The position numbers and the translations under genes were made by a program. Below are positions 1 to 64,000 of a DNA stretch of 64,000 nucleotides, piece after piece. The stretch spans positions 74,586,001-74,650,000 of the forward strand of contig CM059432.1 in the NCBI GenBank assembly GCA_030390025.1, read 5' to 3'. The stretch's first letter is position 1. The number at the start of each line of letters is the position of its first letter. This DNA is from Squalus acanthias. Taxonomy: Eukaryota. Below the pieces are notes generated by a model. That model saw only the letters and a program-made list of their open reading frames with translations, was not told the DNA's origin and made no database searches.

Positions 1-288
1 GAGGTTTAGGCAGGGAATTCCAGAGCTTAGGGCCTCAGCAACAGAAGGCACGGCCACCAATGGTTGAGCGATTATAATCAGGGATGCTCAGGAGGGCAGA
101 ATTAGAGGAGCGCAGATATCTCGGGGAGGGGGGTGGGGGGTTGTGGGGCTGGAGGAGGTTACAGAGATAGGGAGGGGCGAGGCCATGGAGGGATTTGAAA
201 ACAAGGATGAGAATTTTGAAATCGAGGCGTTGCTTAACCGGGGCCAGTGTAGGTCAGCGAGCACAGGAGTGATGGGTGAACGGGACCT
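1..288 (-). mobile_element. L2-clade LINE 3' fragment
   Basis: Minus strand reads SPITPVLADLHW..., typical of the C-terminal part of L2 ORF2; homologous to 35794-36250. Confidence 0.8.
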
Positions 289-481
289 GTCACAAATAGT
301 GGAAATACAAATTTTATGGCTCTTCATCATTCTCAAACAAAAAATACATATGCCAAACCCGCTTTTCATGAAGCTAAATCCCCTAGAAGGAGGAATCGTG
401 GAACCCATTTCTAGTGCAAATCCATTCATTTTCCTTTTTAAAAGACCTAACATTTGTAATTACTTTGTCATTTAAATTTTA

Positions 482-905
482 AAGAAAAAAAACTTGCATT
501 TCTATAGCGCCTTTCACGACGTCCCAAAGCGCTTTACAGCCAATGAGCTACTTTTTGAAGCATAGTCACTATTGTAATATAGGAAATGCAGCAGGCAATT
601 TGTGCACAGCAAGCTCTCACAAACAGCAATGTGGTAATGACCAGGTAATCTGTTTTAGTGATATATATTGGCCAGGACACCAGGGATAACTACCCTGCTC
701 TTCTTTGAAATAGTGCCATGGGATCTTTTACATCCACCTGAGAGAGCAGATGGGGCCTCTCGGCACCTCCAACAGTGTAGCACTCCCTCAGTACTGCACT
801 GGAGTGTCAGTCTGGATTTTTGTGCTCAAGTCTCTGGAGTGGGACTTGAACCTACAACCTTCTGACTCAGAGGTGAGAGTGCTACCAACTGAGCCACGGC
901 TGACA
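482..905 (-). mobile_element. tRNA-derived SINE with L2-like tail (SacSINE1/Deu-SINE-like)
   Basis: tRNA-like head on the minus strand (GGCTCAGTTGG...GGTTCAAGTCCC) and L2-type tail; further copies at 16880, 44008 and 60720. Confidence 0.75.
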
Positions 906-930
906 GTCAAAGGTGAACCGATTCAAATTG

Positions 931-1011
931 TGGCAGTGGTGGGATTCCAATCCACGCTCCTGCAGAGACTGCAGTCTTAATCCAGCGCTTAAACCGCTCG
1001 GCCATGCTGAC
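931..1011 (-). pseudogene. tRNA-Leu(AAG) pseudogene
   Basis: Reverse complement GTCAGCATGGCCGAGCGGTTTAAGCGCTGGATTAAGACTGCAG...AATCCCACCACTGCCA resembles vertebrate tRNA-Leu(AAG); B-box mutated (GATTGGAATC). Confidence 0.75.
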
Positions 1012-1024
1012 ATTAAAAGCAGCA

Positions 1025-1217
1025 CCTCCAATGGCTAAGGCCATAAAAAAGCTAATGGAATACTGATTTTTATGGCAAAAGGTACAAAATATAACAGTGG
1101 AGATCTAATGGTAAATATATATAAAAAGATCACAGCTGGAGTACTGTGTGTAGTTTTGGATTCCACACCATAGAAAGGATGTTGAGGCAACAGAGACGGT
1201 ACATCACTAGGGTGCTG
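1025..1217 (+). mobile_element. Degraded CR1 LINE fragment
   Basis: Resembles the KANGIL...LEYCV.FW segment of the CR1 copy at 55990-56190. Confidence 0.55.
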
Positions 1218-1374
1218 CCTTGCTGTCTTTCTTTCTTATTGAATTCACATTTCTCACTGTTTTTTTTAAGTCTTGCTCCTTTGGATGTTTTTTAAAATCC
1301 ATTCTCTACCGTATTGAAAGACCTAGCTCTCTCCTGTTCCCTATGCTGCTCCCCAAGTGGATGCTCCAGTGCTG

Positions 1375-1810
1375 TAGGAAGAAGAGTGAAAGGAAAACTG
1401 TTGAAGAGGGATAAAGGAGAAAAAGGCAAAAAAGCAAAGAAAGAGAGGAAAACGAGAAGGGAGAGAGAAGAAAGTGAAGGGGGAGAGAGCGAGACAGAAG
1501 TGAGAGGGGGAGAAAGACAATGTGAGGGGGAGAGACGAAAATTAGAAGGAAGAGAGATGAGAGTGAGGAGATGAAAGTGAGGGAGTCGAGAGAGACAAAA
1601 TTTGAGGGAGAGAAAAAGACAAAATTGAAGGGGAGAGATTAGGCGAGAAAGGGAGAGAGATGAAAGTGAGGAGGAGAGAAGACAAAAGTAAGGGAGGAGA
1701 GGAACAAAAGTGAAGAAGAAAGGCAGAGAAAGAGAAAGACAGAAGTGTAAGAGGAGAAAGAAACAGAGGAGGTGAGTGAGAGAGAAACAGAAGTGAAGGA
1801 GGAAAGAAAG
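1375..1810. repeat. GA-rich low-complexity tract
   Basis: Polypurine gagaga/gaaa runs. Confidence 0.9.
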
Positions 1811-2078
1811 ATTTTTTGCCAGTAAAGTTAGATTAGCAGGACAAAGGAGGTTAAGTTATTTGGTGGGCCCCAACTCAAAAATGTTCAAGAACTACTGAAA
1901 GAGATAGTTTTATTAACATTTATTGTCAGGAATGACAATTGGCTTGAGTAGGAATACTGGGCCTCCAGTGCTCCTGTCACCATTTTGTCAGTGGTTTCTG
2001 ACATGTTTCCATTTCCAGCTGATATACTCCACTCACAATTGGCTCAAAGAAACTCCAATACTAAAATACATGAGATTG

Positions 2079-3689
2079 TGTAAAATTCGCAATTATCGCG
2101 ATTCGAAATAACGAGATAAAGCAGATTCGTTTCATCAGTTTTATTTCAACGAAAAGCTGTCATGATTAAACAGGACACAGAAGCCTGTAAAATGGCCGCC
2201 GCGCCTCGTGGCAGAAGCTTCCAGAATTTCAGTGGGCAGACAAAATGGCGTTCGAATAAACATTTCAGAAAAGATTGGCTAATACGCAGCAAACACTGAT
2301 AAAGACAGGATGCAACCTGTCTGCATTCGACACAATAGCAAAGATATAAGTGCTGGAATCATTTTCCATGCACAAGTAAGGACCATTGTACTGGGCAATC
2401 GAAGGCCCATCCAGATACATCAATACGCAAATTCCCCACGGCTCTACAATGAGAGAGCCATTCACGGGTGATTAAGTCAGTATTCGAGAAGGCCCCAAAA
2501 CCAGTCAGGGAGACTCCTAGCCGGTTCGACAATGGGGAAAGCATTAACGGGTAGTTGGCCAGTTTAAGGTGCTACCGAAACCCATTACAAACAAGAATCA
2601 CCCCATACTGGGAATTTTGAGCGCCAAGATTTTACAAAGGATGAACATTAAGATTGGGCGGGAGATAAGGAAAACACCGCACTATAACTATAGTGAACAA
2701 ATGTCCATCGGCCTCTTATTCGCTTGACTCTTGACTCTTATCTTGCTGCTGGCTGCTGAACGCTCTTATTCCTCTGATTCTCCCGGGGCTGATTCGTTTG
2801 AACTTTGGAACGAGTCACCTCGACGGAGGCCAGTAACCGGGTGTACCATCCCGAGGGTCGGTAAACGGTGTTCTGGACCCGAAGGCCCGAAGAGACGAGA
2901 CGAGACGAGATGAGAAGAGAAGAAGAAGAGTCCATGTGCCGCCGCGGTCAGTAAACCCCGACCACGCCCGAAAATATATAGACCATTTTTGAACTCTATA
3001 GGTTACTGCACGAACTGGTCAAAGACTCTTCTTTGAATTCTACCGACAACCGGTGTCGGACACAGGAAGACTCTTCTTCGAACCGGGCCCCGAGCACTGT
3101 TGAGTTCTTCATGACAACGGGGAGCCCAGCCTGCTTGCAGCAGCAGCGAAAGTAAACAAGTGGGGTACAGAGACCCCTCAAAACACGTGACAGTCAGGCG
3201 CTGCAGCGAAACGAACCGAGTGCCTCGTTTAAAATTCTCCGAAGTATCACGAGTGGTGAGCATGTTTCCCGATCCTACAAATCTAGATTAGTGTAGGTAT
3301 TAATAGGGGAGGGTGGTTTTTATTAAGGATAAAGTATAATGTGTTCCCCTTTCTACGATATGCCGTGCGTTCTTCATTACCATAGACCAAGCTTTATGAA
3401 TGTATGTATACTTGTACTATCGTTAATTTGTGCCTATGACATGTACTTCATGATTTTAGACGCTATGCAATAAAGATTTCCATTTCGTACTATTCAACCG
3501 GGTCTATCTGAGTTTTTCTCTGCATTACTGCTCTCGCACCTAAGTCCAGTGTTAGAACCGTAAGGGCGAGTGGGTCGAACCACTCACAGGTGCTTATTGC
3601 AACAAGGCTGGCCGGAGACCAGAGCAAGCAATAGTATTAGGCAACGAAGGCCTAACCCCGCACAAGCACCTACGACCGAACCCCTTACA
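2079..3689 (+). repeat. Putative 5' LTR (~1.6 kb)
   Basis: Inverted termini TGTAA (2079) and TTACA (3689); AATAAA at ~3469; abrupt CpG enrichment; ends 74 bp before the gag ORF; no second copy to confirm it. Confidence 0.65.
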
Positions 3690-3762
3690 GAAAATGATGA
3701 CCGCGGCACGAGGCTGGCAGCGAGGGAGTAATGTTTTAGACCCTGGTGTGAATAGGTGAAAT

Positions 3763-5493
3763 GTGATGGATGAGAGGGTAGCCGACTATGTGTTTGGGAA
3801 GGTTAACTTAACCAAAAGGTGGATAAGTGACCTGCTGATGGATAAGCGTCCGCTAGACGCAGCCATCAAATGGACAGACAGTAAAGAGCATAAGAAGTCG
3901 GTAGAGAAAGCGGTCTGGCTGATGTGCTACAAGAAGCAAGTCCAACTTTCGGACCAGGTCATTGTGGCACAGGCAGCTCAGATCAGGGAATTGGGAGTTG
4001 AGATGGAGGAAAAGGTCACGGGAGGACAAAAACTCATCGCATCCTTGAATGCGTTACATCAGGAACGCCAGATAGTAGCCAACCACCATGAGGCTAAAAT
4101 AGATTACCTAGAGTGTCAGGTCACGGAAGCGAAGTTAAACGAGGGTAGGATTAGAGAACGGTGTGCCCGCCTAGCTACCCAGATAAGAGCCCAAGAAGAA
4201 AGCTTGAAGGGAGTTAGGGCGGCATATAAGATGGCCCTCGAAGATAAGCATGAGGGAGCCGACTACAGTGTTTGCCAGAAGGAGATAGGGAGCCTAAGAG
4301 AGGCCCTGAATAAGGCAAACGGCATGGTGTGCCTCATCAGCCCGTCAGCACACCAGCCACAGGTGGGTAGGGAATTCCCCAAATCCCTACCAGACAAAGC
4401 AGAGGAGGTATTTGCCACTGCGCCCTCCGCGCCACCCAGCTATTCGGCAACCTGGGTAAGGAAGGAAGTGGTGGAAATAGAAGAGGAGGTCCCCGAGGTA
4501 GGACAATCCCCAGAGGTAGTGTCGAAGCCGGGACCGTTGTGTCCGCTAACTGGTCACAAGAGGGGCCCGAACGGAGTCAATGGGGAGGACGGGGATGTCC
4601 TGAACCAGCTTGTGTTGCCTCACAGCTCACACCAGCTGAGAGCAATGATTAGTCATGTACGGAAGCTGTCTGAGTCAGACGACCCTTCCGTACACTTCAG
4701 GGAGGTAGAACAGACCGCAGCAATTAATGGCTGCGACGATGCGGAAAAGACTAAAATGTTGCTGTTCTCGTTAGATAGCTCGATCCTTCAGTGTCTCTCA
4801 GACGAGAGCAAGAGGGGAAATAATACCTATGAGAGGTTAAGGGACAAGGTCCTAGAAGTGTTGGGGGCGGACGACGAAGGTCCGTTCGTAAGATTGGGTC
4901 AGACAGTTGAGATGGAGGGAGAACCCCCGAAGGTTTTCGCCGACAGGCTGTGGCCAGTATACCAGCGTAGCTGCCCAGGTGCGCCAGGGTGCGATTATCT
5001 GGACGGCGCCAGTTTAACTCATTGGCTCAGGTGTTTAGTAGCCAACAGTTTGCCAGCCGTCAGGGAGCAGGCCAAAGCGTGGTTTGATCCCACTAACCCC
5101 GCCACTACAGAGGAGTCGGTCCTAAATCGACTCACGATAGGGTATCGTAACACTAGGAGCACGGGAGCGCGTCCCCTTAAGGGAAAGGTGCATGAGGCAC
5201 GGCCCGCAGACCCGGCTCAAAAGGAGTGGCATCAGGAGGTAAACCGCGCCCCACAAACCAGTGGTGTTTGTTACGGGTGCGGAAAGACAGGTCACTGGCG
5301 TAAAAACTGCAGGAATCCCTGGAAGGATTCCAGGGAAAAAGCTCCTGCAGTCCGAACCCAAGCGCCTGTCTCTGAGAAAGGAGCTGGTGTGCCTATCCAT
5401 CCCGATGCGATAGAATCAATGTTAGGAGCCATGCGGTCTCTTATGATTTCGCACGGGAAGGTAGCAACAGCCCCATGCAACCCGGACTTCTGA
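3763..5493 (+). CDS. gag: Gag-like protein: N-terminal coiled coil, capsid-like region, CCHC zinc knuckle
   Basis: 576-aa intact ORF; CYGCGKTGHWRKNC knuckle; major-homology-like GEPPKVFADRL; PPSY late-domain-like motif. Confidence 0.85.
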   Translation: MMDERVADYVFGKVNLTKRWISDLLMDKRPLDAAIKWTDSKEHKKSVEKAVWLMCYKKQVQLSDQVIVAQAAQIRELGVEMEEKVTGGQKLIASLNALHQERQIVANHHEAKIDYLECQVTEAKLNEGRIRERCARLATQIRAQEESLKGVRAAYKMALEDKHEGADYSVCQKEIGSLREALNKANGMVCLISPSAHQPQVGREFPKSLPDKAEEVFATAPSAPPSYSATWVRKEVVEIEEEVPEVGQSPEVVSKPGPLCPLTGHKRGPNGVNGEDGDVLNQLVLPHSSHQLRAMISHVRKLSESDDPSVHFREVEQTAAINGCDDAEKTKMLLFSLDSSILQCLSDESKRGNNTYERLRDKVLEVLGADDEGPFVRLGQTVEMEGEPPKVFADRLWPVYQRSCPGAPGCDYLDGASLTHWLRCLVANSLPAVREQAKAWFDPTNPATTEESVLNRLTIGYRNTRSTGARPLKGKVHEARPADPAQKEWHQEVNRAPQTSGVCYGCGKTGHWRKNCRNPWKDSREKAPAVRTQAPVSEKGAGVPIHPDAIESMLGAMRSLMISHGKVATAPCNPDF

Positions 5494-5527
5494 CTGGAAC
5501 CGGTGCAGCCTGCCTACCTGTGTCCCC

Positions 5528-6574
5528 TTGAAAGACGCGCACAGGAGGGGGGTCTCCTGTAAGGAGGCCAGGTTAAAAGAGCAGGCCTTACGGGAGGAGA
5601 ACGCCCGTTTAATGGGGAAAGTAGACGGGCTAGAAGGGCAGCTTAGAGACATAAAAGCAGCCTACAGGGTAACCAGGAGCAGGGAGTATGAGGATTTAAA
5701 ACAGAATAGAAATCTGCAGCCTCCAGCAGGCGAGATTTCACAGAATGCACAAGCAGGGGCGGTGGCCTGTCTTAGGGGAGGGGCCAGACCTGCGAGTGGG
5801 GAATCTCAGCCCCAAGCAGGACAGCAGGGCACACAGACCGGTAAAGCAGCCTGCTTGAGGGGAGAGGACATTCTAGAAAAGTGTAGGATCTTTTCTTGGG
5901 GTTGGGATGCCGATGAGGAAGAGCTCGAGGAGCTCGACCAAGATAGTGACCCGATCGGAGAGGTGCTGAGATCGGAGGACGAAAGGTTCATCCTCGACTC
6001 AAGCTTAGGGGAGATAGGGATTGTGAGTGGAGATCCACACAGGGTGGAATCAGAAACTGCAGGTCCCGAGCCCAGGGGGGCGGAGCTAGGGGAGACGGAG
6101 CCAGCAGCTGTGGTAGGACCACAGGTCGTGACGGTGGAAGTCTCGGAACCCGGTCCGTCAGCCTTGGAAGTCTTGCCCTTGGGGGAGGTAGGGATTGTGA
6201 GTGGAGGACCACATACTGGGCCAAGTAGGGTGGTACCAGAAACTGCAAATCCCGAGTTCAGGGAGGCGGAGCCAGGGGAGACGGAGCCAGCGGCTGTGGT
6301 AGGACCACAGGCCGTGACGGTGGAAGTCTCGGTACCCGGTCCGTCGGCCCTGGAAACCTTGTCCAATGTAGCCCTCCGTAGGTCAGGTCGGACACCCCAG
6401 CCCAGGAAGACGTGGTCAAGTCCCCCGCGCGCCCCCAGGCGTAAGTTCAAGGTCAAGGCAGCCCAGGGAGATCCCAGTCCCAGCGCAGCAGCGACAGGCT
6501 GCGGCAGATCAAAGGAAGGGGTCAGTGCCCTCCCACCGTTGGGAAAAGCTCGTGGCAGCCTTCGCAGAATTTAG
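5528..6574 (+). CDS. Accessory ORF, probably 5'-truncated: Gag-paralogous coiled coil, repeated acidic/Pro region, basic tail
   Basis: 348-aa open frame; N-terminus aligns by eye to the Gag coiled coil; internal ~55-60 aa tandem duplication. Confidence 0.65.
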   Translation: MKDAHRRGVSCKEARLKEQALREENARLMGKVDGLEGQLRDIKAAYRVTRSREYEDLKQNRNLQPPAGEISQNAQAGAVACLRGGARPASGESQPQAGQQGTQTGKAACLRGEDILEKCRIFSWGWDADEEELEELDQDSDPIGEVLRSEDERFILDSSLGEIGIVSGDPHRVESETAGPEPRGAELGETEPAAVVGPQVVTVEVSEPGPSALEVLPLGEVGIVSGGPHTGPSRVVPETANPEFREAEPGETEPAAVVGPQAVTVEVSVPGPSALETLSNVALRRSGRTPQPRKTWSSPPRAPRRKFKVKAAQGDPSPSAAATGCGRSKEGVSALPPLGKARGSLRRI

Positions 6575-6859
6575 GTAGGCCGCCCTGGGAACGGGCGGTG
6601 CTGTACAGTTTATAAGTTTAGGATAAGTTTATAAGTTTAAGTTTTATAGGTTTTAAATCAGGTTAAGTTTGTAGTTTAAATTTTTTAACAGAAAATGGTA
6701 TAATGATGGGAGTTTAGAGATAGGAATAGTTAAAGTCTATCCAGCATACATGTCTTTTTACGTGAGATGAGGTCAAGGGACCCGCTCACCCTTCACAAAA
6801 GCCAGAGACTCTTGGGAGGCTGGCTACAGCATTTTATCTGATCACAGGAACCAGGAAAG

Positions 6860-7981
6860 ATGGAAAGGATTCTGATAGTGCTCGCAACGATCGGATATGG
6901 ATTGGCCTATCGGGGCCTCACCAAGGATGTCGTTGTGTTTGGTTGCTCCGGGGACATGGCCCCCATCGCGACGGATGGGACCGGGAAGCGAAAGGCTGAG
7001 GAGACCGCCACTTATTTCCACAAGGGAAGGTGGCCGGGATGGCTGGGAACGAATTCAACGGAATACTCCAGTGCATCGGGATTTGCCTACAAAGAGACTT
7101 CTTTACTGTGCCCCAGAGTGAGGATCATTGCGCCCAGAATCAGCGTCACCGTCGGCAAAAGGATTTGTTTGACATGCAATGGGAAGGTCCCATTGAGCCG
7201 ATGGTGGTGGTTACGGAAGTTAAGCAAGAATATGAGAAATTCCTCGGTTGAGTGGGAGCGATTGGGTAACAATACCCATCGGACAATTACGGGGACTAAC
7301 GGACAATTGAAAGTCTGTTGGGACAAATGGTGGGAACCGGATGAGGGAATATATGTTTGTATGTGGGGATCAAAGTACGTTTGCCCCAAGGGTATGTCCA
7401 TATTTTTCGTAAACCAGTGGCAGGATAACGGGAAAGGGATGAGGTGGGATGTCAGCACCAGGGGGTGCGGAGCTCCATACTCCCCGATCCCGGTAAATGC
7501 CACTGAACTCATCACGCGCCCACGCAAGGCCCCGCCCACGATTCCGGTGGTTTTGGCTCAGGAGGAAGGGTGCCCTAAAACCACTAAGGGGCCCAGGAAT
7601 GGTTTGGTACTGGTCCCAACAGACCAGATACTATTTCAAGGGGTACATTACGCGGTGGCCTCGGTGATTCTAAATCTCACCGAGGTGCGGTTGCCAGAGT
7701 GGTGCCCCAAAGAGATGGAACAATTGTATCAGGTCCTGTTGACAAACATGTTTAGACAATTCTACGACATAGTAATCCCACCGTGGTGGGACCTGTTCAC
7801 CAATATTGAAGTGCCTTCATGGATCAGGATAGCCTCCCACATTTTAGTTGTGTGCCAAGTAATAATTGTAGTGTACCTATTGGTCGTGCACTGCAAGAGA
7901 GGCAAGCGCCTCACAAAGCAGGAGAACACAGGAGAGTGGAGAGAACGTTATGTGCGCGTGCACGAGGAAAGCGCCGCGTAA
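6860..7981 (+). CDS. env: Env-like type I membrane glycoprotein with Ig-like domain, apparently internally deleted
   Basis: Signal peptide MERILIVLATIGYGLA; Ig signature C...W...DEGIYVC; N-x-S/T sequons; TM ILVVCQVIIVVYLLVV followed by KRGKR; splice acceptor ...ctgatcacag at 6847. Confidence 0.75.
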   Translation: MERILIVLATIGYGLAYRGLTKDVVVFGCSGDMAPIATDGTGKRKAEETATYFHKGRWPGWLGTNSTEYSSASGFAYKETSLLCPRVRIIAPRISVTVGKRICLTCNGKVPLSRWWWLRKLSKNMRNSSVEWERLGNNTHRTITGTNGQLKVCWDKWWEPDEGIYVCMWGSKYVCPKGMSIFFVNQWQDNGKGMRWDVSTRGCGAPYSPIPVNATELITRPRKAPPTIPVVLAQEEGCPKTTKGPRNGLVLVPTDQILFQGVHYAVASVILNLTEVRLPEWCPKEMEQLYQVLLTNMFRQFYDIVIPPWWDLFTNIEVPSWIRIASHILVVCQVIIVVYLLVVHCKRGKRLTKQENTGEWRERYVRVHEESAA

Positions 7982-8924
7982 ACGGCCAGGATGACGCCGC
8001 TCCATTTTACCATGTGTGTTTTTGTAATTGATTGTTAGTTATGAAGCTATGTAACCAAGTTGGGAACTTTGTATTTTAAAAGAGTTGTTTTTGATTATTT
8101 TTAAATTTTGTATTTTTAAAATGGTTGTTTGATCAGTTTTTTTCCTTGTATAATAAAATACATATACAGGTGGTACGAGAGGTGATCAGCAAGTATATTT
8201 AAAATATTACATATGGGAAGGATTTAGATTGTTCTGACTACATTAAAAAACATCTTGCTGCTATGAGATAAAAAGGAAAAAATTGCAATGCTGGGAATCT
8301 ATCTTTAAACAATGATTATCATTCAGCAAACTAAGTTGAACAAACCAGTTAATTAATGAGCATCCTGATCGTGTGTGATCTCTCTTTTTCCTGCTCTCTA
8401 TGGGTGTTTCTTTCTCTATCTCAATCTGTTTCTATGTGTGTGCGGTTCATTCTGTTTCTGTTTCTCTTGATCTGTCTCCTGAGTGTGGGTCTCAGCATGT
8501 GGCACTATTTCTGACTATCACTGTATCTCTTGATAAATTTTCTCTCCCCTTCCCCCAATCACTCACTCACACACACACAAACACCAATGTGATTTGCAGA
8601 AAAATAAAACTCCTTCACCAGACCTAGTCTAATATGAGAGGTTTGTGCCCGTGTGTGTAGTGGCAACTGTGTTTACCAGATGTTTGCAGAATTGTGGCTC
8701 AGCTTTTTCCATATGCTAAGCATATGGAAATAGATAGAAACGCAGAAAATTTTAAAAACACTTATTCAGATGCATCACGTTTTATCCAGATGATATGAGG
8801 TGGGGGTGGGGGTGGGGGAGGACATTCAACTAGCGTGCAAAACTGATGTGAGGCACCAACCCTTTTCAGGTTTGTTGAGCTCAACTAATGGCTACTTCTA
8901 GACTGAAAGGCAAAAAATGTCATC

Positions 8925-9347
8925 AGGACCAAATTTGTAATTTTAGTTTGAGGCTTGAGCGGGAGAACAGCGCGGCTTCCCCGTCCAGCCGGGAGCCGAA
9001 TCGTGGGGCCAGCAAGGTGAGTTTGAAAAATTAAATTTTAATTTTCCTTGTGGGCCTGAGGAGCAGGAGTGCTCCTCCAGGCGTCACAAGGAAGCCTTGG
9101 GGCTCCCTTGTCCTGGGCCCCTCTGTTCCCCCGATCACCTCCTGAGCCCCCCCTCCCTCCCTCAACTGACAGCCTCCTGCCGCCAAACTTCCGCCTCCGG
9201 CCAGCTCATGAATCTAGCCGGGTTCGGGTATGACTCTGGGAGAATTTGTGTAGGATCGGCTGGGCCCCCACATTCCCAGCTCCCCGGGTATTCCATCCGC
9301 TTCAGGGATCGGATGCTCCGTATCCGTCCCCACTTTAAAATCGGGGC
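8925..9347. mobile_element. Degraded MITE (Harbinger-like)
   Basis: GC-rich island ending in TTTAAAATCGGGGCC, a terminus like those of other MITEs in this window. Confidence 0.45.
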
Positions 9348-11107
9348 CTGTGTTTGGGAAGACTAGGATAGAATAATGGCATTAGGCAGACAGAGTGGAG
9401 AGAGTAAAGGTGAGATCTTATGGCATCTATGGCCAGATTAGTTGTGATGACTGCCTGACTGATACAAGTTCATTCCAGCCTGGTCCTTTCAAGAAACATT
9501 TTCTTTAATTGAGAGAAATGTAAATACTAAAAGCCAACGCCTGGCTCTTTGTACCATTAGATTTAACAGAGCAGATTCAGGAGATACTGCTTTAGCAACC
9601 AAAAGAATATAGAAAATAATATCGGTAGTTTCTAGCTTTCTGTCATTGCTGAGAACATTCAATGTTGCATCTTGGTAATAGTTTTTAGCCAATAGAAAAT
9701 TATAGAAATCTTAGGAGTAGAAAGCAGCAGTGAGTGTTTATCCTTTGCTGACTGGTATAAATCTTAATTTCTTCGTATTCTCAGATTCATTATTAGAGGG
9801 CCAATATTGACATTACATCAGGTGAATATCAATGTTGTTTTCCTTTGTTGTCTAAGCTGACTTTAGGATTGTTTGTCCTGCCAAGTGGATGCTGACGTAG
9901 AATTTCTGTTCAGTGCAATAAACCAGATAAAATAAAAGACAGGCTACTTGAAAGCGAACACTTTACTGCGTGAGGCACTTGATCAGACTGAGTAGAAGTT
10001 TTACAACTTCAAACCCTCCAAGGACTTCATCAAAGCGTGCCAGTCTCATGGTGAATATTACATTGCTGTGAATAGTAGACTGTGGGTTAGATTTTGTGAC
10101 CCGGTGGGAATCTTTAGTGCCTGCCACACTATAGTTATTTGGAAATCTCTTACTTTGCCTAGTGCAATCAATTGCTCTTTAATTTTTAAAACTCCCTGTG
10201 CTGCCTTAGCAATGCTGGATGTCCTGAGCGCAGCATTTCTAAGGTATTGATGATGGGAAATACGTTGATGATATATTCCCGTCATTAACCTATCATTTGC
10301 ATATGCTAGCCCAAGGCAGCAAGGCTGCAATGCAGACTTTTGTAGTACTTTAGGACTAATGGTGGGCTTTGATAACAAAGCACAGAATTAAAACTATTGC
10401 CAAGCTTATTTCCCAATATATTTGCTGCTAATCTTCAATTTTTTTATTGTCTTACAAGAACTATAGACATTACATCATTTTCTACATGCTGCTGGCAGGC
10501 AGTTGGTGCAGTTCCCAAAATTGGGCCCGACTACATGCAACCAATTTGTAGGGCGGACAACTTTCTGATGGGCAATTTCAGGACATAGACTAAGGCTGTA
10601 TTACTGGCAGGCACGGCCTCATTTTAATACAGTATTTGAATCTGTTGATTAAAAGTCCCTCACCAAATTTTGTGTCTTCGGGCAAGGCTCTGGCCAGAGT
10701 GGGAACCTCACCCATAAAATGGGGTGCAGGGAGTCCCGGGACCTAACCTGTTCAAGTAAGCATCTTAAAGCAAAATGGTAGTTTCTGTTCATGGTCATTT
10801 TTTGAGATGTTTTGCATTTTTATATATGTCCTGCTGCATTTTTCTCCATGCTTTAGGTACTTCTACTGCATAGTTCTCCATTTTGGCAATTTTGTTTTTC
10901 CGCCCATACTTTGTATCATTGTTTTTGGTTGTTGCTGCCGTTGAAATTGCACCGTGCAAAGAGGTGTGGGTGGCTATTCCTTGGGGGATTAAGAACGAAT
11001 TGTATAATTGAGCTGAGGAAGAGGAGTTCAGAAGAATCCAAGAAATACAGGTGCAATGACACCTGAGGCATTTTGGCCATGCCATTCACTTCCGTGGGAC
11101 CAGTATT

Positions 11108-12150
11108 TATGGCCTTTGTGAACAGAAAGGGTGGTATCTGACCACAGTAACGTCATCATGAAAATCAGTGGCTTTTATCTATAAAGCAGCCATCATGCGT
11201 TCATTGTGCAGCAGTCCATAGTAACCACATTAAGTACCTGGTTATGTCAGAGGCCACAGAATTGTGCCATCTGCTGCACAATCACCTGCAGGCAACATCT
11301 GGATGACACTTACCATAGCAGTGAAAGTTACCATAGCATGAAGTTTTCATGCTACTCATCCTTTCAAGTCATCTCAGGAGACATATGCCACATCAGGCAA
11401 TCTGCAGTGCACAAGTAGGAAGCAATTCCTGTGAAAAGGAGGCATCAGCTGGACATGGCGCACATCTTTCACTGGATGGCAAGATTCACTCAAGTGCAAA
11501 GAGCTGTACATGGTACCCATGCATGCATCAAACCTCTTCACATCAACCCTATGGCCTTTGTGAATAGAAAGGGTTCCAGTGGTATCTGACCACAGAAACA
11601 TCATCAGGACTGTCAGTGGCTTTTAGCTATAAAGCAGCCATTGTGTGTTCATTGTGCAGCAGTCCATGGTACCCACATTATTTGAAGGAGAATGAACATT
11701 GGGTACATGACTGTTAGGAGTATGGGGCTATCCTCTCCATCCTTGGCTGCCACTTGCACTTTAAAGAAAAGTGTGCCATGTAGTTTAGGCACAATGGAAG
11801 AGTGTGTGCTAAAGGGCAATGGTTGTGTATGTTGCTTCAAATGGCAAATCCAAGAGGGCGTAGCAGTTCCCAACTTAAGTTTATGTCATGTTTGATTGGC
11901 CCTATAAGAAATGAGTGCAAAAGTGTGGAGCACATTTACCTTCACCTTTCTCCTGAGACCAGCACACATCTTCATGTAACTGCATTTCCAAGTTGATGAC
12001 CTCCCTCTATACACCTTGCACCTGTTGTTTTACTGGAGGGCAGCCTTTTGCTCCAAATAAGGCCGCCTTCCTTGGTGCACCTCCTGCAGCAGCATTCCTA
12101 ACTCTAGAGCATCAAAGTGAGCAGTGTTCCCCACTTATCTCCACTGGGTA
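11108..12150. mobile_element. Old Harbinger relic (transposase on +, Myb/SANT on -)
   Basis: + strand SFQVISGDICHIRQSAVHK and AFVNRKG...VVSDH match the transposase at 62637; - strand LELGMLLQEV resembles the Myb/SANT start. Confidence 0.6.
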
Positions 12151-12544
12151 ATTTTCTGCCACCATCGCAACGTCCTCTTTAAGAGTCTGTGCCTCGACAG
12201 AATCTGTGCACCCAGCCAAGTGCACTACAGACCAAGCTCTCTGGGCAAGCTTATATTTGTCAGTAGCATATTCAAATTAGGAGTAAGGACTCCCATTGTG
12301 AAATTTAGCAAGGCCAGCCTTCTGTGCCTGCACCATGGATCAGGTCAATCCTACTTTGCCTGTCTTCAAAATCGAGGCTAAAGTGTTTAAATTTGTGTCA
12401 AATGAACAGACAGTGAAGAATACAGATTAGCAGCAAAAGGTCTCCAAGAAAAAAATGCAGGAACTCTTTATCTATCTACCACTTTGAAGGGTGGGATTGC
12501 CTCCTGTTCACTTGAGTACCGTAAATTTTAACTACACGGGCTTC

Positions 12545-12920
12545 AACAACTACAACAACAACTTGCATTTATATAATGCCTTTAATGTAGTAAAAATGTC
12601 CCAAGGTGCCTCACAGGAGCGTTATCAGACAAAATTTGACACTGAGCCACATAAAGAGCTATTAGGACTGGTGACCAATAGCTTGGTCAAAGATGTAGGT
12701 TTTAAGCAGCGACTTAAAGGAGGAAAGAAAGGTAGAGAGCCGGAGAAGTTTAGGGAGGGAGTTCCAGAGCTTAGGGCCTAGGCAGCTGAAGGCACAACTG
12801 CCAATTGCGAAGTAATGAAAATTGGGGATGTGCAAGAGACCAGAATTGAAGGGGCACAGGGATCTTGGAGGGTTGTAGGGCTGGAGGAGGTTACAGAGAT
12901 AGGGAGAGGTGAGGCCATGG
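12545..12920 (-). mobile_element. L2 LINE 3' end
   Basis: (caa)n tail; homologous to 35900-36250. Confidence 0.8.
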
Positions 12921-13065
12921 CTTCCCTCACTAATTCATAGGGAAATGCACTGCATGGTGGCATACTGAACCATGCAACCAAGATTCAATTCCTGGGTTCA
13001 ATTCCCTAGCCCATGCTGAGCTTACTTCACTCTCCAATTTTCTCCTCTGCTCCTCTGAAGACACT

Positions 13066-13253
13066 GGCCCTAGATTTCCGTGGGAGTTCTCCTGGTCTCC
13101 ACCATAACTTTGGTGGGAGACTAGTGGAACCCCTAACGAAATGGCATAGACGGCCAATTTTAGCTGTTTACACTGTTTCTCTAGGGGTTCCGCCCATCTC
13201 CCACTGAATTTATAGCAGGAGACCGGAAGAAACCCCCATGAAATTTCAGAGGC
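13066..13253. mobile_element. Palindromic MITE with 3-bp TSD (ACT)
   Basis: Long imperfect hairpin (GGAACCCCTA/TAGGGGTTCC, GGTCTCC/GGAGACC), flanked by act on both sides. Confidence 0.7.
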
Positions 13254-14725
13254 ACTGGCTCATGCTGTGACAAGGTTCAATGGGCAGCAGCCATCCTCTG
13301 GTACTTCACCAAGTGACCATGCTTCAAATTGGAGCCTGGACAGTGAGTACAGGTAGGGGTATCACGGCTGAGCTGAATCCTCTCCTCACCCAATATACTT
13401 ACATACACACTTACCAGCAAGGATCACTGGGCAGCAATCAGAAGGGAAAATATTACCTGTTCTAACCTTTCCCTATCTCTGGCGCATTCCCATATTAGCT
13501 CTGCTTTGTGCCACCTGCAAAGTAGAAGGAAATCAGCCTGAGAACCTTCCTGGGCTGTAGTCAGTTCACATTAGGCAGTGCAGTTAATACACGGTTGTGT
13601 TTATTTGCAACACCAGATTTCTGATTGGTGGTGTCGGGGCTTCTGTGTCCTTCTGCGCATGCACTGTTCTGGTGGGGGTGGGATGTTGTTTAGGCCCCGT
13701 CCCCCATACGGGCACATGCACAGAAGGACGCAGAAGACTGTGCAAATAATCACAGTGCTTAACACACAGACCTATTAAGACCACCTCCATGTCAAGTTTA
13801 GACAAGCTCAGCTGGGGCAGCGTTATGATTGGCCTCAGTGCCAGTGAGCTAGGAAGGGGAGAAATTGGCCACTGTTCTTGCTCCTGACAACTACCCAGCA
13901 AACACTGCTGTAAACCGTTTGCATGAACATTAAGGGTGAGAAACATTGGCTTGGTTGAGAAGCTCCCATGGTTGAATAATTAACTGAGGCTCACTCTCCA
14001 TGCTCACACGTTAATAAAGGCTATTTGATTGAGGCACTGGAAGACTGACAGCATTTGTAGAACTGTACCCCAGCATGAATAATTTGCTTTGGCAGAGAAC
14101 ATGTAAAGAGAAAGATGGGGGACAGGGGAACAGCCTCTCTAAGTTACGTGGACCTCATAATATATAACTCATGGGCTCGGTTTATCTATAGTGGCATGGG
14201 TTTTGTAAGATATAACTACAAGGCCCTAGCCTATCCTATAACAACAAAGTGAAAATAAATTAACTGACTTGTCAAAAAGCTTTTTGTTACCAATCAATCA
14301 AGTGCTGAGAAACTCGGATGGATGAAACCATTTTCCGTTGTTTGGGATTAATAGTTGGCAGATAGTGAATAGGCTCTGACTGCACAGCTGCAAGTGTGAT
14401 GGTCATTTTGAATATTGTTGGCTCTGCATGGTATTGATATGTAAATTGCTTGATAGTGTGGTTTTGTATGCGTGGATGTGGTGTGCAAAGATTAACCCTT
14501 GGAGGATTGCAGGGGAATCTGTCCACCAAAATACAAAATAGAATACAGAATGTAAAACATCAGACAATCAGAGACCTGATTAAAGCTTTACTATTGAAGC
14601 ACAGAATTCCAATGTAGAAAAGTGTTGACTTATATTGTCTAGCATTTCTGATCTATAACGGGAAAATGCAGATTTAAGCATAAACTGTCCCCCAATGTCT
14701 ATATTTTAAAGCTAATGCACATAAA

Positions 14726-15095
14726 AGGTCCGATTTTAACCCGCTTGCCTGGCAGGAACGGGACGGTGGGGGAGGGGTTACAATGGCGGTTGAGCATTAC
14801 TCACTGCATTCCTGATGCTTTCGTGTCCGCCCCCATTTTAAATCCCAGGCAGGCGATGGCCTCATTAATATTTAAATTTCAAGGTCCGATGACGCCATTC
14901 GGACCCTCTGGATGGCGGCTGCGATACCCGGTGCCAGAGCCACCAATGAAAGCTGGTAGCAGGCAGGATCATGGCCAGAAGAGACTCAGAAAGATGATCA
15001 GAAATGCTCCTCCTGGCCCCACAAAGAAACCTTGGGCCTCCCCTGCCCCTGGTTACAATCGGCCCTTAAGTGCTGGTACTCGATCCATTGCCTAG
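14726..15095. mobile_element. MITE fragment
   Basis: Begins GGTCCGATTTTAAC; GC-rich; related to 8925-9347. Confidence 0.4.
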
Positions 15096-15589
15096 AAGCT
15101 CTTACAGATGGTAAGATATTAGTTTTATCACTTTGTTTTTGGCGTGTTCTGTTTTTTTGTTTACAGGCTGAGTCACTGAATAAATGTTTAAATTGAATGT
15201 GATTTTAAGAAACTTGGAGACTAATCTGGAGTTTATGGAACTAATGACCCAAATATAATGTTTATTGGCAGAGTATTATGCATTTGTCAGGATTCAAGTG
15301 CATCCAGAAAATAGAGTAAATTAGGAAGATGCTGCACTTTTTATTTTCATTCTAGCTTTGTTGGTATTACTATCTGAAGATTGTGATGAATCGTAGAATA
15401 TATTTTATCAAGATATCTGTTGTGAAAATACACATTTTATGTATATTTATGTTTCAGTTTTCAAACACTACAACGTGCTTGCAGTAACACAAATATGGAG
15501 TGAGTGTTGGCTAAGTGGTGGTATTCTCACCTCTGAGTTGGAAGGCTATGGGTTCAAGCCCCACTCCAGACAGCTCCAGCGAGCAGAGA

Positions 15590-15815
15590 CAAGGGACTGC
15601 GTTGAGTTCCAGCAGGGCACTTGTGTCCGATGAGAGTGGAGTGGTGACCCTCCCCCCACATCGTATTTAGCTGGTCTCTCTGGTAGAGAGTCGTGAGTCA
15701 GGCTAATGAGCTGTCCACATAAAAAAGGCCTTTGTTATGGAAACAACCCAGAGCACGATCTGCTGGATTTGGAAGAAATGGGTTGCCTCATGTGCTACCA
15801 GGCACGGAACAGAAA
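15590..15815 (+). mobile_element. Short interspersed repeat, possibly RTE-derived non-autonomous
   Basis: Homologous to 30420-30630 (GAGTCAGGCTAA...CACATAAAAA...GCCTCA..TGCTA..AGGCA.GGAA). Confidence 0.55.
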
Positions 15816-16879
15816 GAATAACACAAATATAAAAGGCTGTTAAAGGGAAACTAATCTTTGTCAGATATGTATGTGCATGTTTAGCTGCAGTTCTATGTTG
15901 CTATGGACAATACAATCAGTGAACTTAAAATTGCTTGCAAGAATCTCTGTACAACAATTTAAATGGAACAGATGTGCTGATATTGATGTGGGCTAAGGGG
16001 CATCCCTCAGTATCGATAAAGAGGCAGAACAAGCAATGTTCTTTTTGGTTTCTTTTTCCTTTCCTTGCCTCCTCTCTTAAAAACACTGAGGGTGATTATT
16101 TTCTCCCTACCACCCCGTTTGCACTTCAAAATGGGCTAGTAGAGAGACCAAAATATCATGACTGATTGAAGTGCCAACATTGCTTAGTGGCCCCTTGTTC
16201 TGATTTTGGGGCAGATCTCAATCTAGGCAGCCAGAGCTCCTATTGGAATCATTTGGTACTGGTCTCATTCATATTTGTAGCAGCCACAGTTCTGGCTTTA
16301 ATCTGTAACCATGAGATCGACAATGTCCACTTAGGATGTTACGACCCGTTTGGAAAGACTTTCTACGTCGGGTTTCAGCAGTGATTGCTCTCTAACACGC
16401 AGGTTTCCTTTGTTCTTGGAATTCAACACATTTCAGACACTTGAATAATGTTAATTGGTGTCAGATGTAGGTGTGACCCCCCAAGGCAATTTTAATCTGG
16501 CCCCCAGAATGCCGCCAGTCCCTGCTCCCACCCTTCTAACATGAGCAGTAAAGTTCAGGAGGTGGCCATTTTGAACGTCCTTTAAGGAGATCCTCAGCTG
16601 CAATCAGGGTAAGCTGGATGCAGGTTTGGCAAACTTCTTTTGCCAGTCGCTTGTGAATTTTGAGGCTTCCACATTTAATGTCCTAGTTGCTCTAGGTGCT
16701 GCAAGGATTTTGCTTGCTCATCAAAACTGGCACTTCCATTCACTCCCGATGCTTCCACTCACCCCATTGAACAGCTGCTACTGACCCTTCAAAAGCAGTC
16801 ACCCTGCTGGATTTCCTGCCCCCAGAGCGCAAGGTGTCTATAGGAAATGCCTTTTACACTGGCAGCTCACCGAATTAAT

Positions 16880-17012
16880 GTGCGCAAATTGGCTGTCTCG
16901 TTTCCTACATTACAACAGTGACTACACTTCAAAAGTATTTCAGTGGCTGTAACACGCTTTGGGATGTCCTGAGGTCATGGAAAGCGCTATATAAATGCAA
17001 GTTCTTTCTTTT
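16880..17012 (+). mobile_element. SINE 3' half (same family as 482-905)
   Basis: Tail ...GCGCTATATAAATGCAAGTTCTTTCTTT. Confidence 0.7.
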
Positions 17013-17889
17013 TCAGGTGTGGATCTTTTGGGAATCTGCCTGCTTTTTTCCCTCCTAGTCCAAGGACGCTGTGGTTAATTGTAGAGCCCAACCACTACTG
17101 GATGTGTTTTTATATGGAATAGAACAAGGCAATATTTGGATCATTACTTTAATCTTCTTTGAAATGTCAACAAATAAATTAATGAAGGATTTCCAGTCCT
17201 CACATCCACCTGTCTTTATGTGTATTCTGTTACATGGTGAAACGTTACATATTAAAGAAGTAATATTTACAGTAGCACCATGTATTGGCAATTAATGTTG
17301 CAAAACCAAAATAATGATTATATTTTAATAAGATGATCCCACTGAGACCCATTTAGTCCTTCACTATTAAGGATAGCATTTTTCAGCTACAAATTACTAA
17401 ATCATTGATAGTGACATTGCAGTTAAGTGTTTTTCAACAAGGAAAAACAAGCCATGGATATCTTTTGGAAATTGTTCATCTTAGTGCTGTTACCTGCTTT
17501 TTCCTAATTTATCTTTGAAATTGAATAAACATTGTTTATGTCTCCTGAGGAATAGGTTGGATGTAATGCTTCATCTGTAATAATTTAGGTGTAAAAATCC
17601 ACTTCTGTGCACAGAAGGAACAAATATAACAAAACTGCTATATAAATCCCAGCTTCATCGAAGAGATGGCTTTTGAAAAAGATGTTTAAAAGGCAAGGGA
17701 GACGTTTGGGAAAGCAATTCCAGAGAGGCGACTGATGGTTTTGCCACCAACGGTGAGGCAAAGGGACAGTGGGATGTACAAAAGACAAGAGTCAGACTAA
17801 TGGAGTGCTTGAGATGGGAAATGGGGCAGGTGGGGACTGCAGAAAAAGGATGGGGCAAGGCCCCTGAGCGATTTAAAGACAAGGACAAT

Positions 17890-18648
17890 GGGCTAGAAAT
17901 TGCATAGCGCCCTGTTTGGGGCAATAACTTTTGCGGGAGTGCAAAAGTATCGGCGGGCGCTACACAATTGATTCCGACGGGAACTTCCGGTTTAGCGCTC
18001 CAAGAGGGAAGTGAAGCGCTAAATCAAGCTCTACCACTTCCTTTAGAGCGCTAAAGGGAGCGAGAGGGGCGGTAGCAGCAGAGTGCTGCACAATGTCCTG
18101 TGCAGCACTGCCGGTTTTTCAGGCTCCTTCCCTCCCTTAAAGGGAAGGGCCATTGCTGCGGTCATTGAAGGCTAAGGCTGGGAATGGTCATCGACGGCAC
18201 CCGCGATACGCGCATAGCAGCCCCAAGCACTCTAAGAGAGTGCAGGGCTGATCAATCGCGGGCTGGAAAAAAATCAAAATACAGCACACTGGGGACATTA
18301 TTCAATTTTGGCCTACCTGACCACCACTGCCTTTAATTAGCGCTCCCCAAGCAGCCAGCCGAGGTGACAACGCCTCCTGCAGCTGCCGTTGTTGACGCCC
18401 GGTGATGCTGCAGGGGGCAGAAGTGAATTTTACATCTGGGGCGATAACGGGACGCTGCGCACCGGATGACATCACAATCTCCAGGGCGCAGGAGATCGAG
18501 ACGGTAAGTTTTAGTGCCAGCGCTAACCTGCCATGGAAGTTCACGGGCGTCGGTAATTTCGCCATGCCTGGTTGGTAAGCCCTTAGAACCCCGTTATCGC
18601 CCCCCGGAGGTGCTAGCGGGAGGCGCAAAGGAAGCCAATTTCTCCTGC
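17890..18648. mobile_element. Harbinger-type MITE, TSD AAT
   Basis: Ends GGGCTAGAAATTG and CAATTTCTCCTGC; aat on both sides. Confidence 0.7.
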
Positions 18649-18666
18649 AATGTTTTTGAATTTAAT

Positions 18667-19406
18667 GGCCCAGAAATTGATCTCGCTCTGTTCCCGCGGG
18701 GGTAAGGCTTTCCCGCGATCTCTCACCTCGCTTGTGCTTTTTCAGATCCAGCTCGCACGAACTTGATGTTCTAGACATCAGCTGGGCAGTGCTTGCGTAT
18801 CCCAGCGGCGTAGTGAATTCGTGCGAGCTGTGGGATCACGTGACTCAGTTAGAGCCAATGGCAGCACACCATCTTCCATTCATAAGTTTCACAGCACGGC
18901 TGTGAAATCTATGAATCTTACACCCCCCCAAAATAACAGCTAAACCTCAATTAAATTAAAAAAAACCATCACATTAATAAAATAAGTATAGTTAATTAAA
19001 TTAACCATTTTAAATAAAAAATTAAATTTTTGAAAAAATTTAAAATCTTTTAAAAAGTTATAAAAATAAACTTACCTGTCTTGAAAGTCTCTAAAAAAGA
19101 TATACCTGTTAAAAAAAATCAAAAAAATACTTAATTCACTACTTACCTTCTTAAAAGTGGGTCTTACTCCTCCTTTTTACATTTCCAAAATCTTCCGTAC
19201 TTACCTGCGCGTCCAAAGCATGAAGTGCACAGCGTGCGCGCAGCCTGTAGCGCGCACGCGATGCACCGAGGACCCGCCCCCTTTTCAGAAGAGCAATTGC
19301 CGGTTTTCAGTGCATGCGCAGGGCATGCAGAAAACCGGCAATTGGAGTGGGAATACGCGAGAGTACGCAGTGCGTACTCTCGCGTCCCGGGATCAATTTT
19401 CGGCCC
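18667..19406. mobile_element. Harbinger-type MITE, TSD AAT
   Basis: TIRs GGCCCAGAAATTGATC and GATCAATTTTCGGCCC; aat on both sides. Confidence 0.8.
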
Positions 19407-19637
19407 AATATGTTGGGGTGGGAACCAAGTGTAGATTATCAAAAATGAGGGTGATGGGCGAGCAGGACTGATTGTGCGTCAGGATACGATGGCAGATATT
19501 TGTGCAGGTTGGAGTTTATGGACGAAGGAAATCTGGGAAGGAGAGTTTTAGAGTAGCCCTATCCGGAAGTAACAAAAGCATGTATAAGGATTTCAGCAGC
19601 AATGGGGCTGAGGTAGTAGTGGAGGAAATTGCTGGAG

Positions 19638-19904
19638 TGGTAGATGCTGAGGACTTTGGGAGGGGTGGTAGATGATGAGGACTTTGGGAGGGCTGGTAGA
19701 TGATGAGGACTTTGGGAGGGGTGGTAGATGATGAGGACTTTGGGAGGGGTGGTAGATGATGAGGACTTTGGGAGGGGTGGTAGATGATGAGGACTTTGGG
19801 AGGGGTGGTAGATGATGAGGACTTTGGGAGGGGTGGTAGATGATGAGGACTTTGGGAGGGGTGGTAGATGATGAGGACTTTGGGAGGGCTGGTAGATGAT
19901 GAGG
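19638..19904. repeat. 28-bp minisatellite, ~9.5 copies
   Basis: Unit TGGTAGATGATGAGGACTTTGGGAGGGG; copies near-identical. Confidence 0.95.
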
Positions 19905-21095
19905 TGCTAAAGGAGAATGTGGTAGAGTATCAAGGGGAGAGATTGAGGTGGGACCTTGAGTTGAGAGCCCCACTGCCGCCACAATGGTTAAGGCGAATGC
20001 AGTCACCATCAGCGAGCAAGTTTTGGTCAGGCCGAGGATGTTGATAGACCTGTCCAGGATAAAGGTATGGATGACACAAGCCTTATTCAGGAAACTAAGG
20101 ACATTTTCAAGGGTGATGCGTAGTGGAAGGGTTGTAGAAAATTCGCACAGGGGATTTGAAGGGGTTGTGGGGGAAGTAGAGAGCGGGTTAGGAAGGAGAT
20201 TGGAGAAGTTTGCAGCTGGAGAGGCAGATAGGCAGAAATTGTATTGGTGGAAGGGAATACGGCAATATAGTTTGCTCCTTTGTAAAAGCCAACAGTGGGA
20301 GCTGCAGTGAGTTTGGCGGAGGATGGCTTGGATACAGCAAACAGAAGCAGTGGGTCTATCCAGGAGGGACTCAATCCTGGGTTGGCAGCAGGAAGGGAAG
20401 TCACCAGAGGCTCAGCAGGGAGAAAATCATGAATGGCAGATGAAGGGAGAAGTAGGAAGTATTGTTAACAAGAACCAAGGAGGAAGGCAGTGAGAGCAGG
20501 AGAGGAGGGCAGAGTAGGAACAGGGAGGGAGGAAAGGGAGGGTCTGGAGTGACAGCCAAAACACAGGTGAACACAGAAAAGTGGCCTTGAGCTTCATGTA
20601 CAAACCAGATGATTATGCAAGTCTGTGATCGAGCACATTGAGAGGGTCAATCAAAGTCCAAGGCATAATTCATTGCCTTGTGGGGGTCAAAAGGGAGTCG
20701 GGGTCCAACTGGTGGTTGGAGGTTTCAGGCCTGGGTACCGGGTGGCAGTCAAGGTCTGAGGCTTGGTTGATTGGCTGGCAGTGGGGATCCAGCTGATCTC
20801 ACTGGCTGATGGTCAGGTTACTTGGCAAGGGGTATAGGTGAGCAGAGCTAGAATAGAAGTGGTCAAGTATCGGACAATTTGAAGTTTGTGTAGGGTAGAT
20901 GTTGGGAAGCGAGCAAGTCGAACCTGGAGGTAATAAAGGTATGGATGAGACTTTCAAAGACAGTGGGGTGAGGTGGGGACAGAGGCAGGTCATGTTATGG
21001 AGGAGAAAATAAAGTGATCTTGATGATGGATACGATGTGGGATTTCAACTTCAGCTGAGGGTCAAACAAGACACAGGCCGTGAAATTCGGCACCT

Positions 21096-21765
21096 TAAGC
21101 AGTGTGTTCGGTGGCTCCACTTCATCAAGGAGGTGGTCACAGAACTCTGCCACCTCTTGGAACCAGACCTGCAGCCTCAGAGCAGGGCGACGACAGCGCT
21201 GCCAATGGCCCTCATGGCCTTGAATGTTTTCACCAGTGGATCCTTCCAGGCTGTAACTGGCGACATTGCCAGGATATTGGGCTTCCCCATGGTGCAGGGC
21301 GCCATCGACTGCACACACGTGACTTTGCGGGCGCCGCATATCAATGCAGAGATATACCATAACAGCAAAGGCTACCACTCACTTAATGTGCAGTTGGTGT
21401 GCGACCATGCCCAGCACATCATGATGGTGAATACCCGCTATCCTGGCAGCAGTAATGATGCCTCCATCCTGCGTCAGACCACTGTGGCAGCAATCTTTCA
21501 GCCACCACGTCAAACCCGAGGGTGGCTGCTTGGCGACAAGGGCTATCCACTCTACACCTGGCTGATGACTCCCCTCCACAACCCCACCATTCGTGGTAGG
21601 CAATCACAGAATGACAGCCATGCTGCCACGAGGAACCTCATCGAGCAGACCATTGAGGTGCTCAAGCAACAGTTCCGCTGCCTTGACCGCTCGGGAGGAG
21701 CTCTCCAGTACTCACCAGAGAGGGTCTCCTAATTTGTGGCGGTTTGCTGCGTCCTCCACAACTTA
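21096..21765 (+). pseudogene. Harbinger (HARBI1-like) DDE transposase fragment
   Basis: GFPMVQGAIDCTH, SNDASIL, LLGDKGYP and RNLIEQT motifs; deletions and a premature stop. Confidence 0.9.
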
Positions 21766-21767
21766 TA

Positions 21768-22270
21768 GGGGTATGGTAGCAGAGTGGTTATGTTACTGGA
21801 CTAGTAATCCAGAGGCTGGGACTAATAATCCAAGAGCCATGAGTTCAAATCCCATCATGGCAGCTGGGGGAATTTGAATTCAGTTAATTAAATAAATTTA
21901 GAATTAAAAGGCTGGTATCAGTAATGGTGACCATGACTCTACCGGATTGTCGGAAAAATCCAAGTGGTTCACTAATGTCCTTCAGGGAAGGAAATCTGCT
22001 GTCCTTACCTGGTCTGGCCTATATGTGACTCCAGACTCACAGCAATGTGGTTGACTCTTAACTGCCTTTTGAAATAGCCTAGCAAGCCACTCAGTTGTAC
22101 CAAACCGCTACAACAAAGTCAGCACTGTGGGAGTACCTTCACCACAAGGACTGCAGTGGTTCAAGAAGGCTGCTCATCACCACCTTCTCAAGGGCAGTTA
22201 GGGATGGGCAATAAATGCTGGCCTTGCCAGTGACGCCCACATCCCATGAGTGAATAAATTAAAAAAAAAT
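21768..22270 (+). mobile_element. tRNA-derived SINE with CR1-group LINE 3' tail, inserted in the Harbinger
   Basis: A/B-box head; TGGTTCACTAATGTCCTTCAGGGAAGG core (also near 30990); tail shared with 54890-55032 and 57220-57365; poly(A). Confidence 0.75.
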
Positions 22271-23629
22271 TACCTCTAGAACTGCCTCCTCCAGCTGGGT
22301 CAGGTTCTGCAGCTGTGCTTGCCCCCTGCCTATTAGCTCCAGTTTGCGCTGGCCTGCAAGAGAAAGGGAAGTGTGTCAGTGAGTGTGGTGCAATCTGTTT
22401 GGGTGATGTGCTGTGCCTGTCATGGTTGATAGCTGAGTGGTTGTGAGGCTTGCAGCAGTGGTAAGTGGGTGAGGTATGAGTCATGGTTGGTAGGTGAGTG
22501 ATGGGGGTGTGGTGCAGTGTGTGAGGCTAATGGTGCAGTTGGTGGGATATGGCATTTGAAGATGCATTCACTCACCTTGACCACTTGTGTGAGGTCATTA
22601 AATTTCTTCTGGCACTGGATCCAAGTCCTGGGGGAAAGACTGGTGACACTGACCGCTTGAGTGATCTCCTCCCACTGCCTTAGAATAGTGTGTCTGCAGG
22701 GCCTCCTGGCCCCCCTGTGGTTAGAGACCTTTCTCCTCCTATAGACCCCCAGTGCTGCATCGAAGAACCAAGGTGCACTTTCTCTGCCCTGTTGTGACAT
22801 TGCTAACTTTCAGCTCTAGTCAGGATGAGGTACTCCTTTCACAAAGCACCTCCCCTTTAAGAAGAGCAGGCAGCCTTTCACTTTGCAGGCAACCCTTTAA
22901 ATACAGAGCAGATTTCCCACGTTTTTGGACCCCCTGTTGAGTGCTGAGCCAACCAGCAGCATGTTCAGCGCTTCAATCATGTTAATGAGCAGGCAGCACA
23001 AATTTTCGCGATCTTCGCGCCCGTTTTTGGGCCTTATCGAATTTAGCTCCCTAAGGTTCCACATCATCGATTCAGCCTGAGTGAGCAGCCAGAGAAGAAT
23101 CAGAATCTGGGGATAGGATGCAAAATTTTCATGTAGTAGCTTAAAAGGATGGCTTCAGTCTTGGTAATGTTAAGCTGGAGAAAGTTTTGGTTCATCCATG
23201 ATCAATGTTAGTTGGGTAGTCCAACAACAAAACAGTCAGGTGGCGCAGAGGTAAAGCTGGGTGTTGTTAGCATATGTATGACCTTAGAGACAATGTTGCT
23301 GAGAGGCAGTATGCAGATGAGGAAAAGAATGAAACTTTGGGGCATGCCAGGGGTGATTGGGTGGACATGGTAGAAGAATCCATTGCAGATAGGCCAACTA
23401 TGTTAGAAAAAGTAGGAATGGAACCATGAAATAGTGGTTCCATAGAGGTGGACCATATAGGAGAGGTGCTGGGATACAATAAAATGATTGAAGGTCACAG
23501 AGAGGATAACAAGGATGAGAAGGAATAATGTGCCTCAGCCACATTGACAGTCACATAGAACATCGTTGAAAATTTGGACCAGGCAGTCTCAGTGCTGTAG
23601 GTGGGATAGAATCCAGACTAAAAGATTCA

Positions 23630-25801
23630 AGCCTAGAAATTCGGTACCTGTGCGCGACCATTACCGCTGGTTTGCTGAAAAAAATGGCGGCTGTCTCACT
23701 TCCGGCTGCCTCAGGTTGACAGCACTGGTCCCTGAAATGTAAATGAGCCGAGTGTGACGTCAATAGGTGTGCAACACCAACTTGGCACCACGTCTGCAAA
23801 CTTCGGCATTCTCGCTGTGTTTAATGCCGGGTCCTAAGCACACTCAGAAAAGCGTGCATGAAGCAGGCCTTCAGAGATGCTGTCAGTGTTTCTTAAAGGG
23901 ACACACACATCATTCAGGTAATATAAAAGCAAAATACTGCGGATGCTGGAAATCTGAAATAATAACAGAAAATGCTGGAAATACTCAGCAGGCCAGGCAG
24001 CATCTGTGGAGAGAGAAACAGCGTTAATGTTTCAGGTCGATGACCCTTCGTCAGAACTGGAAAAAGTTGGAGATGTAACAGGTTTTTAAGCAAGTGTAGG
24101 GGCAGGGAAAGGGGGGAGGGGAGGAAAGAATAAAAGGGAAGGTCTGTGATAGGATGGAAGGCAGGAGAGATTAAAAGACAAAAGGGATGATGGTGCAAGG
24201 CAAAAGGAGATGGTAATGGGACAAGTTCAGAAACAAAAGATGAGTCTAGATGAGGTGTAAATGGCAATGGCAGAATCAGCAGCAGCTGCCATGTGAGAGA
24301 GCCTGCGGTACCAGTGACCACAACCCCAATTCCCCTTTCAACATTTGTCCCATATCTTACCTTCCCTCTGTTACTGACCATCACAGTGTCCTCTTGACCA
24401 CAATGCTGAAATAAAAGCCACCACAAAGCAAACTTTCCAATCCAACTTTATACATCTATCCATCCAATACAACATCAAGAAATCAACTAGTCGTCCTTGT
24501 GCATTCTCTTAGTGACTGTCTTGTGTGTGCCTTTGCCTATCCTACTGATGTAACACAGTGCTACCCCAGTGGCTACAGCATGGCTGGTGGAAGGCTGCTG
24601 ATTTTCAGTGGGGGACACTGCAGATGGCCTTGCAGGTTGACCTCGAGGAGCTGGTGGTTGGGAGTGTGAAACCAAGTGATGGTGTTTCTTCTTCTTCTTC
24701 TTCTTCTTCTTCTTCTTCACTCTCCTCTCCCTCTTCTTGGCCAACCACTGGCTAGGCAGGCTGAAAGGTAGAGTTGTGGTGAGGGGAGGGTGGGAAAGCA
24801 AGAGCTGCATGCTTTCACCAAGTGGACCTTGTAAATCAGAAGATATTGTGTGATGAGGGGGAAGTGGGATGTGAGAAGGAGGATAATGTATGAGGATACC
24901 GACATCTTGTATCCTTTCAGCCCCGCCGCTGGCCAAGGGCTCAGCCACGCCTCTGCCAAGAATGGGCAGCACCGTCTCCTCCAAGGGGGTGAGGTGAAGC
25001 TAGGAATGTGAGGTGCGCCTTGTGTTTGGTACAGATTGCTGGTGGGTGAGTAATGGGGGAGGGGGAGGTTGTGCACTGAGAAGTGTGTGAGGCTAGTGGT
25101 GCAGTTGTTAGGAGACAGCTTTTGAAGATGCATTCACTGACCTTGACCACTGGTCTGAGGCCATGAAACTTCTTTGGGCACTGGAGCCAGGTCATGGGGC
25201 CAACACTGCTGGTCCCACGTCATTCTTTCTGGAGGGTCTCCTGGCCCCTGTGGGTAGAGGACCTCTGTTGCAGGGTTCACCCCCTGCACAAAGCTGGAGT
25301 GCTGTGTGCGAGACCCTGGGTGCCCTTCCCTGGCTTGCTGAGTCATTTGTGTTAGTGCTGAAGCACTTTTACCATTTTTTTAGGTGCGGAAGGCAGGTCA
25401 GCTTCAAGAGTTGAACACTGCCATTTGGGAATTATTTTTAATGTTTATTTTTTTCAGAAGGCAGTTGAGATCTAAGGGCTCAAGACTGCCTATTTTTAAA
25501 TGATTTAAATTTTTTTCATTTTAGATGGCAGTTCCACTTTAAGGGACCGACACTGCTTTCTGAAATAGCTTTAAGACAACACTGCTCTTGCTGCAGAGAC
25601 GCTACGGCCACGCTACATTGGGCCTCCTGGTGAGACTACTGCCGGAAAACCAGTGTTGCACTCCAGGTTTTGCGCTGCGCTAATTTAAATTAGCAGGCAG
25701 CACCAAAATACCAGTGCTACCTGCGCTATTATTTCGGGTGGCCATTAACTTTGGCCCGTGGTGGCACTGGCAGGTTTCCGGCCTACTCCAATTTCTAGGC
25801 C
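23630..25801 (-). mobile_element. Non-autonomous Harbinger carrying Myb/SANT gene remnants, TSD TCA
   Basis: TIRs AGCCTAGAAATTCG and CCAATTTCTAGGCC; TWLQCPKKFHGL and MEETVLPILG remnants; C-terminus MHKDD. Confidence 0.8.
23925..24295 (-). mobile_element. Penelope-like element 3' end with degenerate hammerhead motif
   Basis: Reverse-complement homologue of ~53900-54120. Confidence 0.75.
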
Positions 25802-26297
25802 TCAAGCTCTAAGTGATATGCAACGTTGGCATTGGTATCAACATGCAATTCTCCAGTGATCAGCAGGCACCACTCTAGAAGGAGAAAATGAGCAGCAAAT
25901 GCACCTGTCCCAGAAGATGTGCTTTTCTGAGGTATTTGCCCAGAATCTTTAAAATGATGAAGGGATTCAATAGAGTATATACAGAAAATCTTTTTTCTCT
26001 GATGGAGGAATCCAGTACAAGGGAGCATAATCTTAAAACTAGAGCTCGGCCATTTAGGAATGAGATCAAGAAGCACTTTAACAAAGGGAAGTGGAAATCT
26101 GGAACTCTCTCCCCAAAAGGCTGTGGATGCTGGGTCAATTGAAGTTTTAAAGACTGAGATCGATAGATTCTTGCTAGGCATTGTATCAAGGGATTTACAG
26201 CAAAGTCAGGTAAATGGACTTAAGGCCATTGTCTAATTGAATAATTCGATCCAGACCTTCAAAGCATCCTACGCGCTCTCATCCCACGTACTTCTAC

Positions 26298-27881
26298 TTC
26301 TACTGCCTCCCAAAGATACACAAAGCCAACACACCCGGACGTCCTATCGTATCAGGCAACGGAACCCTGTGTGAGAACATCTCTGGATACGTCGAGGGCA
26401 TCCTGAAACCCATCGTACAGGGAACCCCCAGCTTCTGCCGTGACACCACAGACTTCTTACAGAAACTCAGCGCCCACGGACCAGTTGAACCAGGAACACT
26501 CCTCGCCACGATGGACGTATCGGCACTCTACACCAGTATCCCCCACGATGACGGCATCGCTGCGACAGCCTCAGTACTCAACACCAACAACAGCCAATCT
26601 CCAGACGCCATCCTACAACTCATCCGCTTCATCCTTGACCACAATGTCTTCACCTTCGACAACCATTTTTTTACCCAAACACACGGAACAGCCATGGGGA
26701 CCAAATTTGCACCCCAATACGCCAACATCTTCATGCACAAGTTCGAGCAAGACTTCTTCGCTGCACAGGACCTCCAACCAACGCTGTACACCAGATACAT
26801 CGACGACATTTTCTTCCTTTGGACCCATGGCGAAGGATCACTGAAAAGACTACACGATAACATAAACAAGTTCCATCCCACCATCAAACTCACCATGGAC
26901 TACTCCTCAGAATCAGTTTCATTCCTGGACACACGAATCTCCATCAAAGACGGACACCTCAGCACTTCACTCTACCGCAAGCCCACGGACAACCTCACGA
27001 TGCTCCACTTCTCCAGCTTCCACCCTAACCACGTTAAAGAAGCCATCCCCTATGGACAAGCCCTGCGAATACACAGGATCTGCTCAGATGAGGAGGAACG
27101 CGATGGACACCTACGGACGCTGAAAAACGCCCTCGTAAGAACGGGATATGACGCTCGACTCATCGATCGACAGTTCCGACGGGCCACAGCGAAAAATCGC
27201 ATAGACCTCCTCAGAAGGCAAACACGGGACACAACCAACAGGGTACCCTACGTCGTCCAGTACTTCCCCGGAGTGGAGAAACTACGCCATGTTCTTCGCA
27301 GCCTTCAACATGTCATCGATGACGACGAACACCTCGCTAAGGCCATCCCCACGCCTCCACTACTTGCCTTCAAACAGCCGCCTAACCTCAGAAGTACCAT
27401 CGTTCGCAGCAAATTACCCAGCTTTCAGGATAACAGCGACCACGACACCACACAACCCTGCCACGGCAACCTCTGCAAGACATGCCAGATCATCAACACA
27501 GATACCATCATCACACGTGAGGACACTACCCACCAGGTACATGGTACATACTCATGTGACTCGGCCAACGTTGTCTACCTCATACGTTGCAGGAAAGAAT
27601 GCACCGCGGCATGGTACATCGGCGAGACCATGCAGACACTGAGACAACGTATGAACGGACACCGCGCAACAATCACCAGGCAGGAGTGTTCCCTCCCAGT
27701 CGGGGAACACTTCAGCAGTCAAGGACATTCAGCCTCGGATCTGCGGGTAAGCGTTCTCCAAGGCGGCCTTAGAAACACACGACAACGCAAAATCATCGAG
27801 CAGAAACTGATAGCCAAGTTCCGCACTCATGAGGACGGCCTCAACCGGGATCTTGGGTTTATGTCACGATACATGACGTGA
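26298..27881 (+). CDS. Penelope RT and GIY-YIG endonuclease (5'-truncated, open frame)
   Basis: LPKIHK, GRPIVS, DVSALYTSIP, GTAMG and RYIDD motifs; Cys linker PCHGNLCKTC; VVY...YIGET. Confidence 0.9.
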   Translation, partial: FYCLPKIHKANTPGRPIVSGNGTLCENISGYVEGILKPIVQGTPSFCRDTTDFLQKLSAHGPVEPGTLLATMDVSALYTSIPHDDGIAATASVLNTNNSQSPDAILQLIRFILDHNVFTFDNHFFTQTHGTAMGTKFAPQYANIFMHKFEQDFFAAQDLQPTLYTRYIDDIFFLWTHGEGSLKRLHDNINKFHPTIKLTMDYSSESVSFLDTRISIKDGHLSTSLYRKPTDNLTMLHFSSFHPNHVKEAIPYGQALRIHRICSDEEERDGHLRTLKNALVRTGYDARLIDRQFRRATAKNRIDLLRRQTRDTTNRVPYVVQYFPGVEKLRHVLRSLQHVIDDDEHLAKAIPTPPLLAFKQPPNLRSTIVRSKLPSFQDNSDHDTTQPCHGNLCKTCQIINTDTIITREDTTHQVHGTYSCDSANVVYLIRCRKECTAAWYIGETMQTLRQRMNGHRATITRQECSLPVGEHFSSQGHSASDLRVSVLQGGLRNTRQRKIIEQKLIAKFRTHEDGLNRDLGFMSRYMT

Positions 27882-28192
27882 TCCAGACTCGAGTCGTCGT
27901 TGGCTTGTTCACAGATGTGATTCCCAGTAAAAAAGTAAAAATTTTAAAGTTTATCGTTTTACATACCGACTGCAGCTTTTGACACATTAGACCCCCTGTA
28001 ACACCACCTCATTGTCTCAGTTGTATCTTGCTATGTCTTTGATGTGGTACCTTCCTGGCTGACCTGATTGCCTTTTGTCACACCTCGGCAGATAAACAGT
28101 CAGGATGATTAAATTTAGTCGTCTGCCATTGTAAGTTACACATGCATTGTTCTCTATCTATATATGCTTTGTCGATTCTGTATTTCTTTACT

Positions 28193-28233
28193 TCACCTGA
28201 GGAAGGGGCCACGTAAGCTCCGAAAGCTTGTGA
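28193..28233 (+). ncRNA. Minimal type I hammerhead ribozyme motif
   Basis: tcac-CTGAGGA-a-ggggc/gctcc-GAAA-gctt-gtga. Confidence 0.7.
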
Positions 28234-29499
28234 TTTCAAATAAAACTGTTGGACTATAACCTGGTGTTGTGCGACTTCTCATAATTGAATGACGGAACAG
28301 GTTTGAGGGGCTGAAGGTCCTACTCCTATTCCTATATTCCTAAGCACTGAAAAGTACAGGCATATTTTCCTCTTTACCCTGGGTGTAAATTATCACCTGG
28401 TGGCGTGCATAGAGGAAAATTGTGAAGTAGGAATTACACACTTGTAATGGAGCCAGCCTGATTTTCTGTCCAATGCATTGACCTATCTCACTGTTTCATA
28501 TGCTGATGCTCAGAGTGACCAGTTTTGGAGTACTAAAGATGGTAATTAATCTTACTCTATATTCTAGCCTACCCACTGAACCCTGGAAACAGAAATAAGC
28601 ACGTCATTAGAGCATAAACCACCAGCACAGCAGACACCAGGGGCTGTTATTATGGTTTATGCACTCACCTGTTAAAAGATTTCACTCTGAAAGCTACTCT
28701 GCAGGGGGAAAAAAACAAATGTTCTGTGAAGGTACAAAACTCTTGGGAATTTTCAGCTGAGTTCTTTGGGAAACAAGGCATTTTGATGACATTAGCACGA
28801 CTGTTAATAGAGCTGCAGGCATCACATAACTAACACACAGTTAACTTCAAATAAATGCATTCCTGATTCAAGTACTGAATCCTAATGTGTCAAACCGCTT
28901 CTTAATCACACACATCATAGAGTTTCCCATCAAAGCGTAATATTTAAATGCAAAAATGTTTTATATAATGATGAGATGTTTCCCAACAGCTACGATATTT
29001 ATTGCTATTTTCAGGCCTCTATTTTGGATTGTAGGGTATAAAGACACTTTCAAAAAGTTTATAGTAATTGGGTACATGCACCAACAAGCCAAATACCATT
29101 TTCAGTTCCAACAGGTTGATTCCCTATCCATACAATTTTCACCTCTCCTTTCTGAAGAAGGTGACTCATTCCAGGGGATGGTTCCATGGACAACCAGTGC
29201 CCTCTAGTACCTTAGCCAAGTGTCCATTCCTCTGAAGAGTGAGTCTAGATTTTTCACTCGGGTAAAATCCCCAGCAGAAGTAGAATGAAGTGCGATTCAC
29301 ATCCACCAAATATAAGTCTGCTGACGCCACAATTATTCCCGGGGTATTCCCAATTAAAATATTTGTGGTACGCTCCAGGCGTTGGGAATGCCTCTGATTT
29401 GAAGCTCGCCTGTCATGTGCTGCCGTAGGATTTAAAGGGGCAGGCATTCACAAATTGGTATTCGCTGTAGAGCAGTAAGTTTTGTTTAGAAATGTTTGG

Positions 29500-29740
29500 C
29501 AGGTTTGCAGGAAAGAACTGAGCCCCTAGGTTTCCTGATGCAGCCGTGGAAGAGGTACTAAAGGAAGTCAAACAGAGAAAGCAGCCCTATTAGACACATA
29601 GCGGTACAGGGCCCCAATGAGAGCAGCACAGGGCCAATAGAAGGAGCCTGTCGGGGCAGTCAGTGCTAAAACAATCACCCCGTGCTGATAAGCCAGAGAA
29701 GGAAGACGTTGAATGACCTTATCATGTCAGGCATAGTAGG
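29500..29740 (+). pseudogene. Degraded Harbinger Myb/SANT exon
   Basis: FPDAAVEEVLKEVKQRK...RKTLNDL. Confidence 0.55.
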
Positions 29741-30065
29741 AAGAGCACCCCTTCACCTTTCAAGAATGCACAGTATTAATCATGCCTGGCATTTACAGTA
29801 ACTTCCTCTCACACTGTGTTAAAATGCTAGTTGCTTACCATCAATGCGCAAGTGGCAGCACAGGCCCCGCTACACCCCCAATTATTAACCTGGAAGTGTT
29901 CCATCACTCACAGCCTTACGTTGAATTTAATTTCTTGGTACATGCACCTCTCATCACACCCATTATATAGGCTTCATACTGGCACCTGGGTTTAACTGCA
30001 TGTCATGGGAACCAAAGTTAATTCTTACATTCTGTATTCTTTTCCAAGGACAGGACTGCCCATAA

Positions 30066-30069
<4 letters not shown>

Positions 30070-30106
<37 letters not shown>

Positions 30107-30114
30107 GAGAGAGA
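30070..30114. repeat. (TG)n(GA)n microsatellite
   Basis: Seen directly. Confidence 0.95.
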
Positions 30115-30419
30115 GCTGCAACAGGCCACAGGCCCCAAACCGCTGACCTTTCACCCCTATGAGGAAGTAGCTCCTCAAATCCTGAGAAGCAAGCCATAGC
30201 AGGTGTCAGAGATGTGGAAATAGGAAGGTGGGTGCCAGCTGTAAGCATGTCATGAACTCTTGCTTCTCTTCCGTCTTATCCTACTGCACCTGTCAGCAAA
30301 TTATATAATTCAATCTACATAACACTTTTGCTGAACTTGATATGTGGACTCTGCTCCTCAGGAACCAATTCTAATATGTCTTCCTCTTCTTCCTCTAGAT
30401 GTGCTCAAAGGAGTACAAC

Positions 30420-30630
30420 AGGTGCCAGTACTTGCACATGATACTAGTGGAGTGGCAATCTCCCCATTGCATCTGGCCAGGGAGGGAGATATGAGTCAGG
30501 CTAACAACCTGTGCACATAAAAAGGGACTTTGTTACAGAAACAAACCAGAGCATGATCTACTGGATGTAAAACAGTGGAAGGAATGGATTGCCTCATATG
30601 CTATTAGGCATGGAAGAGAGGAAGAAGACA
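30420..30630 (+). mobile_element. Short repeat, same family as 15590-15815
   Basis: Pairwise similarity between the two copies. Confidence 0.55.
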
Positions 30631-30874
30631 TCAACAAATGAGACATGAAGCCCAGGTTTACTGAGTAAGAGGTAGATCTGGTAGTAGAAGGGCTGATGGC
30701 CAGGAAGTTCCTTCTTTCAATTGGTTTTAATCATCCCAATTCATTGACCAGGAGGGAAATCAGGGAGTAGGTTGCTCAGAAGTTAAACAGAGTAACAAGG
30801 AACCAACCTGGTAAAATGTGTGGAAATGTTTTAACAATGCAAAGAAGACAGTAAAAGAGAGGATTGTGGTAGGG

Positions 30875-31095
30875 TGTGGGAGCCTCATAGTTGTGGGACA
30901 GAGGTTATAAGTTCAAATCTCACCATGGTAAGTTGTGAAATCTGCTAATTTATGGGCTAGCATCAGAAAAAATAACTATGAAAGCCCAGCTGGTTCCCTA
31001 ATGTTTTTCAGGGAAGGTAATCGGCCACCCCTATCTGGTTTGGCTTATACGTGACTCCAGTCCACACTGTATGGTGAACTCTTAATGCTCTTGGG
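30875..31095 (+). mobile_element. Degraded SINE (family of 21768)
   Basis: TGGTTCCCTAATGTTTTTCAGGGAAGG...GTGACTCCAG core. Confidence 0.6.
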
Positions 31096-34000
31096 CAAAT
31101 ACAAAACTACCAACCAAAGAGATTGAGTGAAGGAGGATTCCCAGTGATCAACATCAGCAAAAGTAAAGAGGTGGAGCTATTTTGCATGGAGAACCTTGAA
31201 GGTGTTGTTGAAGCTGAGATGGGAAGCATCACCAAGGAGTCTATTAAGCTTTATATGGCGCCTCTGTATACAACTTGTATGTAACTTACAATGTGTACAA
31301 ATATACGACTAGGGAGATGCATATGTTATTCATTACATGATGCAGCAATCTCCAATGTTGAAGCATTGCTATTTTATGCTGACATAGATGAAGTTGGGAT
31401 CATTTGGAATCCAAAGACAAACATTACCACCACACTGCACGGAGCACATCCAATATCCCGGCAGGCACCAGGACAGGGATTGTGGCACATATTCGGTCTC
31501 CCAACCCCCACAGGATTCCTCAGCAGGAAATCAAATGGATTTGCCTGCGCCAGGTCCAAGCATCACAGAGTGGAGATGGACCTTCTGTGCACCTCCAGCA
31601 TTTTCTTTTTTTCATTAGTTTTCCAACAATCACAATTTTTATTTCTTTTTACCTTTTAAGTATTGAGGTATTAAGTTTCCACTCTGTTGTATTTTGTGCG
31701 TGCAACTGTATTTTAAAAAAGAGTGTATTGTTGGAGAATATTTTCTACACAAAGTGCTCTCCCATCTTTCCTAAAACCGTAATGATTTTTCTTAGCTCAG
31801 GTACCTCCAGCTCAGCCCAGGTTTGTCTGAAGTGGCGACTCACATTACAATCAATTAACCACTTCAGCATGTGTGTGAAATTGTCCCATAACCTCACTGG
31901 AGCAGCTCAGCAGGGGAATGAAGAACTGAAATGGATGGTCAGCATGGAGCTGAAAATATATTAAAATGAGACTAGGTCCGAATAGGAAGGAGACATTTTA
32001 GTATTATTTAATGAGATACAGAGGGATTATTCCAAAAGCTATTTGCCTGAGCCTTGCACTTTTCTTTAACAAACAGAAAAATATCTTTACCTATAGGCTT
32101 CTTGAAAGGTGTAAATAGCAGCACTTGTGTTCCCCAATACATATATTAATCTCCTTTATAAGCTTTTCATCCGGTATCATTTTGAGTCTAAGTATGTATA
32201 GTTGCCAACACCCTTCGGCTCTTCCTGACCTGGCAGGAGGGTCTTGAAGCAGATTGCCTATCTGCATCACTCAAACCTTTTCAGTTCTGGCACTGGGCCC
32301 ACAGTTTTGCCTTGCAATATTGACGTTAAGTTAGAACTTGCTGTAGATCTTCACTACCCTTCACACATTGTATATCGTCCATAAAATGAATATTACAGTC
32401 CATGTTAGGGCACCTACTAATAAAAGTGAGATCCAAACAAACTTGTAATCTAAGTGGCCATACTGGAGAATTTCATGTTATTACCTATGAATTTCCTCGG
32501 ATTTTATGCCACTGTAACTTTGCCAGAAGTGCAGCAGAAACTCTGCTTCCAAGCGTTAACAGGAATTCCTCCCTCCCTACTTCCAGCAAAACCACGGTGG
32601 CTCAGAGTGGCAGAAATTCCGATTAAATTCAGGGCCTGATCTCTTTTTTTTTTATAATTTAGCTTATTTTGAGTTCAGATCGTGTGCCTGATGACATAAT
32701 TATCTCTGTTCTCCTGTAAGTAGCTCCAGTCATTATGATGGATGGTGGCTGCTATCACATAGCAGAAGCCACAATGACAATGGTACTGCCTGCAAATACA
32801 TTTTTATTAGAAATTGAACTTTTTAATAATTCTTCTAGTTATTGACCCATGTACTATGCCTGATGATGTCGCTGTAGAAGGTGCATCCATTTTCCTTGGG
32901 TTGTTGGTAGGTTCGTGGTCTACCAGTAAAAAGCAAAAAAAGTGGTCCTTTTTTAATAGCAGGTTTCCATACTGCAGTCGGAAACTGGCCTTTTAGATGA
33001 TCCCCCAGGGGTGAACAGTTATCCCTGTGCTAGGGTGCAAATGGCAGGAAGTACGTCCTATGATGTATTATCCTCATTTGCATAGCATCATAATAGGGGC
33101 GGGACTTGGCATAACTGATTCTCACCTCAAATTCTACCTCACCCACCCACAATATGTTGTTTAGGTGGCCTTTGGGCCATGGAATTCTGGGTTTTAAAAA
33201 TTGCTACTTGTGTAAGGTGCCAGAAGGCTGCTGACGCCAGTGGAACAGTATCCCTCTGACAGTCAGTGCCTTCAAGAGAGAACATTAGTTTGGAAGAATG
33301 AAAATATTCTACTGTCCTGTTGTTTCATTCCACTTCAGTCTTCCTAGAACTCATCTGATCTAAAAATTCTTGCGCAACCAAATTGTTATTTTCAGCCTTG
33401 AACCTTATTATTAGATTGAACCATATTTTGATTGCTAGAATCCTGCTTCCAGGTTACCAACCAGTTCTGGTAGACAGCTGAACACTACATTTAATACAGC
33501 ATCTGTCCTAGTTCTCTACATCACATCACATGTTTTGTTATGAAGCAGACACTGATTATATCTGTGAAATTGTATCTTCACCCGCCCTTCCTGCATCTCT
33601 CCACTTTCCTTATAGTAAATTGAAATCCTATGATTGTCACATTATGATATTCTGCATCCTCTCTTACTTGCCTAAACAGCTCTAAAGCTGTCTGTTCTTC
33701 TGTCTTGGGCAAGATGTTGAACTAATTACATTTCTGTATTTTCTAAACATTATCTGCTCCTTCATCTTGATCACAACTGTTTGCTTCCCTGTGCTATCCA
33801 AAACATTATGCCCTCTTCCCTCCAAATCTAGTTTAAATGCCATCCAATTATAATGCCCACCCACTCATTGCATTCATTTGCTTTGTTTCCTCTTCCACTG
33901 TCCATAGCCTTTCAATTTCCCACATTTAGACGAGTATGATATAGGCATTTGCCATGTTTTTTTCCATACAATAAGTTTCTGTTCTTGACCAGGTTACCTC

Positions 34001-35321
34001 TGAAAGATGCCAAACCATGGAGGGAGGTAACATTAGCGGTTGAGTCATCCTAGGCTGCTGCCATGTACTTCTAGATCCTGTTTAGTTTACCAGATCTGAT
34101 ACCTGGGAGTGGCATGTTTGCCTAGCCTCCTGAGGGGAAACCATACAAAGGGGGAGAAATAAATTTCAAAAAGGTGAAATAAAGAGATAAGAACAAAAGA
34201 AGGTGAAAAAATATAAAGTAATACTGGTCTGTGATAACTAAAGTTGAAACATGAGACAACATTGGATTATGGGATGGATAATGCAATGACAAGTGCCTAA
34301 TGGGCTGAGTGCATCGGGTACCCTCTCTCCAGAAATCTGGGCATGGAGACACGAGGTCTACAATGTACTCGAGCCACCCACGGCACTCCAATATAGGTGG
34401 CGAGGACAAAGGGTTGTGCAAGTTGTGCAATAGGTTCATTAGGCCTCTGACTTCAAAGTAACTCAGCAGCACTCCAGCCACAAAGCACCCATTTAGAACG
34501 GACACCTAAGCGGAGGCTGCCATCCCAATCCTTAAGACTGGGTTCTTAATTAATAAAAATAACATCTATACTGATCTATAATAAACTAATTGGAGAAAAG
34601 AATAGAAGCTTGTTATACGACAGCACAGTCATACATTAATGGCAAATATCCCCATCGCCTGCATTGCCTTCGTTCGATGTGATGCTTATTTAACATTACA
34701 GCACACGAAGCACAGAGAAACCGCGCTCTGTAAAAAAGTATCTAAAATAACAATTATGTGGGAGATAAAAACTAGAATCTAATCTGAGGTTTCATATGTG
34801 GTTCACAAATTCCTTGATTTGATTACAGGCTTGTAATGCCCTCCCATTCTATTATTCCATGCACAATGAAAAAATAAAGATGACAGAGTGTCATTAAGAC
34901 GTTGTACCCTCTGTTCCAAATGACATCCATTAGTATTGTCATAGGTCGTGTAACGATGATGACACAGTGCTGTAGTATTAACTGATTCTCTCCACTTGGT
35001 GTCAGTGTGCTTTGGATTTCTGAAGGTTCAGTATGCCACTAATACCGAAGGATAATGAGTTGTATTCTTTTTAGATAGCTGACTTCTTTTTAATTGGTGA
35101 GTATAACAATTCTGGGAAATTAAATATTTTTCATGAATTTAAGTAAAATTTGTTAGATGCTACAATATTTGTGCTCATTGGTTATAATCTCACAGCACTG
35201 CTCCCAGTGTGCTAATTTGTTACAGTGACAAGGGCAAATTATAATTTATAGCAGTTGATTATCACTTTAGATATGCTCCACATATCTATCACACATTTCA
35301 GATCAATGCTAAATCTACACA

Positions 35322-35778
35322 GCCATTCTCATCATCATGATCATTGAATGTCAGATAGATGATGAACAAGAAGACAAAACAATCACAGAAATGGTGAACC
35401 TCGCCACCCCATTCCACTTATTGTCATTAAATCTAATTTTTAAACTTAATATAATCAGTTACAATATACTGAACAAATGGACTTCAAATCATGTCAGTCA
35501 AGCAGTGATGTGGCTTCACTGTGCTAGGCTGAGTTTCTTAGCTGTGACATTGTAAGAAGTGCCACATAGAGCCAAGCCACTTTCCCACACAGGCTACGAC
35601 TATGCAGGACATTAGCAGAGCCTCTCCCAACCTGTCAAGGTCGCAAAAACATCCCTTAGACCCAGTTGGTCCTTTCGATGACCACACTTGTGGTGGCGAG
35701 GTTCACCATTTCTGTGATTGTTTTGTCTTCTTGTTCATCATCTATCTGACATTCAATGATCATGATGATGAGAATGGC
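35322..35778. repeat. Perfect 87-bp inverted repeat (35322-35408 / 35692-35778)
   Basis: The two arms are exact reverse complements. Confidence 0.95.
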
Positions 35779-35793
35779 CTCACAGTAGTGCTT

Positions 35794-36252
35794 CTCGTTC
35801 TCCCATCACCCCTGTGCTCGGTGACCTACATTGGCTCCCGGTTAAGCAATGCCTCGATTTTAAAATTCTCATTCTTGTTTTCAAATCCCTCCATGGCCTC
35901 GCCCCTCCCTATCTCTGCAATTTTCTCCAGCCCTACAACCCTCCGAGATATCTGCACTCCTCTAATTCTGGCCTCTTGAGCATCCCCGATTTTAATTGCT
36001 CCACCATTGGTGGCCATGCCTTCAGCTACCTAGGCCCTAAGCTCTGGAATTCCCTCTCTAAACCTCTCTGCCTCTACCTCTCTTTCCTCCTTTAATACGT
36101 TCATTAAAACCTACCTCTTTGACCAATCTGCCCATATATCTCCTTATGTGGCTCGGTGTCAAATTTTGCCTGATAACACTCCTGTGAAGCGCCGTGGGAC
36201 ATTTTACTACATTAAAGGCGCTATATGTATACAAGTTGTTGTTGTTGTTGTT
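35794..36252 (+). mobile_element. L2 LINE 3' end
   Basis: DLHWLPVKQCLDFKILILVFKSLHGLAPPYL; (gtt)n tail. Confidence 0.9.
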
Positions 36253-36479
36253 CTCTGTTACTGTTCGGGTAACTCTTTGATCATTATCCATGGGAGCAGG
36301 GGCTAGGCTTTGTCATCCACAAGCAATCTGTTAACATGATTTTCTACCTCTCTTTCCTCCTTTAATACACTCCTTAAAACCTACCTCTTTGACCAATCTG
36401 CCCTAATATCTCCTTATGTGGCTCGGTGTCAAATTTTGCCTGATAACGCTCCTGTCCTAATGATTTTCTTCCTTGAAGA

Positions 36480-36900
36480 TGTCAGGGAGGGCCGAATTCC
36501 AAAGCATGAATGCATCATGACAACTTCTAGCAAATTTCGCATTGATGTGCAGAATCCTTTGCATGTTGTCATGCACAATTATCACAGGGAGTGAAATCTC
36601 TTCCTGTTGCGGGCGTTGACTGTAAGAGCTCATCAAACAACATGGATGCCATCTATTGCACCCTGGACCTTGGGAAAGCCAGAAAACCCATGAAACTGGA
36701 TGGTCCTATCTCACTGCTGTCTGAATATGATGTCAAAGTCAATGAATCCCCAGCTCTCCTGTAAATTGCCTCAGTAACCTGACAAATACATACTCGAACA
36801 GCATCTTTACTGATATTACTGAGATTTCCCCCTGGCTGTCTGAAGGTTTGATGCTCTATTAGTATCCTTCATTTAAAACCAAGGCCCGTGAGATCCAAGT
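36480..36900 (-). pseudogene. Degraded Harbinger transposase
   Basis: - strand GFPKVQGAIDGIHV, NRKRFHSL and INAKFARSCHDAFML. Confidence 0.75.
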
Positions 36901-38877
36901 CCTGAAGCTCCTCAGCCCAGGTCTAAAGCTTCTGGTCCCTCTGATCAGTGATGTCATCATTCTCTTCATTTGCCCCCTTTTCCCATGACCACTTGTGCTG
37001 CTGTCCCTTCCCTATCACTAAAGCCTCTGGGTTCTTGTCTCTGGACTGGTGCTTAGAAGTGATGGAATGAATGGCGGTGTAGGTAATGGTGTGCAGACAG
37101 AGTGACAGCAAGAGTGGGATGGCTCTTCTTACTCATTTCATCAGACACATCTGGCTGGATTTTACCTGTATGGAGGACGGAGTAACTGAAGTTAATTTGT
37201 GGCTATTTGACAGTGAGTTGAAATGAAACATCCAGAGTGCAATTCAATCGCATTAAGATTGCTGAGGGTAGATCGTGTCCACTGAAGCATCAGATACCAG
37301 AATTGCATCATGTATACGCAACCTGCTGTTGCCACCTGCCCACCAACCACTCCATCTCCGCCAGGCAAATTACACTTCACAGTGCTTGTATGGATCAACT
37401 CATGTATTTGTCAATCCTTGCCTTGTGGACTTTCTTTCCTTGGCATTATGTGCCAGAAGTGCTGGGCACAAGGCCCTAATCTGTAGTCCACAGAGGGCCA
37501 GAGCAGCAAAAACCCAATGCCTTCTGGCTGTAATAGGAAGGAGGAGAAAAATCGAGTTTGAAATTTCATCCACAATTAACTCAGATTCTCCCCATTTACA
37601 GCTGACCTATCATTTTCCGACTTTGCACTCCCAGGTGGTCCCTCGCCCGTCAAGTGGACATCTTGGGGAAATTCAGCTGTTTTCTCCACCATTTGCCTAT
37701 TTACAGATGGCTGGGCTAAAATAGGAGCTACTGAATGAGGGGCAAATAATTCATTGATTTCAGTATACATTGAATCAGGTGGCTTATTTTACCATCAGCA
37801 GGATTGTTGCATTGGAATCATGGGGTACTGTTTGCTGGTGTTTCACATGTATTATGTTTGATTTACTGCCCGAGAATTTACTGTCCAAACACCCTTAAAG
37901 ACCATGCTTCACAAAATATAACCTTAAATAAAAAGTTATCCTATTAAATTTGTGGCAGAAGGTAAATAACATTTTTAATTGCTTCAGAAAGCTCACAAAA
38001 AGTTTGATTAAAATTGATTACAAGATTGGAAAAAACAGTTTTCTGGTCAATACCTCAGCACTGCAGTCTCTATTTTTTCTCGTATTTATCTGCTTACACA
38101 CAGATATGAATGTTCAACAGTTTAGTTCACCTTTCCTTTGCCATTCCTGGGACAAGGGTAACTAAAGTCTCCACCTCTCTAATAAGAACAAAACCGGGCA
38201 CATGAATCGTGAGTTTATAACTTTCTAATGGGGTTTGAATCACAGTTGAATGAATGATGATCTCCTGAGGGACCTTGAGCCGTTCTGTGAAAGTAAATTA
38301 AAAAATGTTCAGTGAAGCATAAGATTGAATACATTATGATTTTTGTCCTCTAACAACTCTGAGCTTTTAGAAGATAATCAGATGGAGTAAAATAGTTGCA
38401 GGAAGGATTTTCTGAAATCCTTTAATGAGTCTATTAATCTATTAATGAGTCATCAGTTCTACAGCAACAGCCTTTCAACTAATATAGAATTGATATTGAA
38501 CTACTATGCTTGCTACAGTCACCAATATCTAATGTGGTCACTCTCTGATACACCTTCACTGCTAAAAAAGACCAAGGGGGCTAAACGGGGATCGCAATGT
38601 GCGATGAACCCGTGCACGTTGCTTCCGATGCAGGCAGCACGCAAACTTTGTGCAGCCTGCTAATTTAAATTATTGCAGCGTTGAGGCAGCGTTAACACGC
38701 TGTTGAGTGGCTGAACACCTCTGTAGGGGGCCCAAGTTCGTGCGAAGCTAGCACCACTTAAAGCTAGTCTGTACTACTTAAAGCTAGCCTGCATCTATTA
38801 AAGGGGAGGTGCATACTGACTGAAGCAGGTGCTTGAAGTGGCTGGGGAAGAGATTCTAGCCTGCAAGAAGAGTGACT

Positions 38878-40720
38878 AATAGTGCAATAGGGGAGAGAGC
38901 ATGCGCCAAGGTTCTCTTGGTGGAGGAGGTGGCTAGGAGGAGAGAGATCCTCTAACCACAAGGGGCCAGGGGGGCCCTCCAGACAAACTCTGCAAAGGCA
39001 GTGGGAGCAGGGAGCCGTGGCGGTCAATGCCAGAAGTCAAGCCCCAAGGACCTGGATGCAGTGCCACAAAAAGTTCAATGACCTCACACAAGTGGTCCAG
39101 GTCAGTGAATTCATCTTAAAATGCAATACCCCACCAACTGCACCACTAGCCTCACACACTGCTCAATGCACCACACCCCCATCACTCACCTACCAACAAT
39201 CTCTGTCAAACAGGACTCATACCTCATATTCATAGCTTCACCTCACCCTCACACACTTACCACTGCTGCAAGCCTCACACCTACATCTCACAGTTTGCAC
39301 ACACTGCCAGCTATTCAAGCATGACAACCACATCACCCAAACACATTGCATCACACTCACTGAAACACTTCCCTCTCTCTTGCAGGACAAGTTGGCATAT
39401 AACCAGAGGCAGCAGGAGCTAACCGACGGGGGAAAGGAGTGCTTGCATCGCCTTACCCTGATGGAGGAGACGGTGCTCGCCATCATTGGAGCGGCCATCG
39501 ATGAGGCCGTGGCCAGTGGTGGGGCTGAATCCATCGAAGATGACGGTATCCTCATACCTAATCCTTCTCACATCCCACTTCCTCCACATCCCACAATGTC
39601 TTTTGATTTAAAAGCTGCAGATGGTGTAAACATGCACCTCTTACATTCCCCCTCCAAAACCCTACCCTTGTGTCTTTCTTCTTTCAGATACCCAAGAACT
39701 GCAACCTGGCCAGGCAGTGGTGGAACAGCAACAGGTGGAAGAGGAAGAAGGCAGTGATGATGAAGGCACAGCACTGTCACTCGATTTCACATTCGCAGCC
39801 ACTCTGCGTACTTTAGAGGATAGCTTAGAGGTGGGATTGGCATGCGGTGAAACACCGGGCACGAGTGGCCTACAGCCAGGGCAGGGGGCAAGGGCAGTGC
39901 AGGTGCCAGCTCCCCGAAGGGCGAAGTCGCACACGAGTTCTGTTCCAGAGGACTCAGATGAGGACTTCGATGAGGCAGACTACAGAAGAAGGCTGATGGA
40001 TAGGCACAGTGAAATGCTTGGTGCAATGGCAGGCCTGCCAGTAAGCCTGTGTGCAATGTCAAGGAGCATGGAGGACTCCGGCACCAACTTGGCACAGGGC
40101 TTTCCAGCATGGAAGTGATGGACAATTCCATTAGCACACTTTCAGACCCAACCAAGATGCAGCGTCTTATGGCCGATGTCTCAGCTTCCATTGTAGCACA
40201 AGCAGAAGCCACCCAACGTCTGGGTGCTCCAGTGGAAGCTCAGACTTCTGTCATGCAAGCTCAGCTTGCTGCCATCGTGGCTGCAGTTACCAGTGTTCAA
40301 AGGGGCCTGCAGGGTGTCACAGCAGTCCAGCAATCTGTCGCCCAACAGATTACTAGGATTGCTGTGGCGCTGCCCTGGGGGAGTGGCAGTGGCTCAGTGG
40401 AGCATGAACCTGCTGTCCTCTCTCAGGATGACAGCACTCGTCCTCCCACCACTGCCACTCCGCCAGTGCCCTTGCTGTTGCCTGTCAGCCAGACAGCCCA
40501 GACTGCTGCTGCCCATGCCGAGATGTTGCAGTCTGAAACCGAGCCTTCTAGGTCCAGAGCTGCTCGAGTTCCGCCAAGGCCATCTGCAGTCTCCTCCTCT
40601 GAAAGTCAGCAGACTTCCACAAGCTATACTGCAGCCACTGGGGTAGCACTGCGTAGGAGCACTAGGACAGGCAAAGGCACATGGAAGACAGGCACTAATG
40701 GAATGCACAAGGGTGATTAG
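38878..40720 (+). pseudogene. Harbinger Myb/SANT-like gene, 3 exons (~38878-39100, 39386-39545, 39688-40720)
   Basis: PRTWMQCHKKFNDL motif; canonical GT/AG junctions that keep phase; acidic and coiled-coil exon 3; frameshift near 40100. Confidence 0.85.
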
Positions 40721-40879
40721 TTTACATTTGTATGCAATATGGCATGATTTAATTTATAAATTTGGTTTGGAATGTTTATTTTGTGTTGGCTTTTATTTTT
40801 GCATTGTGGCCAAGCGGATGCTATGATGGTCAGTGACAGAGGGAAGGTAAGGTATGGGACTGTTGGTGAATGTGGAATT

Positions 40880-40965
40880 GGGGTTGTTTTTCCTGGTATC
40901 GTAGCTGGATGAGCTGGGCACGGACAGCCCCACCAGAAAGGGGCTGACTGGGTTGCCTCCTCCCT

Positions 40966-41003
<38 letters not shown>

Positions 41004-42014
41004 CTGCTCCTCTTCCTCCTCCTGCTCCTCTTCCTCCTGCTCCTCAGCTGGTTGCCGTATGGCTGGTGGCAAGGGCTGTGCTCTGTGCCAAGTACTGCAG
41101 GGCTCCTCCAGAGTGGTCCAGGCAGCGGCAGCATTGCTTCAGCACACCAATGATATTTTGTGTGGCAGCATGGCTTTCGTTATATGAATGCTGCCCACGT
41201 GTGCATGGGTTGTACACCGGAGTCATGAGCCCTGTTGTTAATGGATAACCCTTGTCGTCCAGTAGCCACCCCCTGGTTTGTCGTGGTGGCTCAAATGCAG
41301 ATGGGACAGCAGACTGCCACAGAATAAAGGCATCACGACTGCTGCCAGGATACTGGGCATTCACCTGCATGATTCGCTGAGTATGGTCTCACACCAGCTG
41401 AACATTGAGGGAGTGGAATCGCTTTTGGTTATGGTACATCTCAGAGTTTACATGCGGCACCCGCAAAGCCACGTGCATACAGTCAATGGCATGCTGCACC
41501 ATGGAGAAGCCGGCAATCCTCGCGAAGCCATATGCTCGCTCCGCCTGTTGCTCTCCGGCCAGAGAAAAGAAAATGTATTCAGCTCTCTTGGAATACAGAG
41601 CCTCAGTTACCTCCCTTATGCAACAATGGATGGCAAACTGGGAGATGTTGCAAATATCTCCTGCTCCAGCCTAGAAGGAGCACAACGCATAAAAGGTCAT
41701 GGCCACTGTGACTTTCACAGCCACTGGCAATGCAGTCCTCGCCCTACTCTGAGGTTGCAGTTGTGGCTGCAGTAGGTGGCAGATTTCAGTGAGGACATCC
41801 TTGGTGAAGCACAAACATCTGACACACTGTTCCTCACTGAGGTTCAGGTAGGAGTATTGCTCCCTGAACACCCTGGGCGGATATGGCCTCCTGCTGAGGG
41901 CCTTTCTCCCCTCCTTCCCCTCCCTCTTCCCGCAGTTTGTCCTGCTCTGTGTCGCCTCTGCTCATTCTCCCTGTCATGCTGTAGGCCAAGTGGAATGCCT
42001 ACTAGTGCACCCAT
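40880..42014 (-). pseudogene. Harbinger DDE transposase, frameshifted
   Basis: LSEEQCVRCLCFTK, SSRDAFIL, DKGYPL and YNESHAATQNII; Glu-rich tail encoded by a microsatellite. Confidence 0.9.
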
Positions 42015-43539
42015 GTCTGGGAGCAAGTGAGCTGTGCAGAATCCTTGAAGTCAGGACAAAGTCGTTCAGCACCTGCCACATACTCCCTGTAGATTTTAGC
42101 AACTTTAAATAACTGTACAAACCACCAAAAACTTCTACAAAACCCAGCAACAGCTAGTAGAAATCAATCAATAACTAACTTGTAAGTAGGTGATGGTCCC
42201 TTTAAATAGCGCTGGTGGGGTTCCTTCCTGCTGCTGAACGCGCGTTCAGCTGTGCATGTTTAAGAGCGGGTGTTAACTGGAGCATTGTGCTCCAAAATGG
42301 CAGCGCTGGCGTCAAATCAGCATTACACGCTAATTGATGTCACGATCTGCCTACTCTGCATACTTCCGGCGCAGGCCCACTGCGCCTGCATTAATGCCTT
42401 ACCCAAGATGGCATCCGGTGCGGCCCACACCAGAAGTGTGCACGCACGCCACGGACACCATTTTGGAACCAAAATGGCACCCGTAGTGCCCAAGTAACGG
42501 GCACTACGGAGCCGAATTTTGTGGCCCAAAACTTCAAACTGTACTGCAGTTTATCATTATCCAATATATCCATTTTAAATTATATTTTCTATTTCTGATT
42601 AACGTTTCATTCAAAGGCCAGTATTTCTGACAATACAGCATGCCCTAGCCAGGATCTTCTGATCAAGTTCATCTAATTTAAAGGTGTAAATCAGGCAGAC
42701 TGATCAGAAAATCAGCTGAGATCAGTGATGCTGCATCTCTGCCCACTTGACATCATGTGCAATTTTCCAGCTCCAGAAATATCAGAAGGAAGAAGAACCT
42801 ACCTAAAATAGGAGAATTTAAATATTCAAAAGTGGACAACGGAGATGTCCTGTACACCATTTCCTGCCATCTTGGTATTCAGCATGGCAATTCATAATAA
42901 CGCCCATGTAAACTCGTCATCCAGGGTTGTTAGGCCATGATAAATATATGGAAGATCATTTAAAGGACACATTAATGTTTTTTCTTTATTTTTTTTAAAA
43001 TTCTGACCCTTTGTGCCAGTTATTCTAATTTTCTTGTCCCCAGTAGCTCCCCCAATGGGTCTCCCAATAAGAATCCCCTTAAGTGATATGTTTGGAAAAG
43101 AGAAGAACCAACAAAGGGATGCCAGGTAGGTAAAGCTGCAAAAGAAGTGCTTTGTGCCCACCCAGCAGTACCCACATCAACAGGCAGAGATGAATATGCC
43201 TCACTTTGGTGCACAATTAGTTCAGGAAAAGACTAATATTCACAATGGAAACTGGGACTGCAGACCACATGGCGCCACTAAGTTACATGAGTGCCTGACT
43301 AGGTATAATGTTGGATACTTCCTCTAAAGCACTTCAGTCACACTATGTCATGCTTTCAGTGATATTACATATTAGAAGACATGACAAGTTGATCAATGGT
43401 TAACATAGTCTGATGATTGCACCCACCAAGATGGCACCAACCACATATGCAGACATTGTTGCACCCTACCTGGCAACTATCTACACACGACCTGGGGCAG
43501 CAGAAAGCCAGTTGCAGAGTTGTGCCATCTGCTACTAAT

Positions 43540-43760
43540 ACACCTGTTGTTAGCATACATCACAGACCTGACACAGCCAATTACAGTACTGGTCAGCTGC
43601 AGGCTCCAAATGGCCTTCATCTCCTTGCAGGTATGCTGCAATACTAACCTGTGGGGATGGTGGCATGAAGAGACAAAGAGGACCACTCTCCTTTCAGCTA
43701 TCTCACGCAGCACCACCTCCACTTCATCAGTCATCAAACAGGAGGTCGGGTACCAGGATG
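43540..43760 (-). pseudogene. Degraded Myb/SANT-like (Harbinger ORF2-type) fragment
   Basis: MTDEVEVVLREIAERRVVLF. Confidence 0.55.
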
Positions 43761-44007
43761 CTTTGTCACTTACCTGCAGACACAAGCTTGTACCTTCCAT
43801 TTCAGCCTGTCTAAAACCCACTTCTAACCATATGGGCCTAAACTGATTCCACATTGGAAAACTGAAGCTACTCAATACTGCACTTTCGTGGAGCGTCAGC
43901 CTAGTTTATGAGTTTATGTCCTGGTGTGGGATTCAAACCCACCTTACCTCTAGAGGTAAGATTGCTACAAACTGAGCAAGCTAATACCTAGCCTAGTGTG
44001 TGTATTT

Positions 44008-44360
44008 AGAAAGAAAGAACTTGCATTTATATAGTGCCTTTCATGGCTTCAGGAAGTCCCAAAGCACTTTACAGCCATTGAAGTACTTTTGAAATGTAGT
44101 CACTGTTGTAATGTGGAAAAGCGGCAGCCAATATGCGCACAGCAAGCTCCCACAAACAGCAATGTGATAATGACCAGATAATCTGTTTTAGTGATGCTGG
44201 TTGAGGGATAAATAAATGAGAACTCACTTGCTCTTCTTCAAAGTAGTGCCATGGGATCTTTTATGTCCACGTTAGAGGGCATACGGGGCCTTGGTTTAAC
44301 ATCTCATCCAAAAGACGGCATCTCCGACAGTGCAGCACTCCCTCAATCCTGCACTGAAGT
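44008..44360 (-). mobile_element. SINE (family of 482-905)
   Basis: Pairwise similarity; a head fragment also lies at 43875-43985. Confidence 0.8.
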
Positions 44361-45454
44361 GATATGTTTCTTTTTTGCTTCACAAGCCCTTATAGCATCA
44401 CCTGTAATTGTCTGTATTACACATTATGCTATTTGCTTTGTCAATTCTTCGGTAATCAATAGCAATATCAAAATATGAAATGCTGCCTGCTTGAATAATT
44501 CAGTGGTGTGACATCAAATTGATAGATTATCCACATATCTTGCATTAACTTCACATCTTATTATGTGATACAATTAGCTGATATGACACCAATAGGCCAG
44601 TTGTAATGTTAAACGTCAATTTAGCTGCTCTATTTTATTTTTTCAATCTTTTATATTTTTGATTAACAGTCTAGACTGGCATATTGGTGTGCAGGTTGTC
44701 TAATTAAATGTTTGCACCGAATTTTCACTTCAATGTTTAGACAGATTCTTATTTACAAGACTTTCATCAATGGAGTGACCACAGAAATAAAAAAATTCTA
44801 TTTCTGCCATTAATAAACATAAAGGGTGATTCTGCATTCTGCTGCATCCAGGGAGTGCATCCTGGGAATTTGCAGGTGCGCATCCATATAGACAACTGAA
44901 TTCCTGCGATGTGTTCAGTAAATGCCATTCCCCACTGGGAATCCTAGATTGTGGAATCACCCCTATTATATGTATTGAAAATTCAATGTTGAAGCCAATT
45001 TTTGATTGTTAATAATCTGACCAGGAGAATGACCTACAATATTCTGGAGTTTTGCTTGATTACGTTTGGAGAATCAGGAAGTATTTATGCAAAACTTTCC
45101 CTCAGGAAATTGTGTGATAAAATTTGTGATTGGATAGATTGTATCTGGTCAGTGCAAGGAGTAGGTTTGATGGGTTAAATAGTCACTGTTCCATGTTGCA
45201 TTTTCTTATGTGAAGGGACGAATCTGCAATGGAATTAACACATCTTAACTGACATCACTAATATATTTAAGAAATCTTTTGACAAATCCTAGAAAAATAC
45301 CTTGTGGAGGCACACTAAATATCACGTGGATTTTACTATAGCTATTATTGTTATTACTGCTATGTTGCTTTCTGTATCATTTAGAATAATGACAGTCAAA
45401 TGAATATCTTAAATTTCATTCATTGTAATAATCAAGTGTGTGCAAAAGCTACCA

Positions 45455-45922
45455 GTGGCTGGTAATGCAGTGTGCTGGTGCACTAATATGCTGTGCTGAT
45501 GTACTAGTTTTCTGTGCTAGTGTACAAGTATTCTCTGCTGGTGTAGTACTCTGATGTGCTGATGTAGTAGTATTCTGTGCTGGTGAAGTAATATTTTGTG
45601 CTTGTATATTACTATTCTATACTGGTGTCAAATTAAGCATGCCAGAGTTTATGTCAATGTTAACACAAATGGTAAGTATTTAGTATTAATGTGCTGAGAG
45701 GGGACTGGGACTTCACTGTTTTGCTGATATTAGTTGGATGTCGACATATATGAGTTTGACATAAATGGGTAGGACTAGTATTCTATGCTTGTGGATTAGT
45801 ATTCTGCACTGACATACTGATAATCTGTGCTGATGTACTGGTATTCTCTGATAGTGTTGTAGTATGCCGTTATGGTGTACAAGTACGCTGTGCTGGTATA
45901 CGTAATATTCTCTGTTGATGTA
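45455..45922. repeat. Two degenerate 21-bp minisatellite arrays (~45455-45627 and ~45770-45922)
   Basis: Approximate consensus TGCTGGTGTACTAGTATTCTG. Confidence 0.75.
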
Positions 45923-46129
45923 TTTTTTTGCAATTGAAATGGGAATCTGTGCTCCTGTCACATGCTGTTGACTGCTGCTGACTTTTTGTTACACCAGTTA
46001 TACAGCTTGAATTCTGCAAGGCTTGAGCCCTGGGGGTGTTCTCTGCATTGTTATTGGGTGAATTTAGGAGCTGTGGGGATTCATGATAAACCCGGGAATA
46101 GATAAGAAACTGGTTGAGGGCTAGGAAAC

Positions 46130-49100
46130 TGTGGCGGATCGCCACCTAAATGGGCGCAATCCACTTTTTCATCCGTGGACAATAAATCGGGCACCTTGCC
46201 TTTAAGGTACCTTGCCTTTAAGGCAGGAGAAAAGGAGTGGGCGTGGCCTCAGAGTTTTCAGTCAGTTGGTTAGCAGCCATTTTACCAGGCAGATGTGATT
46301 AAAAGCTTTGTGTTCCACACATGGACTCAGCCTTAATTCGTGTTTCGCGGCAGTCACAACATTGGTGACCCCGACGCTCAGAATGTATTCCGAGCACTGC
46401 AATGGCGGACATGAACGCAGTTTCCGTGAAACTGCCGGAGTTTTGGGAAAACCAGCCCGAAGCCTGGTTTCTCCAAGCCGAGTCCCGATTCCGGCTGCAA
46501 CGCATCACCACAGATGGGACGAAGTACGACTACCTCGTCACATCACTTGGTAGCTCCACAGTTACAAAGGTCTGGACAGCGCTGCAGAACCCACCAGAGG
46601 GGGGCAAGTATGCACATCTTAAGGCCGCGCTCCTTAAAAAATTTACGGCCTTGACATACCAGCGAAACTGCCACCTCCTCGACCTTCCAGGCCTCGGTGA
46701 TGCCTCACCGTCAGACCTCCTCTCCCACATGCTCTCCCTCACCGACGAGAGCCCACCCGGATCCCTCTTCCACATGCTGTTCATCCGCCAGCTACCTCTC
46801 AGCATCCGCCCAGCGATCATGGCGTCCGGCCTCACGGACCTGGAAGCCCTGGCCGATGAGGCCGACAAGCTGCTGTCCGCTCACTCCAGCTGCGACGTCA
46901 CTCCGGACCTGGCAGCTAAAGCCTGGGCGCGCCCCTTACCAGCCACCACGCGGCCACAAGGCCCAGCCACCGGGCTCACGGGGCCTTCGCGCCCCACTAA
47001 CCCGGGCCACTGTTACTACCACACATGGTTTGGTGCCAGGGCACAATGGTGCACACCTCCCTGCTCTTTCAAGTCCGCCCCCGTACCAGGCCCCGCGATG
47101 GCCGTGGGCCACGTGGGCTCCCTGCTGTATGTCACGGATGACAAAACCGGCCGCCGGTTCCTGTGCGACACTGGAGCTCAGCACAGCATCATCCTGGCCT
47201 CCTCCCCCGACATCCAAAAGGGCAAACGAGGACCGGCGCTGGCTGCTGCTAACGGCTCGGCCATCCGGACGTACGGCACCCGCACAGTCACCCTCGACCT
47301 CGCTGGTCGCCGCTACCGATGGGAGTTCATCACTGCCAAGGTGCTCTCCCCTCTCATCGGTGCGGATTTCCTGTGCGCCCACGGCCTACTGGTAGACATC
47401 CCTCGACACCGCCTTGTGGACATGAACACCATGTCCCCCATCCTGGGTGCCATGGACCCCCGTCAACCCGCCGACATGGCGTCACAGTGCCACGCCTGGG
47501 CCACGGATGACTACTCGGCACTCCTGGCCGAATTCCCGGCCCTTACCAATCCGACCTTCTCCGCGGAGGCCGCCAAACACGGGGTGGAACACTTCATCCC
47601 CACCACAGGCCCCCCAGTGTACGCCCACGCCCGCAGGCTGGACCCGGCCAAACTGGAGATCGCGCGGACCGAGTTTGCCACCATGGAACAGCTCGGCATC
47701 ATCCGCCGCTCCAACAGTCCCTGGGCCTCCCCACTCCACATCGCCCCCAAACCAGGCGGGGGTTGGCGCCCCTGCGGGGATTACCGCCGCCTCAACGACG
47801 CCACCACCCCTGATCGGTACCCCGTGCCGCACATCCAGGACTTCTCGGCTAGACTGGCCGGCCGCTCAGTCTTTTCCAAGGTCGACCTGGTGCGCGGCTA
47901 CCACCAAGTCCCCGTCCACCCCGCGGACGTCCCCAAGATGGCCGTAATCACCCCCTTCGGCCTTTTCGAGTTCCTGCGGATGCCCTTCGGCCTCAAAAAC
48001 GCGGCCTAGGCATTCCAACGGCTCATGGACTCGGTCCTTCGGGACCTGAAGTTCCTGTTCGTCTACCTGGATGACATCCTGGTAGCCAGTTCCTCCAAGC
48101 AGGAACACCTCGAACACCTTCGCATCCTGTTCGGGCGCCTCAGCGACCACGGGCTCATCCTCAGCCCAGCCAAATGCCAGTTCGGCCTGGACAAGATCGA
48201 CTTCCTCGGCCACCACATCACCCATGCTGGGGCCATTCCCCTGCCCACCAAGGTGCAGGCCGTCCAACAATTTCCCCGTCCCACCACCATCAAAGGCCTC
48301 CAGGAGTTCCTCGGGATGGTGAATTTCTACAACCACTTCATCCCCAAAGCGGCGTCCCTCATGAGGCCCCTGTATGAAGCCCTATGGGGCAGGAGCGGCA
48401 AGATGGCGGTCGAATGGACGGCAGATGCGTCAGCCGCCTTCAACTCCACCAAGACCGCGCTCGTCAACGCCACCCTGCTCGCGCACCCACGGCCCAATGC
48501 CAGGGTAGCGCTCACCACGGATGCCTCCGACCACGCGGTCGGCGCCGTGTATGAGCAGTGGGTCGACGGCGCCTGGCAACCACTTGCCTTCTTCAGCCAC
48601 CAACTACGCCACCCGGAGGTCAAGTACAGCACCTTCGACCGCGAGCTCCTCGCGCTTTTCCTGGCGGTCCGCCATTTTCAGTTTTTGCTGGAGGGCCACC
48701 CCTTCACTGCGTTTGTCGACCACAAGCCCCTGACATTCGCAATGGCAAAGACAACCGACCCCTGGTCCGCCAGGCAGCAGCGCCAGCTCGCGGCAGTGTC
48801 CGAGTTCACCACGGACATCCAACACGTCTCCAGCCGAGACAATGTGGTAGCCGACTGCCTCTCCCGCCCCGCCATCCACGCCGCACACCTGGCAGTCGAC
48901 TATGCTCAACTCGCAGCAGACCAGATCACCGACCCTGATCTGCTCTCCGCACCTACCAACCTACCAGGGCTACGCCTGGCCGACGTCGCCTGTGGCCCGA
49001 CCGCAGTCACGGTCAAGTGCGACATATCCCTATGTCAACCTCGGCCCGTCGTCCCAGTGTCCTGGCGCCGCCGGGTATTCGAGATTCTCCACAACCTCTC

Positions 49101-50466
49101 CCACCCCGGCGCCCGCGCATCCATCAAAATGGTAGCCAACCGCTTTGTCTGGCGCGGCCTTCGCAAGGATGTGCGTACTTGGGCCAACTCCTGCCTAGCC
49201 TGCCAACGGGCCAAGGTGCAGCAACACACGAAAGCACCCCTCGAGGAGTTTACCGTCCCTTCGCGGAGATTTGACCACATCCACGTGGACATCGTCGGGC
49301 CCCTGCCGCCGTCGCAAGGCCACACGCACTTGCTGACGATCGTTGACCGCACCACGCGCTGGCCCGAGGCAATTCCACTGACGTCTACCACCACCGCCGA
49401 CATCGCCAGAGCCTTCGTCAGCACCTGGATCGCATGGTTCGGCGTCCCCTCCAACATGACGTCGGACAGAGGTCCGCAATTTACCTCTGAACTCTGGACC
49501 GCCGTCGCACGCAATCTCGGGGTGACCATTCACCACACCACAGCGTACCACCCCCAAGCCAACGGACTGTGTGAGCGATTCCACAGATCCTTGAAGGCAT
49601 CTCTTCGAGCCAGCCTCCAGGACGGCGCCTGGACCGACCGACTTCCGTGGATCCTCCTCGGCCTGCGCATAGCGGTTAAAGAAGACCTCCACGCATCAGC
49701 AGCAGAGCTCGTGTACGGTCAGCCGCTGCGCGTACCCGGCGAGTTCCTGCCCACCGCCACGACACCCTGGTCAGCCGACCAGCAACGCCACAACTTCGCC
49801 TCACCGGCGCTACAGTTTGCCCCGGTGCCCATTGCCCGACATGGCGAATCCACCTCACACTTCCCACTAAGCCTGCACCAGGCACGGTTCATTTTAGTCC
49901 GGCACGACGCCCACCGCGGACCCCTTCAACCCCCGTACGACGGGCCCTACAAGGTGCTACAGGCTGGGGACAAATTTTTCACCCTGCAAGTGGGCGACAG
50001 GACCGAAAAAGTGTCGGTTGACCGACTCAAGCCAGCACACTCGGAGCCCGGTGAGCAGGTCCCTGTAGCTCGTCCACCGCCACGCGGCCGACCTGCCCTC
50101 AAGCCGGTTCACCCGGCTGCTCCGCGCCCGGCCTTTCCACGTCCACCGGCGTCCTACAAGAGCCGCTCCGGCCGGCCCATCAGACCGCCGCACCGTCTCG
50201 TCCACACCTCCTAAGCGGATTCTGGGGGGAGCTGTGTGGCGGATCGCCACCTAAACGGGCGCAATCCACTTTTCCGTCCGTGAACAATAAATCGGGCACC
50301 TTGCCTTTAAGGCACCTTGCCTTTAAGGCAGGAGAAAAGGATTGGCCGTGGCCTCAGAGTTTTCAGTCAGTTGGTTAGCAGCCATTTTACCAGGCAGATG
50401 TGATTAAAAGCTTTGCGTTCCACACATGGACTCGGCCTTAATTCGTGTTTCGCGGCAGCCACAACA
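46130..50466 (+). mobile_element. Complete Ty3/Gypsy LTR retrotransposon, CsRn1-like
   Basis: 232-bp LTRs (46130-46361 and 50235-50466); TSD AAAC; tRNA-Trp PBS TGGTGACCCCGACG at 46363-46376; PPT GGGGGGAG; inserted in a CR1 fragment. Confidence 0.95.
46402..50214 (+). pseudogene. gag-pol: Gag-PR-RT-RH-IN polyprotein with one in-frame TAG at 48007-48009
   Basis: KLPEFW; CHCC motif CYYH...C...C; DTG; YLDD; TDAS; integrase HHCC and D,D,E; GPY; the two track ORFs share one frame. Confidence 0.95.
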
Positions 50467-51075
50467 AAACAATGAATGCTTGTTAGAGGAGTTATATTAG
50501 GGTGGGAGGAAGTACTGAATGGGTTGTCCCAGAGCTTGGTGTTGGGACCACTACTGTTTCTCATTTACATAAATGACCCAGGCTCAGAAATTCAATGAAA
50601 AGTGGTCAAATTCGATGATGATACCAAACTGGGAGGGGCAGTGGAATTGGCTAGAAGCAGCAGAAAAATTTCAGAGTGAGTTGGATAAAATAAGTATGTG
50701 GGCAGAGCACTGGCAGATGAACTTAAATGTGGACAAGTGTAAAGCAGTAGTAGGGAAAATGCTAGAATCTATTATTAGGGACGTGGTGACAAGGCACTTA
50801 GAAAATCAAAATCTGATTGGGCGGAACCAACATGGATTTATGAATGGAAAATCATGTTTGACAAATCTGTTAGAGTTTTTTGAGTTGTAACTCATAGGGG
50901 AGATAAGGGGAAACCAGTGGATGTAGTGTATTTGAATTTTCATAAAGCAATCGATAAGGTGCCACACAAGAGGTTATTATACAAGATTAGGGCTTATGGG
51001 ATTGGGGTAATATATAAGCATGGATTGAGGATTGGTTAATGGACAGAAAATAGAGAGTAGGAATAAACGACATTT
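50467..51075 (+). mobile_element. CR1 RT fragments
   Basis: KFDDDTKLG and QHGFMNGKSCLTNLLEFF. Confidence 0.8.
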
Positions 51076-52833
51076 CCAGCCTCATTATAATATTTAAATA
51101 GACGACCCGCCTCCTAGCAGTGGATTGGATGCCTGCCCCCATCCCACCTCCGTTAAAACCAGAAGTGGGCGGGTTGGAGGCGGGTTCAGGTCGGGATTCA
51201 GATTTTTAACACTTTTAACTACCCACATGCCCCCAACTCACCCATTTTTTAGGTTAAAATTCCCCTTAATAAGTCAGAGGAGGGAATGATCAACTGTTTA
51301 GTTCTCTGGTCAGACCACACCTTCAACAAGGGAGACATTCATGCCCTGAAGGAGATGCAGGGAAGAACCAAGAGGCTGAATGCTAGTGTTAGGAAATGAA
51401 CCAAGACGAAAACTGGAAAAACCTGGGCTTTTCAATCTGGAAAGGATGTGTTTGAGGGGTGAACTTACAGAGTTATTTAAGCTAGGACAAATGGTCACAG
51501 GTTTAAACTAATAAAAGGTACCTTTAGGACCGATATTAAGAATTCTTCTTTACACAGAGAGTGATCAATGCATGGAATGGAGTTCTGAACACAGTAATGG
51601 AGTCAAAAACCTCGGATGCATTTAAGAAACAACTAGATGCAGCAATGGTGGGGAGGGGACTGTATATTACTACGGAATGACACAGAGAGCGATGGGGCAA
51701 GAGAGCAGCATGGGCTCAGCGTGAGAGAGAGAAGCACAAATACACAGAGAAAGATAAATAGAGGCAAAGAATGGGATAAAAGGACATTTAAACATAGTGA
51801 TAGACAGAAAATCACAGATCCGCACAGGGATAGAGAGAGTAAAATCATACACACAAGGATAGGGAGAGAGAGAGACAGCAAAAACATACTAAGCTAGAGA
51901 GTAGAAAACAACAGATACATAGCTATAGCGGAAGAGAAGCGAACAACTACACATAGGAATACCTATGTGTAGGGAGAGTGGAGAATCATACTCACACACA
52001 TCTCAGATTGCTTTTAGTCATTTACTGTCGGATGGATTTGTGTGAGTGAGTCACCCATATGGATCTGCTTACAGAATATGAAAATGAAATTATTTTGCTC
52101 CAGAGCTTCAAGATCTTTCTCTACCAGACTTGGATGTGCCTACCATTGCTCACGCAAAACTCCACTGGAGAAACACAGCTTCTGTTCGGAATGAGTGCTG
52201 GTTGTTGCTTAGACTCTAGCAGTTTGACAATAATTGAAGTAAGACTAACTGACTTATAATCTCCTGTCTTATCCTGTCCTTTAATGAAGAGAAGGGGCAC
52301 ATTTGCCGTTGTTCATTCCTCTGGCGCAATTTTCCTTTCCAATTTATTTCGGAAAATTATAGTCAAAGCCTTTGCTATTTCTTTCCAATCTTCCCTCGGG
52401 ATCTTGGATGCAGATTATAATTTGTCTACCTTAAATTTGAGTAACTTTTTAATACCATTTCTCTTTGAATAATAACCTCCAACTATTGTTCTACACCGAC
52501 CTCTGGTGGTTCTACAATCCCAATATCTACCTCGTATGTGAAATCTGAGGCAAAGTACTTATTTAGCATCTCTGTAAATTGGGTGAGGTTCTTAGTGTAT
52601 GAAAGTAAACATTTCTGCAGAGCACAGAGTGGACTGCACAGAGCGGGATTAAACGGAGTGGACTTGAACAGAGTGTTTTAGTTGGGAATTTGGAAAGAGT
52701 GGGAATTTCTGGTAAGTATCGGGTAAGTAGAAGCTGTAATAAGTGAAATTTAGTTTAAGATTTTGATTTTAACCTAGAACTTAAAAAACTGTAGTTAACA
52801 GAAGCCAGTGGCAGTCAATTGTCAGTCAGCTGT

Positions 52834-54125
52834 GACTCCCACAGCTACCTGGACTACACTTCCTCCCAGCCGCCTCCTGTAAGGACTCTATTCCATTCTC
52901 CCAGTTTCTCCGTCTCCGCCGCATCTGCTCTGATGATGCCACCTTCCATACCAGTGCTTCTGACATGTCTTCCTTTTTCCTCAACCGAGGATTCCCCTCT
53001 ACCGTGGTCGACACGGCCCTCGACCGTGTCCGTTCTATCTCCCGCACTTCTGTCCTCACCCCTGCCCCTCCCTCCCGGAACCACGATAAAGTTCCCCTTG
53101 TCCTCACCTTTCACCCCACCAGCCTCCACATTCAACGGATCATCCTCCGCCATTTCCGCCACCTCCAGCGTGATCCCACCACCAAACGTATCTTCCCCTC
53201 ACCTCCCCTTTCAGCATTCCGCAGGGACCGCTCCCTCTGCGACACCCTAGTCCACTCCTCTACCACCCCCAGCACCCCTTCCCCTTCGCCTGGCACCTTC
53301 CCATGCAAGCGCAGGAGATGCAACACATGCCCTTATACCTCCCCTCTTCCCACTGTCCAGGGCCCCAAACACCCCTTCCAGGTGAAACAGCGATTTACTT
53401 GTACTTCCTGCAATTTAGTATACTGTATTCGCTGCTCACGATGTGGTCTCCTCTATATTGGGGAGAACAAACGCAGATTGGGTGACCGCTTTGCGGAACA
53501 CCTCCGTTCAGTCCGTAAGGGGGACCCCGAGCTCCCGGTCGCCTGTCACTTTAATTCACCGCTTCACTCCCACTCTGACCTCACCGTCCTCGGCCTATTA
53601 CACTGTTCCACGGAAGCGCAGCATAAGCTCGAGGAACAGCACCTCATCTTTCGTTTAGGCACGCTACAGCCCTCTGGACTCAATATCGAGTTCAACAATT
53701 TTAGATCATAACCTTAGCCCCAATCACATTTATATTTTATTTTTTCATCCACCCTTTTATTTGCCCCCCCCCCTTTTTTTTCCCTCCTAGAAGCTGGCAG
53801 CTGTCCTTCATTCTGCCAGTGGATTTCACACTTCTTTCAGCCTTAACCTGTCACATTAACACCACCTCTTGCCTTGAATATCTTTTAATGTCTCTTAATG
53901 TCTCTTAATCTCTCCTTTTGTTCTTTCATCCCCTCCCCCTTTTCCCAGCTTTATCCTTGCCTTAAATCTATTTGATTTCCGGCTGTTTCCAGTTCTGATG
54001 AAAGGTCTCGACCTGAAACGTTAACTCTGTTTCTCTCTCCACGGATGCTGCCTCGCCTGCTGAGTTTTTCCAGCGTTTTCTGTTGTTATTTCGGATTTCC
54101 AGCATCTGCAGTATTTTGCTATCGT
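52834..54125 (+). mobile_element. 5'-truncated Penelope-like element (second family), 10-bp TSD AGTCAGCTGT
   Basis: TSD copies at 52824-52833 and 54126-54135; ORF to 53711 with PCKRRRCNTC and LVY...LYIGE (GIY-YIG). Confidence 0.9.
53991..54026 (+). ncRNA. Minimal type I hammerhead ribozyme motif
   Basis: agtt-CTGATGA-a-aggt(ctcg)acct-GAAA-cgtt-aact. Confidence 0.7.
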
Positions 54126-54186
54126 AGTCAGCTGTAAGTGTTTGTCTAGATAAGGCGCTAATCACCAGGAGCAGGGGAGCTGAGCT

Positions 54187-55033
54187 GGGCAAGGAAACCT
54201 CCTGCTGATTACCACCTATCGCCCTCCCTCAGCTGATGAATCAGTACTCCTCCATGTTGAAGATCACTTGGAAGAAGCACTGAGAGTAGCAAGGGCACCG
54301 AATGTACTCTGGGTGGGGGACTTCAATGTCCTTCACCAAGAGTGGCTCGGTAGCACCACTACTGACCGAGCTGGCCAAGTCCTGAAGGACATAGCTGCCA
54401 GTTTGGGCCTGCGACAGGTGGTGAGAGAACCAACACAAGGGAAAAAGCTACTTGACCTCGTCCTCACCAATCTATCTGTCGCAGATGCATCTGTCCATGA
54501 CAGTAGTGGTAGCAGTGACCAGTGCACAGTCATTGTGGAGACGAAGTCCCGTCTTCACACTGAGGACACTCTCCATCATGTTATGTGGCACTACCACCGT
54601 GCTAAATGGGATAGATTCAGAACAGATCTAGCAGCTCAAAACTGGGCCATTAGCAGCAGCAGAAATGTATTCCACCACAATCTGTAACTTCATGGCCCGG
54701 CATATCCCTCACTCTATCATCATCTCCCAAACCCGCGACCTCTTCCACCTCAAAGGACAAGGGCAGCAGGCACATGGGAACGCCACCACCTCCAAGTTCC
54801 CCTCCAAGTCACACACCATCCTGACTTGGAAGTATATCACTGTTCCTTCATCGTCGCTGGGTCAAAATCCTGGAACTCCCTCCCTAACAGCACTGTGGGA
54901 GTACCTTCACCACACGGACTGCAGCGGTTGAAGAAGGCGGCTCACCACCACCTTCTCAAGGGCAATTACGAATGGGAAATAAATGCTGACCTTGCCAGCG
55001 ATGCCCACATCTCATGAACGAATTAAAAAAAAA
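54187..55033 (+). mobile_element. Internally deleted CR1-group LINE (APE endonuclease joined to the 3' end)
   Basis: WVGDFN, LDLVLTN and SSDQ motifs; 3' UTR and poly(A). Confidence 0.8.
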
Positions 55034-55169
55034 CTTGTAAGTTGGGTGAGGCTCCTAGTGTACAAAAGTAAACATTTCTGCAGAGCACAGAGTGGTCTGC
55101 ACAGAGCTAGATTAAATGGAGTGGACTTGAACAGAGTGTTTTATTTGGGAATTTGTAAAGATTGGGAAT

Positions 55170-56646
55170 TTCCAAAATTCCATAGATTCTAGAACGGTTC
55201 CTGCGGATTGGAAGGTAGCAAATGTAACCCCACTATTTAAGAAAGGAGGGAGAGAGAAAACGGGGAACCACAGACCAGTTAGCCTGACAGTAGTAGGGAA
55301 ATGGTAGAATGTATTATTAAGGACGTGGTAACAGGGCACTTAGAAAATAATAGTAGGATTGGGCAGAGTGAACACGGATTTATGAAAGGGAAATCGTGTT
55401 TGACAAATCTGTTAGAGTTTTTTGAGGTTGTAACTTGCAGAATAGATATGGGGGAACCAGTGGATGTGGTGTATTTGGATTTTCAGAAGGCATCCAATAA
55501 GGTGCCACACAAGAAGTTATTAAACAAAATTAGGGCTCATGGGATTGGGGGTAATATATTAGCATGGATTGAGGATTGGTAAACGCACAGAAAACAGAGA
55601 GTAGGAATAAACGGGTCATTTTCAGGTTGGCAGGCTGTAACTAGTGTGGTACCACAAGGATCAATGCTTGGACCTCAGCTATTCACAATGTACATCAATG
55701 ATTTGGATGAGGGGACCAAATGTAATATATTCAAGTTTGCTGATGATACAAAGCTGGGTGGGAATGTAAGTTGTGAGGAGGATGCAAGGAGGCTTCAAGG
55801 GGATATAGACAGGCTAAGTAAGTGGGCAAGAACATGGCAAATGGAATATAATGTGGAGAAATGTGAAGTTTGGTAGGAAAAATAGAAAAGCAGTGTATTT
55901 TTTAAATGGTGAGAGATTGGGAAATGTTGGCGTTCAGAGGGACCTTTGTGTCCTTGTACACGAATCACTGAAAGTTAACATGCAGGTACAGCAAGCAATT
56001 AGGAAAGCAAATGGTATGTTGGCCTTTATTACAAGAGGATTTGAGTATACGAGTAAAGACGTCTTACTGCAATTATATAGGGCCCTGGTGAGACCACATT
56101 TGGAGTATTGTGTACAGTTTTGGTCTCCTTACCTAAGGAAGGATATACTTGCCATAGAGGGAGTGCAACGAAGGTTCACCAGACTGATTCCTGGGATGGG
56201 GGGATTGTCATATGAGGCGAGATTGAGTAGACTAGGTCTATATTCTCTAGAGTTTAGAAGAATGAGGTGATCTCATTGAAACATACAAAATTCTTACAGG
56301 GCTTGACAGGGATGATGCAGGGAGGATGTTTCCCCTGGCTGGGGAGTCTAGAACCAGGGGTCACAGTCTCAGAATAAGGGGTCGGCCATTTAGGACTGAG
56401 ATGAGGAGAAATCTCGTCACTCAGAGGGTGGTGAATCTCTACCCCAGACGGCTGTGCAGGCTCAGTCGTTGAGTATATTCAAGACAGAGGTCGATAGATT
56501 TTTGAATATTAAGGGAATCAAGGGATTTGGGGATAGTGCAGGAAAGTGGAGATGAGGTAGAAGATTAGCCATGATCTTATTGAATGGTGGAGCAGGCTCG
56601 AACAGCCAAATGGCCTACTCCTGCTCCTATTTCTTATGTTCTTATG
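55170..56646 (+). mobile_element. CR1 LINE RT and 3' end
   Basis: GKSCLTNL, VPQGS, KFADDTK and RPHLEYCVQFWSP; tail ttcttatgttcttatg. Confidence 0.9.
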
Positions 56647-56954
56647 TCATTCCCCTATTCTTCATTGCAAGCTCGCTACCTTCACCTCTTAGCTGTTCTA
56701 CCCTTATCTTGACTATGCTCTTACTACTAATGTGTCTATGGAAAGCCTTTTTATTGCGTTTTATGTTGTTTGCTAATTTTTTCATACCTTCTTTTAGCCA
56801 TTCTAATGTTCCTTTTTGTAGCTTTCCTACAGTTTTATTTGCCTTGGCTTTCATTTTTATTATCGCCCTGTAAGCACTAAATGCTCCTTTGTGTAGTTTC
56901 AAGTTTGATTTAATCTCCCTAATAATCCACGGAACTCAGTCTTCAATACACCCT

Positions 56955-57365
56955 ATCCACCACCTTTAACATTCACTCCCTCCACCGCCGGCGTACCGTG
57001 GCTGCAGTGTGTACCATCTACAAGATGCACTACAGCAACTCGCCAAGGCTTCTTCGGCAGCACCTCCCAAACCCGCGACCTCTACTGCCTAGAAGGACAA
57101 GGGCAGCAGGCACATGGGAACACCATCACCTGCAAGTTCCCCTCCATCCTGACTTGGAAATATATCGCCGTTCCTTCATCGTCGCTGGGTCAAAATCCTG
57201 GAACTCCCTCCCTAACCGCACTGTGGGATTACCTTCACCTCACGGACTGCAGTGGTTCAAGAAGGCAGCTCACCATCACCTTCTCAAGGGCAACTGGGGA
57301 TGGGCAATAAATGCTGGCGTTGCCAGTGATGCCCACATCCCAGGAGCGAATAAATTAAAAAAAAC
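56955..57365 (+). mobile_element. CR1-group LINE 3' end
   Basis: Same 3' UTR as 54730-55033; poly(A). Confidence 0.8.
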
Positions 57366-59214
57366 TTTTTTTATACTAACTGGAATATACTTGCTTTGCA
57401 CCCTTTCCATCTCTTGCTTAAATATTTCTCATCAATGAGCTATGATTCTATTTACCAATTTTTCCTTCTTTTTACTCTGGGCAAGGTCCTTCTTTATCTT
57501 GCTGCAATTTGCTTTTTTAAGTTAAATACCCTTGTCCTCAACTTTTCTTTTTCCTATTCTAGTCTTAATCTGAAACTAATTATATTATGGTCACTGCTTC
57601 CCAAGGGGTCCCCTACTTTTAGATCACCTATTTGCTGAGCTTCATTACACAAAGCCCGGTCAGGTAGTGCTTCTCTCTTTATTGGGAGGAAGACCAGCTA
57701 AACATGTGTCTTTTTGGCTGGCAATTTTAGTGAGTTCCAGCAGTTTTAAACTCATCCTGCAGACAACTGCAGGAGATCAGCATTTCAGGAATCAGTGGCC
57801 CTTCTGTGGATCTTGTGCAATGTAAAAGCAATTTAAGTTAAATAGCCTGCTCACAGTGCTGTCTTTTAGCATTTGAAAGACTTAGATGATATTCCCTCAA
57901 TTTTTTTTACAGCAATGAAAACAAACTCATTTCTATGAATCGCTCCTCACAATATGCCAGGATTCTTCTCCCAGCAGCAGTGTTTTGGTGGGGTGGGACT
58001 TTCTCCTGCCCCTCCGACACCAATGCAACCCCGACCCAGTTTCCTGGGTCTGCGTTCATTCGGTATGCATGGAGGGCTCCCGATGGGATTCCCGTCGCAA
58101 AGCGGTTGCCAGCCATTGCCCAGCTGCACAATCTTGGTGCTGCAACAGTGGGACCACCACTGCAGCATGAGAGGGGGCGGCCGGGCAGTTAAAGTGGCAG
58201 AAACATCCCAAAGAATAGCACATTGGCTACATTGTAGACCTGGGCGGAGACCGAGGCCGACCAAGCAAGCTAAGTGGGGGCCAGACTGGAGGCAGAGGAG
58301 GCTGCTACCAGGCTCCATTGGCAGTAGCAACAGTGTAGATGAAAGAAAACGCTACTTTCAGAAGTAACATTTTCTATCCAACTGAATTTAAGGTTTTTGG
58401 TCACAAATTTAAGAAGAAATGTTTTACAGCTTGGACCTGAGAATTGGATGTTCTGAAGGTCGACTTGTTTGTTCCTTTACAGCTAGTCCCAACTAACTGC
58501 AGTTTATTCACATCCCCACACTTTCTAATGTATTAACATTATTACCACAAGGGAAATGCCTGTCTCACCTTTCTCACCCTAAAGAATCATGGAATCATTA
58601 CTTCCTATCATCTACTTTTGATAACCTGATTAACACATTCAATATGAGATTTGCAGTTAAAAAAAGTAAAGACATGTCACAGAGCCTGCAGCTGTGTTGC
58701 CAGCCTACTCCACATCTTCTGTGATCTCCTAAATTCCAGCTATGCTTGGCTTCAATTGCTAGGTGGGCCAAGAATTGCAATTGATCTTAATCCCTTCGCC
58801 TTAATTACTGAGTCTCCTAAGGATATACACTTAGATCGTGGGATAGGCCAACTCATTGACTTTTACTAAACACTATCCCAACCTTCTGGTGCTAGGCAAG
58901 GCTGCCATTGTGTTCTGCAAGGATCCAAATCCTCTGGAGCATTGCCCAATCAGAACAGATATTGCATTCCCTTTGTTTTTATCAGGTTTGCCATAGCCTG
59001 GAAGGAGGTTCTGATGAAAAGTACACACCCACAATGTCATAACCTGTCTTTTCTCTTTACAGATGTTGATTGAACTGCTGTGTATATCCAACATTTTCTG
59101 TTGTTATTTTACCCGGGAGGAGGCTTCCTCTGTATACTATTTGTAGTGAAATCGTAAACACATACATTATACACATTTACGATTTCACCAGAAATAGCAG
59201 ACAGAGCAAATCTT

Positions 59215-59340
59215 GATTTTTGATGAAAGGTCATCGACCTGAAACATTAACTTGGTTTCTGCTCATTGATCCAATGAGTGTTTCCAACATTTTCTGTTTT
59301 TATTTCAGATTTCCAGAGTCCGCAGTATTTTGCTTTTGTT
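59215..59340 (+). mobile_element. Penelope 3' end remnant
   Basis: Homologous to 53990-54120. Confidence 0.65.
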
Positions 59341-60719
59341 TTCTTTTTCCTGCTAGCTCCTTGTAATCTCTGTAAGGAAACCTAGAAGAACTAATTCTTT
59401 TGTTGTATCCCTAGCACTATCGCTTATCAGTTCTGACTTGCTTATTGTTATTATTTACGGAGGGTGTTTTTTTCCACCCATGCATACTCCTGCCTGCTAT
59501 GATACAACCTATTTGACGTTCTGTTTCTCTGTGTATGATTCCTGTTTATACATATTACAAACACAACCTGAGCTGCAAAATCTCAGTCAGCTTTGTAATG
59601 GCAGAGCCTCCGCCCAGCCCTCAGAAGGCCAAACATGTCAGAGGGAATGGAGCAAGGGACAGCCTAAGTCAGGGGTTCCTGCTTCCCCAGCCCGCAAAGT
59701 AACCACATAAGAATGGAGGCTGGTACACTGAGTCAGATTCCGTGTAATGACCTCCAGAAGAGTAAACCGAGCCCCAGGGGGAGTGGAGAAGGGTCCAGGC
59801 CTGGAAATCAGCCTGGATCCCCAAAGATCAGTACAATTAAAAAAAGCCGGGAGAGCCTATATGGGATCTATGGGATTTCTGGCAGCAGGAGGCAAGCAGG
59901 CATCTGTAGCAGCATGGAATCCCGCTAGCCCCACGTAACTCCAATTGGATCAGCGCTGGAGGGTGCCATTGGGTACGACTCAGGCATAACTGTCGGGATC
60001 ACGGTATGCCCAGTTTTGGGGGCTTAAATTTTATTGGAATGTGTAACTGTCATAAATCGCAAGTAACAACTCAGGAAGTACTACTGGGTGGCCAGCTGGG
60101 GCGCCGTCCAGGGAGTATAAATACCCAGGCATGGGCCCACCTTGGGCAGAGACAATCTGGAAACAGGAAGCTAGTGACTGCTAACTAGACCTCCATGTTT
60201 TGTTACAAGTTGATTAAAGCCTTGCTTTATGTTCAAGTGCGTAGTGAGTCTTTATTACGTCAGTAACTAAATGTGAATACATTGCGAATCAACATACACA
60301 ATCCAGTGGATTTTTGTTGACTGTTATTAAAGGTACGAAAGCCAAAAATGAGTGTTGCACAGGGGTGGGCACACATCATTTGTTGGAACAAAATCCTGAA
60401 GCTCTCGTGCAAAACTGTATTTTATTTTTTCATATTTTTTAAGCACATGTTGCTCGCACATCATTGTTGAAATAAACATAAGCAAAATCAACAACTCTGA
60501 AAACTTCTTTTTACAACTGATTCACCAAAAAAACCTCTCAACCTCTCACGTACCTGTGATTAAAGATACCGATACTGGTGAGCCTGAAGAAAACAGTCTC
60601 TCACCTCTTTTGTGAGCCTCTCTCCCTCACCTCCCCTTCTGTATTTCTCTTTCACTTTCCCTATTGTGATCTCCCTCTCTTCCCTTTCATGTTTTTCTCT
60701 CTTTCTCTCTATATAGGCC

Positions 60720-60980
60720 AAGAAAGTACTTGCATTTATATAACACCGGTAGAACTCCCTCTGCTCTTCTTTGAATCTTCAGTGTCATGGAATTTTTTTT
60801 ACCTCCACCTGAGACGGCAGGTTTAATGTTTCATTTTAAAGACGGCACCTTAAACAGTGCAGCATTCTCCCAGTACTTCACTGAAGTGTCAGGCTTGATT
60901 GTGTGCTCAAGTCTCTGGAGTGGGGCTTGAACCCACAACCTTCAACCTCAGAGGCAAGAATGCTACCACTAATCCAAGCT
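60720..60980 (-). mobile_element. SINE (family of 482-905), internally deleted
   Basis: Head and tail similarity. Confidence 0.7.
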
Positions 60981-60984
60981 GCCC

Positions 60985-61600
60985 CCTATCTAGCTCTCAC
61001 TTTCCATTCTCACTTATCTCCTTCCTTTCTGTGTCTCTCAAATTCAGCCCTTCTGTATTGGTTTCTGTCTTGCTCTGCTCCTTTTCTTCCCTCTCTGCTC
61101 TGTCCCTTCTATTTCTCTTTGCCTTTTGTCTCTCTTCCCCTCTTCCCTTCTGTGTCTCTCACCTTCTTTCTTCTGTGTGTCTCTCTCTCTACTCTTTCTT
61201 TAAGTATTTCTCTCCACTCTTTCCCTACTATCTTTCACCCCCTTCATTTGTGTCCCTCAACTCGTTTCTTTCTTGTGTCTCTACCTACTCAATCTCTTCT
61301 ATTTCTCTTCATTATCAGTTTGTCTCCACCTGTTCCTTCTGTGCTGTCCCTCTTTCCTTTTTCTCTCTCCTCTCTTCTGTTTCGTTTTGCCTCCTCATAG
61401 TTTCTCTCCTTCCCCTCTTCTCTCTGGTTTGCTCCCCCTCTCTTTGCCTCTACCCTCTTTGCACTTTATCTCTCTCTGGTTTGCTCTCTCTCTATCCTTT
61501 CTGGTTCATGTACTTATCTTTTCTGGATTACTCTTTATGATTTGCTCTCACTCTCTCCCCCTCCTTCTGGTTCACATTTCTGATCACTAACCTCTCTCCC
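60985..61600. repeat. CT-rich low-complexity tract
   Basis: Polypyrimidine composition. Confidence 0.9.
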
Positions 61601-61817
61601 ATTTCTAGTTCACATTCGCTGAAACAGTCTAGAATGTTGTTTAGAGTGGCCACTAAAACAGGGTGATGCAAACAGCACTGCTGCCACAAGACAGGGCTAA
61701 CGACATTTGTGAAGTTGGAAATAGTGGGGATTTAAAAATAAACACACCTCACAGCTGTGCTGAAGAGACGGAATTGTCCGAATAATAGAAAATACAGCCA
61801 AGCAAAAAGACACACTT

Positions 61818-61996
61818 GGGGCAATTTTAACCTAATCTAACCTTCCCATCGGGAAACTGATAGGGATCAGATGCAAGGCTGATTTTACACCCCTCTCCAT
61901 TGAAGTCAGTTGAGAGTAACATTGGGTGGGGTTTGAATCCAGTGTTCCACCCGATCCCATGGGTTTCCCGCCTAACAAGTTAGGTTAAACGTCCCC
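61818..61996. mobile_element. Palindromic MITE
   Basis: GGGGCAATTTTAACCTAA and TTAGGTTAAACGTCCCC ends with internal inverted arms. Confidence 0.7.
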
Positions 61997-62151
61997 TCAC
62001 AGTTCTTCTCGCTGCCGGTATCATTCCAGTTGAGTTGATTTTTTAAAGGGAACTCACCCATGCCACAAAAATCACATGTCAAAGTTGCTTCTCAAAATAA
62101 ATGCCAATTTGCGACATGATGCCCACTCACCCATTGGTGTTAAATCATTAA

Positions 62152-64000
62152 GGGGGAGAAATTCGGTACCTTAGCGCCTCCAGTTAGCGCCTGGCAGGGG
62201 CGCTAACGGGGCGCTGAGGCAGTAGCGCTGCAACGAGGCGAATTCAGCGCCGCACGCCAAATTCGCCGCCACTACGCGTTAGCGCCGGGGACTTCAGCGT
62301 CAGGCAGATCATGGTGTCAGCGAGCGTGCAACGCTCACTGGGCACCCGATCTGCCAAATTGATTATCGCCCTCTGCCTTAGCACCTGGTCCCGCCAGCGA
62401 CATGGAAAGGAGGCGTCAAGCAGGCGGATGCCGGCTCCAGGGGCGCCACTTAAAGGGATCATTAGTAATGAGTCGCGGCTGTCAGGTTAGTGGTGTTTCA
62501 GTGCTTCCTTGTCAGTTTGAGACAGCTCAAGAGTCGAATTCATTCATTCAAAGGTTGTTTAGTCTCCGGAGTGTTGCAGCTTCGAAAAGTTAGTTACATT
62601 TATTCTCTCAAAATATCAAAGTGCTTCCTTACATTAATGGGGGCTATACTGGCAGTCGACCTCGCCCTCCAGGATCTACTGCGGCGGGAGCGTAGGCAGT
62701 GAGAAAGATTGGAAAATGTGACCAGAGGGAGGAGGAGGGCCATCAGGGCTCTCAACAGGAGGCCTTACCCTCCGAAGGTATTCCAAGAGCACTTCTCCTA
62801 CCTCCAATTAAGCGAGGAGCAGTGTATTAGAAGGCTCTGCTTCACCAAGGAGGTGGTCACAGAACTCTGCCACCTCCTGCAACCAGACCTCGAGCCTCAG
62901 ATCAGGATGAGGACGGCTCTCTCAGTGGCAGTCAAGGTCACCGTCGCCCTCAATTTATTCGCCAGTGGATCCTTCCAGTCTGCAACAGGAGATATAGGTA
63001 ACATCTCGCAGTTCATCATCCATCACTGCATCCGGGAGGTCACAGAGGCTCTCTACAGTAGGAGAAGGGACTACATTTCCTTCCCCATCACCAGAGAGAA
63101 GCAGGACGAGCGTGCATGTGGCTTTGCCAGGATAGCAGGATTCCCCATGGTGCAGGGCGCCATTGATTGCACCCACGTGGCTTTGCGGGCACCGCATAAC
63201 AATCCTGAGATCTTCCCTAACCGCAAAGGCTACCACTCACTTAATGTGCAGTTGGTGTGCGACCACAAACAGCGAATCCTCAATGCGAATGCCCGCTATC
63301 CTGGCAGCAGCCACGATGCCTTCATCCTGCGCCAGACCGGTGTTCCAGCACTCTTCCAGCCACCACATCAAGCTCACAGCTGGCTGGTCAGAGACAAGGT
63401 CTATCCGCTCTCCACCTGGCTCATGACTCCCCTCCGCAACCCCAACACTCCTGCACAGCACTCATATAATGAGAGCCATGCTGCCACCAGGAACATCATT
63501 GAGCAGACCATCGGGGTGAATTAATAAATTTATCAATAATCAGTGAACACATCTTTACAACAACAATATTAACTATTCACCCTTGTGCAATCCCTTCGTG
63601 CCTGTCGTTACTGTGCCTTTGCCTACTCTAGTGCTCCTATGAAGTGTCGGCCCAGTGGCTGCAGCACGGCTGGTGGAAGGCTGCTGAGTGTCCGTGCGGG
63701 AGACTTCAGATGGCCTTGCAGGATGCCCTCGAACAGCTCTGGGCTTGGAAGGCATGGCTGTAGACTGCACCACCTCAGCATGGGCGGCAGCAGTCTGGGC
63801 TGGCTGGATGACAGGCAGCGACAAGGGCAATGGCGGAGTGGCAGTGGTGGGAGCAGGAATGCTATCATCGTGAGAGAGGACTGCAGGGTCCTGTTCCACA
63901 GACCCACTGCCACTCCCTCGGGGCAGGACCTCAGCATCCCCAGCAATCTGTTGAAGCACAGATTACCGGCCTGCTGCAACACCGTGAAAGCCCCGGTTGA
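62152..64000 (+). mobile_element. Harbinger transposon running off the window end
   Basis: taa followed by TIR GGGGGAGAAATTCGG; transposase on +; Myb gene 3' end on - (63573-64000, ending LHKGE). Confidence 0.9.
62637..63524 (+). pseudogene. Harbinger DDE transposase, TGA at 62700 and 3'-truncated
   Basis: ATG at 62637 is in frame with the 62709 ORF; GAIDCTH, SHDAFIL and RNIIEQTIG motifs. Confidence 0.9.

Follow-up and report, generated by a model that had tools for sequence, protein, structure and literature searches.

A decayed pol-less endogenous retrovirus in Squalus acanthias, from a likely helper-dependent lineage with a cassette common to three families

An LTR followed by long gag- and env-like frames, with no pol between them, raises the question of how such an element multiplied and whether this copy still serves a purpose. 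The stretch analysed here, hereafter the window, comprises 64,000 nucleotides of the Squalus acanthias genome. With high confidence, we regard its element as a decayed endogenous retrovirus of pol-less type (LTR-gag-UGA-ORF2-env), which likely spread by borrowing PR, RT and IN from pol-bearing, snakehead-retrovirus-like relatives (helpers) and whose cassette, common to three families, was likely moved by recombination. By itself the locus is ordinary ERV debris; the lineage is what matters.

The element and its frames

The following features were assigned:

2079..3689, plus strand: 5' LTR of 1,611 bp (TG...CA), matching both LTRs of sister copies at 84-94%, with ends set by the sister ends and their 4-bp target-site duplications
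3694..5493, plus strand: gag with coiled coil, capsid region (by position) and one CCHC knuckle, open from Met 3766 (575 aa); the same gene precedes pol in the helpers
3695..3712, plus strand: primer-binding site, degenerate in the window copy; sisters carry here one of two TGGCGACC-type sites, which we take to be a candidate tRNA-Arg type
5455..5786, plus strand: pol-replacing cassette of gag end, UGA (5491-5493), protease stub, Gag coiled-coil piece of donor family D and bridge into the Pol tail, with a one-base frameshift near 5540 in the window copy
5779..6574, plus strand: acidic/Pro-rich C-terminal Pol tail (after integrase) with the 186-bp internal repeat D8, sharing 94-96% DNA identity with the end of Pol in group-A helpers and in the same frame
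6860..7981, plus strand: env remnant with signal peptide, weak Ig-like region (about 7133-7360), start of the F-like part, TM and tail; the full-length sister Env is F-like
7982..8182, plus strand: 3' untranslated remnant; sisters have a further ~235 bp and a 3' LTR

The general outline given by the initial annotation was confirmed. The LTR is present, PR, RT and IN are absent from the element, a repeat search detected no second LTR within the 64-kb window, and the observed/expected CpG ratio of the element (0.73) lies far above that of the flanks (0.32 and 0.39). The right end of the element is position 8182. When the bases of the element were shuffled 300 times, no plus-strand frame exceeded 205 codons, and none of the shuffles reached 348.

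Three long frames had been described as free of internal stops. They do exist as open stretches (3760-5493, 577 codons stop to stop; 5465-6574, 369 codons; 6842-7981, 373 aa from Met 6860), but the genes themselves are broken. In gag, an in-frame stop (3757-3759) lies 22 codons past the ATG (3694) at which sister Gags start and read on. The frameshift at the start of ORF2 puts this frame out of register with the gag stop, leaving 22 codons after the stop versus 339-405 in 23 of 33 pol-less copies. A private in-frame deletion of 1,230 bp at about 7765 takes out the cleavage site, fusion peptide and heptad repeats of Env, which thereby lacks 410 of 783 codons. This junction, placed at ~7770 by the initial annotation, occurs once in the genome; the other proposed deletion junction (~5535) is the cassette and not a simple deletion. 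In the sisters, which were chosen by likeness to the window, env runs past the junction in 20/20 and a 3' LTR is present in 19/20. Contigs from four runs of two other organisms, tentatively taken as RNA, cover all 30 bins, mostly at 90-99% likeness, which marks them as relatives and not as transcription; they, too, read on into undeleted env at 7767. Judging by its lesions, the window copy, from which the 3' end and fusion core were lost at a later stage, is dead.

The CCHC motif of Gag (aa 501-516) had a Pfam E of 0.001, just under the cut-off, and a profile search of Gag returned the zinc knuckle as its sole match. For full-length Env, the predicted fold is like that of paramyxovirus F: the model of residues 245-652 aligned to 8tvg with Z 12.8 (rmsd 6.4, 323 aligned), and Foldseek matched the Env model (mean pLDDT 61) to 1ztm at E 2e-11, in line with the earlier proposal of a likeness to Mononegavirales F proteins. 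Profile and fold searches alone found this likeness, including foamy gp130 at E 0.004; sequence searches against Pfam and PDB returned no F family and no PF00523. The fold alignment leaves out 11 of 49 Env sequences, and an SnRV Env was not identifiable among the Env matches. The env frame of the annotated "Ig-env" stands; its Ig part is weakly supported. With Pfam, Ig_3 reached E 0.011-0.13, below the cut-off, with pLDDT 40-56 there in the full model; one relative gave Ig_3 at E 0.0085 and two others Ig/V-set in the same place, all below the cut-off. For this region a PDB profile search was empty, and a profile comparison to a V-set-bearing relative gave no match.

Copies, helpers and the pol-replacing cassette

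For the pol-less form, a 24-nt marker gave 1,158 exact hits across the assembly, and a protease marker of the pol-bearing relatives 1,789 (reversed controls: 0 each); haplotype duplicates (L004 and L005 have the same flanks) and tandem arrays are part of these counts. At sampled loci, taken from ranked lists and not at random, the pol-less marker lay behind the protease stub in 50/50 cases, 48 of them with the stop intact. Many insertions share one internal junction together with LTRs and target duplications, a trait of a non-autonomous ERV subfamily; 4-bp duplications were detected by script in 6/9 copies and separately in one more, L008. In databases, its nearest relatives come from skate, sawshark, smooth-hound and bamboo shark, in support of a cartilaginous-fish host as proposed initially.

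Outside pol, group-A helpers are 92-96% identical to the window element and group-B helpers 98-99% identical to pol-less copies. Unbroken frames of 1,495-1,496 codons occur at 16 of the 150 protease matches listed. Group B is very young, with no LTR-LTR mismatch over 578-850 bp in 6/9 and all three frames open in 7/9. In the gag tree, pol-bearing and pol-less labels are interleaved, with at least five changes forced by starred branches; in the env tree the pol label clusters no more than in shuffled data, and the forced changes number just two. The full-length parents and copy numbers asked for in the initial annotation were found, as near-identical, coding-competent helpers in the same genome and a multi-copy family. 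Its idea of a non-autonomous element fits these data, with mobilisation in trans as the probable route. Based on sequence comparison, the lineage appears helper-dependent and likely borrows its enzymes from pol-bearing relatives.

In place of pol, a cassette of 330-470 bp stands in three families; it is 87-100% identical between them, against no more than about 50-70% for their Gags. Among 20 gag-coil loci, three have the coil piece within their own Gag at 88-90% DNA identity to the cassette (donor family D), and in eight the cassette follows a Gag that shares ~50% identity with the window Gag (family C). The gag of cassette-bearing family C copies is 95-97% identical to that of pol-bearing C copies. 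The cassette of the window shares 93-94% DNA identity with that of family C and includes the only stretches of the element that align to family C at strict scoring. One long-form group-A cassette reaches 96-100% identity to 5/7 family C cassettes over 216 nt (the long-form table omits L107, which has a frameshift). The gag-end UGA is present in 40 of the 42 copies in which the motif was found (3 of 45 had no such motif), and ORF2 reaches its usual end with 11 different lengths. The cassette is common to three otherwise distant families and therefore likely jumps between them. It probably arose once, when a family-D gag piece replaced pol, most likely in family C.

ORF2 is thus a composite in which a protease stub is followed by the foreign Gag coil and the tail of Pol. 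The gag of the element itself was rejected as the source of the coil (35-40% amino-acid identity and no DNA match, versus 88-90% DNA identity to family D). The SMC-like accessory gene suggested at first was likewise abandoned, as the parts of ORF2 were traced and no SMC Pfam match was obtained.

Placement of the helper RT and alternative readings

An RT phylogeny of the parents had been proposed earlier, in which a place among Gypsy or standard ERV classes would refute the Loki-like call. The outcome goes half that way: the RT is neither Gypsy nor Loki. In a 48-row tree rooted on 11 Gypsy-type rows, which omits foamy, lenti, beta and delta RT and 73 of 120 Pol matches, a 100/99 branch places the helper RT within the retrovirus clade, outside the Gypsy clade and apart from Loki-motif sequences, here two near-identical eel proteins picked by motif match to the Loki-Aro row. 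It groups with frog and coelacanth ERVs (90/94), also the nearest Pol relatives at about 50%; basal branches are unsupported, and SnRV lies outside any supported clade with it. The RT motifs fit the SnRV row and not the Loki-Aro row of the PMC7947760 alignment. Helper Pol carries RT_RNaseH (470-602) and RNase_H (650-792), i.e. a tether and second RNase H, unlike Metaviridae (Ty3/Gypsy). Tree and motifs place the helper among retroviruses, neither Gypsy nor Loki and probably of SnRV-like/class III grade.

That the element is a deleted lokiretrovirus with an SMC-like accessory ORF, as annotated initially, is consequently very improbable. This reading can draw on the tether with second RNase H and the F-like Env, both Loki features in the available part of PMC7947760, on a Gag N-terminal coiled coil like that of Bik-1 and on top Pol matches auto-named NYNRIN-like. 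However, a grouping of helper RT with lokiretroviruses was rejected (AU p=0.004), ORF2 is wholly explained by its three parts, and dual RNase H occurs in all retroviruses and an F-like Env in foamy viruses too (PMC11468914). We find it scarcely credible that the locus is being co-opted by the host, as was also considered at the outset, with Gag and a fusion-dead, membrane-anchored Ig-like Env acting as a receptor blocker. The env deletion is indeed in frame and spares signal peptide, N-terminal region and TM, and zebrafish has a multi-copy Gag co-option; but chance puts one deletion in three in frame, the junction is unique, and the gag stop, frameshift, degenerate primer-binding site and lost 3' end argue against it, as do terminal branches (0.016 for gag, 0.012 for env) resembling those of sisters.

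For the helper-dependent lineage we propose the following course. In helpers, gag would be read through the UGA into PR-RT-tether-RNase H-IN and tail; this layout is seen in the sequence, and the in-frame UGA-CUR suggests the readthrough. The pol-less genome, keeping LTRs, primer-binding site, gag, env and the stop, would yield Gag, Env and a readthrough Gag-coil-tail fusion. Its RNA would be packaged together with helper Gag-Pol, then undergo reverse transcription and integration in trans, and template switching among co-packaged RNAs could swap pol for the cassette and carry it onto new backbones, as the mosaic identities suggest. DNA-level gene conversion among integrated proviruses is an improbable substitute for the last step. 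Thousands of related proviruses and tandem arrays in the assembly would offer it substrates, but the flanks of families A and C share a low DNA identity of 65-72%, and 3.7 kb were exchanged for 0.4 kb with edges at short homologies. Large-for-small replacement with such boundaries is typical of RT template switching.

Whether the cassette itself does anything is a separate matter. Among shared variants of 23 group-A pol-less copies (counts without L037, L060 and L005, the last a duplicate of L004), N/S was 0.24 for gag, 0.14 for env, 0.27 for the coil insert (7 N, 11 S, p 0.006) and 1.17 for the tail. The Pol tail evolves neutrally at the amino-acid level. The low gag and env ratios may come from helpers by recombination and need not mean selection on pol-less genomes. 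Cassette versus donor gave 0.25 (6 N, 10 S, p 0.006), which includes changes on the donor's own Gag branch; group B coils had 8 N and 1 S among singletons, with a single S in the shared class; shared variants of the long-form cassettes numbered 5 N and 3 S, and the pooled ratio was 0.42 (p 0.024). Evidence for selection on the coil is thus thin. We give nearly even weight to the cassette being a neutral passenger, with pol-less genomes spreading by shortness or better packaging, coil and tail useless and only the frame, or nothing, constrained; this concerns what the cassette does and leaves the remainder of our explanation intact. The tail ratio of about 1, the weak or absent coil signal in group B and long forms, and bovine D-type ERVK elements, which spread without any functional gene according to the accessible part of PMC10924933, speak for it. 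Against it stand the survival of UGA-CUR context and open frame through many length changes, the group-A coil ratio, and the predominance of a single cassette, not many separate pol deletions, in sampled pol-less copies of three families. Tentatively, and with more doubt than conviction, we also consider the cassette (0.3-0.5 kb) a selfish retroviral module: it would replace pol, give a minority of Gag a foreign second coil through the leaky UGA with a cis gain in assembly or packaging, and have hopped by template switching over at least three helper families (Gags 50-70% identical), outliving each. With a constrained env, such genomes would spread as infectious satellites and not as intracellular retrotransposons.

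Comparison with known systems

Descriptions of defective ERVs usually derive them from a single helper family. A literature search, with subscription journals and Repbase outside its scope, retrieved no report of a pol-replacing cassette common to several families. That a single cassette sits on three distant backbones implies that divergent retroviruses were cross-packaged and recombined in a germ line.

Mouse IAP 1-delta-1 is a non-autonomous product of an in-frame gag-pol deletion, mobilised in trans, with a fusion protein reported to be cis-acting (PMC6466679, in part). The shark lineage is likewise a non-autonomous subtype with helpers in the same genome and presumed trans mobilisation. 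In contrast to the env-less, plain deletion of IAP 1-delta-1 in that account, it keeps full gag and env, and in place of pol it has a foreign Gag coil after a presumed readthrough stop, within a cassette found in three families. Donor, origin, recipients and very young copies form a natural series for testing cis action of a Gag fusion, as claimed for IAP 1-delta-1. As in bovine ERVK[2-1-LTR] C- and D-types, competent and defective subclades differ centrally, co-amplify and recombine, whereas the D-types lack an intact ORF and belong to one family only (sections available of PMC10924933).

RT motifs, tree grade, low-complexity Pol tail and occurrence in cartilaginous fish are shared with snakehead retrovirus, clade Huo and class III ERVs including the elephant-shark CmiERV lineage I (PMC6001957 and PMC4422223, both in part), although SnRV is not a supported sister of the helper RT. 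F-like Env, dual RNase H, coiled-coil Gag and non-autonomous offshoots recall lokiretroviruses and BHIKHARI; unlike these, as presented in the parts available of PMC7947760 and bioRxiv 2024.03.25.586437, the helper RT falls outside Loki and there is no smc gene, and Bik keeps gag alone. The predicted Env fold resembles foamy-virus Env and paramyxovirus F, class Ib fusogens in the available text of PMC11468914, from which it differs by an extra N-terminal, possibly Ig-like region and an identity of just 10-14%. An F-like Env together with a true retroviral RT outside Loki adds to the foamy and Loki cases and bears on the question of whether F-type fusogens are ancestral in retroviruses.

Structure and decay of the window copy

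The window begins at G000:C8:74,586,001 of a 3.7 Gb host assembly and contains an element with the following features:

2079-3689, LTR
3760-5493, + strand, first open frame (gag)
5465-6574, + strand, second open frame (ORF2)
6842-7981, + strand, third open frame (env-like)

The frame lengths are beyond chance, as none of 300 shuffles attained 348 codons. The initial annotation had described this arrangement, including the lack of pol and of a 3' LTR in the window, and our analysis bore it out together with the elevated CpG content (observed/expected 0.73, outside 0.32-0.44). Its frames without defects, however, did not withstand comparison with sister copies, which revealed an in-frame stop (3757-3759) separating gag from the PBS-adjacent ATG, a one-base frameshift leaving only 22 codons after the gag stop and an env short by 1,230 bp, a deletion that takes out the fusion core. 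The deletion junction occurs once in the genome. The PBS is degenerate, and similarity to the sisters stops at 8182. Judged by its sequence, the locus is a dead copy; its interest rests on the travelling cassette described below.

Other elements lie in the same window. At 46130-50466 lies an LTR retrotransposon, which we take to be Gypsy-like; its 232-bp LTRs are 96% alike, and an RT motif, YLDD, is present in the second of its two frames (546 and 734 codons). Long frames at 26241-27878 and 52836-53708 presumably resemble Penelope-type RT elements, and a repeat containing transposase-like frames, assumed to be Harbinger-like, is present in three related copies, partly inverted (21013-21729, 40013-41925 and 62703-63994).

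Sisters, helpers and envelope

A DNA search of the assembly yielded 27 scored places. Among 20 fetched sisters, env extends past the window's junction in all and a 3' LTR is present in 19; target duplications are 4 bp and were found by script in 6 of 9. A non-random sample of 18 elements from 150 Gag hits comprised 10 pol-bearing elements and 8 with the window's layout. Exact 24-nt markers occurred at 1,158 (pol-less) and 1,789 (protease-bearing) places, counts that take in haplotype duplicates and tandem units while mutated copies escape; reversed controls gave 0 matches. Pol-less relatives and pol-bearing parents, both sought in the multi-copy check, thus reside in the same genome. L004 and L005, one on a chromosome and the other on an unplaced contig, have identical flanks, a haplotype duplication that inflates copy counts. 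At L027 (G000:C3:64.285-64.323 Mb), six tandem pol-less units spaced at 6.4 kb share an env deletion distinct from the window's, two adjacent units being 99.9% identical. Two PBS types, each overlapping the gag start codon, occur among L002-L012 and L053-L066.

The LTRs differ by 0.5-1.9% in 9 of 10 sisters of the window's group A (first set; the tenth gave a poor partial match only) and by 0-0.4% in group B. Under the rate assumed in PMC4422223 (2.2e-10 substitutions a year at each site), 1% would correspond to some 23 million years, and group B would be practically present-day.

In a natural helper frame, protease and RT are followed by the tether, which is a degenerate RNase H, then by another RNase H, integrase and an SH3-like end, and finally by a 277-aa acidic, proline-rich tail. 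The ERV Pols closest to it (~50%) come from frog, coelacanth and caecilian. The element had been proposed to be a deleted lokiretrovirus. In a 48-row tree, which contained no foamy, lenti, beta or delta RTs, the helper RT fell within the retrovirus clade, split from Loki by a 100/99 branch, where it joined SnRV and ERV-L/S in a basal grade of poor resolution; constraining it to group with Loki was rejected (p 0.004). The window element is therefore not a lokiretrovirus. In the rows of the PMC7947760 supplement, the motif ISNGFWS is restricted to SnRV (3 places); the hit P0026 has the motifs of SnRV and the hits P0040/P0047 those of Loki-Aro. In the genome table of that paper, the asterisk, apparently a sign for Loki-positive assemblies, is missing from six entries for cartilaginous fish.

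The full Env frame (783 aa) comprises a signal peptide, long helices, a beta region rich in Cys and a TM segment, with an RQRR site followed by a fusion-peptide-like stretch. Built on 38 sequences, the Env model (pLDDT 61 on average and 80-95 in the core) resembles paramyxo- and pneumovirus F (E 2e-11; Z 12.8, rmsd 6.4, 323 residues), and the profile weakly matches foamy gp130. For the Env previously annotated as Ig-like, the F-like fold is thus supported, while the Ig-like region at the N terminus gave sub-threshold matches only. Ig-like hits at the env start of the frog relative P0007 (residues 1214-1291) and of P0160 (residues 25-96) suggest that the Ig-plus-F layout is lineage-wide. Env relatives occur in sharks, skates and frogs. 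Predicted Env structures of the walleye epsilonretroviruses WEHV-1 and WDSV match the F-like model (E 2e-12 and 4e-10).

Composition and distribution of the cassette

Rather than an extra SMC-like gene of the kind cited for lokiretroviruses in the initial annotation, ORF2 is a composite. Window 5779-6574 corresponds to the Pol tail of the helper, and the stretch upstream of 5779 is lacking in group-A helpers. Longer forms of the ORF2 head matched Gag coiled coils at 32-40%. A related Gag coil served as query against G000, and 20 hits were fetched: at three loci of family D the coil piece sits within the element's own Gag (88-90% DNA, two segments), which identifies this old, pol-bearing family (Gag ~35% identical to the window's) as the source. 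Coil blocks are duplicated in frame in 7 of 9 group-B copies (L053-L062), and other in-frame coil-block deletions occur in some group-A copies.

Eight of the 20 hits were pol-less family C elements with the same cassette, C-type tail and env, and a Gag ~50% identical to the window's and 95-97% to pol-bearing C copies. Group B (Gag 67-71%) also has it; its 38 gag ends comprise 20 pol-less, 16 pol-bearing and 2 unclassified. Between A and C, strict scoring aligned the cassette alone (93-96%, 330-470 bp) besides part of env (78%), and over 216 nt a long-form A cassette shows no difference from one of the C cassettes. The window's Gag end is unlike its helper's because the stop and the final codons of gag come with the cassette. 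At its right end the cassette looks like the beginning of the C-type Pol tail, so it likely arose in family C. No description of a cassette in three families was found in the literature searched, a scope outside which subscription journals and Repbase lay.

L037, pol-less with a rearranged cassette, has gag and env near-identical to a pol-bearing subgroup and is likely a recent recombinant. In a fifth related family (L113, L120-L124; Gag 43-44% identical to the window's), the region past the gag stop is shortened.

Proposed exchange, tests of selection and known systems

Layout, copy numbers, mosaic identities and stop context form the observed part of the mechanism; the gag-end stop is UGA in 40 of 42 copies, with CUR next in 41 of 42. 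UGA readthrough would yield a product beyond the gag stop, the pol-less genome would be co-packaged with helper Gag-Pol, and template switching between RNAs could exchange segments. In the gag tree, pol-bearing and pol-less labels are intermixed with at least five forced changes, which fits continual exchange, although the env tree forces only two.

Amino-acid changes are depleted among shared variants of gag (N/S 0.24) and of env (0.14 in group A and 0.07 in group B), ratios confounded by recombination with helpers; the Pol tail lacks depletion (1.2-1.7). Helpers cannot refresh the coil, for which N/S is 0.27 in A (p 0.006), but shared-variant counts in group B gave no such signal, so the chances that the Gag fusion does anything are about even. 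ORF2 has remained open in 23 of 33 copies, which fall into 11 length classes.

The element's lineage stands outside the lokiretroviruses. Its working may be likened to that of IAP 1-delta-1, as described in PMC6466679, and of the bovine D-type ERVK, as outlined in PMC10924933.
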